Assembly (NCBI GenBank): GCA_002269645.1
Contig: NIVC01001685.1
Coordinates: 124,001-188,000, forward strand
Origin: Macrostomum lignano
Lineage: Eukaryota
Direction: 5' to 3'
Length of the DNA: 64,000 bases
Shown here: in pieces, positions 1 to 64,000 of the stretch
How the letters are laid out: every line of letters starts with the position of its first letter
Position numbering within the stretch: the first letter of the stretch is position 1
Made by a program: the position numbers and the translations under genes
The notes under the pieces: generated by a model
What the model was told of the DNA's origin: nothing
Database searches by the model: none
What the model saw: only the letters and a program-made list of their open reading frames with translations

Positions 1-783
1 TGTTTGCCTGTCTCCTTATGCCTGTCTCTATATGTTTGTCTCTCTATGCCTGTCTCTCTATGCCTGTCTCCCTATGTCTGTCTCCCTATGCCTGTCTCTA
101 TATGCCTGTCTCTCTATGCCTGTCTCCCTATGTCTGTCTCCCTATGCCTGTCTCTCTATACCTGTCTCTGTTTGCCTGTCTCCTTATGCCTGTCTCTATA
201 TGTTTGTCTCTCTATTCCTGTCTCTCTATGCCTGTCTCCCTATGTCTGTCTCCCTATGCCTGTCTCTATATGCCTGTCTCTCTATGCCTGTCTCTCTATG
301 CCTGTCTCTCTATGCCTGTCTCCCTATGCCTGTCTCTCTATACCTGTCTCTGTTTGCCTGTCTCTCTATGCCTGTCTCTCTATGCCTGTCTCTCTATACC
401 TGTCTCTGTTTGCCTGTCTCTCTATGCCTGTCTCTCTATGCCTGTCTCTCTATGCCTGTCTCTCTATGCCTGTCTCTCTATGCCTGTCTCCCTATGTCTG
501 TCTCCCTATGCCTGTCTCTCTATACCTGTCTCTCTATGCCTGTCTCTCTATGCCTGTCTCTCTATCCCTGTCTCTCTATGCCTGTCTCTCTACGCCTGTC
601 TCTCTCTATGTCTGTCTCTCTATGCCTGTCTCTCTATGTTTGTCTCTCTATGCCTGTCTCTCTATGCCTGTCTCCTTATGCCTGTCTCTATATGTTTGTC
701 TCTCTATGCCTGTCTCTCTATGCCTGTCTCCCTATGCCTGTCTCTATATGCCTGTCTCTATATGCCTGTCTCTCTATGCCTGT
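1..783. repeat. 14-bp minisatellite (TGCCTGTCTCTCTA)n, truncated by the window edge
   Basis: Unit read directly, with minor variants (TCCCTA, TATATG, TTTG). The three overlapping 266-345 aa ORFs are its stop-free frames. Confidence 0.95.
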
Positions 784-856
784 CTATCTTCCCAACCCCG
801 CTAAGCCTCTTTCTCATCTATCTAATCTTTTATCTCTCTCGTTCTGTTTAATCTAC

Positions 857-1074
857 CCGTCGATCTCAATCTTCCCTAAGGCCATCTTAAACTCCAACAA
901 AAGCCAGTCTTGTCCACAAACAGACTTCCACTTTAGCATCCCCCCAAAAAACCGCCGCCTTTGTCGGGCCGCCCCTTCAACCGTGACAGCCCCGCGCATA
1001 GATGGCCCCAGAGCGGCAGGCATGCCAACAACAACAATGAATGCAACGCCAGTCCAAAACCAGAGTTGATGCAT
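857..1074 (-). CDS. Possible first coding exon of a secreted protein running off the left end of the window
   Basis: ORF MHQLWFWTGVAFIVVVGMPAALG... has a signal-peptide-like N-terminus and a basic RQRRR site. A possible donor (GG|GTAGAT, GT at 856-855) lies at the in-frame stop. No domain recognised. Confidence 0.25.
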
Positions 1075-1201
1075 AATTATTCACGCAACACTGCAGCAAC
1101 TCTAGAGAAGGAAAGCACGTCTATATGATTGTAGATTTAGGAACTAGACTAGACAATGGTCGAAACCCTTTCAGCTTATATAAGGCTTTAAATCCCTGCA
1201 G

Positions 1202-1241
1202 GATGATGGCCTGTGTGATTGCGTGTTTGACTGCTCTAAAG
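1202..1241 (+). CDS. Candidate Cys-rich micro-exon upstream of the TY-SEA exon (DDGLCDCVFDCSK)
   Basis: Acceptor CCCTGCAG (AG 1200-1201) and donor AAAG|GTGTTG (GT 1242-1243). It ends in phase 1, matching the phase-1 start of exon 3288. Speculative. Confidence 0.2.
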
Positions 1242-1680
1242 GTGTTGTTGTCGGTTTGGGTAGCATTGAATTCACTCACGCTCCAGTGAGCCCGGGCTCT
1301 CAGCTCAGATACAGATTGATAGATATGCAGACTTGAAGCTATATACAGGCTTTTACTGTAGAAAGATAAAGAACCTTTTTTGACACTATTACTAATTATA
1401 AACTACTGTTAAAAATAGTTGGATCGAGAACTGCAAAGTTTCTGAGTTTTGCCAGACGCTTGAGATAATGTATCTGCATTGTACATGTATAACTGTGCCC
1501 CGGGCCGTCAGGTCATACACTTCGCTACATGTACGCTCGTAGGTACATTTTAGAAGGTCGAAAAATGCGCGCAATGAGACCCTGGATCACGCTGCTGCGA
1601 GAAATGGCAGTGTGTTTTCTGAAATTCGGCATCTGTAGTCCATTAATGCTCTCAACTGACGTGGTTTCTCCAGCTGAATG

Positions 1681-2233
<553 letters not shown>

Positions 2234-2646
2234 CATAAACGAGCTGAAATCACAATACATTAAATCTCTAAGGCCTTAAAATTCTGTTAGCATTATTTTT
2301 CTGCTCCCTGCTCCACCAAGACATCATCTAAGCACTTGCTGACTTGGTGGCAGAAAGATCGAAAAAGTTTCTTCTTCACGCTTGCTTTAGCAAGAAGATT
2401 TTGCAACAAACTGCATCTTGTGCATGTCAGCATTGTGTGTGCTAACCACTGACAGGATGGCGGGTTCAAGCTGCACTTTGATAATGCAATGCGAAGAATC
2501 ACAGTAATTAATCATTAATCTGACTTTCGATTTTATTGCGAAGTTAATCGGTAAAAAGAAAGAATGTGACAATGGCGAGTCATCTGTCATTTTCATTTAT
2601 TAATTTGGCGTAATCATTTTTTAAGTCAGCGCCTTCATTTCTTAAT

Positions 2647-3165
2647 TTGGCACCAACTTTTCATAGTTTGGCGCCAAAATTTCCTAGTTTGGCGCTAGCA
2701 TTTCCTATTTTGGCGCTAGCATTTCCTAGTTTGGCGCTAGCATTTCCTAGCTTGGCGCCATCATTTCCTAGCTTGGCGCCATCATTTCCTAGTTTGGCGC
2801 CATCATTTTCAAGTTTGGCGCCATCATTTTCAAGTTTGGCGCCATCATTTCCTAGTTTGGCGCCAGAACTTCCTAGTTTGGCGCTATCATTTCCTAGTTT
2901 GGCGCTATCATTTTCCAGTTTGGTGCCATCATTTCCTAGTTTGGCGCCAGCACTTCCTAGTTTGGCGCTATCATTTCCTATTTTGGCGCCATCATTTCCA
3001 AGTTTGGCGCCATCATTTCCTAGTTTGGCGCCAGAACTTCCTAGTTTGGCGCTATCATTTCCTAGTTTGGCGCTATCATTTCCAAGTTTGGCGCCATCAT
3101 TTCCTAGGTTGGCGCCATCATTTCCTAATTTAGCGCCATCATTTTCTAATTTGGCGCCATCATTT
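2647..3165. repeat. 21-bp minisatellite (TTTGGCGCCATCATTTCCTAG)n
   Basis: About 24 units with a GGCGCC/GGCGCT core. The LAPSFPS ORF is a by-product of the 21-bp period. Confidence 0.93.
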
Positions 3166-3287
3166 CCTCACCATTAATCCTCGGACAAAAAAATCAGTAG
3201 AGCCAGTGCTTTGCACCGATATGTATCGTAAATAACTTTGTAAAGCAACGAAATTCTATTCAGAATCTCCCCGTACAAAATTTCCAG

Positions 3288-3735
3288 ATTTGCCATGCAG
3301 ATTCTTTGCTGTCTACTCTTTGAACTCGCCGCCGTTTCATCCGAAAGCGCCGGCGTGGCTGGGGTGGAACAAAGACTCGTCAAAGACTGCTGTACAAAGA
3401 CCCAGCTGCAATCCGCAACGCCCTGAGCTGTACAATGTCGGGCAGTGCTTAAGCCACAGCAGCAGCAATAGCAACAACCGGATCTGCTTCTGCGTGAATG
3501 CAGAGTCTGGCAGATTGGTTTCTGGCACAGAGACCCAGCCGGCAGTCTTTGTTAATCTTTCCTGCCAGCCCCTCAGTTTCCGGTTGATTCTCGGATTTCG
3601 CGATCAGTGGCAACCGGCTCTAGCCGACCCGAGCGGTCCGGAGTTCGAATCCTTGGCGGAGCGAATGGAACGAGAGATAGACGCGATTTTCTATCAGTAT
3701 GCCGGCAATCAGACGGCCAAGGTTTTGGCGTTTCG
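3288..3735 (+). CDS. Internal coding exon: thyroglobulin type-1 domain plus N-terminal half of a SEA domain (extracellular protein)
   Basis: Acceptor TTTCCAG (AG 3286-3287, phase 1) and donor CG|GTGAGC (GT 3736-3737, phase 2). Translation xLPC...RPSCNPQRPELYNVGQC...RICFCVNAESGRLVSGTET...NLSC has the six-Cys TY pattern (PxC, QC, CxCV..G..xGT, terminal C). It is followed by FRLILGFRDQWQPALADPSGPEFESLAERMEREIDAIF...VLAFR, a typical SEA start. Two N-glycosylation sequons (NLS, NQT). Confidence 0.85.
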
Positions 3736-3774
3736 GTGAGCTTGAGGGGAGTTTTCCTGTTTCATTCTTCATCA

Positions 3775-4035
3775 TTCGGCTTCACAGAATCTTTTCCATC
3801 AGGCATCACAGAATCTTCTCCATCAGGCATCACAGAATCTTCTCCATCAGGCATCACAGAATCTTCCCCATCAGGCATCACAGAATTCTCTCAATCAGGC
3901 ATGACAGAATCTTCTCCATCAGGCATCACAGAATCTTCCCCATCAGGCATCACAGAATCCTCTTCATCAGGCATCACAGAATCCCATCAAGTGTCACAGA
4001 ATCTTCTCCATTTGACGTCACAGAATCCCTGCATC
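3775..4035. repeat. 24-bp minisatellite (CATCAGGCATCACAGAATCTTCTC)n, intronic
   Basis: About 10 degenerate units starting ~40 bp after the donor at 3736. Confidence 0.9.
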
Positions 4036-4764
4036 AGGCCCTTAATAGTCTCCTCTTACCCGACTTCAAAACGATCCCCGACCGAGCCGCAAAACCTCCG
4101 CATTCAAAGCCATTAATGGCTGTCAGTCTCCCAAGTGAAAGTTTCTCAGAGAGATCTAATTTTCAGTAAATCCAGTACGCCATCCGAAATGCGATCTGTG
4201 AAAGTCTCCGCTATGCGCCCCAGCCTCCCGCAGTGCAAATCCTGTCTGCCCGCTGATAACAACCAGACCGAACTTGACTCTCCCCTATTCTGTAAAACGA
4301 TTTGCATATTATGCATATTGATAGAGGAGCTTTAAAGGGAAGAAGAGATTTAAGCTTTTAGCTCTAAACTACTCCAGCATCTCCAACTACATGCAACTGT
4401 TTGCATTGATTTGTGTTTGTGCTCCCACTTGGTTCACTGGTCTTGGAACTCTTAATGAGCTGTCCTCCCATCTCTACAGCCGCTCCCCAGAGAGTGGCAA
4501 TGGGAGTAGGAAGAAAAAGGGGAATTTGCCAGCTTCACCAGCGGACACCGCCCCCATCCGACCTCCTTCTGAGTGTCCCCTGGCACCTCATTTGCCCAGG
4601 ATTTTCCCACATTTCTGTTTAAAAAACCCTCCCAAAATAAACGGCACAGCAACGGGAAGAGTCAAATTAGCAATCTATTCATTCCGACCAAGCGGTTGTC
4701 GCTGCTTGACTGCACTTTTTATAGCCTAGGTTGTCGCATTTAAAGGCCAAGTACAAGATTACTC

Positions 4765-5465
4765 ATTGGCGCCTTACTTCCTCATTGGCACACCCTTCCT
4801 CATTTGCGCCCCACTTCCTCATTGGCGCCCCCTTCCTCATTGGCGCCCTACTTCCTAAGTGGTGCCCTCACTTCTTAATTGGCGCCTCACTTCTTAATTG
4901 GCGCCTTACTTCTTAATTGGCGCCTCAGTTCTTAATTGGCGCCTCACTTCTTAATTGGCACCTCACTTCTTAATTGGCGTCTCAGTTCTTAATTGGCGCC
5001 TCACTTCTTAATTGGCGCCTCACTTCTTAATTGGCGCCTCACTTCTTAATTGGCGCCTTACTTCTAAATTGGCGCCTTACTTCTTAATTGGCGCCTCACT
5101 TCTTAATTGGCACCTCACTTCTTAATTGGCACCTCACTTCTTAATTGGCGCCTCACTTCTTAATTGGCGCCTCACTTCTTAATTGGCGCCTCACTTCTTA
5201 ATTGGCGCCTCACTTCTTAATTGGCGCCTTACTTCTTAATTGGCGCCTTACTTCTTAATTGGCGCCTCACTTCTTAATTGGCGCCTGACTTCTTAATTGG
5301 CGCCTCACTTCTTCATTTACGCCTCCACATCCTCGTTGGAGCCCCCACATCCTCATTGGCGCCCCCACATCCTCATTGGCGCCCCCACATCCTCATTGGC
5401 GCCCCCACATCCTCATTGGCGCCCCTACATCCTCATTGGCGCCCCCACATCCTCATTGGAGCCCC
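4765..5465. repeat. Compound minisatellite: degenerate 20-bp units, then 19-bp (CTCACTTCTTAATTGGCGC)n, then 20-bp (CCCCACATCCTCATTGGCGC)n
   Basis: Direct reading. All variants share TTGGCGC. Confidence 0.93.
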
Positions 5466-6149
5466 ACGCACGCAGAAGCACAATAAATTATGCAGTTTTC
5501 CAGCAGCTAACATCGGCTTGCAGAACCAAGCAAGATCCTCAGACCGACGCATCCGTTATAAATCTGGCTTATTTTTCATAACAGCCCAGATACATGCTCC
5601 CACAGTATCTCGGGTGTCTCGGGCCTTTCTTGGCTCACCCCTGTTGCACACTCGGCAGCAATTAGCGACAGGGGAACCCCTGGACTGGATTCGCGGACAA
5701 CCTGCTATTATGATTTCCCAATTGGGTGGAACAGGTTAGAAAGTCCAAAAGGAAGGCTGGAGGAGAGACAGCGAAGGGAACTAACGGGGGGCGGCACTCG
5801 GAAAGACAAGGAGAAACTGGAGCCTGATTTGCAACTGCAGTGAGAGTTTGTTACTCCGTCATTCCGTCTTCTTCGTCTGCTGCAGCTGTCTTTCTTAGAG
5901 TCTGCAGCTCAAGTGCAAACAGCTGGAGACTGGACCGGAACTTGTGATGAATGCGGCTCTCTCCCTCCTTTGTTTTTTGAACTCGAGAGAACATGGATGC
6001 AGATGCTGAAGAGAAGGTATGTAATGAGATATTGGAGGAGCGAGAGAAAATAACATGTCCTAGAGAGTTGAATTATAAATTAAGAGGCAGAGAGAGGTGA
6101 TCAGGGAGAATGAGAGAATGGCGTGGATGACTGGGATGAGGGATAAAAA

Positions 6150-6520
<371 letters not shown>

Positions 6521-7401
6521 AGCACCCCTAACGCTTGAAGCATAAATTTTCTGGGCCTATCGGATATGAGAAAAACAGTTTTTTCGGTAAAACAAAATTT
6601 ACCAAATGTCTCATAAATCTTCCTTCTTAGTATAATTAGCCAGTCTAAAATAAGGATATTTGAAAATCTCCATAACTTGTTTTATTGTTTTTTATGACTA
6701 ATAAAAAGCTTTATGTGTCGACGTTTATTACACTTGTTTAAGAGTGCGCTTGTCTCCAAGACCTGTTACTGTGTTCTAACCCTAACCTTATTGAATAAAC
6801 TAGAGGCCCTAACAACCAAATTAGTGCCCTGACAACTAAGCAGCGTCTTTAGCAACCAAAGTAGCGCCCCTAGCAACCAAATTAGCGGCCATTAAACACA
6901 AAACATTCAGGGCCCTTTTTAACCTTCAGTGAACATAAGACGCACAAAAAATCAATTCGATTTTTACCTGTTTCATTACTGTAGATAACCTAAATGGTAT
7001 TGCAATAGAAATACATTACGGTGAGGCAGGTAGCCAGCGGTCTATGCTGCAATCCCATGGTAACTAAAATGCGTCTCTCTGACTCTATAAAATATGAACA
7101 AAGATTGCTTTAATAAAACAGCACTCAAGCGATACTCAGAAATGCGATCGATATTGACCCAGCAGCCATTAAACAAGGGAGAGCCAGCTTCCGAGATGAA
7201 GGATTGAATTCGTCCGTTTGAATTTTGGTATTGGACTGAAATACACAGGGTATTACATGCATGGTTATGAAATTTGATCTCTTTTTAGGTAAGGGGAAGA
7301 CTGCCGCACTAAATGTATGAGCTGCATTTGGGGTTCAGGAGTCTTCAGTCAGTGTACTTGTAACCTGCAGTTTGAGGTACCTGAAGTAAATGCCATTATG
7401 A

Positions 7402-7803
7402 TCTTGAATACTCCCTGAAGGTTCATGAGGGTCCTGAATACTCACTGAAGGTTCATGAGGGTGCTGAATACTCACTGAAGGTTCATGAGGGTCCTGAATA
7501 CTCACTGAAGGTTCATGAGGGTGCTGAATACTCACTGAAGGTTCATGAGGGTGCTGAATACTCACGGAAGGTTCATGAGGGTGCTGAATACTCACTGAAG
7601 GTTCATCAGGGTGCTGAAAACTCACTGAAGGTTCATGACAGGGTCCTGAATACTCACTGAAGGTTCATGAGGGTGCTGAATACTCACTGAAGGTTCATGA
7701 GGGTGCTGAATACTCACTGAAGGTTCATCAGGGTGCTGAAAACTCACTGAAGGTTCATGACAGGGTCCTGAATACTCACTGAACGTTCCTGAGAGTCCTG
7801 AAG
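7402..7803. repeat. 30-bp minisatellite (GGGTGCTGAATACTCACTGAAGGTTCATGA)n
   Basis: About 13 units, with GGGTG/GGGTC alternation and one internal ~122-bp block duplication. Confidence 0.93.
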
Positions 7804-8199
7804 CATGTCATATGCATGTCAGAATTATCATAGTAAAACACATGGGCTAGAAATATTAATAAAATTAGCTGCCTCTTTTACCTATATTCCCCTTTTAACT
7901 CCAACTATCTGATTAGACCTTTCTAAAAAGTACACAAGACCAATTTGAAGTGAACCAGAGGGCATTCTAGGTTACTAGCTAGGGCTCGTAACTTGAGCAG
8001 ATCGGGTCTTAATTGCTTACACCTCTGCTTTTTTTAAAGTCCCCAGTTGGTATTTGCACGCGATGTTGAAATTGCGGATTCCTGACTGGGCTGCTAGGGG
8101 CGGGGGGGGGGGCGGGGGCGGGTTCTGGGCTTAGGCATTTAGTTTAGCTATCTGGCAAGTATATGATTCCCCTGGCACTGGCTTCCACTCCCTGGTTCT

Positions 8200-8870
8200 C
8201 TCCTACTCTACCCATCTCCCTCTCTCCCCCTCTCTCTCTCTCTTCCCCTATCTGTCTCCCTCCCACTCCCTCTCTCTCCCTCTCTCTCTTCCCCTATCTG
8301 TCTCCCTCCCACTCCCTCTCTCTCCCTCTCTCTCTTCCCCTATCTGTCTCCCTCCCACTCCCTCTCTCTCCCTCTCTCTCTTCCCCTATCTGTCTCCCTC
8401 CCACTCCCTCTCTCTCCCTCTCTCTCTTCCCCTATCTGTCTCCCTCCCACTCCCTCTCTCTCCCTCTCTCTCTTCCCCTATCTGTCTCCCTCCCACTCCC
8501 TCTCTCTCTCCCTCTCTCTCTTCCCCTATCTGTCTCCCTCCCACTCTCTCTCTCTCCCTCTCTCTCTTCCCCTATCTGTCTCCCTCCCACTCCCTCTCTC
8601 TCTCCCTCTCTCTCTTCCCCTATCTGTCTCCCTCCCACTCCCTCTCTCTCTCTCTCTCTTCCCCTATCTGTCTCCCTCCCACTCCCTCTCTCTCTATCCC
8701 TCTATCCTTCTTTTTCCCCTCTCTTCTTTTTTCCCCCTCTCTCTCTCTCTCTCTCTCTTTTTCCCTCTCTCCCTTTCTCCCTCTCTCTCCCTCTCTCCCT
8801 CTCTCCCTATCTCTCTCTTTCCCCAATCTGTCTCCCTCCCACTCTACCCTCTCTCTCCCTCTCCCGCTCC
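8200..8870. repeat. Pyrimidine-rich array with a ~46-48-bp unit (core TTCCCCTATCTGTCTCCCTCCCACTC)
   Basis: TATC marker recurs at 8295, 8341 and 8387 (46-bp period). Confidence 0.88.
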
Positions 8871-9420
8871 GTTTCCTACGGTACCTCTTACTCCAAATAC
8901 CTCTCTTTTGTCAGCTCCCTCTCCTACTCTCGCCTTCCTTACTCCTTCATTTATTCCTCTCATACCCCTTATCAAATCTCCCTCTCACCTCTAACCTATA
9001 TCCTATTCACACCTGCATCCCATGATTTTCATCTGTAATCCATTGCAGCTGTCACTAAATATCTGTTTTCTCAGCTCGTCTCTATACGTGGACTACCACA
9101 GCAATACTAAACCTGTTCACTTCTTATAGTAAGAGAGCAGGTCAATTTTCAAGTCTTCAATGGGTTTTCCAATCATTTAGAAATTTTCAGCAATTTCGAA
9201 ACTGCGCAACGAAAACCTGTTGCGTTGTTTTAATTTCTATGAGAATCAAATAAATTAACCAGAGAAGGTCCAAGCATACAGTCGAAAAACTCCGCAATAT
9301 AAATCCTGCACTAGTAAAATATTTGTTATAGTTAGTTAAACCACTTTCTGCGTAATCGAAGTTCAAATTCTCTAAGCTATCAGCCCTGCATTTTGCATGG
9401 CCGCGGCCAGGGTTTTTCAT

Positions 9421-10338
9421 CAGAGGGGCGATATTTCATCTGAGAGGGCGCCAGTTCATCTGAGGGGCGATATTTCATCTGAGAGGGCGCCAGTTCATCT
9501 GAGAGGGCGATATTTCATCTGAGGAGGCGCCAGTTCATCTGAGGGGGCGCCAGTTCATCTGAGGGGGCGATATTTCATCTGAGAGGGCGCCAGTTCATCT
9601 GAGGGCGATATTTCATCCGAGAGGGCGCCAGTTCATTTGAGGGGCGCCAGTTCATCTGAGGGGGCGATATTTGATCTGAGGGGGCGCCAGTTCATCTGAG
9701 GGGCGATATTTGATCTGAGGAGGCGCCAGTTCATCTGAGGGGGCGATATTTGATCTGAGGAGGCGCCACTTCATCTGAGGGGGCGCCAGTTCATCTCAGG
9801 GGGCGATATTTCATCTGAGAGGGCGCCAGTTCATCTGAGGGGCGATATTTCATCTGAGGAGGCGCCAGTTCATCTGAGGGGGCGATATTTCATCTGAGGG
9901 GGCGCCAGTTCATCTGAGGAGGCGATATTTCATCTGAGAGGGCGCCAGTTCATCTGAGGGGCGATATTTCATCTGAGGAGGCGCCAGTTCATCTGAGGGG
10001 GCGATATTTCATCTGAGAGGGCGCCAGTTCATCTGAGGGGCGATATTTCATCTGAGGAGGCGCCAGTTCATCTGAGAGGGCGCCAGTTCATCTGAGGGGC
10101 GATATTTCATCTGAGAGGGCGCCAGTTCATTTGAGGGGGCGCCAGTTCATCTGAGGGGGCGATATTTCATCTGAGGGGGCGCCATTTAATCCGAGGGAGC
10201 GTCACTTTCATTTGAGGGGACGCCATTTCATTAGAGGGCGCGCCATTTCATCTGAGAGCGCGCCAGATTCATCCGAGGGGGCGCCATTTCATCTGAGAGC
10301 GCGCCAGATTCATCCGAAGGGGCGCCATTTCATCTGAG
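9421..10338. repeat. 19-21-bp minisatellite with two interleaved unit types (GGGGCGCCAGTTCATCTGAG / GGGGCGATATTTCATCTGAG)
   Basis: Direct reading. Mostly alternating units give a ~40-bp dimer. Confidence 0.93.
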
Positions 10339-11039
10339 AAAAAGGGAGAAAAGGAGAGAGAGGGAGAGAAGAGGAGAACACAGCAACCGATAGAGAACAC
10401 AAAGACAAGCAGGGAGTAAATTTTTAGACTGGATGCAGATGATGGAGAAAAGAGTAGGAGAAAGGTGGAATACACTGAGACAGGCAAATAGACCACAGAG
10501 GTTAAAAGGTGCAGACTTGAACAGAAAGAGGGTCGGACAGGACATATCGGAAGCGCTGAAGTTCGATAGAGACTGCCCCAGGCAGGCAGTAGCTGGCACG
10601 GATTAGATAAAGGAACCCAAACTGCATCGTCAGTGGATGCAGAGGTATGTTAGCAACCACAAATCCCAATTGACCAACAATCGAAAAAAGGATTTCCTGT
10701 CCCCCTCTAGGCTTACTTTGTCATGCTAAGTCAGTGCTTCAGCTGTACTGCAGTTTTAGTTATCGTTTACTGAGATTAGGGAGTTTGGGAAAAATCTCCC
10801 AGTCAGAGCCGCGGGGATAAGGAAGTTAATCCTAGCGATAATTGACTTTGTCCCTGAGTGTGCGGCTGGGCTGGGGTCAGCTTTGACAGTTGAAACTCAT
10901 CATCAAGCTGGCTTGCGTGTCGGAATGAAGTTAGAATTTAGGAACTGACTTTTAGTGACAGCTGGAATGGAGTGCGGATGGACAGGTGGCATGCAGGCGT
11001 GTGTAGGGAATGGGTTGGGGTGAGAGGGAGGATAAGGAG

Positions 11040-11430
11040 TTTGAGAAGAGAGAGTGAGAGAGGGGAGGTAGAGGGAAAGAGGGAGGAAAGATAGAAGGGA
11101 GAGAGAGGGTGAGAGGGAAAAAAAGGAGAGAGAGGGAGAGATGGAGAGAGGGAGAGAGGGAGAGAGAGGGAGAGAGAGGGAGAGAGAGGGAGAAGAGGGA
11201 GAGAGAGGGAGAGAGAGGGAGGTAGAGGGAAAGAGGGAGGAAAGATAGAAGGGAGAGAGAGGGTGAGAGGGAAATAAAGGAGAGAGAGGGAGAGAGGGAG
11301 AGAGGGAGAGAGGGAGAGAGGGAGAGAGGGAGAGAGGGAGAGAGGGAGAGAGGGAGAGAGAGGGAGAGAGAGGGAGAGAAGGAGAGAGAGGGAGAGAGAG
11401 GGAGAGAGAGGGAGAAAGGAAGAGAGAAGA
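11040..11430. repeat. GA/GGA-rich low-complexity array
   Basis: Direct reading. Confidence 0.9.
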
Positions 11431-12007
11431 AAGATGCGGAAATGAATGGAGGAGCACTAACAGAGTACGAGCTCGAACAAACACACTTATTTAGTGCGAA
11501 AAAAGCTGAATAAAAGCTTCCCCTAGACTCCCAATGCACTGAACAGTGCAGTTGAGAAGCACGCACCTGTACATCGAAAGTTAAAAAGCAGAAAGACCTG
11601 ACATCTCCAACTGTGGGCCACTGCGCTTTTGTCCTCTGGACATCTGTCTGACTATCGGAATTGTGACTTCTTCTCCTAGGACAAAAGTTTACCACAGGCT
11701 GTGCATTGGCCACCACCACCCTGAAAGCGAAGATCGAGAGAAAATGAAAAAAAACTTTTCGATTTTATTTTTATACTGGCTTTAGCCGTTCCACGCCCAC
11801 GGTCTTGACAGGAAGGATTCTAAGGCTGTGGTGCGTGTGTTCTCTGACACGCAATGTGTGTGTGGCCTGCATGGTGTGTGGTAAGATAGATTTTCAACCA
11901 CTTATATAGCGATATGATTTTTGACCACTTGGATGACCGATCCTCTGCATATAAAGTATTTCAGTTCAATTTGCTGCGATAGTGAGGTTTCTGCGACAGA
12001 TTTTCCG

Positions 12008-13698
12008 CTCTCTACTCTCCACTCTCTGCTCTCTACTCTCTACTCTCTGCTCTCTACTCTCTGCTCTCTACTCTCTACTCTCTGCTCTCTACTCTCTGCT
12101 CTCTGCTCTCTACTCTCTGCTCTCTACTCTCTGCTCTCTACTCTCTGCTCTCTACTCTCTACTCTCTGCTCTCTACTCTCTGCTCTCTGCTCTCTACTCT
12201 CTGCTCTCTACTCTCTACTCTCTGCTCTCTACTCTCTGCTCTCTGCTCTCTACTCTCTGCTCTCTACTCTCTACTCTCTACTCTCTACTCTCCACTCTCT
12301 GCTCTCTACTCTCTGCTCTCTGCTCTCTACTCTCTGCTCTCTACTCTCTGCTCTCTACTCTCTGCTCTCTACTCTCCACTCTCTGCTCTCTACTCTCTGC
12401 TCTCTACTCTCTGCTCTCTACTCTCTGCTCTCTACTCTCTGCTCTCTACTCTCCACTCTCTGCTCTCTACTCTCTGCTCTCTGCTCTCTACTCTCTGCTC
12501 TCTACTCTCTGCTCTCTACTCTCTGCTCTCTACTCTCTGCTCTCCACTCTCTACTCTCCACTCTCTGCTCTCTACTCTCTGCTCTCTACTCTCTGCTCTC
12601 TACTCTCTGCTCTCTACTCTCTGCTCTCTACTCTCTGCTCTCTACTCTCTGCTCTCTACTCTCTGCTCTCTACTCTCTGCTCTCTACTCTCTGCTCTCTA
12701 CTCTCTGCTCTCCACTCTCTACTCTCCACTCTCTGCTCTCTACTCTCTGCTCTCTACTCTCTGCTCTCTACTCTCCACTCTCTGCTCTCCACTCTCTGCT
12801 CTCTACTCTCTGCTCTCTACTCTCCACTCTCTGCTCTCTACTCTCTGCTCTCTACTCTCCACTCTCTGCTCTCTACTCTCTGCTCTCTACTCTCTGCTCT
12901 CCACTCTCTATTCTCTACTCTCTGCTCTCTGCTCTCTACTCTCTGCTCTCCACTCTCTACTCTCTGCTCTCTACTCTCTGCTCTCTACTCTCCACTCTCT
13001 GCTCTCTACTCTCTGCTCTCTACTCTCTGCTCTCTACTCTCTGCTCTCTACTCTCTACTCTCTACTCTCCACTCTCTACTCTCTGCTCTCCACTCTCTGC
13101 TCTCTGCTCTCTACTCTCCACTCTCTACTCTCTGCTCTCCACTCTCTGCTCTCTACTCTCTGCTCTCCACTCTCTACTCTCTACTCTCCACTCTCTACTC
13201 TCTAGTCTCTGCTCTCCACTCTCTGCTCTCCACTCTCTGCTCTCTACTCTCTGCTCTCTACTCTCTGCTCTCCACTCTCTACTCTCTGCTCTCTACTCTC
13301 CACTCTCTACTCTCTAGTCTCTGCTCTCCACTCTCTACTCTCCACTCTCTACTCTCTAGTCTCTGCTCTCTACTCTCTGCTCTCTACTTTCTGCTCTCTA
13401 CTCTCTGCTCTCCACTCTCTACTTTCTGCTCTCTACTCTCTGCTCTCTACTCTCTGCTCTCCACTCTCTGCTCTCTACTCTCTGCTCTCTACTCTCTGCT
13501 CTCTACTCTCCACTCTCTACTCTCTGCTCTCTACTCTCTGCTCTCCACTCTCCACTCTCTGCTCTCTACTCTCTGCTCTCTACTCTCTACTCTCTGCTCT
13601 CTACTCTCTGCTCTCTACTCTCTGCTCTCTACTCTCTGCTCTCTACTCTCTGCTCTCTACTCTCTGCTCTCTACTCTCTGCTCTCTACTCTGCTCTCT
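12008..13698. repeat. 7-bp microsatellite (CTCTCTA/CTCTCTG/CTCTCCA)n
   Basis: Direct reading. The 627-aa and 407-aa ORFs are its stop-free frames. Confidence 0.96.
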
Positions 13699-14159
13699 AT
13701 ATTCTTCAGTAGCAATATTTTTTCAATCATATTTAAGAAAAGTTTTAATTTTACACTCTCAGCCTGTTCCCAGTCCTCATTACCAGCAGTACCTGCACAG
13801 CTGAGACAGCACAGGTTAATGCATGCAGCCAGCATAATTTCAATTGCCACACAAACTCTGCTCTGAGCTGCACACGGAAGTTTGCCTTTTGTCCGATCTT
13901 TTCTGTCCGCCAGTAGCAGCATGAAAAAAGGCTGCACTTTTCTCAGGCAGTTTGTTCTGCTTTGTAAACCACTTTTTCACTGATAAAATCGCATTTAGTG
14001 CTTTGAGGAGACTTCAATGTTTGCACTGCAGTTCAAGGAGCTTTTTTCATTTAGATTTATAGTGTCATGCCTGAAACTGGCTACTTATCAGTAGGCGATT
14101 GGTAGAAAATCGCTGAATATAAAATTTTGCATTTCAAAATAAAATGTTAGCAAATAATT

Positions 14160-14485
14160 GCCAGCTTCAGGGGCGCCATCCTTTGTAGGGGCGCCACTTT
14201 CATCTGAGAGGGCGCCAGCTTCATCTGAGGGGGCGCCATTTCATTTGAAGGGGACGCCAGTTTTATCTGAGGGGCGCCAGTTTTATCTGAGGGGGCGCCA
14301 GTTTTATTTGAGGGGGCGCCAGTTTCATCCGAGGGGGCACCATTTCATCTGAGGGGGCGCCAGTTTTATCTGAGGGGACGCCAGTTTTATCTGAGGGGGC
14401 GCCAGTTTTATCTGAGGGGACGCTAGTTTTATCTGAGGGGACGCCAGTTTCATCTGAGGGGGCGCCATTTAACCTGAGGCGCCAG
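14160..14485. repeat. ~21-bp minisatellite (GGGGGCGCCAGTTTTATCTGA)n, same family as 9421-10338
   Basis: Shares GGGGCGCCA..TTT/TTCATCTGAG with the 9421 array. Confidence 0.9.
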
Positions 14486-14555
14486 CCTGTCAGCCTGTAG
14501 AATTAGTCCGTAGAACTTCAACTCTGCGCATTCCTCATCCAACCTGGACCCTCAG

Positions 14556-14778
14556 ACGGGGCTCAATACTGGCCGAGCTGCTCGTCACATCTGTCGGTCA
14601 TCCGAAGCAGCTGGTTGGCGATGCCCAGAGCTTCAAGAGTCTGCTGGACAGGCGAGTCCAGTCGACTACCGGCAAGCTGGCAGGAATGACGCTGAACCCG
14701 CTGCTCTACGAACTTCAGCCAGTTGAAGCTGAGGGCGGCCGTAACCCTGGCAACCACGGATCAAGAGGAGGTCAACTA
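14556..14778 (+). CDS. Coding exon: C-terminal half of the SEA domain plus a Gly-rich linker (absent from the ORF track)
   Basis: Acceptor AG at 14554-14555. Phase-2 translation: RGSILAELLVTSVGHPKQLVGDAQSFKSLLDRRVQSTTGKLAGMTLNPLLYELQPVEAEGGRNPGNHGSRGGQL. The GS-hydrophobic strand and G.L.G.TL.P tail are SEA-like. Ends at donor CTA|GTGAGC (phase 0), or reads through to TGA at 14785-14787. Confidence 0.78.
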
Positions 14779-14837
14779 GTGAGCTGAATTTGTTTTTTAC
14801 TTTCGAGTTTTTATGTCTACCTTTAATTGTGTGTTCT

Positions 14838-15282
14838 GTGTCTGGCTGATGCAATTGTGTGTGTCTGGCTGATGCAATTGTGTGTGTCTGGCTGATGCAA
14901 TTGTGTGTGTCTGGCTGATGCAATTGTGTGTGTTTGGCTGATGCAATTGTGTGTGTCTGGCTGTGTGTCTGGCTGATGGAATTGTGTGTGTCTGGCTGTG
15001 TGTCTGGCTGATGGAATTGTGTGTGTCTGGCTGATGCAATTGTGTGTGTTTGGCTGATGCAATTGTGTGTGTCTGGCTGTGTGTCTGGCTGATGCAATTG
15101 TGTGTGTTTGGCTGATGCAATTGTGTGTGTCTGGCTGTGTGTCTGGCTGATGGAATTGTGTGTGTCTGGCTGATGCAATTGTGTGTGTCTGGCTGATGGA
15201 ATTGTGTGTGTCTGGCTGATGCAATTGTGTGTGTCTGGCTGATGCAATTGTGTGTGTCTGGCTGATGTAATTGTGTGTCTGG
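14838..15282. repeat. 23-bp minisatellite (GTCTGGCTGATGCAATTGTGTGT)n with 12-bp truncated units
   Basis: Direct reading. Confidence 0.92.
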
Positions 15283-15365
15283 GCTGTAAAATATAGACCT
15301 TTCTATAATAGTGAAATAAGCAATCGCACTACTCAGTTTACTAGTTCCACCAGTGAACGAGCCGA

Positions 15366-15477
15366 GCCCGGCGCCGCCGAAGGCGGCGTCGGGCGAGAGC
15401 GAGAGAACCCGAGGCCCCGCCAGGGGCCGAGGGCGAGTGAATAATTTCAACCCATGGCGGCCGAAGGCCGACATGGG
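15366..15477. other. Cluster of three GC-rich mini-hairpins, two with GAA loops; probably part of a non-autonomous mobile element
   Basis: GCCCGGCGCCGCC-GAA-GGCGGCGTCGGGC (15366-15394); GGCCCC-GCCA-GGGGCC (15413-15428); CCCATGGCGGCC-GAA-GGCCGACATGGG (15451-15477). Confidence 0.6.
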
Positions 15478-17627
15478 CTAGAAAGTATTTACGAGTAAAT
15501 AAGTTAGACTCTAATGCATTTTGAAATTTCACGTTTTTCCGCCAAAAAATGCTCCTGTTTTGCAACCACTGCACAGATTGAGTTGAGTGAGGTGTCAATC
15601 GATAGAAAACTTTTAGATCTATCGAATTAATGTACTTTTAAATGCAGAGATTTTTTTAATGAGCCGTAAATTAACTGGAAAGACGATTTTTTCAAAAGTG
15701 CTTCTAGGAGATCTCAAAATTCTGGTACACCTTACGAGATACGGCTTCGACATCTGAGGATCAAAGTTGTCAAACTAAATTTCCTACAAAATGGTATATG
15801 GCACTTTAATTTATTTCGGCGTCTTTATGCAGTTTTGGTGGGTTTTTTGGGTAAAAAAATGACCTTCATTTTATTATTTCGCCAATTTTTCCTACGAAGC
15901 TTTTTGAGTTTGAGCTTCAAAGCAGTGCAGTTGGATGCGCAATGCAAAAATCTACAAGTGTCTAAAGTTTTGTTTCCCTACGATTCTGCAGTGCTGAGAA
16001 AATCGACAAAAATCGATTTTTCAAAAAATCACATGACTTTCGCATTATTGCTCATTATAATTATGAGAACATGGTGCGAATAAGCCGATTTCGAATTTCT
16101 ATAGCATAGTTGCTGTACTATATTGGTTTAAATTGCCGCCGTCTGATTTCGCTGCTTTCGGGTTGAAAAATCGATCAGAAATCGATAATTTGTGATTTTT
16201 GGCTGATTGGGTGCCAGAAAAATGGGTGATTAAAATTTTAAAAGAATGCTAGATCAAATGCGGATACTGCAACGAGTTTTACTAATGTCTGGCTAAAATT
16301 GACCAAGTTTTTGAGTGTCTGCAACAAGTGCTCATGTGTCAAAAGTGATTGGAAATCGATCAGAGTAGTGATTTTTTAATATTTTGCTTGAAATCAGGCA
16401 AAAAAACGCAATAAGACGGCATTATTTTTATGACGGCTGATTTCCCACATAACGAGGCATATTTGTGTGCAATTTCTAGAGATTCGGTTTATTGAGTAAA
16501 AAATTATCGATAAAAAACTGAAAACTTGACTTTTTACTTTTATGTTAGTTCCGGGGCTATTTAAACTGGAAATGGTAGGCATTTCGCACTGAAACCAATG
16601 CACAGTGTTCCATATAGTTAATTTAACAAATTTCTTGAATTTCATAACCATTCGATGTTTTTTCATGTAAAAAATGCCTTTTTTGCATCGAAATTCATCA
16701 CATTAAGCTGCATACCGCTTTGCATAATCTGCATTTGCATGTGATTGCTTGCATGGCTTTGGCATTGGGCTGAGTTAAGCTGGTTAGAAAGGAAGGAAAA
16801 GAAAGGAAAGGAAGGAATAATCGTACATACAATGTACACACCCGTCCCTTCCAAGTGGGGTTGTGGCAACGCGAGAGGGCTTGGCGGCTTGGTTTGGAGG
16901 GCGTGTAATAGAGCTTCATTTGACTCGCACACAGACCAAGGGAAATTAGATCGATAAACGGGCGTCACGTGATTAGAATTTCGTATTAAATTTAGCTCTT
17001 TAACTGCACATTTGAATTGCAAGCCCAGTACAAAGTTTGGCGGGTGGCAAGCTCCAAGTCACTACGTGTACAATCCACCCAGACTAAAAGGTCAGGCGAT
17101 ACGACTTTTGAAGCAGCTATGTACAGTGTTTTGGAATGACTTTATTTCTACTATAGCTTTCTTTGCAACCCCGTATCTTATGTCAGTTTAGTGTACTATC
17201 TGATTGATAGTATCAGTCAGTATGAGTATTAGGTCCCACAAAACTGGCCTGGCTTTCCAAGCACTTAAGCTGATGCTAGAGGATCTTGCGCCGAAACAAC
17301 CAGCTTAAATGGAGTTGTATAACCCTGCTACGCTCTAGAGACTTTAGACAATTTTTTAGATCGAGGGCCTATTGTAGAAGATTCCAGTTCATGGTTGCGG
17401 CCTTGCGGGCCAGATAAGAGAGGAAATGAAAGAGAATAGATGGAGAAGAGAAAAGAGGAGATAAAGATAAGGCAAGGCGAGAGAAAAGCGAGAGGAGAGG
17501 GGAGACTAGAGAGGAGAGATTAGAGAGGAGAAAAACAGAACAGACAAAGAGAAAAATGGGATAAGTAGAGATTTAAATTTTTCTTGAGATTCTCAGTTCT
17601 TTTTTATCGGTACAAAACTAGGTTTAT

Positions 17628-17706
17628 CAAGTAGTATGAAGACCCACGTCTAAAAAGAAGCCCGTTCACTGGTGGCAAAAAGACGTGTGCGTCTTCATAC
17701 TACTTG
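17628..17706. repeat. Short inverted repeat / hairpin (MITE-like)
   Basis: 16-bp perfect arms CAAGTAGTATGAAGAC ... GTCTTCATACTACTTG, extended after a bulge by CACGTCT/AGACGTG, around a ~30-nt loop. Confidence 0.7.
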
Positions 17707-18055
17707 TAATAGAAAGAAACAATTTTAGCACAGTTGATTAGAATGATAGAGAAATAAAACAAACTATAAAACTATATACATAATAAAACTATGCATAACC
17801 ACACAACTGGAATAATTCAGAAGATTGATCAACAAAATTAACTGTGACGTTTAAAACAAATGTCAATAAAGAGAGAGAATCAAAAGTAATCCATTTCAGA
17901 CAAAGGAGGCCAGGATCTTTACAGTTCCACTGTAATCTCATTATAGATTTTACGATAAGTATTCGCTCTTTAGTCGACAGGGTGTTTAAAAGTATTTCAG
18001 AATTTTTTTTCTCTATTTATTGATAATAAATAAAAAGTAATGTTGGGATTTACAA

Positions 18056-18418
18056 AGGGGGGCCCGTAGCCCAGCGGTAGCGCAGCTGCTCTGGTGTGCC
18101 AGCGGCCCAGGCTCGATTCCAAGTGCAGTCACATTAATTTGGGGCTGAATTGGAATTTCGGCTTGGCTCGCTTGTGCAATTAACGGCCTTGAGAGCCAAC
18201 CCCCCAAGGCGCAGTGAAGTGTACATGCCAAACAATTGATAAAGTTAGGGCCGCTGTACACTCCTGTGTGAGTGTGTGCCTGCGTACGTATCCGCGCGCT
18301 TGTGTGCCTGCTCAGGGGAGTCGGCGGAATGGGCAGTAATGCCTCTCGCCGGTTGTGTGCCTATGTCGCTTAAAGTGCGCCAGGGTGCACACAACCCCCC
18401 TGCCTCTAATAAAATAAA
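18056..18418 (+). mobile_element. Full-length tRNA-derived SINE (~360 bp) with target-site duplication
   Basis: Pol III A box TAGCCCAGCGG (18067-18077) and B-box-like GGCTCGATTCC (18110-18120) at tRNA spacing; degenerate cloverleaf; A-rich tail TAATAAAATAAA; flanking direct repeats TGGGATTTACAA (18044-18055) and TGGGATTTCCAA (18419-18430), 11/12 identical. Confidence 0.8.
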
Positions 18419-18657
18419 TGGGATTTCCAAGTAAAAAAACGGATTATATATAGATTTCACCTTTAATCCAGGAGGCGACATGGAGATTAACTTTTGTTTG
18501 ATTCTAAGAGAATTATTGCTGATAAAACCTCGTTAAAAATTTCCACAAGCCAATCGAATAAATACATGTACAAGTAGATAAATAAAGATGTGGATATAAT
18601 GATGTCATTTTCTAGTTCACTGCACGTCTATTCATATAACAATCTAAACGCATACTG

Positions 18658-18663
18658 TTTATT
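18658..18663 (-). promoter_or_regulatory. Putative poly(A) signal AATAAA of the PAN-lectin gene
   Basis: TTTATT on the + strand, ~135 nt downstream of the terminal TAG, in an AT-rich 3' region. Confidence 0.45.
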
Positions 18664-18796
18664 CATTAGGACTACGCCGTTTGCCTGGTATGTAAAAATA
18701 ACTTCTTATTTTATAATTATTCATAATGACTTTGCATGCATTGAAGTGATAAGCTCTTGATTAAAAGTCCGCGTTGCTGCTCGGTTGTCTCTCACG

Positions 18797-19639
18797 CTAG
18801 CGAGTCGTGAAGAACTCAAACGGAACTACGCACTCGCAGGCTCCAAAGAACCGCCTTGAGCCTTGATAGTCTCTCAGGCTAGAACCAGAAATCCTGGCTC
18901 GAATATCCAAGCTGCTTCCATCGTTTGGCTCCCCAGACCGCCAAAGGCCGCCATTGTAGATGTTCAGCAGCGGTAGCGGCCAGCCGCAGTCCGCCCACGC
19001 CCAGCTGCCGTTGCTCAGAATCGATGCGCTCACCCAGATGTCGCCAGAGAGTCCAACTGACGCTTTTAGGTCTTGCAGCTCCTCGATGCTGCTGAGATCG
19101 GCCAGCTTCGTCAGCGGCATGGCAGACCCGTCAGAGCTGCTCAAGAAGCTCCTGCAGCTGCCGGCCTGAGCACTCCAGCTGGCCTCCTGCCCGCTTCCAG
19201 CAGCCTTGTACAGCGAGCCCTTGAATCGACTGCCGCTGACGCCGGACACTCAGCGATAGTCGGCGGGACAGAGCCGGCCCGGCTCGAGACCCTTCGACTG
19301 CCTGACGAAGACTCGGAGCTGCCGGCTGGCGCAGCCACTGCTCGCCATCGAGCTGGCATCGAGCAGCAGCTGCGAGCTGCAGGCATCGAAGGAGAACAGC
19401 AGGCAGACCTGAGCGTCCGAGGCCTGTCCGGCCTCCATGGCGAAGGCCCGGCAACGCGGAGCTGCCCGACAGCGAAATGCGCAGCTGGCGATGTCCAGGT
19501 CGAGCCGCTGGTAGTGGGCTGGCGACACGCAGTTGGAGGTGAGGATCGCGTGGAAGGAGGTGAGCTGTCTGCAGCAGTTGGCCGGATGGCAGAGCAGCAG
19601 CAGAGGCAACAGCAGAAGAGCGATGGCGCGTGAGAGCAT
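18797..19639 (-). pseudogene. Intronless secreted PAN/Apple + C-type lectin gene with one in-frame TGA (19250-19252): recent pseudogene, null allele, sequence error or readthrough
   Basis: ORFs 19250..19639 and 18797..19249 are contiguous in one frame (281 codons). Signal peptide MLSRAIALLLLPLLLLCHPANC; PAN pattern C-x3-C-x5-C...VCLLF; lectin motifs CP-x-x-Y, SW...SC, IWVS, WAWAD, WRSGEPND, FFGACE. Confidence 0.75.
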
Positions 19640-20094
19640 CTGACTGGATAGAGGATTTGAGAATACAACTGTAACCTACTGCCAGAAGTGATGAAGATTT
19701 GCCAAGAGCAGATGCAAAAAAATTCCTCCTGCCGTCTGATTTATGGAAGACGCTTTGCTGCTTTGATGCAGCAGTTAGCAAGTATGATAGCAATACGAGG
19801 CTGATTGGCATTGCTGGGTTTACCCGGCCTGGGGCAGAGTTTTTCTACAGACGTGTAAGTGTTGAACTTGAACTCCCATCAGAGAGAACAATGGACAGCT
19901 GTGAGAATTCTGCAGGTGTTACTGACAGCTGACTTTCACTGGTTCGGAAGCGTCATGCAGTTTCTTTTCTTAAAGCATGTGCCTAGTACTCAACCTGAAC
20001 GTAAAGGCGCTCACTTTTGCGATAAACTTTGTGACCTGGAGCTCAGTCAGTCGCTAAGGGAAGCCGACTGCAAAAACGCGCGTGGCTAACTCGA

Positions 20095-20472
20095 TTGAAT
20101 CGCAATGCATTCGAAGGCCAACCGAAGGTCGATGCCGACCATCTGCTCGACCAGTTGGTAGGAGAGATGAGGTCGCGGTTGAATAGTGCGATCGAAAGCC
20201 ATATTGCCAGGTTGGGAGCTGCAAGCGGTCAGACAGAGTCTCGGTTACCGGATTCTGTTTACTCATCAGGGATTTTTCCAGACCGTCAGAATCTCATTAC
20301 GTACGATAAAGCGGTTGTACGAGCGGATAGGTTCAGGATTGCCGATTTTTATTTCGAGAGCGAACCACTTTCGTCCGGCTTGCCGGCAAGTGGGAGCGAC
20401 CACGGCGTACCTTTCGGCGAGTCATGCAAATGGTTCGCAATTCCCTATACCAGGATCTCTCTTCGACGTTAA
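20095..20472 (+). other. Unassigned non-repetitive 125-aa ORF, possibly a decayed transposase or exon fragment
   Basis: Protein-like composition (..DHLLDQLVGEMRSRLNSAIESHIARL..) but no family recognised with confidence. Confidence 0.2.
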
Positions 20473-22069
20473 AAGCAAAACTTTCTCGAGATAAAAACTA
20501 TACTATAATCGCACAAATAGGAGTCACGAGCCCTCATAGTTTCACTCATCCACTGAGACCAATTTAAACCAGTAGACCACGAGTATATGTGCTATTGAGT
20601 CGGAAGTTTCATCGACGTTAAGCAAAATGTCGCATGCAGCGTCTTGTTAACTCAAAATCTCGTTTCAATTCACAATTACTTTGTCATTACGTGCGCCTTT
20701 TTCCTACTTACAGTAGCTTAAATAGGAACATTTAATAGAAACTTTTTTCCTTTACCTTAAATAAAGGACTTTAAATAGGAATCTTAGGAAATAGGAATAG
20801 GAATTTTTTAGGTAAAACGCATTTTTAGGAATCTTAAAGCAGTTAAAGGTATTAATTTATTTTAACACGAGAACCATAGCGGACTGCAAGGCAATTAAGC
20901 AGCAATGAATGCATTATTAGAGGCGTAAAACAGCTTGTGATCTTCTAGCCAAGTGCTGCAACTGCGCCCTATTCAAAGCACCTGGTCCTCTTGCCATATA
21001 GCTGCTTGTACAGCTTTGGTATAGCTGAGCGAGTATTTGGAAATGGACAAAACCAGTTGTTGCCGCGGGTAATACACCGAATGGTTTTGCATACACAGAG
21101 GGGTATAGAGGTTCTTCTACATAGAATTACGAGTAAGTCGCAGACAAAAGACACAGGCAGAGGGACGAGTGCGCCTTTAATTGGCGGTTTTAAATATTAA
21201 AACGCGATTAAACATAGCTTCGGTCTACAATGCTTTCCGTTTTGAGAGTTGGCCAAGACTTGCCTTGAGGCTTGAACGCAGCCGGTAGCCTCTCTACCCC
21301 TGTTCTCCCCTCACTGAGTATTTATCCCCTGCAGGAATGTGTGCAGTCTTCTAGACCAACCGACTTGAAATTCCCTGTCCACCACACAGTGCTGTACACT
21401 CCTTCTTTCTTCCCTTAATTATCTACCCTCTGTCTCGCTCCCTCTCTTCCCCTGGTCGCTTCCCCAACCCTGTACAAAACGTCATCCCCTCAGCCTATAG
21501 GCCAGTTTTGCTCCACTAAGTAAGGAAAAAACCACGAAACTAAATCAATTCATATACACGCCAAAGAGTTAAACGCAACGCAACCAAACCGAGTTAGCCC
21601 TGCAAGCTGTCGAACTGCTGTCGATTGTATATTTTCTACTTAATCTCCTCACCAACCTAAGGCCACTGACAGGAGACAGGTCAACCCGCCTTTTTTAAAG
21701 AACTTCAAACAACTTCTATAAAGCCAGCAGCAGACAGAAAAAGTTGAAGTAAAGACAATTGTGAATTGTGTCTGCAGGAACTGCATTCGGCTAAGTAAGT
21801 ACGGAATTATGCATTCAACTTTTTTTATACAAATAAGCACCACAGGCAGGCCTAGATTTCAGTACAAATTTGTTAGATTTTTCCACTAGGCCGTCTGACG
21901 AAGCACCGCAGCTGCCGCCTGAGAATCCTTTCCTCAGTCAATCAGGATTCAACACATTCAGCTGTTGTTAATCCTCCGCTTCATCGAGTGCAGTTCTCAA
22001 CTCTAATCTAGCTTGCTAATCTCCTTTTTCGCACACCAAAATATCATTAGGAAGGATAGAAAGGATATC

Positions 22070-22083
22070 TGTGTCTGTCTGTC

Positions 22084-22162
<79 letters not shown>

Positions 22163-22165
22163 GAG

Positions 22166-22246
<81 letters not shown>

Positions 22247-22269
22247 GAGTGTCTGTCGGTCTGTCTGAG

Positions 22270-22345
<76 letters not shown>

Positions 22346-22352
22346 GGTCTGT
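22070..22352. repeat. (TCTG)n microsatellite (GACA family, opposite orientation to 1681-2233)
   Basis: Direct reading, with CTGAGTGT interruptions. Confidence 0.96.
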
Positions 22353-22971
22353 CCATCTTTTAACTCTTCCCTGACCTGTTTACACATGGGATTAGCCCGT
22401 GGAAGCCACACAAACACAACCCATCACTCAACATTCGGCTACTTTTCCTAGAAAATCAGCAGCTCCTCAACCCAGCTGTCTGTAGCAGCGGCAGCAGCGA
22501 GCCACTCGCTGCATCAAACAGCCGCACTACATCGCTACAATCACGCCAGGTGTTGCTAGTCAATCAGCGAGCCCCTTCCAGTTCCTCAATTTCTGCTTCT
22601 AAAATCTGCCTCATTCTTTATCTCGCTTCACAACTCCCCAGCTGCCCAAACAGCAAAATTAACTTCTATTTCTTCCTATTTTTCAGCATTGGATTTTTAC
22701 CTTCTTTTTCGTAGACAAAAGTTTTTTGCTCGTTGATACGTAGGGGCAGTGCCCTTTTATTACTGTTAGGCTATGAATGCAAATGTATGAAGTCTTGCCG
22801 GGCAGCAATGTACGTGTTTAAAGAATAAGCAAAGCAAACAAGAACTACAGATATGCGAATTTACCATCCGAATGGGGAGCCTAAATGTTCTGAAAGTTAA
22901 ATATGCTGAGGATTGATTTGCACGTAAAATTTTTTAAAAGATTTTAATACGAGTTAAGATTTAGATGGAGA

Positions 22972-23295
22972 ATTCTGGTTGAGATTTTGAGAGATTCGGT
23001 TGAGATTTTGAGAGTTCTGATTGAGATTCTGAGAATTATGGTAGACATTTTGACAATTCTGGTTGAGATTTTGAGAATTCTGGTTGATATTTTGAGAATC
23101 CTGGTTGAGATTCTAAGAGTTCTGATTGAGACTTTGAGAATCCTAATTGAGACTTTGAGAATCCTAATTGAGACTTTGAGAATCCTAATTGAGACTTTGA
23201 GAATCCTAATTGAGACTTTGAGAATCCTAATTGAGACTTTGAGAATCCTAATTGAGACTTTGAGAATCCTAATTGAGACTTTGAGAATTCTGGTC
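22972..23295. repeat. 21-bp minisatellite (TTGAGACTTTGAGAATCCTAA)n, degenerate at its 5' end
   Basis: Direct reading. The ILIETLR and ILKVSIR ORFs are by-products. Confidence 0.92.
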
Positions 23296-23579
23296 TGGAA
23301 ATACGGAGAGGTCACGCAGAACGCATTAGTATAGTCATATAGATAGACCGGCATGCACTATTTTGGAGAGCTGTTAGCAACAGAAGATTACTTAGGGGAG
23401 AAGCTAATTATCACTTACTGTTTTTGGCTAATTTATGACTGTTATACCCTTTTGTATGGCTCTACAATTGTGTCATAAATTGAACTGCATGCGCGTATGC
23501 ATCTCTGTTCCATCCTAGCGGGTGAACTATAGTCTAACAGGTTGCGAGTAAAAGAAAAACTCTTTGAAGTTATAGACAA

Positions 23580-26500
23580 GAGAAATGAGACACTGGAGAG
23601 TTACAGAGATGAGACACTGGAGAGTTACAGAGATGAGACACGGGACAATTGAAGAGATGAGACACGGGAGAGTTGCAAAGATGAGACACAGGAGAGTTGC
23701 AGAGATGAGACACGGGAGAGTTACAGAGATGAGACACTGGAGAGTTACAGAGATGAGACACGGGAGAGTTACAGAGATGAGACACGGGAGAGTTACAGAG
23801 ATGAGACACGGGAGAGTTGCAGAGATGAGACACGGGAGAGTTATAGAAATGAGACACGGGACAGTTGTAGAGATGAGACACGGGACAGTTGTAGAGATGA
23901 GACACGGGAGAGTTGCAGAGATGAGACACGGGACAGTTGTAGAGATGAGACACGGGACAGTTGTAGAGATGAGACACGGGAGAGTTACAGAGATGAGACA
24001 CTGGAGAGTTACAGAGATGAGACACGGGAGAGTTACAGAGATGAGACACGGGAGAGTTGCAGAGATGAGACACGGGAGAGTTATAGAAATGAGACACGGG
24101 ACAGTTGTAGAGATGAGACACGGGACAGTTGTAGAGATGAGACACGGGAGAGTTGCAGAGATGAGACACGGGACAGTTGTAGAGATGAGACACGGGACAG
24201 TTGTAGAGATGAGACACGGGAGAGTTACAGAGATGAGACACGGTCCGAGAGTTACAGAGATGAGACACGGGAGAGTTGCAGAGATGAGACACGGGAGAGT
24301 TACAGAGATGAGACACGGGAGAGTTACAGAGATGAGACACGGGAGAGTTACAGAGATGAGACACGGGACAGTTATAGAAATGAGACACGGGACAGTTGTA
24401 GAGATGAGACACGGTCCGAGAGTTACAGAGATAAGACACTGGAGAGTTACAGAGATGAGACACTGGAGAGTTACAGAGATGAGACACTGGAGAGTTACAG
24501 AGATGAGACACTGGAGAGTTACAAAGATGAGACACGGGACAGTTATAGAGATGAAACACGGGAGAGTTGCAGAGATGAGACACGGGACAGTTGTAGAGAT
24601 GAGACACGGGAGAGTTGCAAAGATGAGACACAGGAGAGTTGCAGAGATGAGACACGGGAGAGTTACAGAGATGAGACACGGGACAGTTGTAGAGATGAGA
24701 CACGGGAGAGTTACAGAGATGAGACACTGGAGAGTTACAGAGATGAGACACGGGAGAGTTACAGAGATGAGACACGGGAGAGTTACAGAGATGAGACACG
24801 GGAGAGTTACAGAGATGAGACACGGGAGAGTTACAGAGATGAGACACGGGAGAGTTGCAGAGATGAGACACGGGACAGTTGTAGAGATGAGACACGGGAG
24901 AGTTACAGAGATGAGACACGGGAGAGTTACAGAGATGAGACACGGGAGAGTTATAGAAATGAGACACGGGACAGTTGTAGAGATGAGACACGGGACAGTT
25001 GTAGAGATGAGACACGGGAGAGTTGCAGAGATGAGACACGGGACAGTTGTAGAGATGAGACACGGGACAGTTGTAGAGATGAGACACGGGAGAGTTGCAG
25101 AGATGAGACACGGGAGAGTTACAAAGATGAGACACGGGAGAGTTACAGAGATGAGACACGGGAGAGTTGCAGAGATGAGACACGGGAGAGTTATAGAGAT
25201 GAGACACGGGAGAGTTACAGAGATGAGACACGGGAGAGTTATAGAAATGAGACACGGGACAGTTGTAGAGATGAGACACGGGAGAGTTACAGAGATGAGA
25301 CACGGGAGAGTTACAGAGATGAGACACGGTCCGAGAGTTACAGAGATGAGACACTGGAGAGTTACAGAGATGAGACACTGGAGAGTTACAGAGATGAGAC
25401 ACTGGAGAGTTACAGAGATGAGACACGGGAGAGTTACAGAGATGAGACACGGGAGAGTTACAGAGATGAGACACGGGAGAGTTACAGAGATGAGACACGG
25501 GAGAGTTACAGAGATGAGACACGGGACAGTTTATAGAGATGAGACACGGGAGAGTTACAGAGATGAGACACTGGAGAGTTACAGAGATGAGACACTGGAG
25601 AGTTACAGAGATGAGACACGGGAGAGTTATAGTGATGAGACCTGGTCCGAGAGTTACAGAGATGAGACACTGGAGAGTTACAAAGATGAGACACGGGACA
25701 GTTTATAGAGATGAGACACTGGAGAGTTACAGAGATGAGACACGGGAGAGTAACAGAGATGAGACACGGGACAGTTGTAGAGATGAGACACGGGAGAGTT
25801 ACAGAGATGAGACACGGGAGAGTTACAGAGATGAGACACGGTCCGAGAGTTACAGAGATGAGACACTGGAGAGTTACAGAGATGAGACACGGGAGAGTTA
25901 CAGAGATGAGACACGGGAGAGTTACAGAGATGAGACACTGGAGAGTTGCAGAGATGAGACACGGGAGAGTTACAGAGATGAGACACGGGAGAGTTACAGA
26001 GATGAGACACTGGAGAGTTACAAAGATGAGACACGGGACAGTTTATAGAGATGAGACACTGGAGAGTTACAGAGATGAGACACGGGAGAGTAACAGAGAT
26101 GAGACACTGGAGAGTTACAGAGATGAGACACTGGAGAGTTACAGAGATGAGACACGGGAGAGTTACAGAGATGAGACACTGGAGAGTTACAGAGATGAGA
26201 CACTGGAGAGTTACAGAGATGAGACACTGGAGAGTTACAGAGATGAGACACGGGAGAGTTACAGAGATGAGACACTGGAGAGTTACAGAGATGAGACACT
26301 GGAGAGTTACAGAGATGAGACACGGGAGAGTTATAGTGATGAGACACGGTCCGAGAATTACAGAGATGAGACACTGGAGAGTTACAAAGATGAGACACGG
26401 GACAGTTTATAGAGATGAGACACTGGAGAGTTACAGAGATGAGACACGGGAGAGTAACAGAGATAAGACACGGGAGAGTTACAGAGATGAGACACGGGAG

Positions 26501-29500
26501 AGTTACAGAGATGAGACACGGGACAGTTTATAGAGATGAGACACGGGAGAGTTACAGAGATGAGACACTGGAGAGTTACAGAGATGAGACACTGGAGAGT
26601 TACAGAGATGAGACACGGGAGAGTTATAGTGATGAGACACGGTCCGAGAGTTACAGAGATGAGAAACTGGAGAGTTACAAAGATGAGACACGGGACAGTT
26701 TATAGAGATGAGACACTGGAGAGTTACAGAGATGAGACACGGGACAGTTGTAGAGATGAGACACGGGAGAGTTGCAGAGATGAGACACGGGAGAGTTACA
26801 GAGATGAGACACGGGAGAGTTACAGAGATGAGACACGGGACAGTTTATAGAGATGAGACACGGGAGAGTTACAGAGATGAGACACTGGAGAGTTACAGAG
26901 ATGAGACACTGGAGAGTTACAGAGATGAGACACGGGAGAGTTATAGTGATGAGACACGGTCCGAGAGTTACAGAGATGAGAAACTGGAGAGTTACAAAGA
27001 TGAGACACGGGACAGTTATAGAGATGAGACACTGGAGAGTTACAGAGATGAGACACGGGACAGTTGTAGAGATGAGACACGGGAGAGTTGCAGAGATGAG
27101 ACACGGGAGAGTTACAGAGATGAGACACGGGAGAGTTACAGAGATGAGACACGGGACAGTTTATAGAGATGAGACACGGGAGAGTTACAGAGATGAGACA
27201 CTGGAGAGTTACAGAGATGAGACACTGGAGAGTTACAGAGATGAGACACGGGAGAGTTATAGTGATGAGACACGGTCCGAGAGTTACAGAGATGAGACAC
27301 TGGAGAGTTACAAAGATGAGACACGGGACAGTTTATAGAGATGAGACACTGGAGAGTTACAGAGATGAGACACGGGAGAGTAACAGAGATGAGACACGGG
27401 ACAGTTGTAGAGATGAGACACTGGAGAGTTACAGAGATGAGACACGGGAGAGTTACAGAGATGAGACACGGTCCGAGAGTTACAGAGATGAGACACTGGA
27501 GAGTTACAGAGATGAGACACGGGAGAGTTACAGAGATGAGACACGGGAGAGTTACAGAGATGAGACACTGGAGAGTTACAGAGATGAGACACGGGAGAGT
27601 TGCAGAGATGAGACACGGGAGAGTTACAGAGATGAGACACTGGAGAGTTACAAAGATGAGACACGGGACAGTTTATAGAGATGAGACACTGGAGAGTTAC
27701 AGAGATGAGACACTGGAGAGTTACAGAGATGAGACACGGGAGAGTTACAGAGATGAGACACTGGAGAGTTACAGAGATGAGACACTGGAGAGTTACAGAG
27801 ATGAGACACTGGAGAGTTACAGAGATGAGACACGGGAGAGTTACAGAGATGAGACACTGGAGAGTTACAGAGATGAGACACTGGAGAGTTACAGAGATGA
27901 GACACGGGAGAGTTATAGTGATGAGACACGGTCCGAGAGTTACAGAGATGAGACACTGGAGAGTTACAAAGATGAGACACGGGACAGTTTATAGAGATGA
28001 GACACTGGAGAGTTACAGAGATGAGACACGGGAGAGTAACAGAGATGAGACACGGGAGAGTTACAGAGATGAGACACGGGAGAGTTACAGAGATGAGACA
28101 CGGGACAGTTTATAGAGATGAGACACGGGAGAGTTACAGAGATGAGACACTGGAGAGTTACAGAGATGAGACACTGGAGAGTTACAGAGATGAGACACGG
28201 GAGAGTTATAGAGATGAGACACGGGAGAGTTACAGAGATGAGACACTGGAGAGTTACAAAGATGAGACACGGGACAGTTTATAGAGATGAGACACGGGAC
28301 AGTTGTAGAGATGAGACACGGGAGAGTTGCAGAGATGAGACACGGGACAGTTGTAGAGATGAGACACGGGACAGTTGTAGAGATGAGACACGGGAGAGTT
28401 ACAGAGATGAGACACGGGAGAGTTACAGAGATGAGACACGGGAGAGTTACAGAGATGAGACACGGGAGAGTTACAGAGATGAGACACGGGAGAGTTACAG
28501 AGATGAGACACGGGAGAGTTACAGAGATGAGACACGGGACAGTTGTAGAGATGAGACACGGGAGAGTTACAGAGATGAGACACGGGAGAGTTACAGAGAT
28601 GAGACACTGGAGAGTTACAGAGATGAGACACTGGAGAGTTACAGAGATGAGACACGGAGAGTTACAGAGATGAGACACGGGAGTTAGAGATGAGACACGG
28701 GAGAGTTACAGAGATGAGACACGGGAGTTGCAGAGATGAGACACGGGAGAGTTGCAGAGATGAGACACGGGAGAGTTGCAGAGATGAGACACGGAGAGTT
28801 ACAGAGATGAGACACGGAGAGTTACAGAGATGAGACACGGGAGAGTTACAGAGATGAGACACGGAGAGTTACAGAGATGAGACACGGGAGAGTTACAGAG
28901 ATGAGACACGGGAGAGTTACAGAGATGAGACACGGGAGAGTTACAGAGATGAGACACGGGAGAGTTACAGAGATGAGACACGGGAGAGTTACAGAGATGA
29001 GACACGGGAGAGTTACAGAGATGAGACACGGAGAGTTACAGAGATGAGACACGGGAGTTACAGAGATGAGACACGGGAGAGTTACAGAGATGAGACACGG
29101 GAGAGTTAGAGATGAGACACGGGAGAGTTAGAGATGAGACACGGGACAGTTGTAGAGATGAGACACGGGACAGTTGTAGAGATGAGACACGGGAGAGTTA
29201 CAGAGATGAGACACGGGAGAGTTACAGAGATGAGACACGGGAGAGTTGCAGAGATGAGACACGGGAGAGTTACAGAGATGAGACACGGGAGAGTTACAGA
29301 GATGAGACACGGAGAGTTACAGAGATGAGACACGGGAGAGTTAGAGATGAGACACGGGAGAGTTACAGAGATGAGACACGGGAGAGTTACAGAGATGAGA
29401 CACGGGAGAGTTACAGAGATGAGACACGGAGAGTTACAGAGATGAGACACGGGAGAGTTACAGAGATGAGACACGGAGAGTTACAGAGATGAGACACGGA

Positions 29501-32500
29501 GAGTTACAGAGATGAGACACGGAGAGTTACAGAGATGAGACACGGAGAGTTACAGAGATGAGACACGGAGAGTTACAGAGATGAGACACGGAGAGTTACA
29601 GAGATGAGACACGGGAGAGTTACAGAGATGAGACACGGGAGAGTTACAGAGATGAGACACGGAGAGTTACAGAGATGAGACACGGGAGAGTTACAGAGAT
29701 GAGACACTGGAGAGTTACAGAGATGAGACACGGAGAGTTACAGAGATGAGACACGGGAGAGTTATAGAGATGAGACACGGAGAGTTACAGAGATGAGACA
29801 CGGAGAGTTACAGAGATGAGACACGGGAGTTACAGAGATGAGACACGGGAGAGTTACAGAGATGAGACACGGAGAGTTACAGAGATGAGACACGGAGAGT
29901 TACAGAGATGAGACACGGGAGAGTTACAGAGATGAGACACGGGAGAGTTACAGAGATGAGACACGGGAGAGTTACAGAGATGAGACACGGAGAGTTACAG
30001 AGATGAGACACGGGAGAGTTACAGAGATGAGACACGGAGAGTTACAGAGATGAGACACGGAGAGTTACAGAGATGAGACACGGGAGAGTTACAGAGATGA
30101 GACACGGAGAGTTACAGAGATGAGACACGGGAGAGTTACAGAGATGAGACACGGAGAGTTACAGAGATGAGACACGGAGAGTTACAGAGATGAGACACGG
30201 AGAGTTACAGAGATGAGACACGGAGAGTTACAGAGATGAGACACGGAGAGTTACAGAGATGAGACACTGGAGAGTTACAGAGATGAGACACGGAGAGTTA
30301 CAGAGATGAGACACGGAGAGTTACAGAGATGAGACACGGAGAGTTACAGAGATGAGACACGGAGAGTTACAGAGATGAGACACGGAGAGTTACAGAGATG
30401 AGACACTGGAGAGTTACAGAGATGAGACACGGGAGTTACAGAGATGAGACACTGGAGAGTTACAGAGATGAGACACGGAGAGTTACAGAGATGAGACACG
30501 GAGAGTTACAGAGATGAGACACGGAGAGTTACAGAGATGAGACACGGAGAGTTACAGAGATGAGACACGGGAGAGTTACAGAGATGAGACACGGAGAGTT
30601 ACAGAGATGAGACACGGAGAGTTACAGAGATGAGACACGGAGAGTTACAGAGATGAGACACGGAGAGTTACAGAGATGAGACACTGGAGAGTTACAGAGA
30701 TGAGACACGGGAGAGTTACAGAGATGAGACACGGAGAGTTACAGAGATGAGACACGGAGAGTTACAGAGATGAGACACGGAGAGTTACAGAGATGAGACA
30801 CGGGAGAGTTACAGAGATGAGACACGGGAGAGTTACAGAGATGAGACACGGGAGAGTTAGAGATGAGACACGGGAGAGTTACAGAGATGAGACACGGAGA
30901 GTTACAGAGATGAGACACGGAGAGTTACAGAGATGAGACACGGAGAGTTACAGAGATGAGACACGGGAGAGTTACAGAGATGAGACACGGAGAGTTACAG
31001 AGATGAGACACGGGAGAGTTACAGAGATGAGACACGGAGAGTTACAGAGATGAGACACGGAGAGTTACAGAGATGAGACACGGGAGAGTTAGAGATGAGA
31101 CACGGAGAGTTACAGAGATGAGACACGGGAGAGTTACAGAGATGAGACACGGGAGAGTTACAGAGATGAGACACGGAGAGTTACAGAGATGAGACACGGG
31201 AGAGTTACAGAGATGAGACACGGGAGAGTTACAGAGATGAGACACGGAGAGTTACAGAGATGAGACACGGGAGAGTTACAGAGATGAGACACGGGAGAGT
31301 TACAGAGATGAGACACGGAGAGTTACAGAGATGAGACACGGGAGTTACAGAGATGAGACACGGAGAGTTACAGAGATGAGACACGGAGAGTTACAGAGAT
31401 GAGACACGGAGAGTTACAGAGATGAGACACGGAGAGTTACAGAGATGAGACACGGAGAGTTACAGAGATGAGACACGGAGAGTTACAGAGATGAGACACG
31501 GAGAGTTACAGAGATGAGACACGGAGAGTTACAGAGATGAGACACTGGAGAGTTACAGAGATGAGACACGGGAGTTACAGAGATGAGACACGGAGAGTTA
31601 CAGAGATGAGACACTGGAGAGTTACAGAGATGAGACACGGGAGTTACAGAGATGAGACACGGAGAGTTACAGAGATGAGACACGGAGAGTTACAGAGATG
31701 AGACACGGGAGAGTTACAGAGATGAGACACGGAGAGTTACAGAGATGAGACACGGGAGTTATAGAGATGAGACACGGGAGAGTTACAGAGATGAGACACG
31801 GAGAGTTACAGAGATGAGACACGGAGAGTTACAGAGATGAGACACGGAGAGTTACAGAGATGAGACACGGGAGAGTTACAGAGATGAGACACGGAGAGTT
31901 ACAGAGATGAGACACGGAGAGTTACAGAGATGAGACACGGAGAGTTACAGAGATGAGACACGGGAGTTACAGAGATGAGACACGGAGAGTTACAGAGATG
32001 AGACACGGGACAGTTACAGAGATGAGACACGGGACAGTTAGAGATGAGACACGGGAGAGTTACAGAGATGAGACACGGGAGAGTTAGAGATGAGACACGG
32101 GACAGTTGTAGAGATGAGACACGGGAGAGTTACAGAGATGAGACACGGAGAGTTACAGAGATGAGACACGGGAGTTAGAGATGAGACACGGGAGAGTTAC
32201 AGAGATGAGACACGGGAGAGTTACAGAGATGAGACACGGGAGAGTTACAGAGATGAGACACGGGACAGTTGTAGAGATGAGACACGGGAGAGTTACAGAG
32301 ATGAGACACGGGAGAGTTACAGAGATGAGACACGGGACAGTTAGAGATGAGACACGGGAGTTGTAGAGATGAGACACGGGAGAGTTACAGAGATGAGACA
32401 CGGGAGAGTTACAGAGATGAGACACGGGAGAGTTGTAGAGATGAGACACGGGAGAGTTACAGAGATGAGACACGGGAGAGTTACAGAGATGAGACACGGG

Positions 32501-35500
32501 AGAGTTACAGAGATGAGACACGGGAGAGTTACAGAGATGAGACACGGGAGAGTTACAGAGATGAGACACGGGACAGTTACAGAGATGAGACACGGGAGTT
32601 ACAGAGATGAGACACGGGAGAGTTACAGAGATGAGACACGGGAGTTACAGAGATGAGACACGGAGAGTTACAGAGATGAGACACGGGAGAGTTACAGAGA
32701 TGAGACACGGGAGAGTTAGAGATGAGACACGGAGAGTTACAGAGATGAGACACGGGAGAGTTACAGAGATGAGACACGGGAGAGTTACAGAGATGAGACA
32801 CGGGAGTTACAGAGATGAGACACGGGAGAGTTAGAGATGAGACACGGGAGAGTTACAGAGATGAGACACGGGAGAGTTACAGAGATGAGACACGGGAGAG
32901 TTAGAGATGAGACACGGGAGAGTTACAGAGATGAGACACGGGAGAGTTACAGAGATGAGACACGGGAGAGTTACAGAGATGAGACACGGAGAGTTACAGA
33001 GATGAGACACGGGAGAGTTACAGAGATGAGACACGGGAGTTACAGAGATGAGACACGGGACAGTTGTAGAGATGAGACACGGGAGAGTTACAGAGATGAG
33101 ACACGGAGAGTTACAGAGATGAGACACGGGAGAGTTAGAGATGAGACACGGGAGAGTTACAGAGATGAGACACGGGAGAGTTACAGAGATGAGACACGGG
33201 AGAGTTACAGAGATGAGACACGGGAGAGTTACAGAGATGAGACACGGAGAGTTACAGAGATGAGACACGGGAGAGTTACAGAGATGAGACACGGAGAGTT
33301 ACAGAGATGAGACACGGGAGAGTTACAGAGATGAGACACGGGAGAGTTACAGAGATGAGACACGGAGAGTTACAGAGATGAGACACGGAGAGTTACAGAG
33401 ATGAGACACGGGAGAGTTACAGAGATGAGACACGGGAGAGTTACAGAGATGAGACACGGGAGAGTTACAGAGATGAGACACGGAGAGTTACAGAGATGAG
33501 ACACGGAGAGTTACAGAGATGAGACACGGAGAGTTACAGAGATGAGACACGGGAGAGTTACAGAGATGAGACACGGAGAGTTACAGAGATGAGACACGGG
33601 AGAGTTACAGAGATGAGACACGGAGAGTTACAGAGATGAGACACGGAGAGTTACAGAGATGAGACACGGGAGTTACAGAGATGAGACACGGAGAGTTACA
33701 GAGATGAGACACGGGAGAGTTACAGAGATGAGACACGGGAGAGTTACAGAGATGAGACACGGGAGTTACAGAGATGAGACACGGAGAGTTACAGAGATGA
33801 GACACGGGAGAGTTACAGAGATGAGACACGGGAGTTAGAGATGAGACACGGGAGAGTTACAGAGATGAGACACGGGAGAGTTACAGAGATGAGACACGGG
33901 AGAGTTACAGAGATGAGACACGGGACAGTTAGAGATGAGACACGGGAGAGTTACAGAGATGAGACACGGGAGAGTTACAGAGATGAGACACGGGACAGTT
34001 AGAGATGAGACACGGAGAGTTACAGAGATGAGACACGGGAGAGTTACAGAGATGAGACACGGGAGAGTTACAGAGATGAGACACGGGACAGTTAGAGATG
34101 AGACACGGGAGAGTTACAGAGATGAGACACGGGAGAGTTACAGAGATGAGACACGGAGAGTTACAGAGATGAGACACGGAGAGTTACAGAGATGAGACAC
34201 GGGAGAGTTACAGAGATGAGACACGGGAGAGTTACAGAGATGAGACACGGGAGTTACAGAGATGAGACACGGGAGAGTTACAGAGATGAGACACGGAGAG
34301 TTACAGAGATGAGACACGGGAGAGTTACAGAGATGAGACACGGAGAGTTACAGAGATGAGACACGGAGAGTTACAGAGATGAGACACGGGAGAGTTACAG
34401 AGATGAGACACGGGAGAGTTACAGAGATGAGACACGGAGAGTTACAGAGATGAGACACGGAGAGTTACAGAGATGAGACACGGAGAGTTACAGAGATGAG
34501 ACACGGAGAGTTACAGAGATGAGACACGGGAGTTACAGAGATGAGACACGGGAGAGTTACAGAGATGAGACACGGAGAGTTACAGAGATGAGACACGGAG
34601 AGTTACAGAGATGAGACACGGGAGAGTTACAGAGATGAGACACGGAGAGTTACAGAGATGAGACACGGGAGAGTTACAGAGATGAGACACGGGAGAGTTA
34701 CAGAGATGAGACACGGGAGTTACAGAGATGAGACACGGAGAGTTACAGAGATGAGACACGGGAGAGTTACAGAGATGAGACACGGAGAGTTACAGAGATG
34801 AGACACGGAGAGTTACAGAGATGAGACACGGGAGTTACAGAGATGAGACACGGGAGAGTTACAGAGATGAGACACGGGAGAGTTACAGAGATGAGACACG
34901 GGAGAGTTAGAGATGAGACACGGGAGAGTTACAGAGATGAGACACGGGAGAGTTACAGAGATGAGACACGGGAGAGTTACAGAGATGAGACACGGGACAG
35001 TTAGAGATGAGACACGGGAGTTACAGAGATGAGACACGGGAGAGTTACAGAGATGAGACACGGGAGAGTTACAGAGATGAGACACGGAGAGTTACAGAGA
35101 TGAGACACGGGAGAGTTACAGAGATGAGACACGGGAGAGTTACAGAGATGAGACACGGGAGAGTTAGAGATGAGACACGGAGAGTTACAGAGATGAGACA
35201 CGGGAGAGTTACAGAGATGAGACACGGGAGAGTTACAGAGATGAGACACGGGAGAGTTACAGAGATGAGACACGGGAGAGTTACAGAGATGAGACACGGG
35301 AGAGTTACAGAGATGAGACACGGGAGAGTTACAGAGATGAGACACGGGAGAGTTACAGAGATGAGACACGGGAGAGTTACAGAGATGAGACACGGGAGAG
35401 TTACAGAGATGAGACACGGAGAGTTACAGAGATGAGACACGGGAGAGTTACAGAGATGAGACACGGGAGAGTTACAGAGATGAGACACGGAGAGTTACAG

Positions 35501-38500
35501 AGATGAGACACGGGAGAGTTACAGAGATGAGACACGGGAGAGTTACAGAGATGAGACACGGAGAGTTACAGAGATGAGACACGGGAGTTACAGAGATGAG
35601 ACACGGAGAGTTACAGAGATGAGACACGGAGAGTTACAGAGATGAGACACGGGAGAGTTACAGAGATGAGACACGGGAGAGTTACAGAGATGAGACACGG
35701 AGAGTTACAGAGATGAGACACGGGAGAGTTACAGAGATGAGACACGGAGAGTTACAGAGATGAGACACGGGAGAGTTACAGAGATGAGACACGGGAGAGT
35801 TACAGAGATGAGACACGGGAGAGTTACAGAGATGAGACACGGGAGAGTTACAGAGATGAGACACGGGAGAGTTACAGAGATGAGACACGGGAGAGTTACA
35901 GAGATGAGACACGGAGAGTTACAGAGATGAGACACGGAGAGTTACAGAGATGAGACACGGGAGAGTTACAGAGATGAGACACGGGAGAGTTACAGAGATG
36001 AGACACGGAGAGTTACAGAGATGAGACACGGAGAGTTACAGAGATGAGACACGGGAGAGTTACAGAGATGAGACACGGGAGAGTTACAGAGATGAGACAC
36101 GGGAGAGTTACAGAGATGAGACACGGAGAGTTACAGAGATGAGACACGGGAGAGTTACAGAGATGAGTTACAGAGATGAGACACGGGAGAGTTACAGAGA
36201 TGAGACACGGAGAGTTACAGAGATGAGACACGGGAGAGTTACAGAGATGAGACACGGAGAGTTACAGAGATGAGACACGGGAGAGTTACAGAGATGAGAC
36301 ACGGAGAGTTACAGAGATGAGACACGGAGAGTTACAGAGATGAGACACGGAGAGTTACAGAGATGAGACACGGAGAGTTACAGAGATGAGACACGGGAGA
36401 GTTACAGAGATGAGACACGGGAGAGTTACAGAGATGAGACACGGGAGAGTTACAGAGATGAGACACGGGAGAGTTACAGAGATGAGACACGGGAGTTACA
36501 GAGATGAGACACGGGAGAGTTACAGAGATGAGACACGGAGAGTTACAGAGATGAGACACGGAGAGTTACAGAGATGAGACACGGGAGAGTTATAGAGATG
36601 AGACACGGGAGAGTTACAGAGATGAGACACGGGAGAGTTACAGAGATGAGACACGGGAGAGTTACAGAGATGAGACACGGAGAGTTACAGAGATGAGACA
36701 CGGGAGAGTTACAGAGATGAGACACGGGAGAGTTACAGAGATGAGACACTGGAGAGTTACAGAGATGAGACACGGGAGAGTTACAGAGATGAGACACGGA
36801 GAGTTACAGAGATGAGACACGGAGAGTTACAGAGATGAGACACGGGAGAGTTACAGAGATGAGACACGGGAGAGTTACAGAGATGAGACACGGGAGAGTT
36901 ACAGAGATGAGACACGGAGAGTTACAGAGATGAGACACTGGAGAGTTACAGAGATGAGACACGGGAGAGTTACAGAGATGAGACACGGAGAGTTACAGAG
37001 ATGAGACACTGGAGAGTTACAGAGATGAGACACGGGAGAGTTACAGAGATGAGACACTGGAGAGTTACAGAGATGAGACACGGAGAGTTACAGAGATGAG
37101 ACACGGAGAGTTACAGAGATGAGACACGGAGAGTTACAGAGATGAGACACGGAGAGTTACAGAGATGAGACACGGAGAGTTACAGAGATGAGACACGGAG
37201 AGTTACAGAGATGAGACACGGAGAGTTACAGAGATGAGACACGGAGAGTTACAGAGATGAGACACGGGAGAGTTACAGAGATGAGACACGGAGAGTTACA
37301 GAGATGAGACACGGGAGAGTTACAGAGATGAGACACGGGAGAGTTACAGAGATGAGACACGGAGAGTTACAGAGATGAGACACGGAGAGTTACAGAGATG
37401 AGACACGGAGAGTTACAGAGATGAGACACGGGAGAGTTACAGAGATGAGACACGGGAGAGTTACAGAGATGAGACACGGAGAGTTACAGAGATGAGACAC
37501 GGGAGAGTTACAGAGATGAGACACGGGAGAGTTACAGAGATGAGACACGGGAGAGTTACAGAGATGAGACACGGAGAGTTACAGAGATGAGACACGGGAG
37601 AGTTACAGAGATGAGACACGGGAGAGTTACAGAGATGAGACACGGGAGAGTTACAGAGATGAGACACGGGAGAGTTACAGAGATGAGACACGGGAGAGTT
37701 ACAGAGATGAGACACGGGAGAGTTACAGAGATGAGACACGGAGAGTTACAGAGATGAGACACGGGAGAGTTACAGAGATGAGACACGGGAGAGTTACAGA
37801 GATGAGACACGGGAGAGTTACAGAGATGAGACACGGAGAGTTACAGAGATGAGACACGGGAGAGTTACAGAGATGAGACACGGGACAGTTACAGAGATGA
37901 GACACGGGAGAGTTACAGAGATGAGACACGGGAGTTACAGAGATGAGACACGGGAGAGTTACAGAGATGAGACACGGGAGAGTTACAGAGATGAGACACG
38001 GAGAGTTACAGAGATGAGACACGGGAGAGTTACAGAGATGAGACACGGGAGAGTTACAGAGATGAGACACGGGAGAGTTACAGAGATGAGACACGGGAGT
38101 TACAGAGATGAGACACGGAGAGTTACAGAGATGAGACACGGAGAGTTACAGAGATGAGACACGGGAGAGTTACAGAGATGAGACACGGGAGAGTTACAGA
38201 GATGAGACACGGGAGAGTTACAGAGATGAGACACGGGAGAGTTACAGAGATGAGACACGGAGAGTTACAGAGATGAGACACGGAGAGTTACAGAGATGAG
38301 ACACGGGAGACAGAGATGAGACACGGAGAGTTACAGAGATGAGACACGGAGAGTTACAGAGATGAGACACGGGACAGTTGTAGAGATGAGACACGGGAGA
38401 GTTACAGAGATGAGACACGGAGAGTTACAGAGATGAGACACGGGAGAGTTAGAGATGAGACACGGGAGAGTTACAGAGATGAGACACTGGAGAGTTACAG

Positions 38501-41500
38501 AGATGAGACACGGGAGACAGAGATGAGACACGGGAGAGTTACAGAGATGAGACACGGAGAGTTACAGAGATGAGACACGGGAGAGTTATAGAGATGAGAC
38601 ACGGGAGAGTTACAGAGATGAGACACGGAGAGTTACAGAGATGAGACACGGGAGTTGTAGAGATGAGACACGGGAGAGTTACAGAGATGAGACACGGGAG
38701 AGTTACAGAGATGAGACACGGGAGTTAGAGATGAGACACGGGAGAGTTAGAGATGAGACACGGAGAGTTACAGAGATGAGACACGGAGAGTTACAGAGAT
38801 GAGACACGGGACAGTTAGAGATGAGACACGGGAGAGTTACAGAGATGAGACACGGGAGAGTTACAGAGATGAGACACGGGAGAGTTAGAGATGAGACACG
38901 GGAGTTACAGAGATGAGACACGGAGAGTTACAGAGATGAGACACGGGAGAGTTAGAGATGAGACACGGGAGAGTTACAGAGATGAGACACGGGAGAGTTA
39001 CAGAGATGAGACACGGGAGAGTTACAGAGATGAGACACGGGAGAGTTACAGAGATGAGACACGGGAGAGTTACAGAGATGAGACACGGGAGAGTTACAGA
39101 GATGAGACACGGAGAGTTACAGAGATGAGACACGGAGAGTTACAGAGATGAGACACGGAGAGTTACAGAGATGAGACACGGAGAGTTACAGAGATGAGAC
39201 ACGGGACAGTTACAGAGATGAGACACGGGAGAGTTACAGAGATGAGACACGGAGAGTTACAGAGATGAGACACGGGAGAGTTACAGAGATGAGACACGGA
39301 GAGTTACAGAGATGAGACACGGGAGAGTTACAGAGATGAGACACGGAGAGTTACAGAGATGAGACACGGGAGAGTTACAGAGATGAGACACGGAGAGTTA
39401 CAGAGATGAGACACGGGAGAGTTACAGAGATGAGACACGGGAGAGTTACAGAGATGAGACACGGGAGAGTTACAGAGATGAGACACGGGAGAGTTACAGA
39501 GATGAGACACGGGAGAGTTACAGAGATGAGACACGGGAGAGTTACAGAGATGAGACACGGGAGAGTTACAGAGATGAGACACGGGAGAGTTACAGAGATG
39601 AGACACGGGAGAGTTAGAGATGAGACACGGGAGAGTTACAGAGATGAGACACGGGAGAGTTACAGAGATGAGACACGGGACAGTTAGAGATGAGACACGG
39701 GACAGTTAGAGATGAGACACGGGAGAGTTACAGAGATGAGACACGGGAGAGTTACAGAGATGAGACACGGGAGAGTTACAGAGATGAGACACGGGAGAGT
39801 TACAGAGATGAGACACGGGAGAGTTACAGAGATGAGACACGGAGAGTTACAGAGATGAGACACGGGAGTTACAGAGATGAGACACGGGAGAGTTACAGAG
39901 ATGAGACACGGGAGAGTTACAGAGATGAGACACGGGAGAGTTACAGAGATGAGACACGGGAGAGTTACAGAGATGAGACACGGAGAGTTACAGAGATGAG
40001 ACACGGAGAGTTACAGAGATGAGACACGGGAGAGTTACAGAGATGAGACACGGGAGAGTTACAGAGATGAGACACGGAGAGTTACAGAGATGAGACACGG
40101 GAGAGTTACAGAGATGAGACACGGAGAGTTACAGAGATGAGACACGGGAGTTACAGAGATGAGACACGGGAGAGTTACAGAGATGAGACACGGAGAGTTA
40201 CAGAGATGAGACACGGGAGAGTTACAGAGATGAGACACGGAGAGTTACAGAGATGAGACACGGGAGAGTTACAGAGATGAGACACGGAGAGTTACAGAGA
40301 TGAGACACGGAGAGTTACAGAGATGAGACACGGAGAGTTACAGAGATGAGACACGGGAGAGTTACAGAGATGAGACACGGGAGAGTTACAGAGATGAGAC
40401 ACGGGAGAGTTACAGAGATGAGACACGGGAGAGTTACAGAGATGAGACACGGAGAGTTACAGAGATGAGACACGGAGAGTTACAGAGATGAGACACGGGA
40501 GAGTTACAGAGATGAGACACGGGAGAGTTACAGAGATGAGACACGGAGAGTTACAGAGATGAGACACGGGAGAGTTACAGAGATGAGACACGGAGAGTTA
40601 CAGAGATGAGACACGGAGAGTTACAGAGATGAGACACGGAGAGTTACAGAGATGAGACACGGGAGAGTTACAGAGATGAGACACGGAGAGTTACAGAGAT
40701 GAGACACGGAGAGTTACAGAGATGAGACACGGAGAGTTACAGAGATGAGACACGGAGAGTTACAGAGATGAGACACGGAGAGTTACAGAGATGAGACACG
40801 GAGAGTTACAGAGATGAGACACGGAGAGTTACAGAGATGAGACACGGAGAGTTACAGAGATGAGACACGGAGAGTTACAGAGATGAGACACGGGAGAGTT
40901 ACAGAGATGAGACACGGAGAGTTACAGAGATGAGACACGGAGAGTTACAGAGATGAGACACGGGAGTTACAGAGATGAGACACGGAGAGTTACAGAGATG
41001 AGACACGGAGAGTTACAGAGATGAGACACGGGAGAGTTACAGAGATGAGACACGGAGAGTTACAGAGATGAGACACGGGAGAGTTACAGAGATGAGACAC
41101 GGGAGAGTTACAGAGATGAGACACGGAGAGTTACAGAGATGAGACACGGGAGTTACAGAGATGAGACACGGGAGAGTTACAGAGATGAGACACGGAGAGT
41201 TACAGAGATGAGACACGGAGAGTTACAGAGATGAGACACGGGAGTTACAGAGATGAGACACGGGAGAGTTACAGAGATGAGACACGGGAGAGTTACAGAG
41301 ATGAGACACGGGAGAGTTACAGAGATGAGACACGGGAGTTACAGAGATGAGACACGGAGAGTTACAGAGATGAGACACGGAGAGTTACAGAGATGAGACA
41401 CGGAGAGTTACAGAGATGAGACACGGAGAGTTACAGAGATGAGACACGGGAGAGTTACAGAGATGAGACACGGGAGAGTTACAGAGATGAGACACGGAGA

Positions 41501-44500
41501 GTTACAGAGATGAGACACGGAGAGTTACAGAGATGAGACACGGGAGAGTTACAGAGATGAGACACGGAGAGTTACAGAGATGAGACACGGAGAGTTACAG
41601 AGATGAGACACGGAGAGTTACAGAGATGAGACACGGAGAGTTACAGAGATGAGACACGGGAGAGTTACAGAGATGAGACACGGGAGAGTTACAGAGATGA
41701 GACACGGGAGAGTTACAGAGATGAGACACGGGAGAGTTACAGAGATGAGACACGGAGAGTTACAGAGATGAGACACGGGAGAGTTACAGAGATGAGACAC
41801 GGAGAGTTACAGAGATGAGACACGGAGAGTTACAGAGATGAGACACGGGAGAGTTACAGAGATGAGACACGGAGAGTTACAGAGATGAGACACGGAGAGT
41901 TACAGAGATGAGACACGGGAGAGTTACAGAGATGAGACACGGAGAGTTACAGAGATGAGACACGGAGAGTTACAGAGATGAGACACGGAGAGTTACAGAG
42001 ATGAGACACGGGAGAGTTACAGAGATGAGACACGGAGAGTTACAGAGATGAGACACGGAGAGTTACAGAGATGAGACACGGAGAGTTACAGAGATGAGAC
42101 ACGGAGAGTTACAGAGATGAGACACGGAGAGTTACAGAGATGAGACACGGAGAGTTACAGAGATGAGACACGGGAGAGTTACAGAGATGAGACACGGGAG
42201 AGTTACAGAGATGAGACACGGAGAGTTACAGAGATGAGACACGGAGAGTTACAGAGATGAGACACGGAGAGTTACAGAGATGAGACACGGAGAGTTACAG
42301 AGATGAGACACGGAGAGTTACAGAGATGAGACACGGAGAGTTACAGAGATGAGACACGGGAGAGTTACAGAGATGAGACACGGGAGAGTTACAGAGATGA
42401 GACACGGGAGAGTTACAGAGATGAGACACGGAGAGTTACAGAGATGAGACACGGAGAGTTACAGAGATGAGACACGGAGAGTTACAGAGATGAGACACGG
42501 GAGAGTTACAGAGATGAGACACGGGAGTTACAGAGATGAGACACGGAGAGTTACAGAGATGAGACACGGAGAGTTACAGAGATGAGACACGGGAGAGTTA
42601 CAGAGATGAGACACGGGAGAGTTACAGAGATGAGACACGGGAGAGTTACAGAGATGAGACACGGGAGAGTTACAGAGATGAGACACGGAGAGTTACAGAG
42701 ATGAGACACGGGAGAGTTACAGAGATGAGACACGGGAGAGTTACAGAGATGAGACACGGGAGAGTTACAGAGATGAGACACGGGAGAGTTACAGAGATGA
42801 GACACGGGAGTTACAGAGATGAGACACGGGAGAGTTAGAGATGAGACACGGGAGAGTTACAGAGATGAGACACGGGAGTTACAGAGATGAGACACGGGAG
42901 AGTTACAGAGATGAGACACGGGAGTTAGAGATGAGACACGGGAGAGTTACAGAGATGAGACACGGAGAGTTACAGAGATGAGACACGGAGAGTTACAGAG
43001 ATGAGACACGGGAGAGTTACAGAGATGAGACACGGAGAGTTACAGAGATGAGACACGGAGAGTTACAGAGATGAGACACGGGAGAGTTACAGAGATGAGA
43101 CACGGGAGTTAGAGATGAGACACGGGAGAGTTACAGAGATGAGACACGGGAGAGTTACAGAGATGAGACACGGGAGAGTTACAGAGATGAGACACGGGAG
43201 AGTTACAGAGATGAGACACGGAGAGTTACAGAGATGAGACACGGAGAGTTACAGAGATGAGACACGGAGAGTTACAGAGATGAGACACGGAGAGTTACAG
43301 AGATGAGACACGGAGAGTTACAGAGATGAGACACGGAGAGTTACAGAGATGAGACACGGGAGAGTTACAGAGATGAGACACGGGAGAGTTACAGAGATGA
43401 GACACGGAGAGTTACAGAGATGAGACACGGGAGAGTTACAGAGATGAGACACGGGAGAGTTACAGAGATGAGACACGGAGAGTTACAGAGATGAGACACG
43501 GAGAGTTACAGAGATGAGACACGGGAGAGTTACAGAGATGAGACACGGAGAGTTACAGAGATGAGACACGGGAGAGTTACAGAGATGAGACACGGGAGAG
43601 TTAGAGATGAGACACGGGAGAGTTACAGAGATGAGACACGGGAGAGTTACAGAGATGAGACACGGGAGAGTTACAGAGATGAGACACGGAGAGTTACAGA
43701 GATGAGACACGGGAGAGTTACAGAGATGAGACACGGGAGAGTTACAGAGATGAGACACTGGAGAGTTACAGAGATGAGACACGGGAGAGTTACAGAGATG
43801 AGACACGGGAGAGTTACAGAGATGAGACACTGGAGAGTTACAGAGATGAGACACGGGAGAGTTACAGAGATGAGACACGGAGAGTTACAGAGATGAGACA
43901 CGGAGAGTTACAGAGATGAGACACGGAGAGTTACAGAGATGAGACACGGAGAGTTACAGAGATGAGACACGGGAGAGTTACAGAGATGAGACACGGGAGA
44001 GTTACAGAGATGAGACACGGAGAGTTACAGAGATGAGACACGGGAGAGTTACAGAGATGAGACACGGAGAGTTACAGAGATGAGACACGGAGAGTTACAG
44101 AGATGAGACACGGAGAGTTACAGAGATGAGACACGGGAGAGTTACAGAGATGAGACACGGGAGAGTTACAGAGATGAGACACGGAGAGTTACAGAGATGA
44201 GACACGGGAGAGTTACAGAGATGAGACACGGGAGAGTTACAGAGATGAGACACGGAGAGTTACAGAGATGAGACACGGAGAGTTACAGAGATGAGACACG
44301 GAGAGTTACAGAGATGAGACACGGGAGAGTTACAGAGATGAGACACGGGAGAGTTACAGAGATGAGACACTGGAGAGTTACAGAGATGAGACACGGGAGA
44401 GTTACAGAGATGAGACACGGGAGAGTTACAGAGATGAGACACGGAGAGTTACAGAGATGAGACACGGGAGAGTTACAGAGATGAGACACGGAGAGTTACA

Positions 44501-47500
44501 GAGATGAGACACGGGAGAGTTACAGAGATGAGACACGGGAGAGTTACAGAGATGAGACACGGAGAGTTACAGAGATGAGACACGGGAGAGTTACAGAGAT
44601 GAGACACGGGAGAGTTACAGAGATGAGACACGGAGAGTTACAGAGATGAGACACGGAGAGTTACAGAGATGAGACACGGGAGTTACAGAGATGAGACACG
44701 GAGAGTTACAGAGATGAGACACGGGAGTTACAGAGATGAGACACGGGAGAGTTACAGAGATGAGACACGGGAGAGTTACAGAGATGAGACACGGGAGAGT
44801 TACAGAGATGAGACACGGGAGAGTTACAGAGATGAGACACGGGAGAGTTACAGAGATGAGACACGGAGAGTTACAGAGATGAGACACGGGAGAGTTACAG
44901 AGATGAGACACGGGAGAGTTACAGAGATGAGACACGGGAGAGTTACAGAGATGAGACACGGGAGAGTTACAGAGATGAGACACGGGAGAGTTACAGAGAT
45001 GAGACACGGGAGAGTTACAGAGATGAGACACGGGAGAGTTACAGAGATGAGACACGGAGAGTTACAGAGATGAGACACGGAGAGTTACAGAGATGAGACA
45101 CGGGAGAGTTACAGAGATGAGACACGGAGAGTTACAGAGATGAGACACGGGAGAGTTACAGAGATGAGACACGGGAGAGTTACAGAGATGAGACACGGAG
45201 AGTTACAGAGATGAGACACGGAGAGTTACAGAGATGAGACACGGGAGAGTTACAGAGATGAGACACGGGAGAGTTACAGAGATGAGACACGGAGAGTTAC
45301 AGAGATGAGACACGGAGAGTTACAGAGATGAGACACGGAGAGTTACAGAGATGAGACACGGGAGAGTTACAGAGATGAGACACGGAGAGTTACAGAGATG
45401 AGACACGGAGAGTTACAGAGATGAGACACGGGAGAGTTACAGAGATGAGACACGGGAGAGTTACAGAGATGAGACACGGAGAGTTACAGAGATGAGACAC
45501 GGAGAGTTACAGAGATGAGACACGGAGAGTTACAGAGATGAGACACGGAGAGTTACAGAGATGAGACACGGGAGAGTTACAGAGATGAGACACGGGAGAG
45601 TTACAGAGATGAGACACGGAGAGTTACAGAGATGAGACACGGGAGAGTTACAGAGATGAGACACGGGAGTTACAGAGATGAGACACGGAGAGTTACAGAG
45701 ATGAGACACGGAGAGTTACAGAGATGAGACACGGGAGTTACAGAGATGAGACACGGAGAGTTACAGAGATGAGACACGGAGAGTTACAGAGATGAGACAC
45801 GGGAGAGTTACAGAGATGAGACACGGGAGAGTTACAGAGATGAGACACGGGAGTTACAGAGATGAGACACGGGAGAGTTACAGAGATGAGACACGGAGAG
45901 TTACAGAGATGAGACACGGGAGAGTTACAGAGATGAGACACGGAGAGTTACAGAGATGAGACACGGGAGAGTTACAGAGATGAGACACGGAGAGTTACAG
46001 AGATGAGACACGGAGAGTTACAGAGATGAGACACGGGAGAGTTACAGAGATGAGACACGGAGAGTTACAGAGATGAGACACGGAGAGTTACAGAGATGAG
46101 ACACGGGACAGTTACAGAGATGAGACACGGAGAGTTACAGAGATGAGACACGGAGAGTTACAGAGATGAGACACGGGAGAGTTACAGAGATGAGACACGG
46201 AGAGTTACAGAGATGAGACACGGGAGAGTTACAGAGATGAGACACGGGAGAGTTACAGAGATGAGACACGGAGAGTTACAGAGATGAGACACGGGAGAGT
46301 TACAGAGATGAGACACGGGAGAGTTACAGAGATGAGACACGGAGAGTTACAGAGATGAGACACGGGAGTTACAGAGATGAGACACGGAGAGTTACAGAGA
46401 TGAGACACGGAGAGTTACAGAGATGAGACACGGAGAGTTACAGAGATGAGACACGGAGAGTTACAGAGATGAGACACGGAGAGTTACAGAGATGAGACAC
46501 GGAGAGTTACAGAGATGAGACACGGAGAGTTACAGAGATGAGACACGGAGAGTTACAGAGATGAGACACGGAGAGTTACAGAGATGAGACACGGAGAGTT
46601 ACAGAGATGAGACACGGAGAGTTACAGAGATGAGACACGGAGAGTTACAGAGATGAGACACGGAGAGTTACAGAGATGAGACACGGAGAGTTACAGAGAT
46701 GAGACACGGAGAGTTACAGAGATGAGACACGGAGAGTTACAGAGATGAGACACGGAGAGTTACAGAGATGAGACACGGGAGAGTTACAGAGATGAGACAC
46801 GGAGAGTTACAGAGATGAGACACGGAGAGTTACAGAGATGAGACACGGGAGAGTTACAGAGATGAGACACGGAGAGTTACAGAGATGAGACACGGGAGTT
46901 ACAGAGATGAGACACGGGAGAGTTACAGAGATGAGACACGGAGAGTTACAGAGATGAGACACGGAGAGTTACAGAGATGAGACACGGGAGAGTTACAGAG
47001 ATGAGACACGGAGAGTTACAGAGATGAGACACGGAGAGTTACAGAGATGAGACACGGGAGAGTTACAGAGATGAGACACGGGAGAGTTACAGAGATGAGA
47101 CACGGGAGTTACAGAGATGAGACACGGGAGAGTTACAGAGATGAGACACGGAGAGTTACAGAGATGAGACACGGGAGTTACAGAGATGAGACACGGGAGA
47201 GTTACAGAGATGAGACACGGGAGAGTTACAGAGATGAGACACGGAGAGTTACAGAGATGAGACACGGGAGAGTTACAGAGATGAGACACGGAGAGTTACA
47301 GAGATGAGACACGGAGAGTTACAGAGATGAGACACGGGAGAGTTACAGAGATGAGACACGGAGAGTTACAGAGATGAGACACGGAGAGTTACAGAGATGA
47401 GACACGGGAGAGTTACAGAGATGAGACACGGAGAGTTACAGAGATGAGACACGGGAGAGTTACAGAGATGAGACACGGGAGAGTTACAGAGATGAGACAC

Positions 47501-50500
47501 GGAGAGTTACAGAGATGAGACACGGAGAGTTACAGAGATGAGACACGGAGAGTTACAGAGATGAGACACGGGAGAGTTACAGAGATGAGACACGGAGAGT
47601 TACAGAGATGAGACACGGGAGAGTTACAGAGATGAGACACGGGAGAGTTACAGAGATGAGACACGGAGAGTTACAGAGATGAGACACGGAGAGTTACAGA
47701 GATGAGACACGGGAGAGTTACAGAGATGAGACACGGGAGAGTTACAGAGATGAGACACGGAGAGTTACAGAGATGAGACACGGGAGAGTTACAGAGATGA
47801 GACACGGGAGAGTTACAGAGATGAGACACGGAGAGTTACAGAGATGAGACACGGAGAGTTACAGAGATGAGACACGGAGAGTTACAGAGATGAGACACGG
47901 AGAGTTACAGAGATGAGACACGGAGAGTTACAGAGATGAGACACGGAGAGTTACAGAGATGAGACACGGGAGAGTTACAGAGATGAGACACGGGAGAGTT
48001 ACAGAGATGAGACACGGAGAGTTACAGAGATGAGACACGGGAGAGTTACAGAGATGAGACACGGAGAGTTACAGAGATGAGACACGGAGAGTTACAGAGA
48101 TGAGACACGGAGAGTTACAGAGATGAGACACGGGAGAGTTACAGAGATGAGACACGGGAGAGTTACAGAGATGAGACACGGAGAGTTACAGAGATGAGAC
48201 ACGGGAGAGTTACAGAGATGAGACACGGAGAGTTACAGAGATGAGACACGGAGAGTTACAGAGATGAGACACGGGAGAGTTACAGAGATGAGACACGGAG
48301 AGTTACAGAGATGAGACACGGAGAGTTACAGAGATGAGACACGGGAGAGTTACAGAGATGAGACACGGGAGAGTTACAGAGATGAGACACGGAGAGTTAC
48401 AGAGATGAGACACGGGAGAGTTACAGAGATGAGACACGGAGAGTTACAGAGATGAGACACGGAGAGTTACAGAGATGAGACACGGAGAGTTACAGAGATG
48501 AGACACGGGAGAGTTACAGAGATGAGACACGGGAGAGTTACAGAGATGAGACACGGGAGAGTTACAGAGATGAGACACGGGAGAGTTACAGAGATGAGAC
48601 ACGGGAGAGTTACAGAGATGAGACACGGAGAGTTACAGAGATGAGACACGGGAGAGTTACAGAGATGAGACACGGGAGAGTTACAGAGATGAGACACGGG
48701 AGAGTTACAGAGATGAGACACGGGAGAGTTACAGAGATGAGACACGGGAGAGTTACAGAGATGAGACACGGGAGAGTTACAGAGATGAGACACGGAGAGT
48801 TACAGAGATGAGACACGGGAGAGTTACAGAGATGAGACACGGGAGAGTTACAGAGATGAGACACGGAGAGTTACAGAGATGAGACACGGGAGAGTTACAG
48901 AGATGAGACACGGGAGAGTTACAGAGATGAGACACGGAGAGTTACAGAGATGAGACACGGAGAGTTACAGAGATGAGACACGGAGAGTTACAGAGATGAG
49001 ACACGGGAGAGTTACAGAGATGAGACACGGAGAGTTACAGAGATGAGACACGGGAGAGTTACAGAGATGAGACACGGAGAGTTACAGAGATGAGACACGG
49101 GAGAGTTACAGAGATGAGACACGGAGAGTTACAGAGATGAGACACGGAGAGTTACAGAGATGAGACACGGGAGAGTTACAGAGATGAGACACGGAGAGTT
49201 ACAGAGATGAGACACGGAGAGTTACAGAGATGAGACACGGAGAGTTACAGAGATGAGACACGGAGAGTTACAGAGATGAGACACGGAGAGTTACAGAGAT
49301 GAGACACGGAGAGTTACAGAGATGAGACACGGAGAGTTACAGAGATGAGACACGGGAGAGTTACAGAGATGAGACACGGAGAGTTACAGAGATGAGACAC
49401 GGAGAGTTACAGAGATGAGACACGGAGAGTTACAGAGATGAGACACGGGAGAGTTACAGAGATGAGACACGGGAGAGTTACAGAGATGAGACACGGAGAG
49501 TTACAGAGATGAGACACGGGAGAGTTACAGAGATGAGACACGGGAGAGTTACAGAGATGAGACACGGAGAGTTACAGAGATGAGACACGGGAGAGTTACA
49601 GAGATGAGACACGGAGAGTTACAGAGATGAGACACGGGAGAGTTACAGAGATGAGACACGGGAGAGTTACAGAGATGAGACACGGAGAGTTACAGAGATG
49701 AGACACGGGAGAGTTACAGAGATGAGACACGGGAGAGTTACAGAGATGAGACACGGAGAGTTACAGAGATGAGACACGGAGAGTTACAGAGATGAGACAC
49801 GGAGAGTTAGAGATGAGACACGGAGAGTTACAGAGATGAGACACGGGAGAGTTACAGAGATGAGACACGGGAGAGTTACAGAGATGAGACACGGGACAGT
49901 TACAGAGATGAGACACGGGAGAGTTACAGAGATGAGACACGGAGAGTTACAGAGATGAGACACGGAGAGTTACAGAGATGAGACACGGGAGAGTTACAGA
50001 GATGAGACACGGGAGAGTTACAGAGATGAGACACGGGAGAGTTACAGAGATGAGACACGGGAGTTACAGAGATGAGACACGGAGAGTTACAGAGATGAGA
50101 CACGGGAGAGTTACAGAGATGAGACACGGAGAGTTACAGAGATGAGACACGGGAGAGTTACAGAGATGAGACACGGGAGAGTTACAGAGATGAGACACGG
50201 GAGAGTTACAGAGATGAGACACGGAGAGTTACAGAGATGAGACACGGGAGAGTTACAGAGATGAGACACGGGAGAGTTACAGAGATGAGACACGGAGAGT
50301 TACAGAGATGAGACACGGGAGAGTTACAGAGATGAGACACGGAGAGTTACAGAGATGAGACACGGAGAGTTACAGAGATGAGACACGGGAGTTACAGAGA
50401 TGAGACACGGAGAGTTACAGAGATGAGACACGGGAGAGTTACAGAGATGAGACACGGAGAGTTACAGAGATGAGACACGGAGAGTTACAGAGATGAGACA

Positions 50501-53500
50501 CGGGAGAGTTACAGAGATGAGACACGGGAGAGTTACAGAGATGAGACACGGAGAGTTACAGAGATGAGACACGGAGAGTTACAGAGATGAGACACGGGAG
50601 AGTTACAGAGATGAGACACGGAGAGTTACAGAGATGAGACACGGAGAGTTACAGAGATGAGACACGGGAGAGTTACAGAGATGAGACACGGGAGAGTTAC
50701 AGAGATGAGACACGGGAGAGTTACAGAGATGAGACACGGAGAGTTACAGAGATGAGACACGGAGAGTTACAGAGATGAGACACGGGAGAGTTACAGAGAT
50801 GAGACACGGGAGAGTTACAGAGATGAGACACGGAGAGTTACAGAGATGAGACACGGGAGAGTTACAGAGATGAGACACGGAGAGTTACAGAGATGAGACA
50901 CGGAGAGTTACAGAGATGAGACACGGAGAGTTACAGAGATGAGACACGGGAGTTACAGAGATGAGACACGGGAGAGTTGCAGAGATGAGACACGGGACAG
51001 TTACAGAGATGAGACACGGGAGAGTTGCAGAGATGAGACACGGGAGAGTTACAGAGATGAGACACGGGAGAGTTACAGAGATGAGACACGGGAGAGTTAC
51101 AGAGATGAGACACGGGAGAGTTACAGAGATGAGACACGGAGAGTTACAGAGATGAGACACGGGAGAGTTACAGAGATGAGACACGGGAGAGTTACAGAGA
51201 TGAGACACGGGAGAGTTACAGAGATGAGACACGGGAGAGTTACAGAGATGAGACACGGAGAGTTACAGAGATGAGACACGGGAGAGTTACAGAGATGAGA
51301 CACGGAGAGTTACAGAGATGAGACACGGAGAGTTACAGAGATGAGACACGGGAGAGTTACAGAGATGAGACACGGAGAGTTACAGAGATGAGACACGGGA
51401 GTTACAGAGATGAGACACGGAGAGTTACAGAGATGAGACACGGAGAGTTACAGAGATGAGACACGGAGAGTTACAGAGATGAGACACGGGAGAGTTACAG
51501 AGATGAGACACTGGAGAGTTACAGAGATGAGACACGGGAGAGTTACAGAGATGAGACACGGAGAGTTACAGAGATGAGACACTGGAGAGTTACAGAGATG
51601 AGACACGGGAGAGTTACAGAGATGAGACACGGAGAGTTACAGAGATGAGACACGGGAGAGTTACAGAGATGAGACACGGAGAGTTACAGAGATGAGACAC
51701 GGAGAGTTACAGAGATGAGACACGGAGAGTTACAGAGATGAGACACGGAGAGTTACAGAGATGAGACACGGAGAGTTATAGAGATGAGACACGGGAGAGT
51801 TACAGAGATGAGACACGGGAGAGTTACAGAGATGAGACACGGAGAGTTACAGAGATGAGACACTGGAGAGTTACAGAGATGAGACACGGGAGAGTTACAG
51901 AGATGAGACACGGAGAGTTACAGAGATGAGACACGGAGAGTTACAGAGATGAGACACGGAGAGTTACAGAGATGAGACACGGGAGAGTTACAGAGATGAG
52001 ACACGGGAGAGTTACAGAGATGAGACACGGGAGTTACAGAGATGAGACACGGAGAGTTACAGAGATGAGACACGGGAGAGTTACAGAGATGAGACACGGG
52101 AGAGTTACAGAGATGAGACACGGAGAGTTACAGAGATGAGACACGGGAGAGTTACAGAGATGAGACACGGGAGAGTTACAGAGATGAGACACGGAGAGTT
52201 ACAGAGATGAGACACGGAGAGTTACAGAGATGAGACACGGGAGAGTTACAGAGATGAGACACGGAGAGTTACAGAGATGAGACACGGAGAGTTAGAGATG
52301 AGACACGGGAGAGTTACAGAGATGAGACACGGGAGAGTTACAGAGATGAGACACGGGAGAGTTACAGAGATGAGACACGGGACAGTTACAGAGATGAGAC
52401 ACGGGAGAGTTACAGAGATGAGACACGGAGAGTTACAGAGATGAGACACGGAGAGTTACAGAGATGAGACACGGAGAGTTACAGAGATGAGACACGGGAG
52501 AGTTACAGAGATGAGACACGGAGAGTTACAGAGATGAGACACGGGACAGTTACAGAGATGAGACACGGGAGAGTTACAGAGATGAGACACGGGAGAGTTA
52601 CAGAGATGAGACACGGGAGTTACAGAGATGAGACACGGAGAGTTACAGAGATGAGACACGGAGAGTTACAGAGATGAGACACGGGAGAGTTACAGAGATG
52701 AGACACGGAGAGTTACAGAGATGAGACACGGAGAGTTACAGAGATGAGACACGGAGAGTTACAGAGATGAGACACGGAGAGTTACAGAGATGAGACACGG
52801 AGAGTTACAGAGATGAGACACGGGAGAGTTACAGAGATGAGACACGGAGAGTTACAGAGATGAGACACGGAGAGTTACAGAGATGAGACACTGGAGAGTT
52901 ACAGAGATGAGACACGGGAGAGTTACAGAGATGAGACACGGGAGAGTTACAGAGATGAGACACGGAGAGTTACAGAGATGAGACACGGGAGAGTTACAGA
53001 GATGAGACACGGGAGAGTTACAGAGATGAGACACGGAGAGTTACAGAGATGAGACACGGAGAGTTACAGAGATGAGACACGGGAGAGTTACAGAGATGAG
53101 ACACGGAGAGTTACAGAGATGAGACACGGAGAGTTACAGAGATGAGACACGGGAGAGTTACAGAGATGAGACACGGAGAGTTACAGAGATGAGACACTGG
53201 AGAGTTACAGAGATGAGACACGGGAGAGTTACAGAGATGAGACACGGGAGAGTTACAGAGATGAGACACGGGAGAGTTACAGAGATGAGACACGGGAGAG
53301 TTACAGAGATGAGACACGGGAGAGTTACAGAGATGAGACACGGGAGAGTTACAGAGATGAGACACGGAGAGTTACAGAGATGAGACACGGGACAGTTAGA
53401 GATGAGACACGGGAGAGTTACAGAGATGAGACACGGGAGAGTTACAGAGATGAGACACGGGAGAGTTAGAGATGAGACACGGGAGAGTTACAGAGATGAG

Positions 53501-56500
53501 ACACGGGAGAGTTACAGAGATGAGACACGGAGAGTTACAGAGATGAGACACGGGACAGTTGTAGAGATGAGACACGGGAGAGTTAGAGATGAGACACGGG
53601 AGAGTTACAGAGATGAGACACGGGAGAGTTACAGAGATGAGACACGGAGAGTTAGAGATGAGACACGGGAGAGTTACAGAGATGAGACACGGAGAGTTAC
53701 AGAGATGAGACACGGGAGAGTTAGAGATGAGACACGGGAGAGTTACAGAGATGAGACACGGAGAGTTACAGAGATGAGACACGGAGAGTTACAGAGATGA
53801 GACACGGGAGAGTTACAGAGATGAGACACGGGAGAGTTACAGAGATGAGACACGGGAGAGTTACAGAGATGAGACACGGGAGAGTTACAGAGATGAGACA
53901 CGGGAGAGTTACAGAGATGAGACACGGAGAGTTACAGAGATGAGACACGGGAGTTACAGAGATGAGACACGGAGAGTTACAGAGATGAGACACGGAGAGT
54001 TACAGAGATGAGACACGGAGAGTTACAGAGATGAGACACGGAGAGTTACAGAGATGAGACACGGGAGAGTTACAGAGATGAGACACGGAGAGTTACAGAG
54101 ATGAGACACGGGAGTTACAGAGATGAGACACGGGAGAGTTACAGAGATGAGACACGGGAGAGTTACAGAGATGAGACACGGGAGAGTTACAGAGATGAGA
54201 CACGGGAGAGTTACAGAGATGAGACACGGGAGAGTTACAGAGATGAGACACGGGAGAGTTACAGAGATGAGACACGGAGAGTTACAGAGATGAGACACGG
54301 GAGAGTTACAGAGATGAGACACGGGAGAGTTACAGAGATGAGACACGGAGAGTTACAGAGATGAGACACGGAGAGTTACAGAGATGAGACACGGGAGAGT
54401 TACAGAGATGAGACACGGAGAGTTACAGAGATGAGACACGGAGAGTTACAGAGATGAGACACGGAGAGTTACAGAGATGAGACACGGGAGAGTTACAGAG
54501 ATGAGACACGGAGAGTTACAGAGATGAGACACGGGAGAGTTACAGAGATGAGACACGGGAGAGTTACAGAGATGAGACACGGAGAGTTACAGAGATGAGA
54601 CACGGAGAGTTACAGAGATGAGACACGGAGAGTTACAGAGATGAGACACGGAGAGTTACAGAGATGAGACACGGAGAGTTACAGAGATGAGACACGGGAC
54701 AGTTACAGAGATGAGACACGGGAGAGTTACAGAGATGAGACACGGAGAGTTACAGAGATGAGACACGGAGAGTTACAGAGATGAGACACGGGAGAGTTAC
54801 AGAGATGAGACACGGGAGAGTTACAGAGATGAGACACGGAGAGTTACAGAGATGAGACACGGGAGAGTTACAGAGATGAGACACGGGAGAGTTACAGAGA
54901 TGAGACACGGGAGAGTTACAGAGATGAGACACGGGAGAGTTACAGAGATGAGACACGGAGAGTTACAGAGATGAGACACGGGAGAGTTACAGAGATGAGA
55001 CACGGGAGAGTTACAGAGATGAGACACGGAGAGTTACAGAGATGAGACACGGGAGAGTTACAGAGATGAGACACGGGAGAGTTACAGAGATGAGACACGG
55101 GAGAGTTACAGAGATGAGACACGGAGAGTTACAGAGATGAGACACGGAGAGTTACAGAGATGAGACACGGAGAGTTACAGAGATGAGACACGGAGAGTTA
55201 CAGAGATGAGACACGGAGAGTTACAGAGATGAGACACGGAGAGTTACAGAGATGAGACACGGAGAGTTACAGAGATGAGACACGGAGAGTTACAGAGATG
55301 AGACACGGAGAGTTACAGAGATGAGACACGGGAGAGTTACAGAGATGAGACACGGAGAGTTACAGAGATGAGACACGGAGAGTTACAGAGATGAGACACG
55401 GGAGAGTTACAGAGATGAGACACGGAGAGTTACAGAGATGAGACACGGGAGAGTTACAGAGATGAGACACGGGAGAGTTACAGAGATGAGACACGGGAGA
55501 GTTACAGAGATGAGACACGGAGAGTTACAGAGATGAGACACGGAGAGTTACAGAGATGAGACACGGAGAGTTACAGAGATGAGACACGGGAGAGTTACAG
55601 AGATGAGACACGGAGAGTTACAGAGATGAGACACGGGAGAGTTACAGAGATGAGACACGGGAGAGTTACAGAGATGAGACACGGGAGAGTTACAGAGATG
55701 AGACACGGGAGAGTTACAGAGATGAGACACGGAGAGTTACAGAGATGAGACACGGGAGTTACAGAGATGAGACACGGAGAGTTACAGAGATGAGACACGG
55801 AGAGTTACAGAGATGAGACACGGGAGAGTTACAGAGATGAGACACGGGAGAGTTACAGAGATGAGACACGGGAGAGTTACAGAGATGAGACACGGGAGTT
55901 ACAGAGATGAGACACGGAGAGTTACAGAGATGAGACACGGAGAGTTACAGAGATGAGACACGGGAGAGTTACAGAGATGAGACACGGAGAGTTACAGAGA
56001 TGAGACACGGAGAGTTACAGAGATGAGACACGGGAGAGTTACAGAGATGAGACACGGAGAGTTACAGAGATGAGACACGGAGAGTTACAGAGATGAGACA
56101 CGGGAGAGTTACAGAGATGAGACACGGAGAGTTACAGAGATGAGACACGGGAGAGTTACAGAGATGAGACACGGGAGAGTTACAGAGATGAGACACGGGA
56201 GAGTTACAGAGATGAGACACGGGAGAGTTACAGAGATGAGACACGGAGAGTTACAGAGATGAGACACGGGAGAGTTACAGAGATGAGACACGGAGAGTTA
56301 CAGAGATGAGACACGGGAGAGTTACAGAGATGAGACACGGAGAGTTACAGAGATGAGACACGGGAGAGTTACAGAGATGAGACACGGAGAGTTACAGAGA
56401 TGAGACACGGGAGTTACAGAGATGAGACACGGGAGAGTTACAGAGATGAGACACGGAGAGTTACAGAGATGAGACACGGAGAGTTACAGAGATGAGACAC

Positions 56501-59500
56501 GGAGAGTTACAGAGATGAGACACGGAGAGTTACAGAGATGAGACACGGAGAGTTACAGAGATGAGACACGGAGAGTTACAGAGATGAGACACGGAGAGTT
56601 ACAGAGATGAGACACGGAGAGTTACAGAGATGAGACACGGAGAGTTACAGAGATGAGACACGGAGAGTTACAGAGATGAGACACGGAGAGTTACAGAGAT
56701 GAGACACGGAGAGTTACAGAGATGAGACACGGAGAGTTACAGAGATGAGACACGGGAGAGTTACAGAGATGAGACACGGGAGAGTTACAGAGATGAGACA
56801 CGGAGAGTTACAGAGATGAGACACGGAGAGTTACAGAGATGAGACACGGAGAGTTACAGAGATGAGACACGGAGAGTTACAGAGATGAGACACGGGACAG
56901 AGATGAGACACGGGAGAGTTACAGAGATGAGACACGGAGAGTTACAGAGATGAGACACGGAGAGTTACAGAGATGAGACACGGGAGAGTTACAGAGATGA
57001 GACACGGAGAGTTACAGAGATGAGACACGGGAGAGTTACAGAGATGAGACACGGGAGAGTTACAGAGATGAGACACGGAGAGTTACAGAGATGAGACACG
57101 GAGAGTTACAGAGATGAGACACGGGAGAGTTACAGAGATGAGACACGGAGAGTTACAGAGATGAGACACGGGAGTTACAGAGATGAGACACGGGAGTTAC
57201 AGAGATGAGACACGGAGAGTTACAGAGATGAGACACGGGAGAGTTAGAGATGAGACACGGGAGAGTTACAGAGATGAGACACGGGAGAGTTACAGAGATG
57301 AGACACGGGAGAGTTAGAGATGAGACACGGGAGTTAGAGATGAGACACGGGAGAGTTACAGAGATGAGACACGGGAGAGTTACAGAGATGAGACACGGGA
57401 CAGTTAGAGATGAGACACGGGAGAGTTAGAGATGAGACACGGAGAGTTACAGAGATGAGACACGGGAGAGTTACAGAGATGAGACACGGGAGTTAGAGAT
57501 GAGACACGGGAGAGTTACAGAGATGAGACACGGGAGAGTTACAGAGATGAGACACGGGAGAGTTAGAGATGAGACACGGAGAGTTACAGAGATGAGACAC
57601 GGGAGAGTTACAGAGATGAGACACGGGAGAGTTACAGAGATGAGACACGGGAGAGTTACAGAGATGAGACACGGGAGAGTTACAGAGATGAGACACGGGA
57701 GAGTTACAGAGATGAGACACGGGAGAGTTACAGAGATGAGACACGGAGAGTTACAGAGATGAGACACGGGAGAGTTACAGAGATGAGACACGGGAGAGTT
57801 ACAGAGATGAGACACGGGAGAGTTACAGAGATGAGACACGGGAGAGTTACAGAGATGAGACACGGAGAGTTACAGAGATGAGACACGGGAGAGTTACAGA
57901 GATGAGACACGGAGAGTTACAGAGATGAGACACGGGAGAGTTACAGAGATGAGACACGGGAGAGTTACAGAGATGAGACACGGGAGAGTTACAGAGATGA
58001 GACACGGAGAGTTACAGAGATGAGACACGGGAGAGTTACAGAGATGAGACACGGAGAGTTACAGAGATGAGACACGGGAGAGTTACAGAGATGAGACACG
58101 GGAGAGTTACAGAGATGAGACACGGAGAGTTACAGAGATGAGACACGGGAGAGTTACAGAGATGAGACACGGAGAGTTACAGAGATGAGACACGGAGAGT
58201 TACAGAGATGAGACACGGAGAGTTACAGAGATGAGACACTGGAGAGTTACAGAGATGAGACACGGGAGAGTTACAGAGATGAGACACGGAGAGTTACAGA
58301 GATGAGACACGGAGAGTTACAGAGATGAGACACGGAGAGTTACAGAGATGAGACACGGAGAGTTACAGAGATGAGACACGGAGAGTTACAGAGATGAGAC
58401 ACGGAGAGTTACAGAGATGAGACACGGAGAGTTACAGAGATGAGACACTGGAGAGTTACAGAGATGAGACACGGGAGAGTTACAGAGATGAGACACGGAG
58501 AGTTACAGAGATGAGACACTGGAGAGTTACAGAGATGAGACACGGGACAGTTACAGAGATGAGACACTGGAGAGTTACAGAGATGAGACACGGGAGAGTT
58601 ACAGAGATGAGACACGGAGAGTTACAGAGATGAGACACGGAGAGTTACAGAGATGAGACACGGGAGAGTTACAGAGATGAGACACGGGAGAGTTACAGAG
58701 ATGAGACACGGAGAGTTACAGAGATGAGACACGGAGAGTTACAGAGATGAGACACGGAGAGTTACAGAGATGAGACACGGGAGAGTTACAGAGATGAGAC
58801 ACGGAGAGTTACAGAGATGAGACACGGGAGAGTTACAGAGATGAGACACGGAGAGTTACAGAGATGAGACACGGGAGAGTTACAGAGATGAGACACGGAG
58901 AGTTACAGAGATGAGACACGGGAGAGTTACAGAGATGAGACACGGGAGTTAGAGATGAGACACGGGAGAGTTACAGAGATGAGACACGGGAGAGTTACAG
59001 AGATGAGACACGGGAGAGTTAGAGATGAGACACGGGAGAGTTAGAGATGAGACACGGGAGTTAGAGATGAGACACGGGAGAGTTACAGAGATGAGACACG
59101 GGAGTTACAGAGATGAGACACGGAGAGTTAGAGATGAGACACGGGAGAGTTACAGAGATGAGACACGGAGAGTTACAGAGATGAGACACGGGAGAGTTAC
59201 AGAGATGAGACACGGAGAGTTACAGAGATGAGACACGGGAGAGTTACAGAGATGAGACACGGAGAGTTACAGAGATGAGACACGGGAGAGTTAGAGATGA
59301 GACACGGGACAGTTAGAGATGAGACACGGGAGAGTTACAGAGATGAGACACGGGAGTTACAGAGATGAGACACGGGAGAGTTACAGAGATGAGACACGGA
59401 GAGTTACAGAGATGAGACACGGGAGAGTTACAGAGATGAGACACGGGAGAGTTACAGAGATGAGACACGGGAGAGTTACAGAGATGAGACACGGGAGAGT

Positions 59501-62500
59501 TACAGAGATGAGACACGGGAGAGTTACAGAGATGAGACACGGGAGAGTTACAGAGATGAGACACGGGAGAGTTAGAGATGAGACACGGGACAGTTAGAGA
59601 TGAGACACGGGAGAGTTACAGAGATGAGACACGGGAGTTAGAGATGAGACACGGGAGGTTAGAGATGAGACACGGGAGAGTTACAGAGATGAGACACGGG
59701 AGAGTTACAGAGATGAGACACGGAGAGTTAGAGATGAGACACGGGAGAGTTACAGAGATGAGACACGGAGAGTTACAGAGATGAGACACGGGAGAGTTAC
59801 AGAGATGAGACACGGGAGAGTTACAGAGATGAGACACGGGAGAGTTAGAGATGAGACACGGGAGAGTTACAGAGATGAGACACGGGAGTTACAGAGATGA
59901 GACACGGGACAGTTAGAGATGAGACACGGGAGAGTTACAGAGATGAGACACGGGAGTTACAGAGATGAGACACGGAGAGTTACAGAGATGAGACACGGAG
60001 AGTTACAGAGATGAGACACGGGAGAGTTACAGAGATGAGACACGGGAGAGTTACAGAGATGAGACACGGGAGAGTTACAGAGATGAGACACGGGAGAGTT
60101 ACAGAGATGAGACACGGAGAGTTACAGAGATGAGACACTGGAGAGTTACAGAGATGAGACACGGGAGAGTTACAGAGATGAGACACGGAGAGTTACAGAG
60201 ATGAGACACGGAGAGTTACAGAGATGAGACACGGAGAGTTACAGAGATGAGACACGGAGAGTTACAGAGATGAGACACGGGAGAGTTAGAGATGAGACAC
60301 GGGAGAGTTACAGAGATGAGACACGGAGAGTTACAGAGATGAGACACTGGAGAGTTACAGAGATGAGACACGGAGAGTTACAGAGATGAGACACGGGAGA
60401 GTTACAGAGATGAGACACGGGAGAGTTACAGAGATGAGACACTGGAGAGTTACAGAGATGAGACACGGAGAGTTACAGAGATGAGACACGGGAGAGTTAC
60501 AGAGATGAGACACGGGAGAGTTACAGAGATGAGACACGGGAGAGTTACAGAGATGAGACACGGGAGAGTTACAGAGATGAGACACGGGAGAGTTACAGAG
60601 ATGAGACACGGGAGAGTTACAGAGATGAGACACGGGAGAGTTACAGAGATGAGACACGGAGAGTTACAGAGATGAGACACGGGAGAGTTACAGAGATGAG
60701 ACACGGGAGAGTTAGAGATGAGACACGGAGAGTTACAGAGATGAGACACGGGAGAGTTACAGAGATGAGACACGGGAGAGTTACAGAGATGAGACACGGG
60801 AGAGTTACAGAGATGAGACACGGGAGAGTTACAGAGATGAGACACGGGAGAGTTACAGAGATGAGACACGGGAGAGTTACAGAGATGAGACACGGGAGAG
60901 TTACAGAGATGAGACACGGAGAGTTACAGAGATGAGACACGGAGAGTTACAGAGATGAGACACGGAGAGTTACAGAGATGAGACACGGAGAGTTACAGAG
61001 ATGAGACACGGAGAGTTACAGAGATGAGACACGGGAGAGTTACAGAGATGAGACACGGGAGAGTTACAGAGATGAGACACGGGAGAGTTACAGAGATGAG
61101 ACACGGGAGAGTTACAGAGATGAGACACGGGAGAGTTACAGAGATGAGACACGGGAGAGTTACAGAGATGAGACACGGGAGAGTTACAGAGATGAGACAC
61201 GGGAGACACGTTACAGAGATGAGACACGGAGAGTTACAGAGATGAGACACTGGAGAGTTACAGAGATGAGACACGGGAGAGTTATAGAGATGAGACACGG
61301 GAGAGTTACAGAGATGAGACACGGAGAGTTACAGAGATGAGACACGGGACAGTTAGAGATGAGACACGGAGAGTTACAGAGATGAGACACGGGAGAGTTA
61401 CAGAGATGAGACACGGGAGTTAGAGATGAGACACGGAGAGTTACAGAGATGAGACACGGGAGAGTTACAGAGATGAGACACGGGAGAGTTACAGAGATGA
61501 GACACGGGACAGTTAGAGATGAGACACGGGAGAGTTAGAGATGAGACACGGGAGAGTTACAGAGATGAGACACGGGACAGTTAGAGATGAGACACGGGAG
61601 AGTTACAGAGATGAGACACGGGAGAGTTACAGAGATGAGACACGGGAGAGTTAGAGATGAGACACGGGAGAGTTACAGAGATGAGACACGGGAGAGTTAC
61701 AGAGATGAGACACGGAGAGTTACAGAGATGAGACACGGAGAGTTAGAGATGAGACACGGAGAGTTACAGAGATGAGACACGGAGAGTTACAGAGATGAGA
61801 CACGGAGAGTTACAGAGATGAGACACGGAGAGTTACAGAGATGAGACACGGGAGAGTTACAGAGATGAGACACGGGAGAGTTACAGAGATGAGACACGGA
61901 GAGTTACAGAGATGAGACACGGGAGAGTTACAGAGATGAGACACGGGAGAGTTACAGAGATGAGACACGGGAGAGTTACAGAGATGAGACACGGGAGAGT
62001 TACAGAGATGAGACACGGAGAGTTACAGAGATGAGACACGGGAGAGTTACAGAGATGAGACACGGGAGAGTTACAGAGATGAGACACGGAGAGTTACAGA
62101 GATGAGACACGGAGAGTTACAGAGATGAGACACGGAGAGTTACAGAGATGAGACACGGGAGAGTTACAGAGATGAGACACGGAGAGTTACAGAGATGAGA
62201 CACGGAGAGTTACAGAGATGAGACACGGGAGAGTTACAGAGATGAGACACGGGAGAGTTATAGAGATGAGACACGGGAGAGTTACAGAGATGAGACACGG
62301 AGAGTTACAGAGATGAGACACGGGAGAGTTATAGAGATGAGACACGGAGAGTTACAGAGATGAGACACGGGAGAGTTACAGAGATGAGACACGGGAGAGT
62401 TACAGAGATGAGACACGGAGAGTTACAGAGATGAGACACGGGACAGAGATGAGACACGGAGAGTTACAGAGATGAGACACGGAGAGTTACAGAGATGAGA

Positions 62501-64000
62501 CACGGAGAGTTACAGAGATGAGACACGGGAGAGTTACAGAGATGAGACACGGGAGAGTTACAGAGATGAGACACGGAGAGTTACAGAGATGAGACACGGG
62601 AGAGTTATAGAGATGAGACACTGGAGAGTTACAGAGATGAGACACGGGACAGTTAGAGATGAGACACGGGAGAGTTACAGAGATGAGACACGGAGAGTTA
62701 CAGAGATGAGACACGGGACAGTTGTAGAGATGAGACACGGGAGAGTTGCAGAGATGAGACACGGGAGAGTTACAGAGATGAGACACGGGACAGTTGTAGA
62801 GATGAGACACGGGACAGTTAGAGATGAGACACGGAGAGTTAGAGATGAGACACGGGAGAGTTACAGAGATGAGACACGGAGAGTTAGAGATGAGACACGG
62901 GACAGTTGTAGAGATGAGACACGGGAGAGTTACAGAGATGAGACACGGGAGAGTTACAGAGATGAGACACGGGAGTTAGAGATGAGACACGGGAGAGTTA
63001 CAGAGATGAGACACGGAGAGTTACAGAGATGAGACACGGGAGAGTTAGAGATGAGACACGGGAGAGTTGTAGAGATGAGACACGGGAGAGTTAGAGATGA
63101 GACACGGGAGAGTTACAGAGATGAGACACGGGACAGTTACAGAGATGAGACACGGAGAGTTACAGAGATGAGACACGGGAGAGTTACAGAGATGAGACAC
63201 GGGAGAGTTACAGAGATGAGACACGGGAGAGTTACAGAGATGAGACACGGAGAGTTACAGAGATGAGACACGGAGAGTTACAGAGATGAGACACGGAGAG
63301 TTACAGAGATGAGACACGGGAGAGTTACAGAGATGAGACACGGAGAGTTACAGAGATGAGACACGGGACAGTTATAGAGATGAGACACGGAGAGTTACAG
63401 AGATGAGACACGGGAGAGTTACAGAGATGAGACACGGAGAGTTACAGAGATGAGACACGGGAGAGTTACAGAGATGAGACACGGAGAGTTACAGAGATGA
63501 GACACGGAGAGTTACAGAGATGAGACACGGAGAGTTACAGAGATGAGACACGGGAGAGTTACAGAGATGAGACACGGGAGAGTTACAGAGATGAGACACT
63601 GGAGAGTTACAGAGATGAGACACGGAGAGTTACAGAGATGAGACACGGGAGAGTTACAGAGATGAGACACTGGAGAGTTACAGAGATGAGACACGGAGAG
63701 TTACAGAGATGAGACACGGAGAGTTACAGAGATGAGACACGGGAGAGTTACAGAGATGAGACACGGAGAGTTACAGAGATGAGACACTGGAGAGTTACAG
63801 AGATGAGACACGGGAGAGTTACAGAGATGAGACACTGGAGAGTTACAGAGATGAGACACGGAGAGTTACAGAGATGAGACACGGAGAGTTACAGAGATGA
63901 GACACGGGAGAGTTACAGAGATGAGACACGGAGAGTTACAGAGATGAGACACTGGAGAGTTACAGAGATGAGACACGGGAGAGTTACAGAGATGAGACAC
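23580..64000. repeat. >40-kb satellite array of the 24-bp unit AGAGATGAGACACGGGAGAGTTAC, continuing past the window end
   Basis: Uninterrupted tandem units. Proximal part (to ~28640) has substitution variants and 25/27-bp units; distal part is a mix of 24/23/22-bp units. All [24 protein letters not shown] and PCLISVTL ORFs derive from it. Confidence 0.98.

What the first reader, a model, noticed from the sequence alone, without database searches (positions are those of the whole stretch)
3288..14778. Invertebrate-type gene with a thyroglobulin-1 domain directly followed by a canonical SEA domain: an EpCAM/TROP2-like ectodomain
Seen: exon 3288-3735 encodes a full six-Cys TY domain followed at once by a SEA N-half. 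Exon 14556-14778 completes the SEA in the correct phase, giving VLAF-R|R-GSILAEL. Established: TY followed by a SEA-fold domain is the ectodomain plan of vertebrate EpCAM/TROP2, whose SEA-like domain is divergent, whereas mucin-type SEA domains such as MUC1 (FRPG^SVVV) autocleave at G^S. Inference: this protein combines the EpCAM-type order with a mucin-type FxxGS motif, so it may be an invertebrate relative or ancestral form of the EpCAM family, or an independent TY-SEA fusion. The second exon is not in the ORF track, so automated annotation could miss or split the gene.
Basis: partly seen in the sequence, partly recalled or inferred. Interest (0 to 1): 0.78.

Follow-up and report, generated by a model that had tools for sequence, protein, structure and literature searches.

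The report
Flatworm syndecan with TY and SEA domains
The two exons are real and do encode a thyroglobulin-type-1 domain followed by a canonical, probably self-cleaving SEA domain, but they are exons 3 and 4 of an already annotated Macrostomum lignano gene whose membrane anchor and tail make it a syndecan, not an EpCAM relative.

Summary
Exons 3288-3735 and 14556-14778 have good GT-AG sites and join in phase (CG|A = Arg) to give ...VLAF-R-RGSILAEL.

The window is Macrostomum lignano contig NIVC01001685.1:124001-188000. Both exons, with exactly these borders, are exons 3 and 4 of the six-exon GenBank model BOX15_Mlig001759g1 (PAA65095.1, 445 aa). That model was built from RNA-seq, so annotation did not miss the gene.

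The TY domain has six Cys and scores just above the Pfam cut-off. The SEA domain is canonical:
- It scores 56 bits against a profile of 30 foreign SEA repeats.
- The AlphaFold model has pLDDT 82.
- The best Foldseek matches are the SEA domains of TMPRSS6, MUC16 and HAT.
- A GSILA motif sits in the beta2-beta3 turn.

The exons outside the window encode a signal peptide, Ser-Gly glycosaminoglycan-type sites, a transmembrane helix and a syndecan tail (RIRKADEGSY...EFYA; Pfam Syndecan 61.5 bits).

Liver-fluke "syndecan" orthologues share the TY domain. Bivalve syndecans carry two TY domains. SEA-bearing syndecans are published for echinoderms.

No EpCAM-specific feature was found. I class it as a new architectural variant of a known family, of moderate interest.

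The parts
3288..3735 (+). Exon 3 (448 nt) of M. lignano gene BOX15_Mlig001759g1. It encodes residues 129-278 (part): the TY domain plus the N-terminal half of the SEA domain.
   Evidence: The splice sites were read. It is identical to the GenBank model. It is 448/448 identical in the paralogue g2, while the flanking intron is 92.7% identical.
3296..3565 (+). Coding region of the thyroglobulin type-1 domain, Cys132 to Cys221 (six Cys).
   Evidence: Pfam TY scores 21.4-22.3 bits against a cut-off of 20.6. The best PDB sequence hit is the IGFBP-2 TY domain. The TY alignment A4 has invariant P, C, QC, C.CV, G and GT columns. Its profile hits thyroglobulin, saxiphilin, IGFBPs, p41, TROP2 and EpCAM.
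3566..3735 (+). SEA domain, N-terminal half (beta1, alpha1, beta2), ending ...KVLAFR.
   Evidence: Pfam SEA, alignments A2 and A3 and the AF2 model.
3736..14555 (+). Intron 3 (10.8 kb, phase 2), filled with mini- and microsatellites.
   Evidence: It is 88-95% identical, with many indels, to the same intron of the paralogue.
14556..14778 (+). Exon 4 (223 nt), encoding residues 278 (part) to 352: the C-terminal half of the SEA domain (beta3, alpha2, beta4) and the start of the stalk.
   Evidence: Pfam SEA coverage extends to model position 103 only when this exon is joined.
14560..14565 (+). Codons GGC TCA for Gly280-Ser281, the predicted SEA autoproteolysis site (G|SILA).
   Evidence: G and S are nearly invariant columns of the SEA alignment. 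They lie in the beta2-beta3 turn of the model. [quoted passage not shown] Cleavage itself is inferred.
14779..64000 (+). First 49 kb of intron 4, which is 71.5 kb in the contig. Exons 5 (28 nt) and 6 (TM plus syndecan tail) lie 22-23 kb beyond the window end. Exons 1-2 lie 1.2-2.0 kb before its start.
   Evidence: No N- or C-terminal peptide of the protein is encoded in the window. The exons were located in the contig.
23581..64000 (+). 24-bp satellite (AGAGATGAGACACGGGAGAGTTAC) inside intron 4, about 61.5 kb in the contig. It is not part of the protein but explains the size of the gene.
   Evidence: The paralogue has only about 1.5 kb of it.

Best explanation
The two exons are exons 3 and 4 of the Macrostomum lignano syndecan gene. 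This is GenBank PAA65095.1 (UniProt A0A267EU77), with six exons over 89 kb on contig NIVC01001685.1. It has a near-identical second copy, g2.

The encoded type I membrane protein, in order:
- signal peptide;
- acidic Ser-Gly region (GSGSGSG, DDEDL...ASGD);
- six-Cys TY domain (132-221);
- canonical SEA domain (about 223-332);
- short stalk with a second SGSG;
- transmembrane helix containing GxxxG;
- syndecan cytoplasmic domain (C1 RIRKADEGSY, V region, C2 EFYA).

Shown here: the exon structure, the domain identities, the motifs, and stronger conservation of exons than introns between the two copies.

Inferred mechanism:
- It acts as a cell-surface (heparan-sulfate-type) proteoglycan co-receptor.
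- Its tail binds PDZ and cytoskeletal partners, as in other syndecans.
- The juxtamembrane SEA domain cleaves itself at Gly280|Ser281 during folding. The chain carrying the glycosaminoglycans and the TY domain would then stay non-covalently docked on the membrane stub and could be released by force or unfolding. That would be a built-in version of the protease-driven ectodomain shedding of vertebrate syndecans.
- The TY module adds a protein-binding or cysteine-protease-inhibitor-type surface.
For: Identity of the gene:
- The window equals L001 11960-75959 at 100% identity.
- The 445-aa protein is 100% identical to the joined peptide. It is named in GenBank and UniProt.
- It was rebuilt exactly from six GT-AG exons.
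- The GenBank annotation of this assembly derives from an RNA-seq genome-guided transcriptome (PMC5730564).

Syndecan membership:
- Pfam PF01034 scores 61.5 bits, E = 7.5e-17, against a cut-off of 25.2.
- All other hits to the full protein are syndecans, matched through the TM and tail region.
- The C1 and C2 (EFYA) regions are what define the family (PMC1464127; PMC8061687).

Orthologues:
- Clonorchis sinensis 'syndecan' GAA51344.1 and the Opisthorchis proteins have SP, TY, about 140 aa, TM and EFYA.
- They share RPxCxxxRPEL..QC..CFCVN..G...GT with the M. lignano protein.

Other syndecans with folded modules:
- Bivalve TY-TY-syndecans from Mercenaria and Ruditapes.
- Published SEA-syndecans in echinoderms (PMC4336488; PMC10381214).

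SEA domain.

Selection: exons show 4 mismatches in 1338 nt between g1 and g2 (exon 3: 0 in 448). Introns are 88-97% identical with many indels.
Against: - Pfam SEA is 0.6 bit under its cut-off. The TY hit is marginal and was not listed when the full-length protein was scanned.
- The SEA model was built on an alignment dominated by canonical SEA repeats, so it leans towards that fold.
- The fluke orthologue has GGL instead of GSI at the aligned spot, and its region shows no SEA profile signal (-0.8 bits; hhalign 5%). Self-cleavage is therefore not a conserved feature of flatworm syndecans.
- Intron positions differ between M. lignano and Clonorchis.
- Glycosaminoglycan attachment, cleavage and PDZ binding are all untested.
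- I saw no raw junction reads. RNA support comes only through the published annotation method.
Confidence: 0.85

Rival explanations
1. This is an invertebrate relative or ancestral form of EpCAM/TROP2. On this view the TY-SEA-TM order reflects common descent with the vertebrate EpCAM ectodomain.
For: - The order of modules is the same: TY, then at once an alpha/beta SEA-fold domain, then a TM helix.
- The EpCAM C-domain is regarded as a divergent SEA (PMC7349879).
- The TY profile aligns with the EpCAM TY core (hhalign 94%).
Against: - The tail is syndecan, not EpCAM.
- There is no Cys-rich N-domain.
- The SEA profile against the EpCAM ectodomain gives probability 0.5%.
- BLASTP of the TY-SEA peptide against EpCAM gives E = 0.38, covering the generic TY core only.
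- EpCAM and TROP2 are not in the top 50 Foldseek hits, while TMPRSS6, MUC16 and HAT SEA domains lead.
- EpCAM is the weakest TY hit in the PDB.
- No EpCAM-specific Pfam family appears at E <= 1.
Confidence: 0.04
2. The 445-aa model is a chimera. On this view a secreted TY-SEA gene (exons 1-4) and a separate small syndecan gene (exons 5-6) were joined by the transcript assembler across a 71.5-kb, satellite-filled gap.
For: - Intron 4 is about 50 times the species' mean intron length of 1.1-1.4 kb.
- Reading through the exon 4 donor meets a stop after two codons (..GGQL-VS*), so a soluble product is conceivable.
- I saw no junction reads myself.
Against: - The second copy, g2, has the same six exons with intron 4 of only 10.9 kb.
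- Liver-fluke orthologues encode SP, TY, TM and EFYA in one ORF. One is a 2008-nt contig from SRA run SRR1049094 with no introns, which is probably cDNA.
- Exons 5-6 alone would have no start codon or signal peptide.
- The exon phases fit.
Confidence: 0.05
3. The exons are a decaying or non-functional copy in a repeat-ridden region, and the domain matches are relics.
For: - The surroundings are overwhelmingly satellite DNA.
- The Pfam scores are marginal.
- The genome is partly duplicated, so one copy could be redundant.
Against: - The ORF is intact over six exons with consensus splice sites.
- Exons are 99.1-100% identical between copies, against 88-97% for introns.
- All six TY Cys residues and the SEA core residues are kept.
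- The model comes from expressed transcripts.
Confidence: 0.03

Closest known systems
Flatworm syndecans of liver flukes: Clonorchis sinensis 'syndecan' GAA51344.1 / G7YEG1, Opisthorchis viverrini XP_009167809.1, O. felineus TGZ65706.1
   Same: - They have a signal peptide, one six-Cys TY domain with the shared RPxCxxxRPEL..QC..CFCVN..G...GT pattern, and a structured-looking region of about 140 aa.
- They then have a stalk, a TM helix and a C1-V-C2 tail ending REFYA.
- Overall E = 1e-15 over 63% of the protein.
   Different: - The flukes have no Ser-Gly/acidic region before the TY domain.
- The region after the TY domain is not recognisable as SEA and reads GGLIYY where M. lignano has GSILAE.
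- Intron positions differ: in Clonorchis the TY domain and the following region each have their own exon.
Bivalve TY-TY-syndecans: Mercenaria mercenaria LOC123540918, Ruditapes philippinarum LOC132746843
   Same: - They have N-terminal acidic Ser-Gly sites and TY domain(s) in the ectodomain.
- They have a syndecan TM and tail: 50% identity over the last 62 residues, Pfam PF00086 + PF01034.
   Different: They carry two TY domains and no SEA domain. An acidic disordered stalk sits where the SEA would be.
Echinoderm SEA-containing syndecans: Ophiocoma wendtii contig 358; holothurians Eupentacta fraudatrix and Apostichopus japonicus
   Same: A SEA domain lies in the ectodomain of a protein with a conserved syndecan C-terminus (PMC4336488; PMC10381214).
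   Different: No TY domain is reported. I could not compare the sequences, so homology of the two SEA insertions is untested.
Canonical self-cleaving SEA domains: MUC1, MUC16, TMPRSS6, TMPRSS11D/HAT, ADGRF1
   Same: - The fold is beta-alpha-beta-beta-alpha-beta.
- The FR.G-S-[IV]-[IVL] motif sits in the beta2-beta3 turn.
- Foldseek TM-scores are 0.63-0.74 and profile hits range from E = 1e-11 to 3e-5.
   Different: The host proteins are mucins, type II proteases or adhesion GPCRs. None has a syndecan tail or an adjacent TY domain.
Vertebrate EpCAM / TROP2
   Same: The order is TY, then a SEA-fold domain, then a single TM helix. The SEA-fold strand starts a few residues after the last TY Cys.
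   Different: - EpCAM has a Cys-rich N-domain and no glycosaminoglycan region.
- Its C-domain is divergent and lacks GS-phi-phi-phi.
- Its tail is unrelated.
- No sequence or fold signal beyond the generic TY core was found.

Membership tests
Syndecan | Profile match to the syndecan TM + cytoplasmic domain (Pfam PF01034) above the curated cut-off | tested here: met
   61.5 bits, E = 7.5e-17, cut-off 25.2, residues 383-443. This part is encoded by exon 6, outside the window.
Syndecan | Conserved cytoplasmic C1 region (R-[MI]-[KR]-K-x-DEGSY) and C2 region EFYA at the C-terminus | tested here: met
   RIRKADEGSY at 411-420 and EFYA at 442-445. The criteria come from PMC1464127 and PMC8061687.
Syndecan | Type I topology: signal peptide, single TM helix, short tail | tested here: met
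   By inspection of the sequence: MKALQISLLLVAIQIQLTGYG..., ILGAIVGGGIGALALIILLIVFCVY, and a 36-aa tail. No dedicated predictor was run.
Syndecan | Ser-Gly glycosaminoglycan attachment sites in the ectodomain, actually substituted | not testable with these tools
   The motifs are present: GSGSGSG at 36-42 next to DDEDL, ASGD at 57, SGSGG at 375-378. Substitution needs biochemistry.
SEA domain (PF01390) | Profile match above the curated cut-off | tested here: inconclusive
   25.8 bits against 26.4 on the joined peptide, and 24.1 bits on the full protein. However, a leave-one-out profile of 30 SEA repeats gives 56.3 bits, against a maximum of 9.8 for 2000 shuffles.
SEA domain (PF01390) | Alpha/beta sandwich fold, beta-alpha-beta-beta-alpha-beta | tested here: met
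   The AF2 model has pLDDT 81.9 and pTM 0.74. The top Foldseek hits are the TMPRSS6, MUC16 and HAT SEA domains. Caveat: the alignment behind the model is made of SEA repeats.
SEA domain (PF01390), self-cleaving subclass | G|S-phi-phi-phi motif in the beta2-beta3 turn, and actual autoproteolysis | tested here: inconclusive
   The GSILA motif is present at 280-284, in the turn between strands 53-61 and 66-73 of the model. Cleavage itself cannot be tested here.
Thyroglobulin type-1 domain (PF00086) | Six Cys with the QC...C[WF]CV...G....GT signature, and a profile match above the cut-off | tested here: met
   21.4-22.3 bits against 20.6 on exon-level peptides. The invariant columns are listed. 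The hit was not listed in the full-length scan.
EpCAM / TROP2 | Small Cys-rich N-domain preceding the TY domain | tested here: not met
   There is no Cys between the signal peptide and Cys132. The region is Ser/Pro/Gly-rich.
EpCAM / TROP2 | EpCAM-type C-domain (divergent SEA without the GS motif) | tested here: not met
   hhalign of the SEA profile against the EpCAM ectodomain gives probability 0.5%. EpCAM and TROP2 are absent from the top 50 Foldseek hits. The GS motif is present here.
EpCAM / TROP2 | EpCAM-type TM and cytoplasmic tail | tested here: not met
   The tail is syndecan. The EpCAM sequence used for comparison was checked against PDB 6i07/4mzv.

The most novel reading that the evidence does not exclude
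Folded modules (TY, SEA) may belong to the ancestral syndecan ectodomain. TY is found in flatworm and bivalve syndecans. SEA is found in a flatworm and in echinoderm syndecans. Ecdysozoans and vertebrates would then have lost them, leaving the 'disordered' ectodomain now taken as typical. In the strongest form of this reading, the juxtamembrane TY-SEA-TM cassette of EpCAM/TROP2 descends from such a syndecan-like proteoglycan.
Probability: 0.1. Interest if true: 0.6.

Novelty: new variant of a known kind. Interest (0 to 1): 0.38.

Why it matters
Syndecan ectodomains are described as fast-evolving and recognisable only by glycosaminoglycan sites. The family is identified by its tail (PMC1464127, PMC8061687).

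A syndecan that carries a TY domain and a canonical SEA domain with an intact self-cleavage motif shows that the ectodomain can hold folded, functional modules. With the fluke, clam and echinoderm cases, three phyla now show this.

It also suggests a testable alternative to metalloprotease shedding: a pre-cleaved, force-releasable ectodomain.

M. lignano is transgenic- and RNAi-tractable, so this can be tested. For genome annotation the finding is reassuring rather than alarming: the RNA-based model is correct despite introns of 10.8 kb and 71.5 kb.

Tried and rejected
- **Word-indexed homologue search.** The search with the joined peptide found nothing. The exhaustive HMMER search was needed.
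- **Single-sequence AlphaFold2.** The TY-SEA model was useless (pLDDT 38), so TY/SEA packing could not be compared with EpCAM.
- **Combined TY and SEA alignment.** A MAFFT alignment mixing TY and SEA fragments (A2) misplaced the TY fragments and the fluke row. It was not used for modelling. Its SEA rows, which aligned well, are cited as SEA evidence. Only the SEA domain was modelled (A3).
- **Alternative start codon.** An ATG at 3295 opens a signal-peptide-like reading (MQILCCLLFELAAVSS...) in another frame that stops at 3421-3423. I rejected it because the transcript-based model uses the acceptor at 3287/3288 and that frame carries all six TY Cys.
- **Rfam.** A scan of 1-24000 found nothing.
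- **SRA run numbers.** Looking them up in papers found nothing. The organisms were identified through cluster members instead.
- **SEA in the fluke orthologue.** There is no profile signal.
- **Shared intron positions with Clonorchis.** They are not shared.
- **Other open frames in 1-24000.** Pfam scans gave only a weak PAN hit.
- **Literature on flatworm syndecans.** The search returned nothing relevant. Pei & Grishin 2017 is not held.

Full report

Yes. Translating the given ranges in frame 1 gives stops. The frame that starts at 3200+3k reads ...DLPCRFFAVYSLNSPPFHPKAPAWLGWNKDSSKTAVQRPSCNPQRPELYNVGQCLSHSSSNSNNRICFCVNAESGRLVSGTETQPAVFVNLSCQPLSFRLILGFRDQWQPALADPSGPEFESLAERMEREIDAIFYQYAGNQTAKVLAFR. 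The frame 14482+3k reads RRGSILAELLVTSVGHPKQLVGDAQSFKSLLDRRVQSTTGKLAGMTLNPLLYELQPVEAEGGRNPGNHGSRGGQL.

The DNA shows these splice sites:
- acceptor tttccag|A at 3287/3288;
- donor CG|GTGAGC at 3735/3736;
- acceptor ccctcag|A at 14555/14556;
- donor CTA|GTGAGC at 14778/14779.

The phases fit.

Pfam finds Thyroglobulin_1 at 21.4-22.3 bits (cut-off 20.6). It finds SEA at 25.8 bits (E = 1.2e-5, cut-off 26.4) on the joined peptide. The SEA match covers model positions 11-103 of 106 and crosses the junction. Exon 3 alone gives only 17.6 bits over positions 11-43. The join therefore completes a domain, which chance would not do.

**2. Where the window comes from, and the whole gene**

An exhaustive HMMER search of 1.84 billion representative proteins returned one protein of 445 aa that is 100% identical to all 218 joined residues.

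- It is PAA65095.1, BOX15_Mlig001759g1, from Macrostomum lignano.
- UniProt lists it as A0A267EU77, 'Thyroglobulin type-1 domain-containing protein'.
- It has a sister copy, g2 (PAA80286.1), that differs by one residue.

The window is contig NIVC01001685.1:124001-188000 of assembly GCA_002269645.1, at 100% identity.

I rebuilt the protein exactly from six GT-AG exons:

| Exon | Position | Length | Encodes |
|---|---|---|---|
| 1 | 2.0 kb upstream of the window | 105 nt | signal peptide |
| 2 | 1.2-1.4 kb upstream of the window | 280 nt | Ser/Pro/Gly-rich region with GSGSGSG and DDEDL...ASGD |
| 3 | window 3288-3735 | 448 nt | TY domain and N-half of SEA |
| 4 | window 14556-14778 | 223 nt | C-half of SEA and start of the stalk |
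| 5 | about 22 kb past the window end | 28 nt | stalk |
| 6 | about 23 kb past the window end | 254 nt | stalk, TM helix and tail |

None of the N- or C-terminal parts is encoded in the window.

The GenBank annotation of this assembly was derived from an RNA-seq-based, genome-guided transcriptome (StringTie, TACO and mapped de novo transcripts; PMC5730564). The 3735^14556 junction therefore already rests on transcript data, and the fear that annotation would miss the gene is unfounded.

Intron 4 is 71.5 kb, because about 61.5 kb of a 24-bp satellite sits in it. In copy g2 the same intron is 10.9 kb, with about 1.5 kb of satellite.

**3. What the protein is**

The C-terminus matches Pfam Syndecan (PF01034) at 61.5 bits, E = 7.5e-17, against a cut-off of 25.2. 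It shows the two motifs by which syndecans are recognised across animals: C1 (RIRKADEGSY) and C2 (EFYA) (PMC1464127; PMC8061687).

All other database hits to the full protein are syndecans of insects, fishes and others. They match through the TM and tail region.

The best non-self hit is P0023 (26% identity over 63% of the protein). It belongs to a 90% cluster with Clonorchis sinensis 'syndecan' GAA51344.1 and the Opisthorchis viverrini and O. felineus proteins. These are trematodes, at the other end of Rhabditophora from Macrostomorpha.

These fluke proteins have a signal peptide, one TY domain, a region of about 140 aa, a stalk, a TM helix and the syndecan tail. Their TY domain shares a very specific pattern with M. 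lignano: RPxCxxxRPEL..QC..CFCVN..G...GT. The finding is therefore the flatworm syndecan.

Venerid clams (Mercenaria, Ruditapes) have syndecans with acidic Ser-Gly sites and two TY domains. SEA domains in syndecans have been published for a brittle star and for holothurians and sea stars (PMC4336488; PMC10381214). I found no paper describing a TY domain in a syndecan.

**4. The SEA domain**

The M. lignano sequence aligns over its whole length with mucin-type SEA repeats. L23, S28, F60, G63 and S64 are nearly invariant columns.

- A profile of the 30 foreign repeats alone scores the M. lignano sequence at 56.3 bits. The best of 2000 shuffles scores 9.8.
- These repeats were picked because they matched the query. 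They are nevertheless bona fide SEA: the A3 profile, which also contains the M. lignano row, hits the SEA domains of ADGRF1, TMPRSS11D, MUC16, MUC1 and agrin in the PDB.
- AlphaFold2 on this alignment gives pLDDT 81.9 and pTM 0.74, with a beta-alpha-beta-beta-alpha-beta order. Gly-Ser sits in the turn between strands 2 and 3.
- Foldseek against the PDB puts the SEA domains of TMPRSS6, MUC16 (four entries) and HAT on top, with TM-scores of 0.63-0.74. No EpCAM or TROP2 chain appears in the first 50.
- GSILA fits the GS-phi-phi-phi self-cleavage motif (PMC7349879).

The fluke orthologue reads GGLIYY at the aligned place, has large insertions, and gives no SEA signal. Self-cleavage, if real, is not general among flatworm syndecans.

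**5. The TY domain**

The domain has six Cys (132, 169, 182, 195, 197, 221). By single-sequence search the closest solved structure is the IGFBP-2 TY domain.

A profile of the syndecan TY domains (alignment A4) finds all TY proteins in the PDB:
- thyroglobulin and saxiphilin;
- IGFBP-2 at 40 bits;
- p41 at 36 bits;
- TROP2 at 36 bits;
- EpCAM last, at 27 bits.

There is no special affinity to EpCAM.

**6. The EpCAM idea**

- BLASTP of the TY-SEA peptide against it gives E = 0.38, for the TY core only.
- The SEA profile against it gives probability 0.5%.

Together with the syndecan tail and the missing N-domain, three defining EpCAM features were tested and not met. What remains is a shared order of modules (TY, SEA fold, TM). 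That is a resemblance, not membership.

**7. Is the gene functional?**

Between copies g1 and g2 the exons differ at 4 of 1338 positions, and exon 3 at 0 of 448. The introns are 88-97% identical and full of indels. At the 92.7% identity of the intron stretch next to exon 3, about 30 changes would be expected in that exon. The coding sequence is therefore under constraint.

**8. Mechanism**

Shown:
- the architecture;
- the motifs;
- the sequence constraint.

Inferred:
- a glycosaminoglycan-bearing co-receptor with a PDZ-binding tail, as for other syndecans;
- SEA autoproteolysis at G280|S281, giving a two-chain, non-covalently held ectodomain that can be released mechanically;
- a binding or protease-inhibitor role for the TY domain, by analogy with p41, saxiphilin and the IGFBPs.

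**9. Rivals**

- A chimeric gene model is made unlikely by copy g2 and by the one-ORF fluke transcripts.
- A pseudogene is made unlikely by the exon-versus-intron contrast.
- EpCAM kinship is made unlikely by the tests above.

**10. Verdict**

The object is an already annotated gene that is best described as a syndecan with an unusual TY-SEA ectodomain, a new variant of a known family. Interest is moderate.

Noticed in passing
window 23581-64000 (continues to about L001 97000): A 24-bp satellite (AGAGATGAGACACGGGAGAGTTAC) with about 95% matches between adjacent copies and strong strand bias (GC skew +0.48, AT skew +0.49). It fills about 61.5 kb of intron 4. The paralogous copy of the gene (L008) has only about 1.5 kb of it, so the array is a recent expansion or an assembly difference.
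   Followed up: partly
window 18800-19675, minus strand: An unannotated open frame with a signal-peptide-like start (MLSRAIALLLLPLLLLC). It has a weak PAN/apple match (E = 0.02) and a weak C-type-lectin match (DC-SIGNR, E = 0.016, with an EPN motif). One in-frame stop at 19250-19252 interrupts it. It lies inside intron 4 of the syndecan gene and could be a nested gene with a short intron or a pseudogene.
   Followed up: partly
window 2629-3168, 4765-5443, 9415-10338, 14188-14479: Four minisatellite arrays of 19-21-bp units share a GGCGCCA core in either orientation. They are scattered through the introns on both sides of the exons, which suggests one repeat family seeded several arrays.
   Followed up: no
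window 3295-3423, + strand, frame of 3295: An ATG inside exon 3, in another frame, opens a 42-codon reading that looks like a signal peptide (MQILCCLLFELAAVSSESAG...). I judge it a chance overlap, because the transcript-based model does not use it.
   Followed up: yes
window 14779-14787: If the exon 4 donor is not used, the frame ends after two more codons (..GGQL-VS-stop). Intron retention or early polyadenylation would give a soluble TY-SEA proteoglycan without the membrane anchor.
   Followed up: no
L001 91576-92480 (outside the window, inside the satellite): A 216-aa gene call in the contig lies entirely within the 24-bp satellite. It is probably a spurious ORF of the repeat.
   Followed up: no
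window 20035-20469, + strand: A 145-aa open frame of ordinary composition with no Pfam match. Its nature is unknown.
   Followed up: partly
window 1680-2232 and 22072-22353: Long (GACA)n and (TGTC)n microsatellites in opposite orientation. The window start 5-789 is a 14-bp CT-rich minisatellite, and 12007-13699 holds another 14-bp array of 121 copies.
   Followed up: no
L009 (Clonorchis sinensis CM030371.1:21698240-21723335): In the fluke syndecan gene the TY domain and the following region of about 140 aa each occupy their own exon. In M. lignano the TY domain and half of the SEA domain share an exon and an intron splits the SEA just before the Gly-Ser. Intron positions have therefore shifted within flatworms.
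   Followed up: partly
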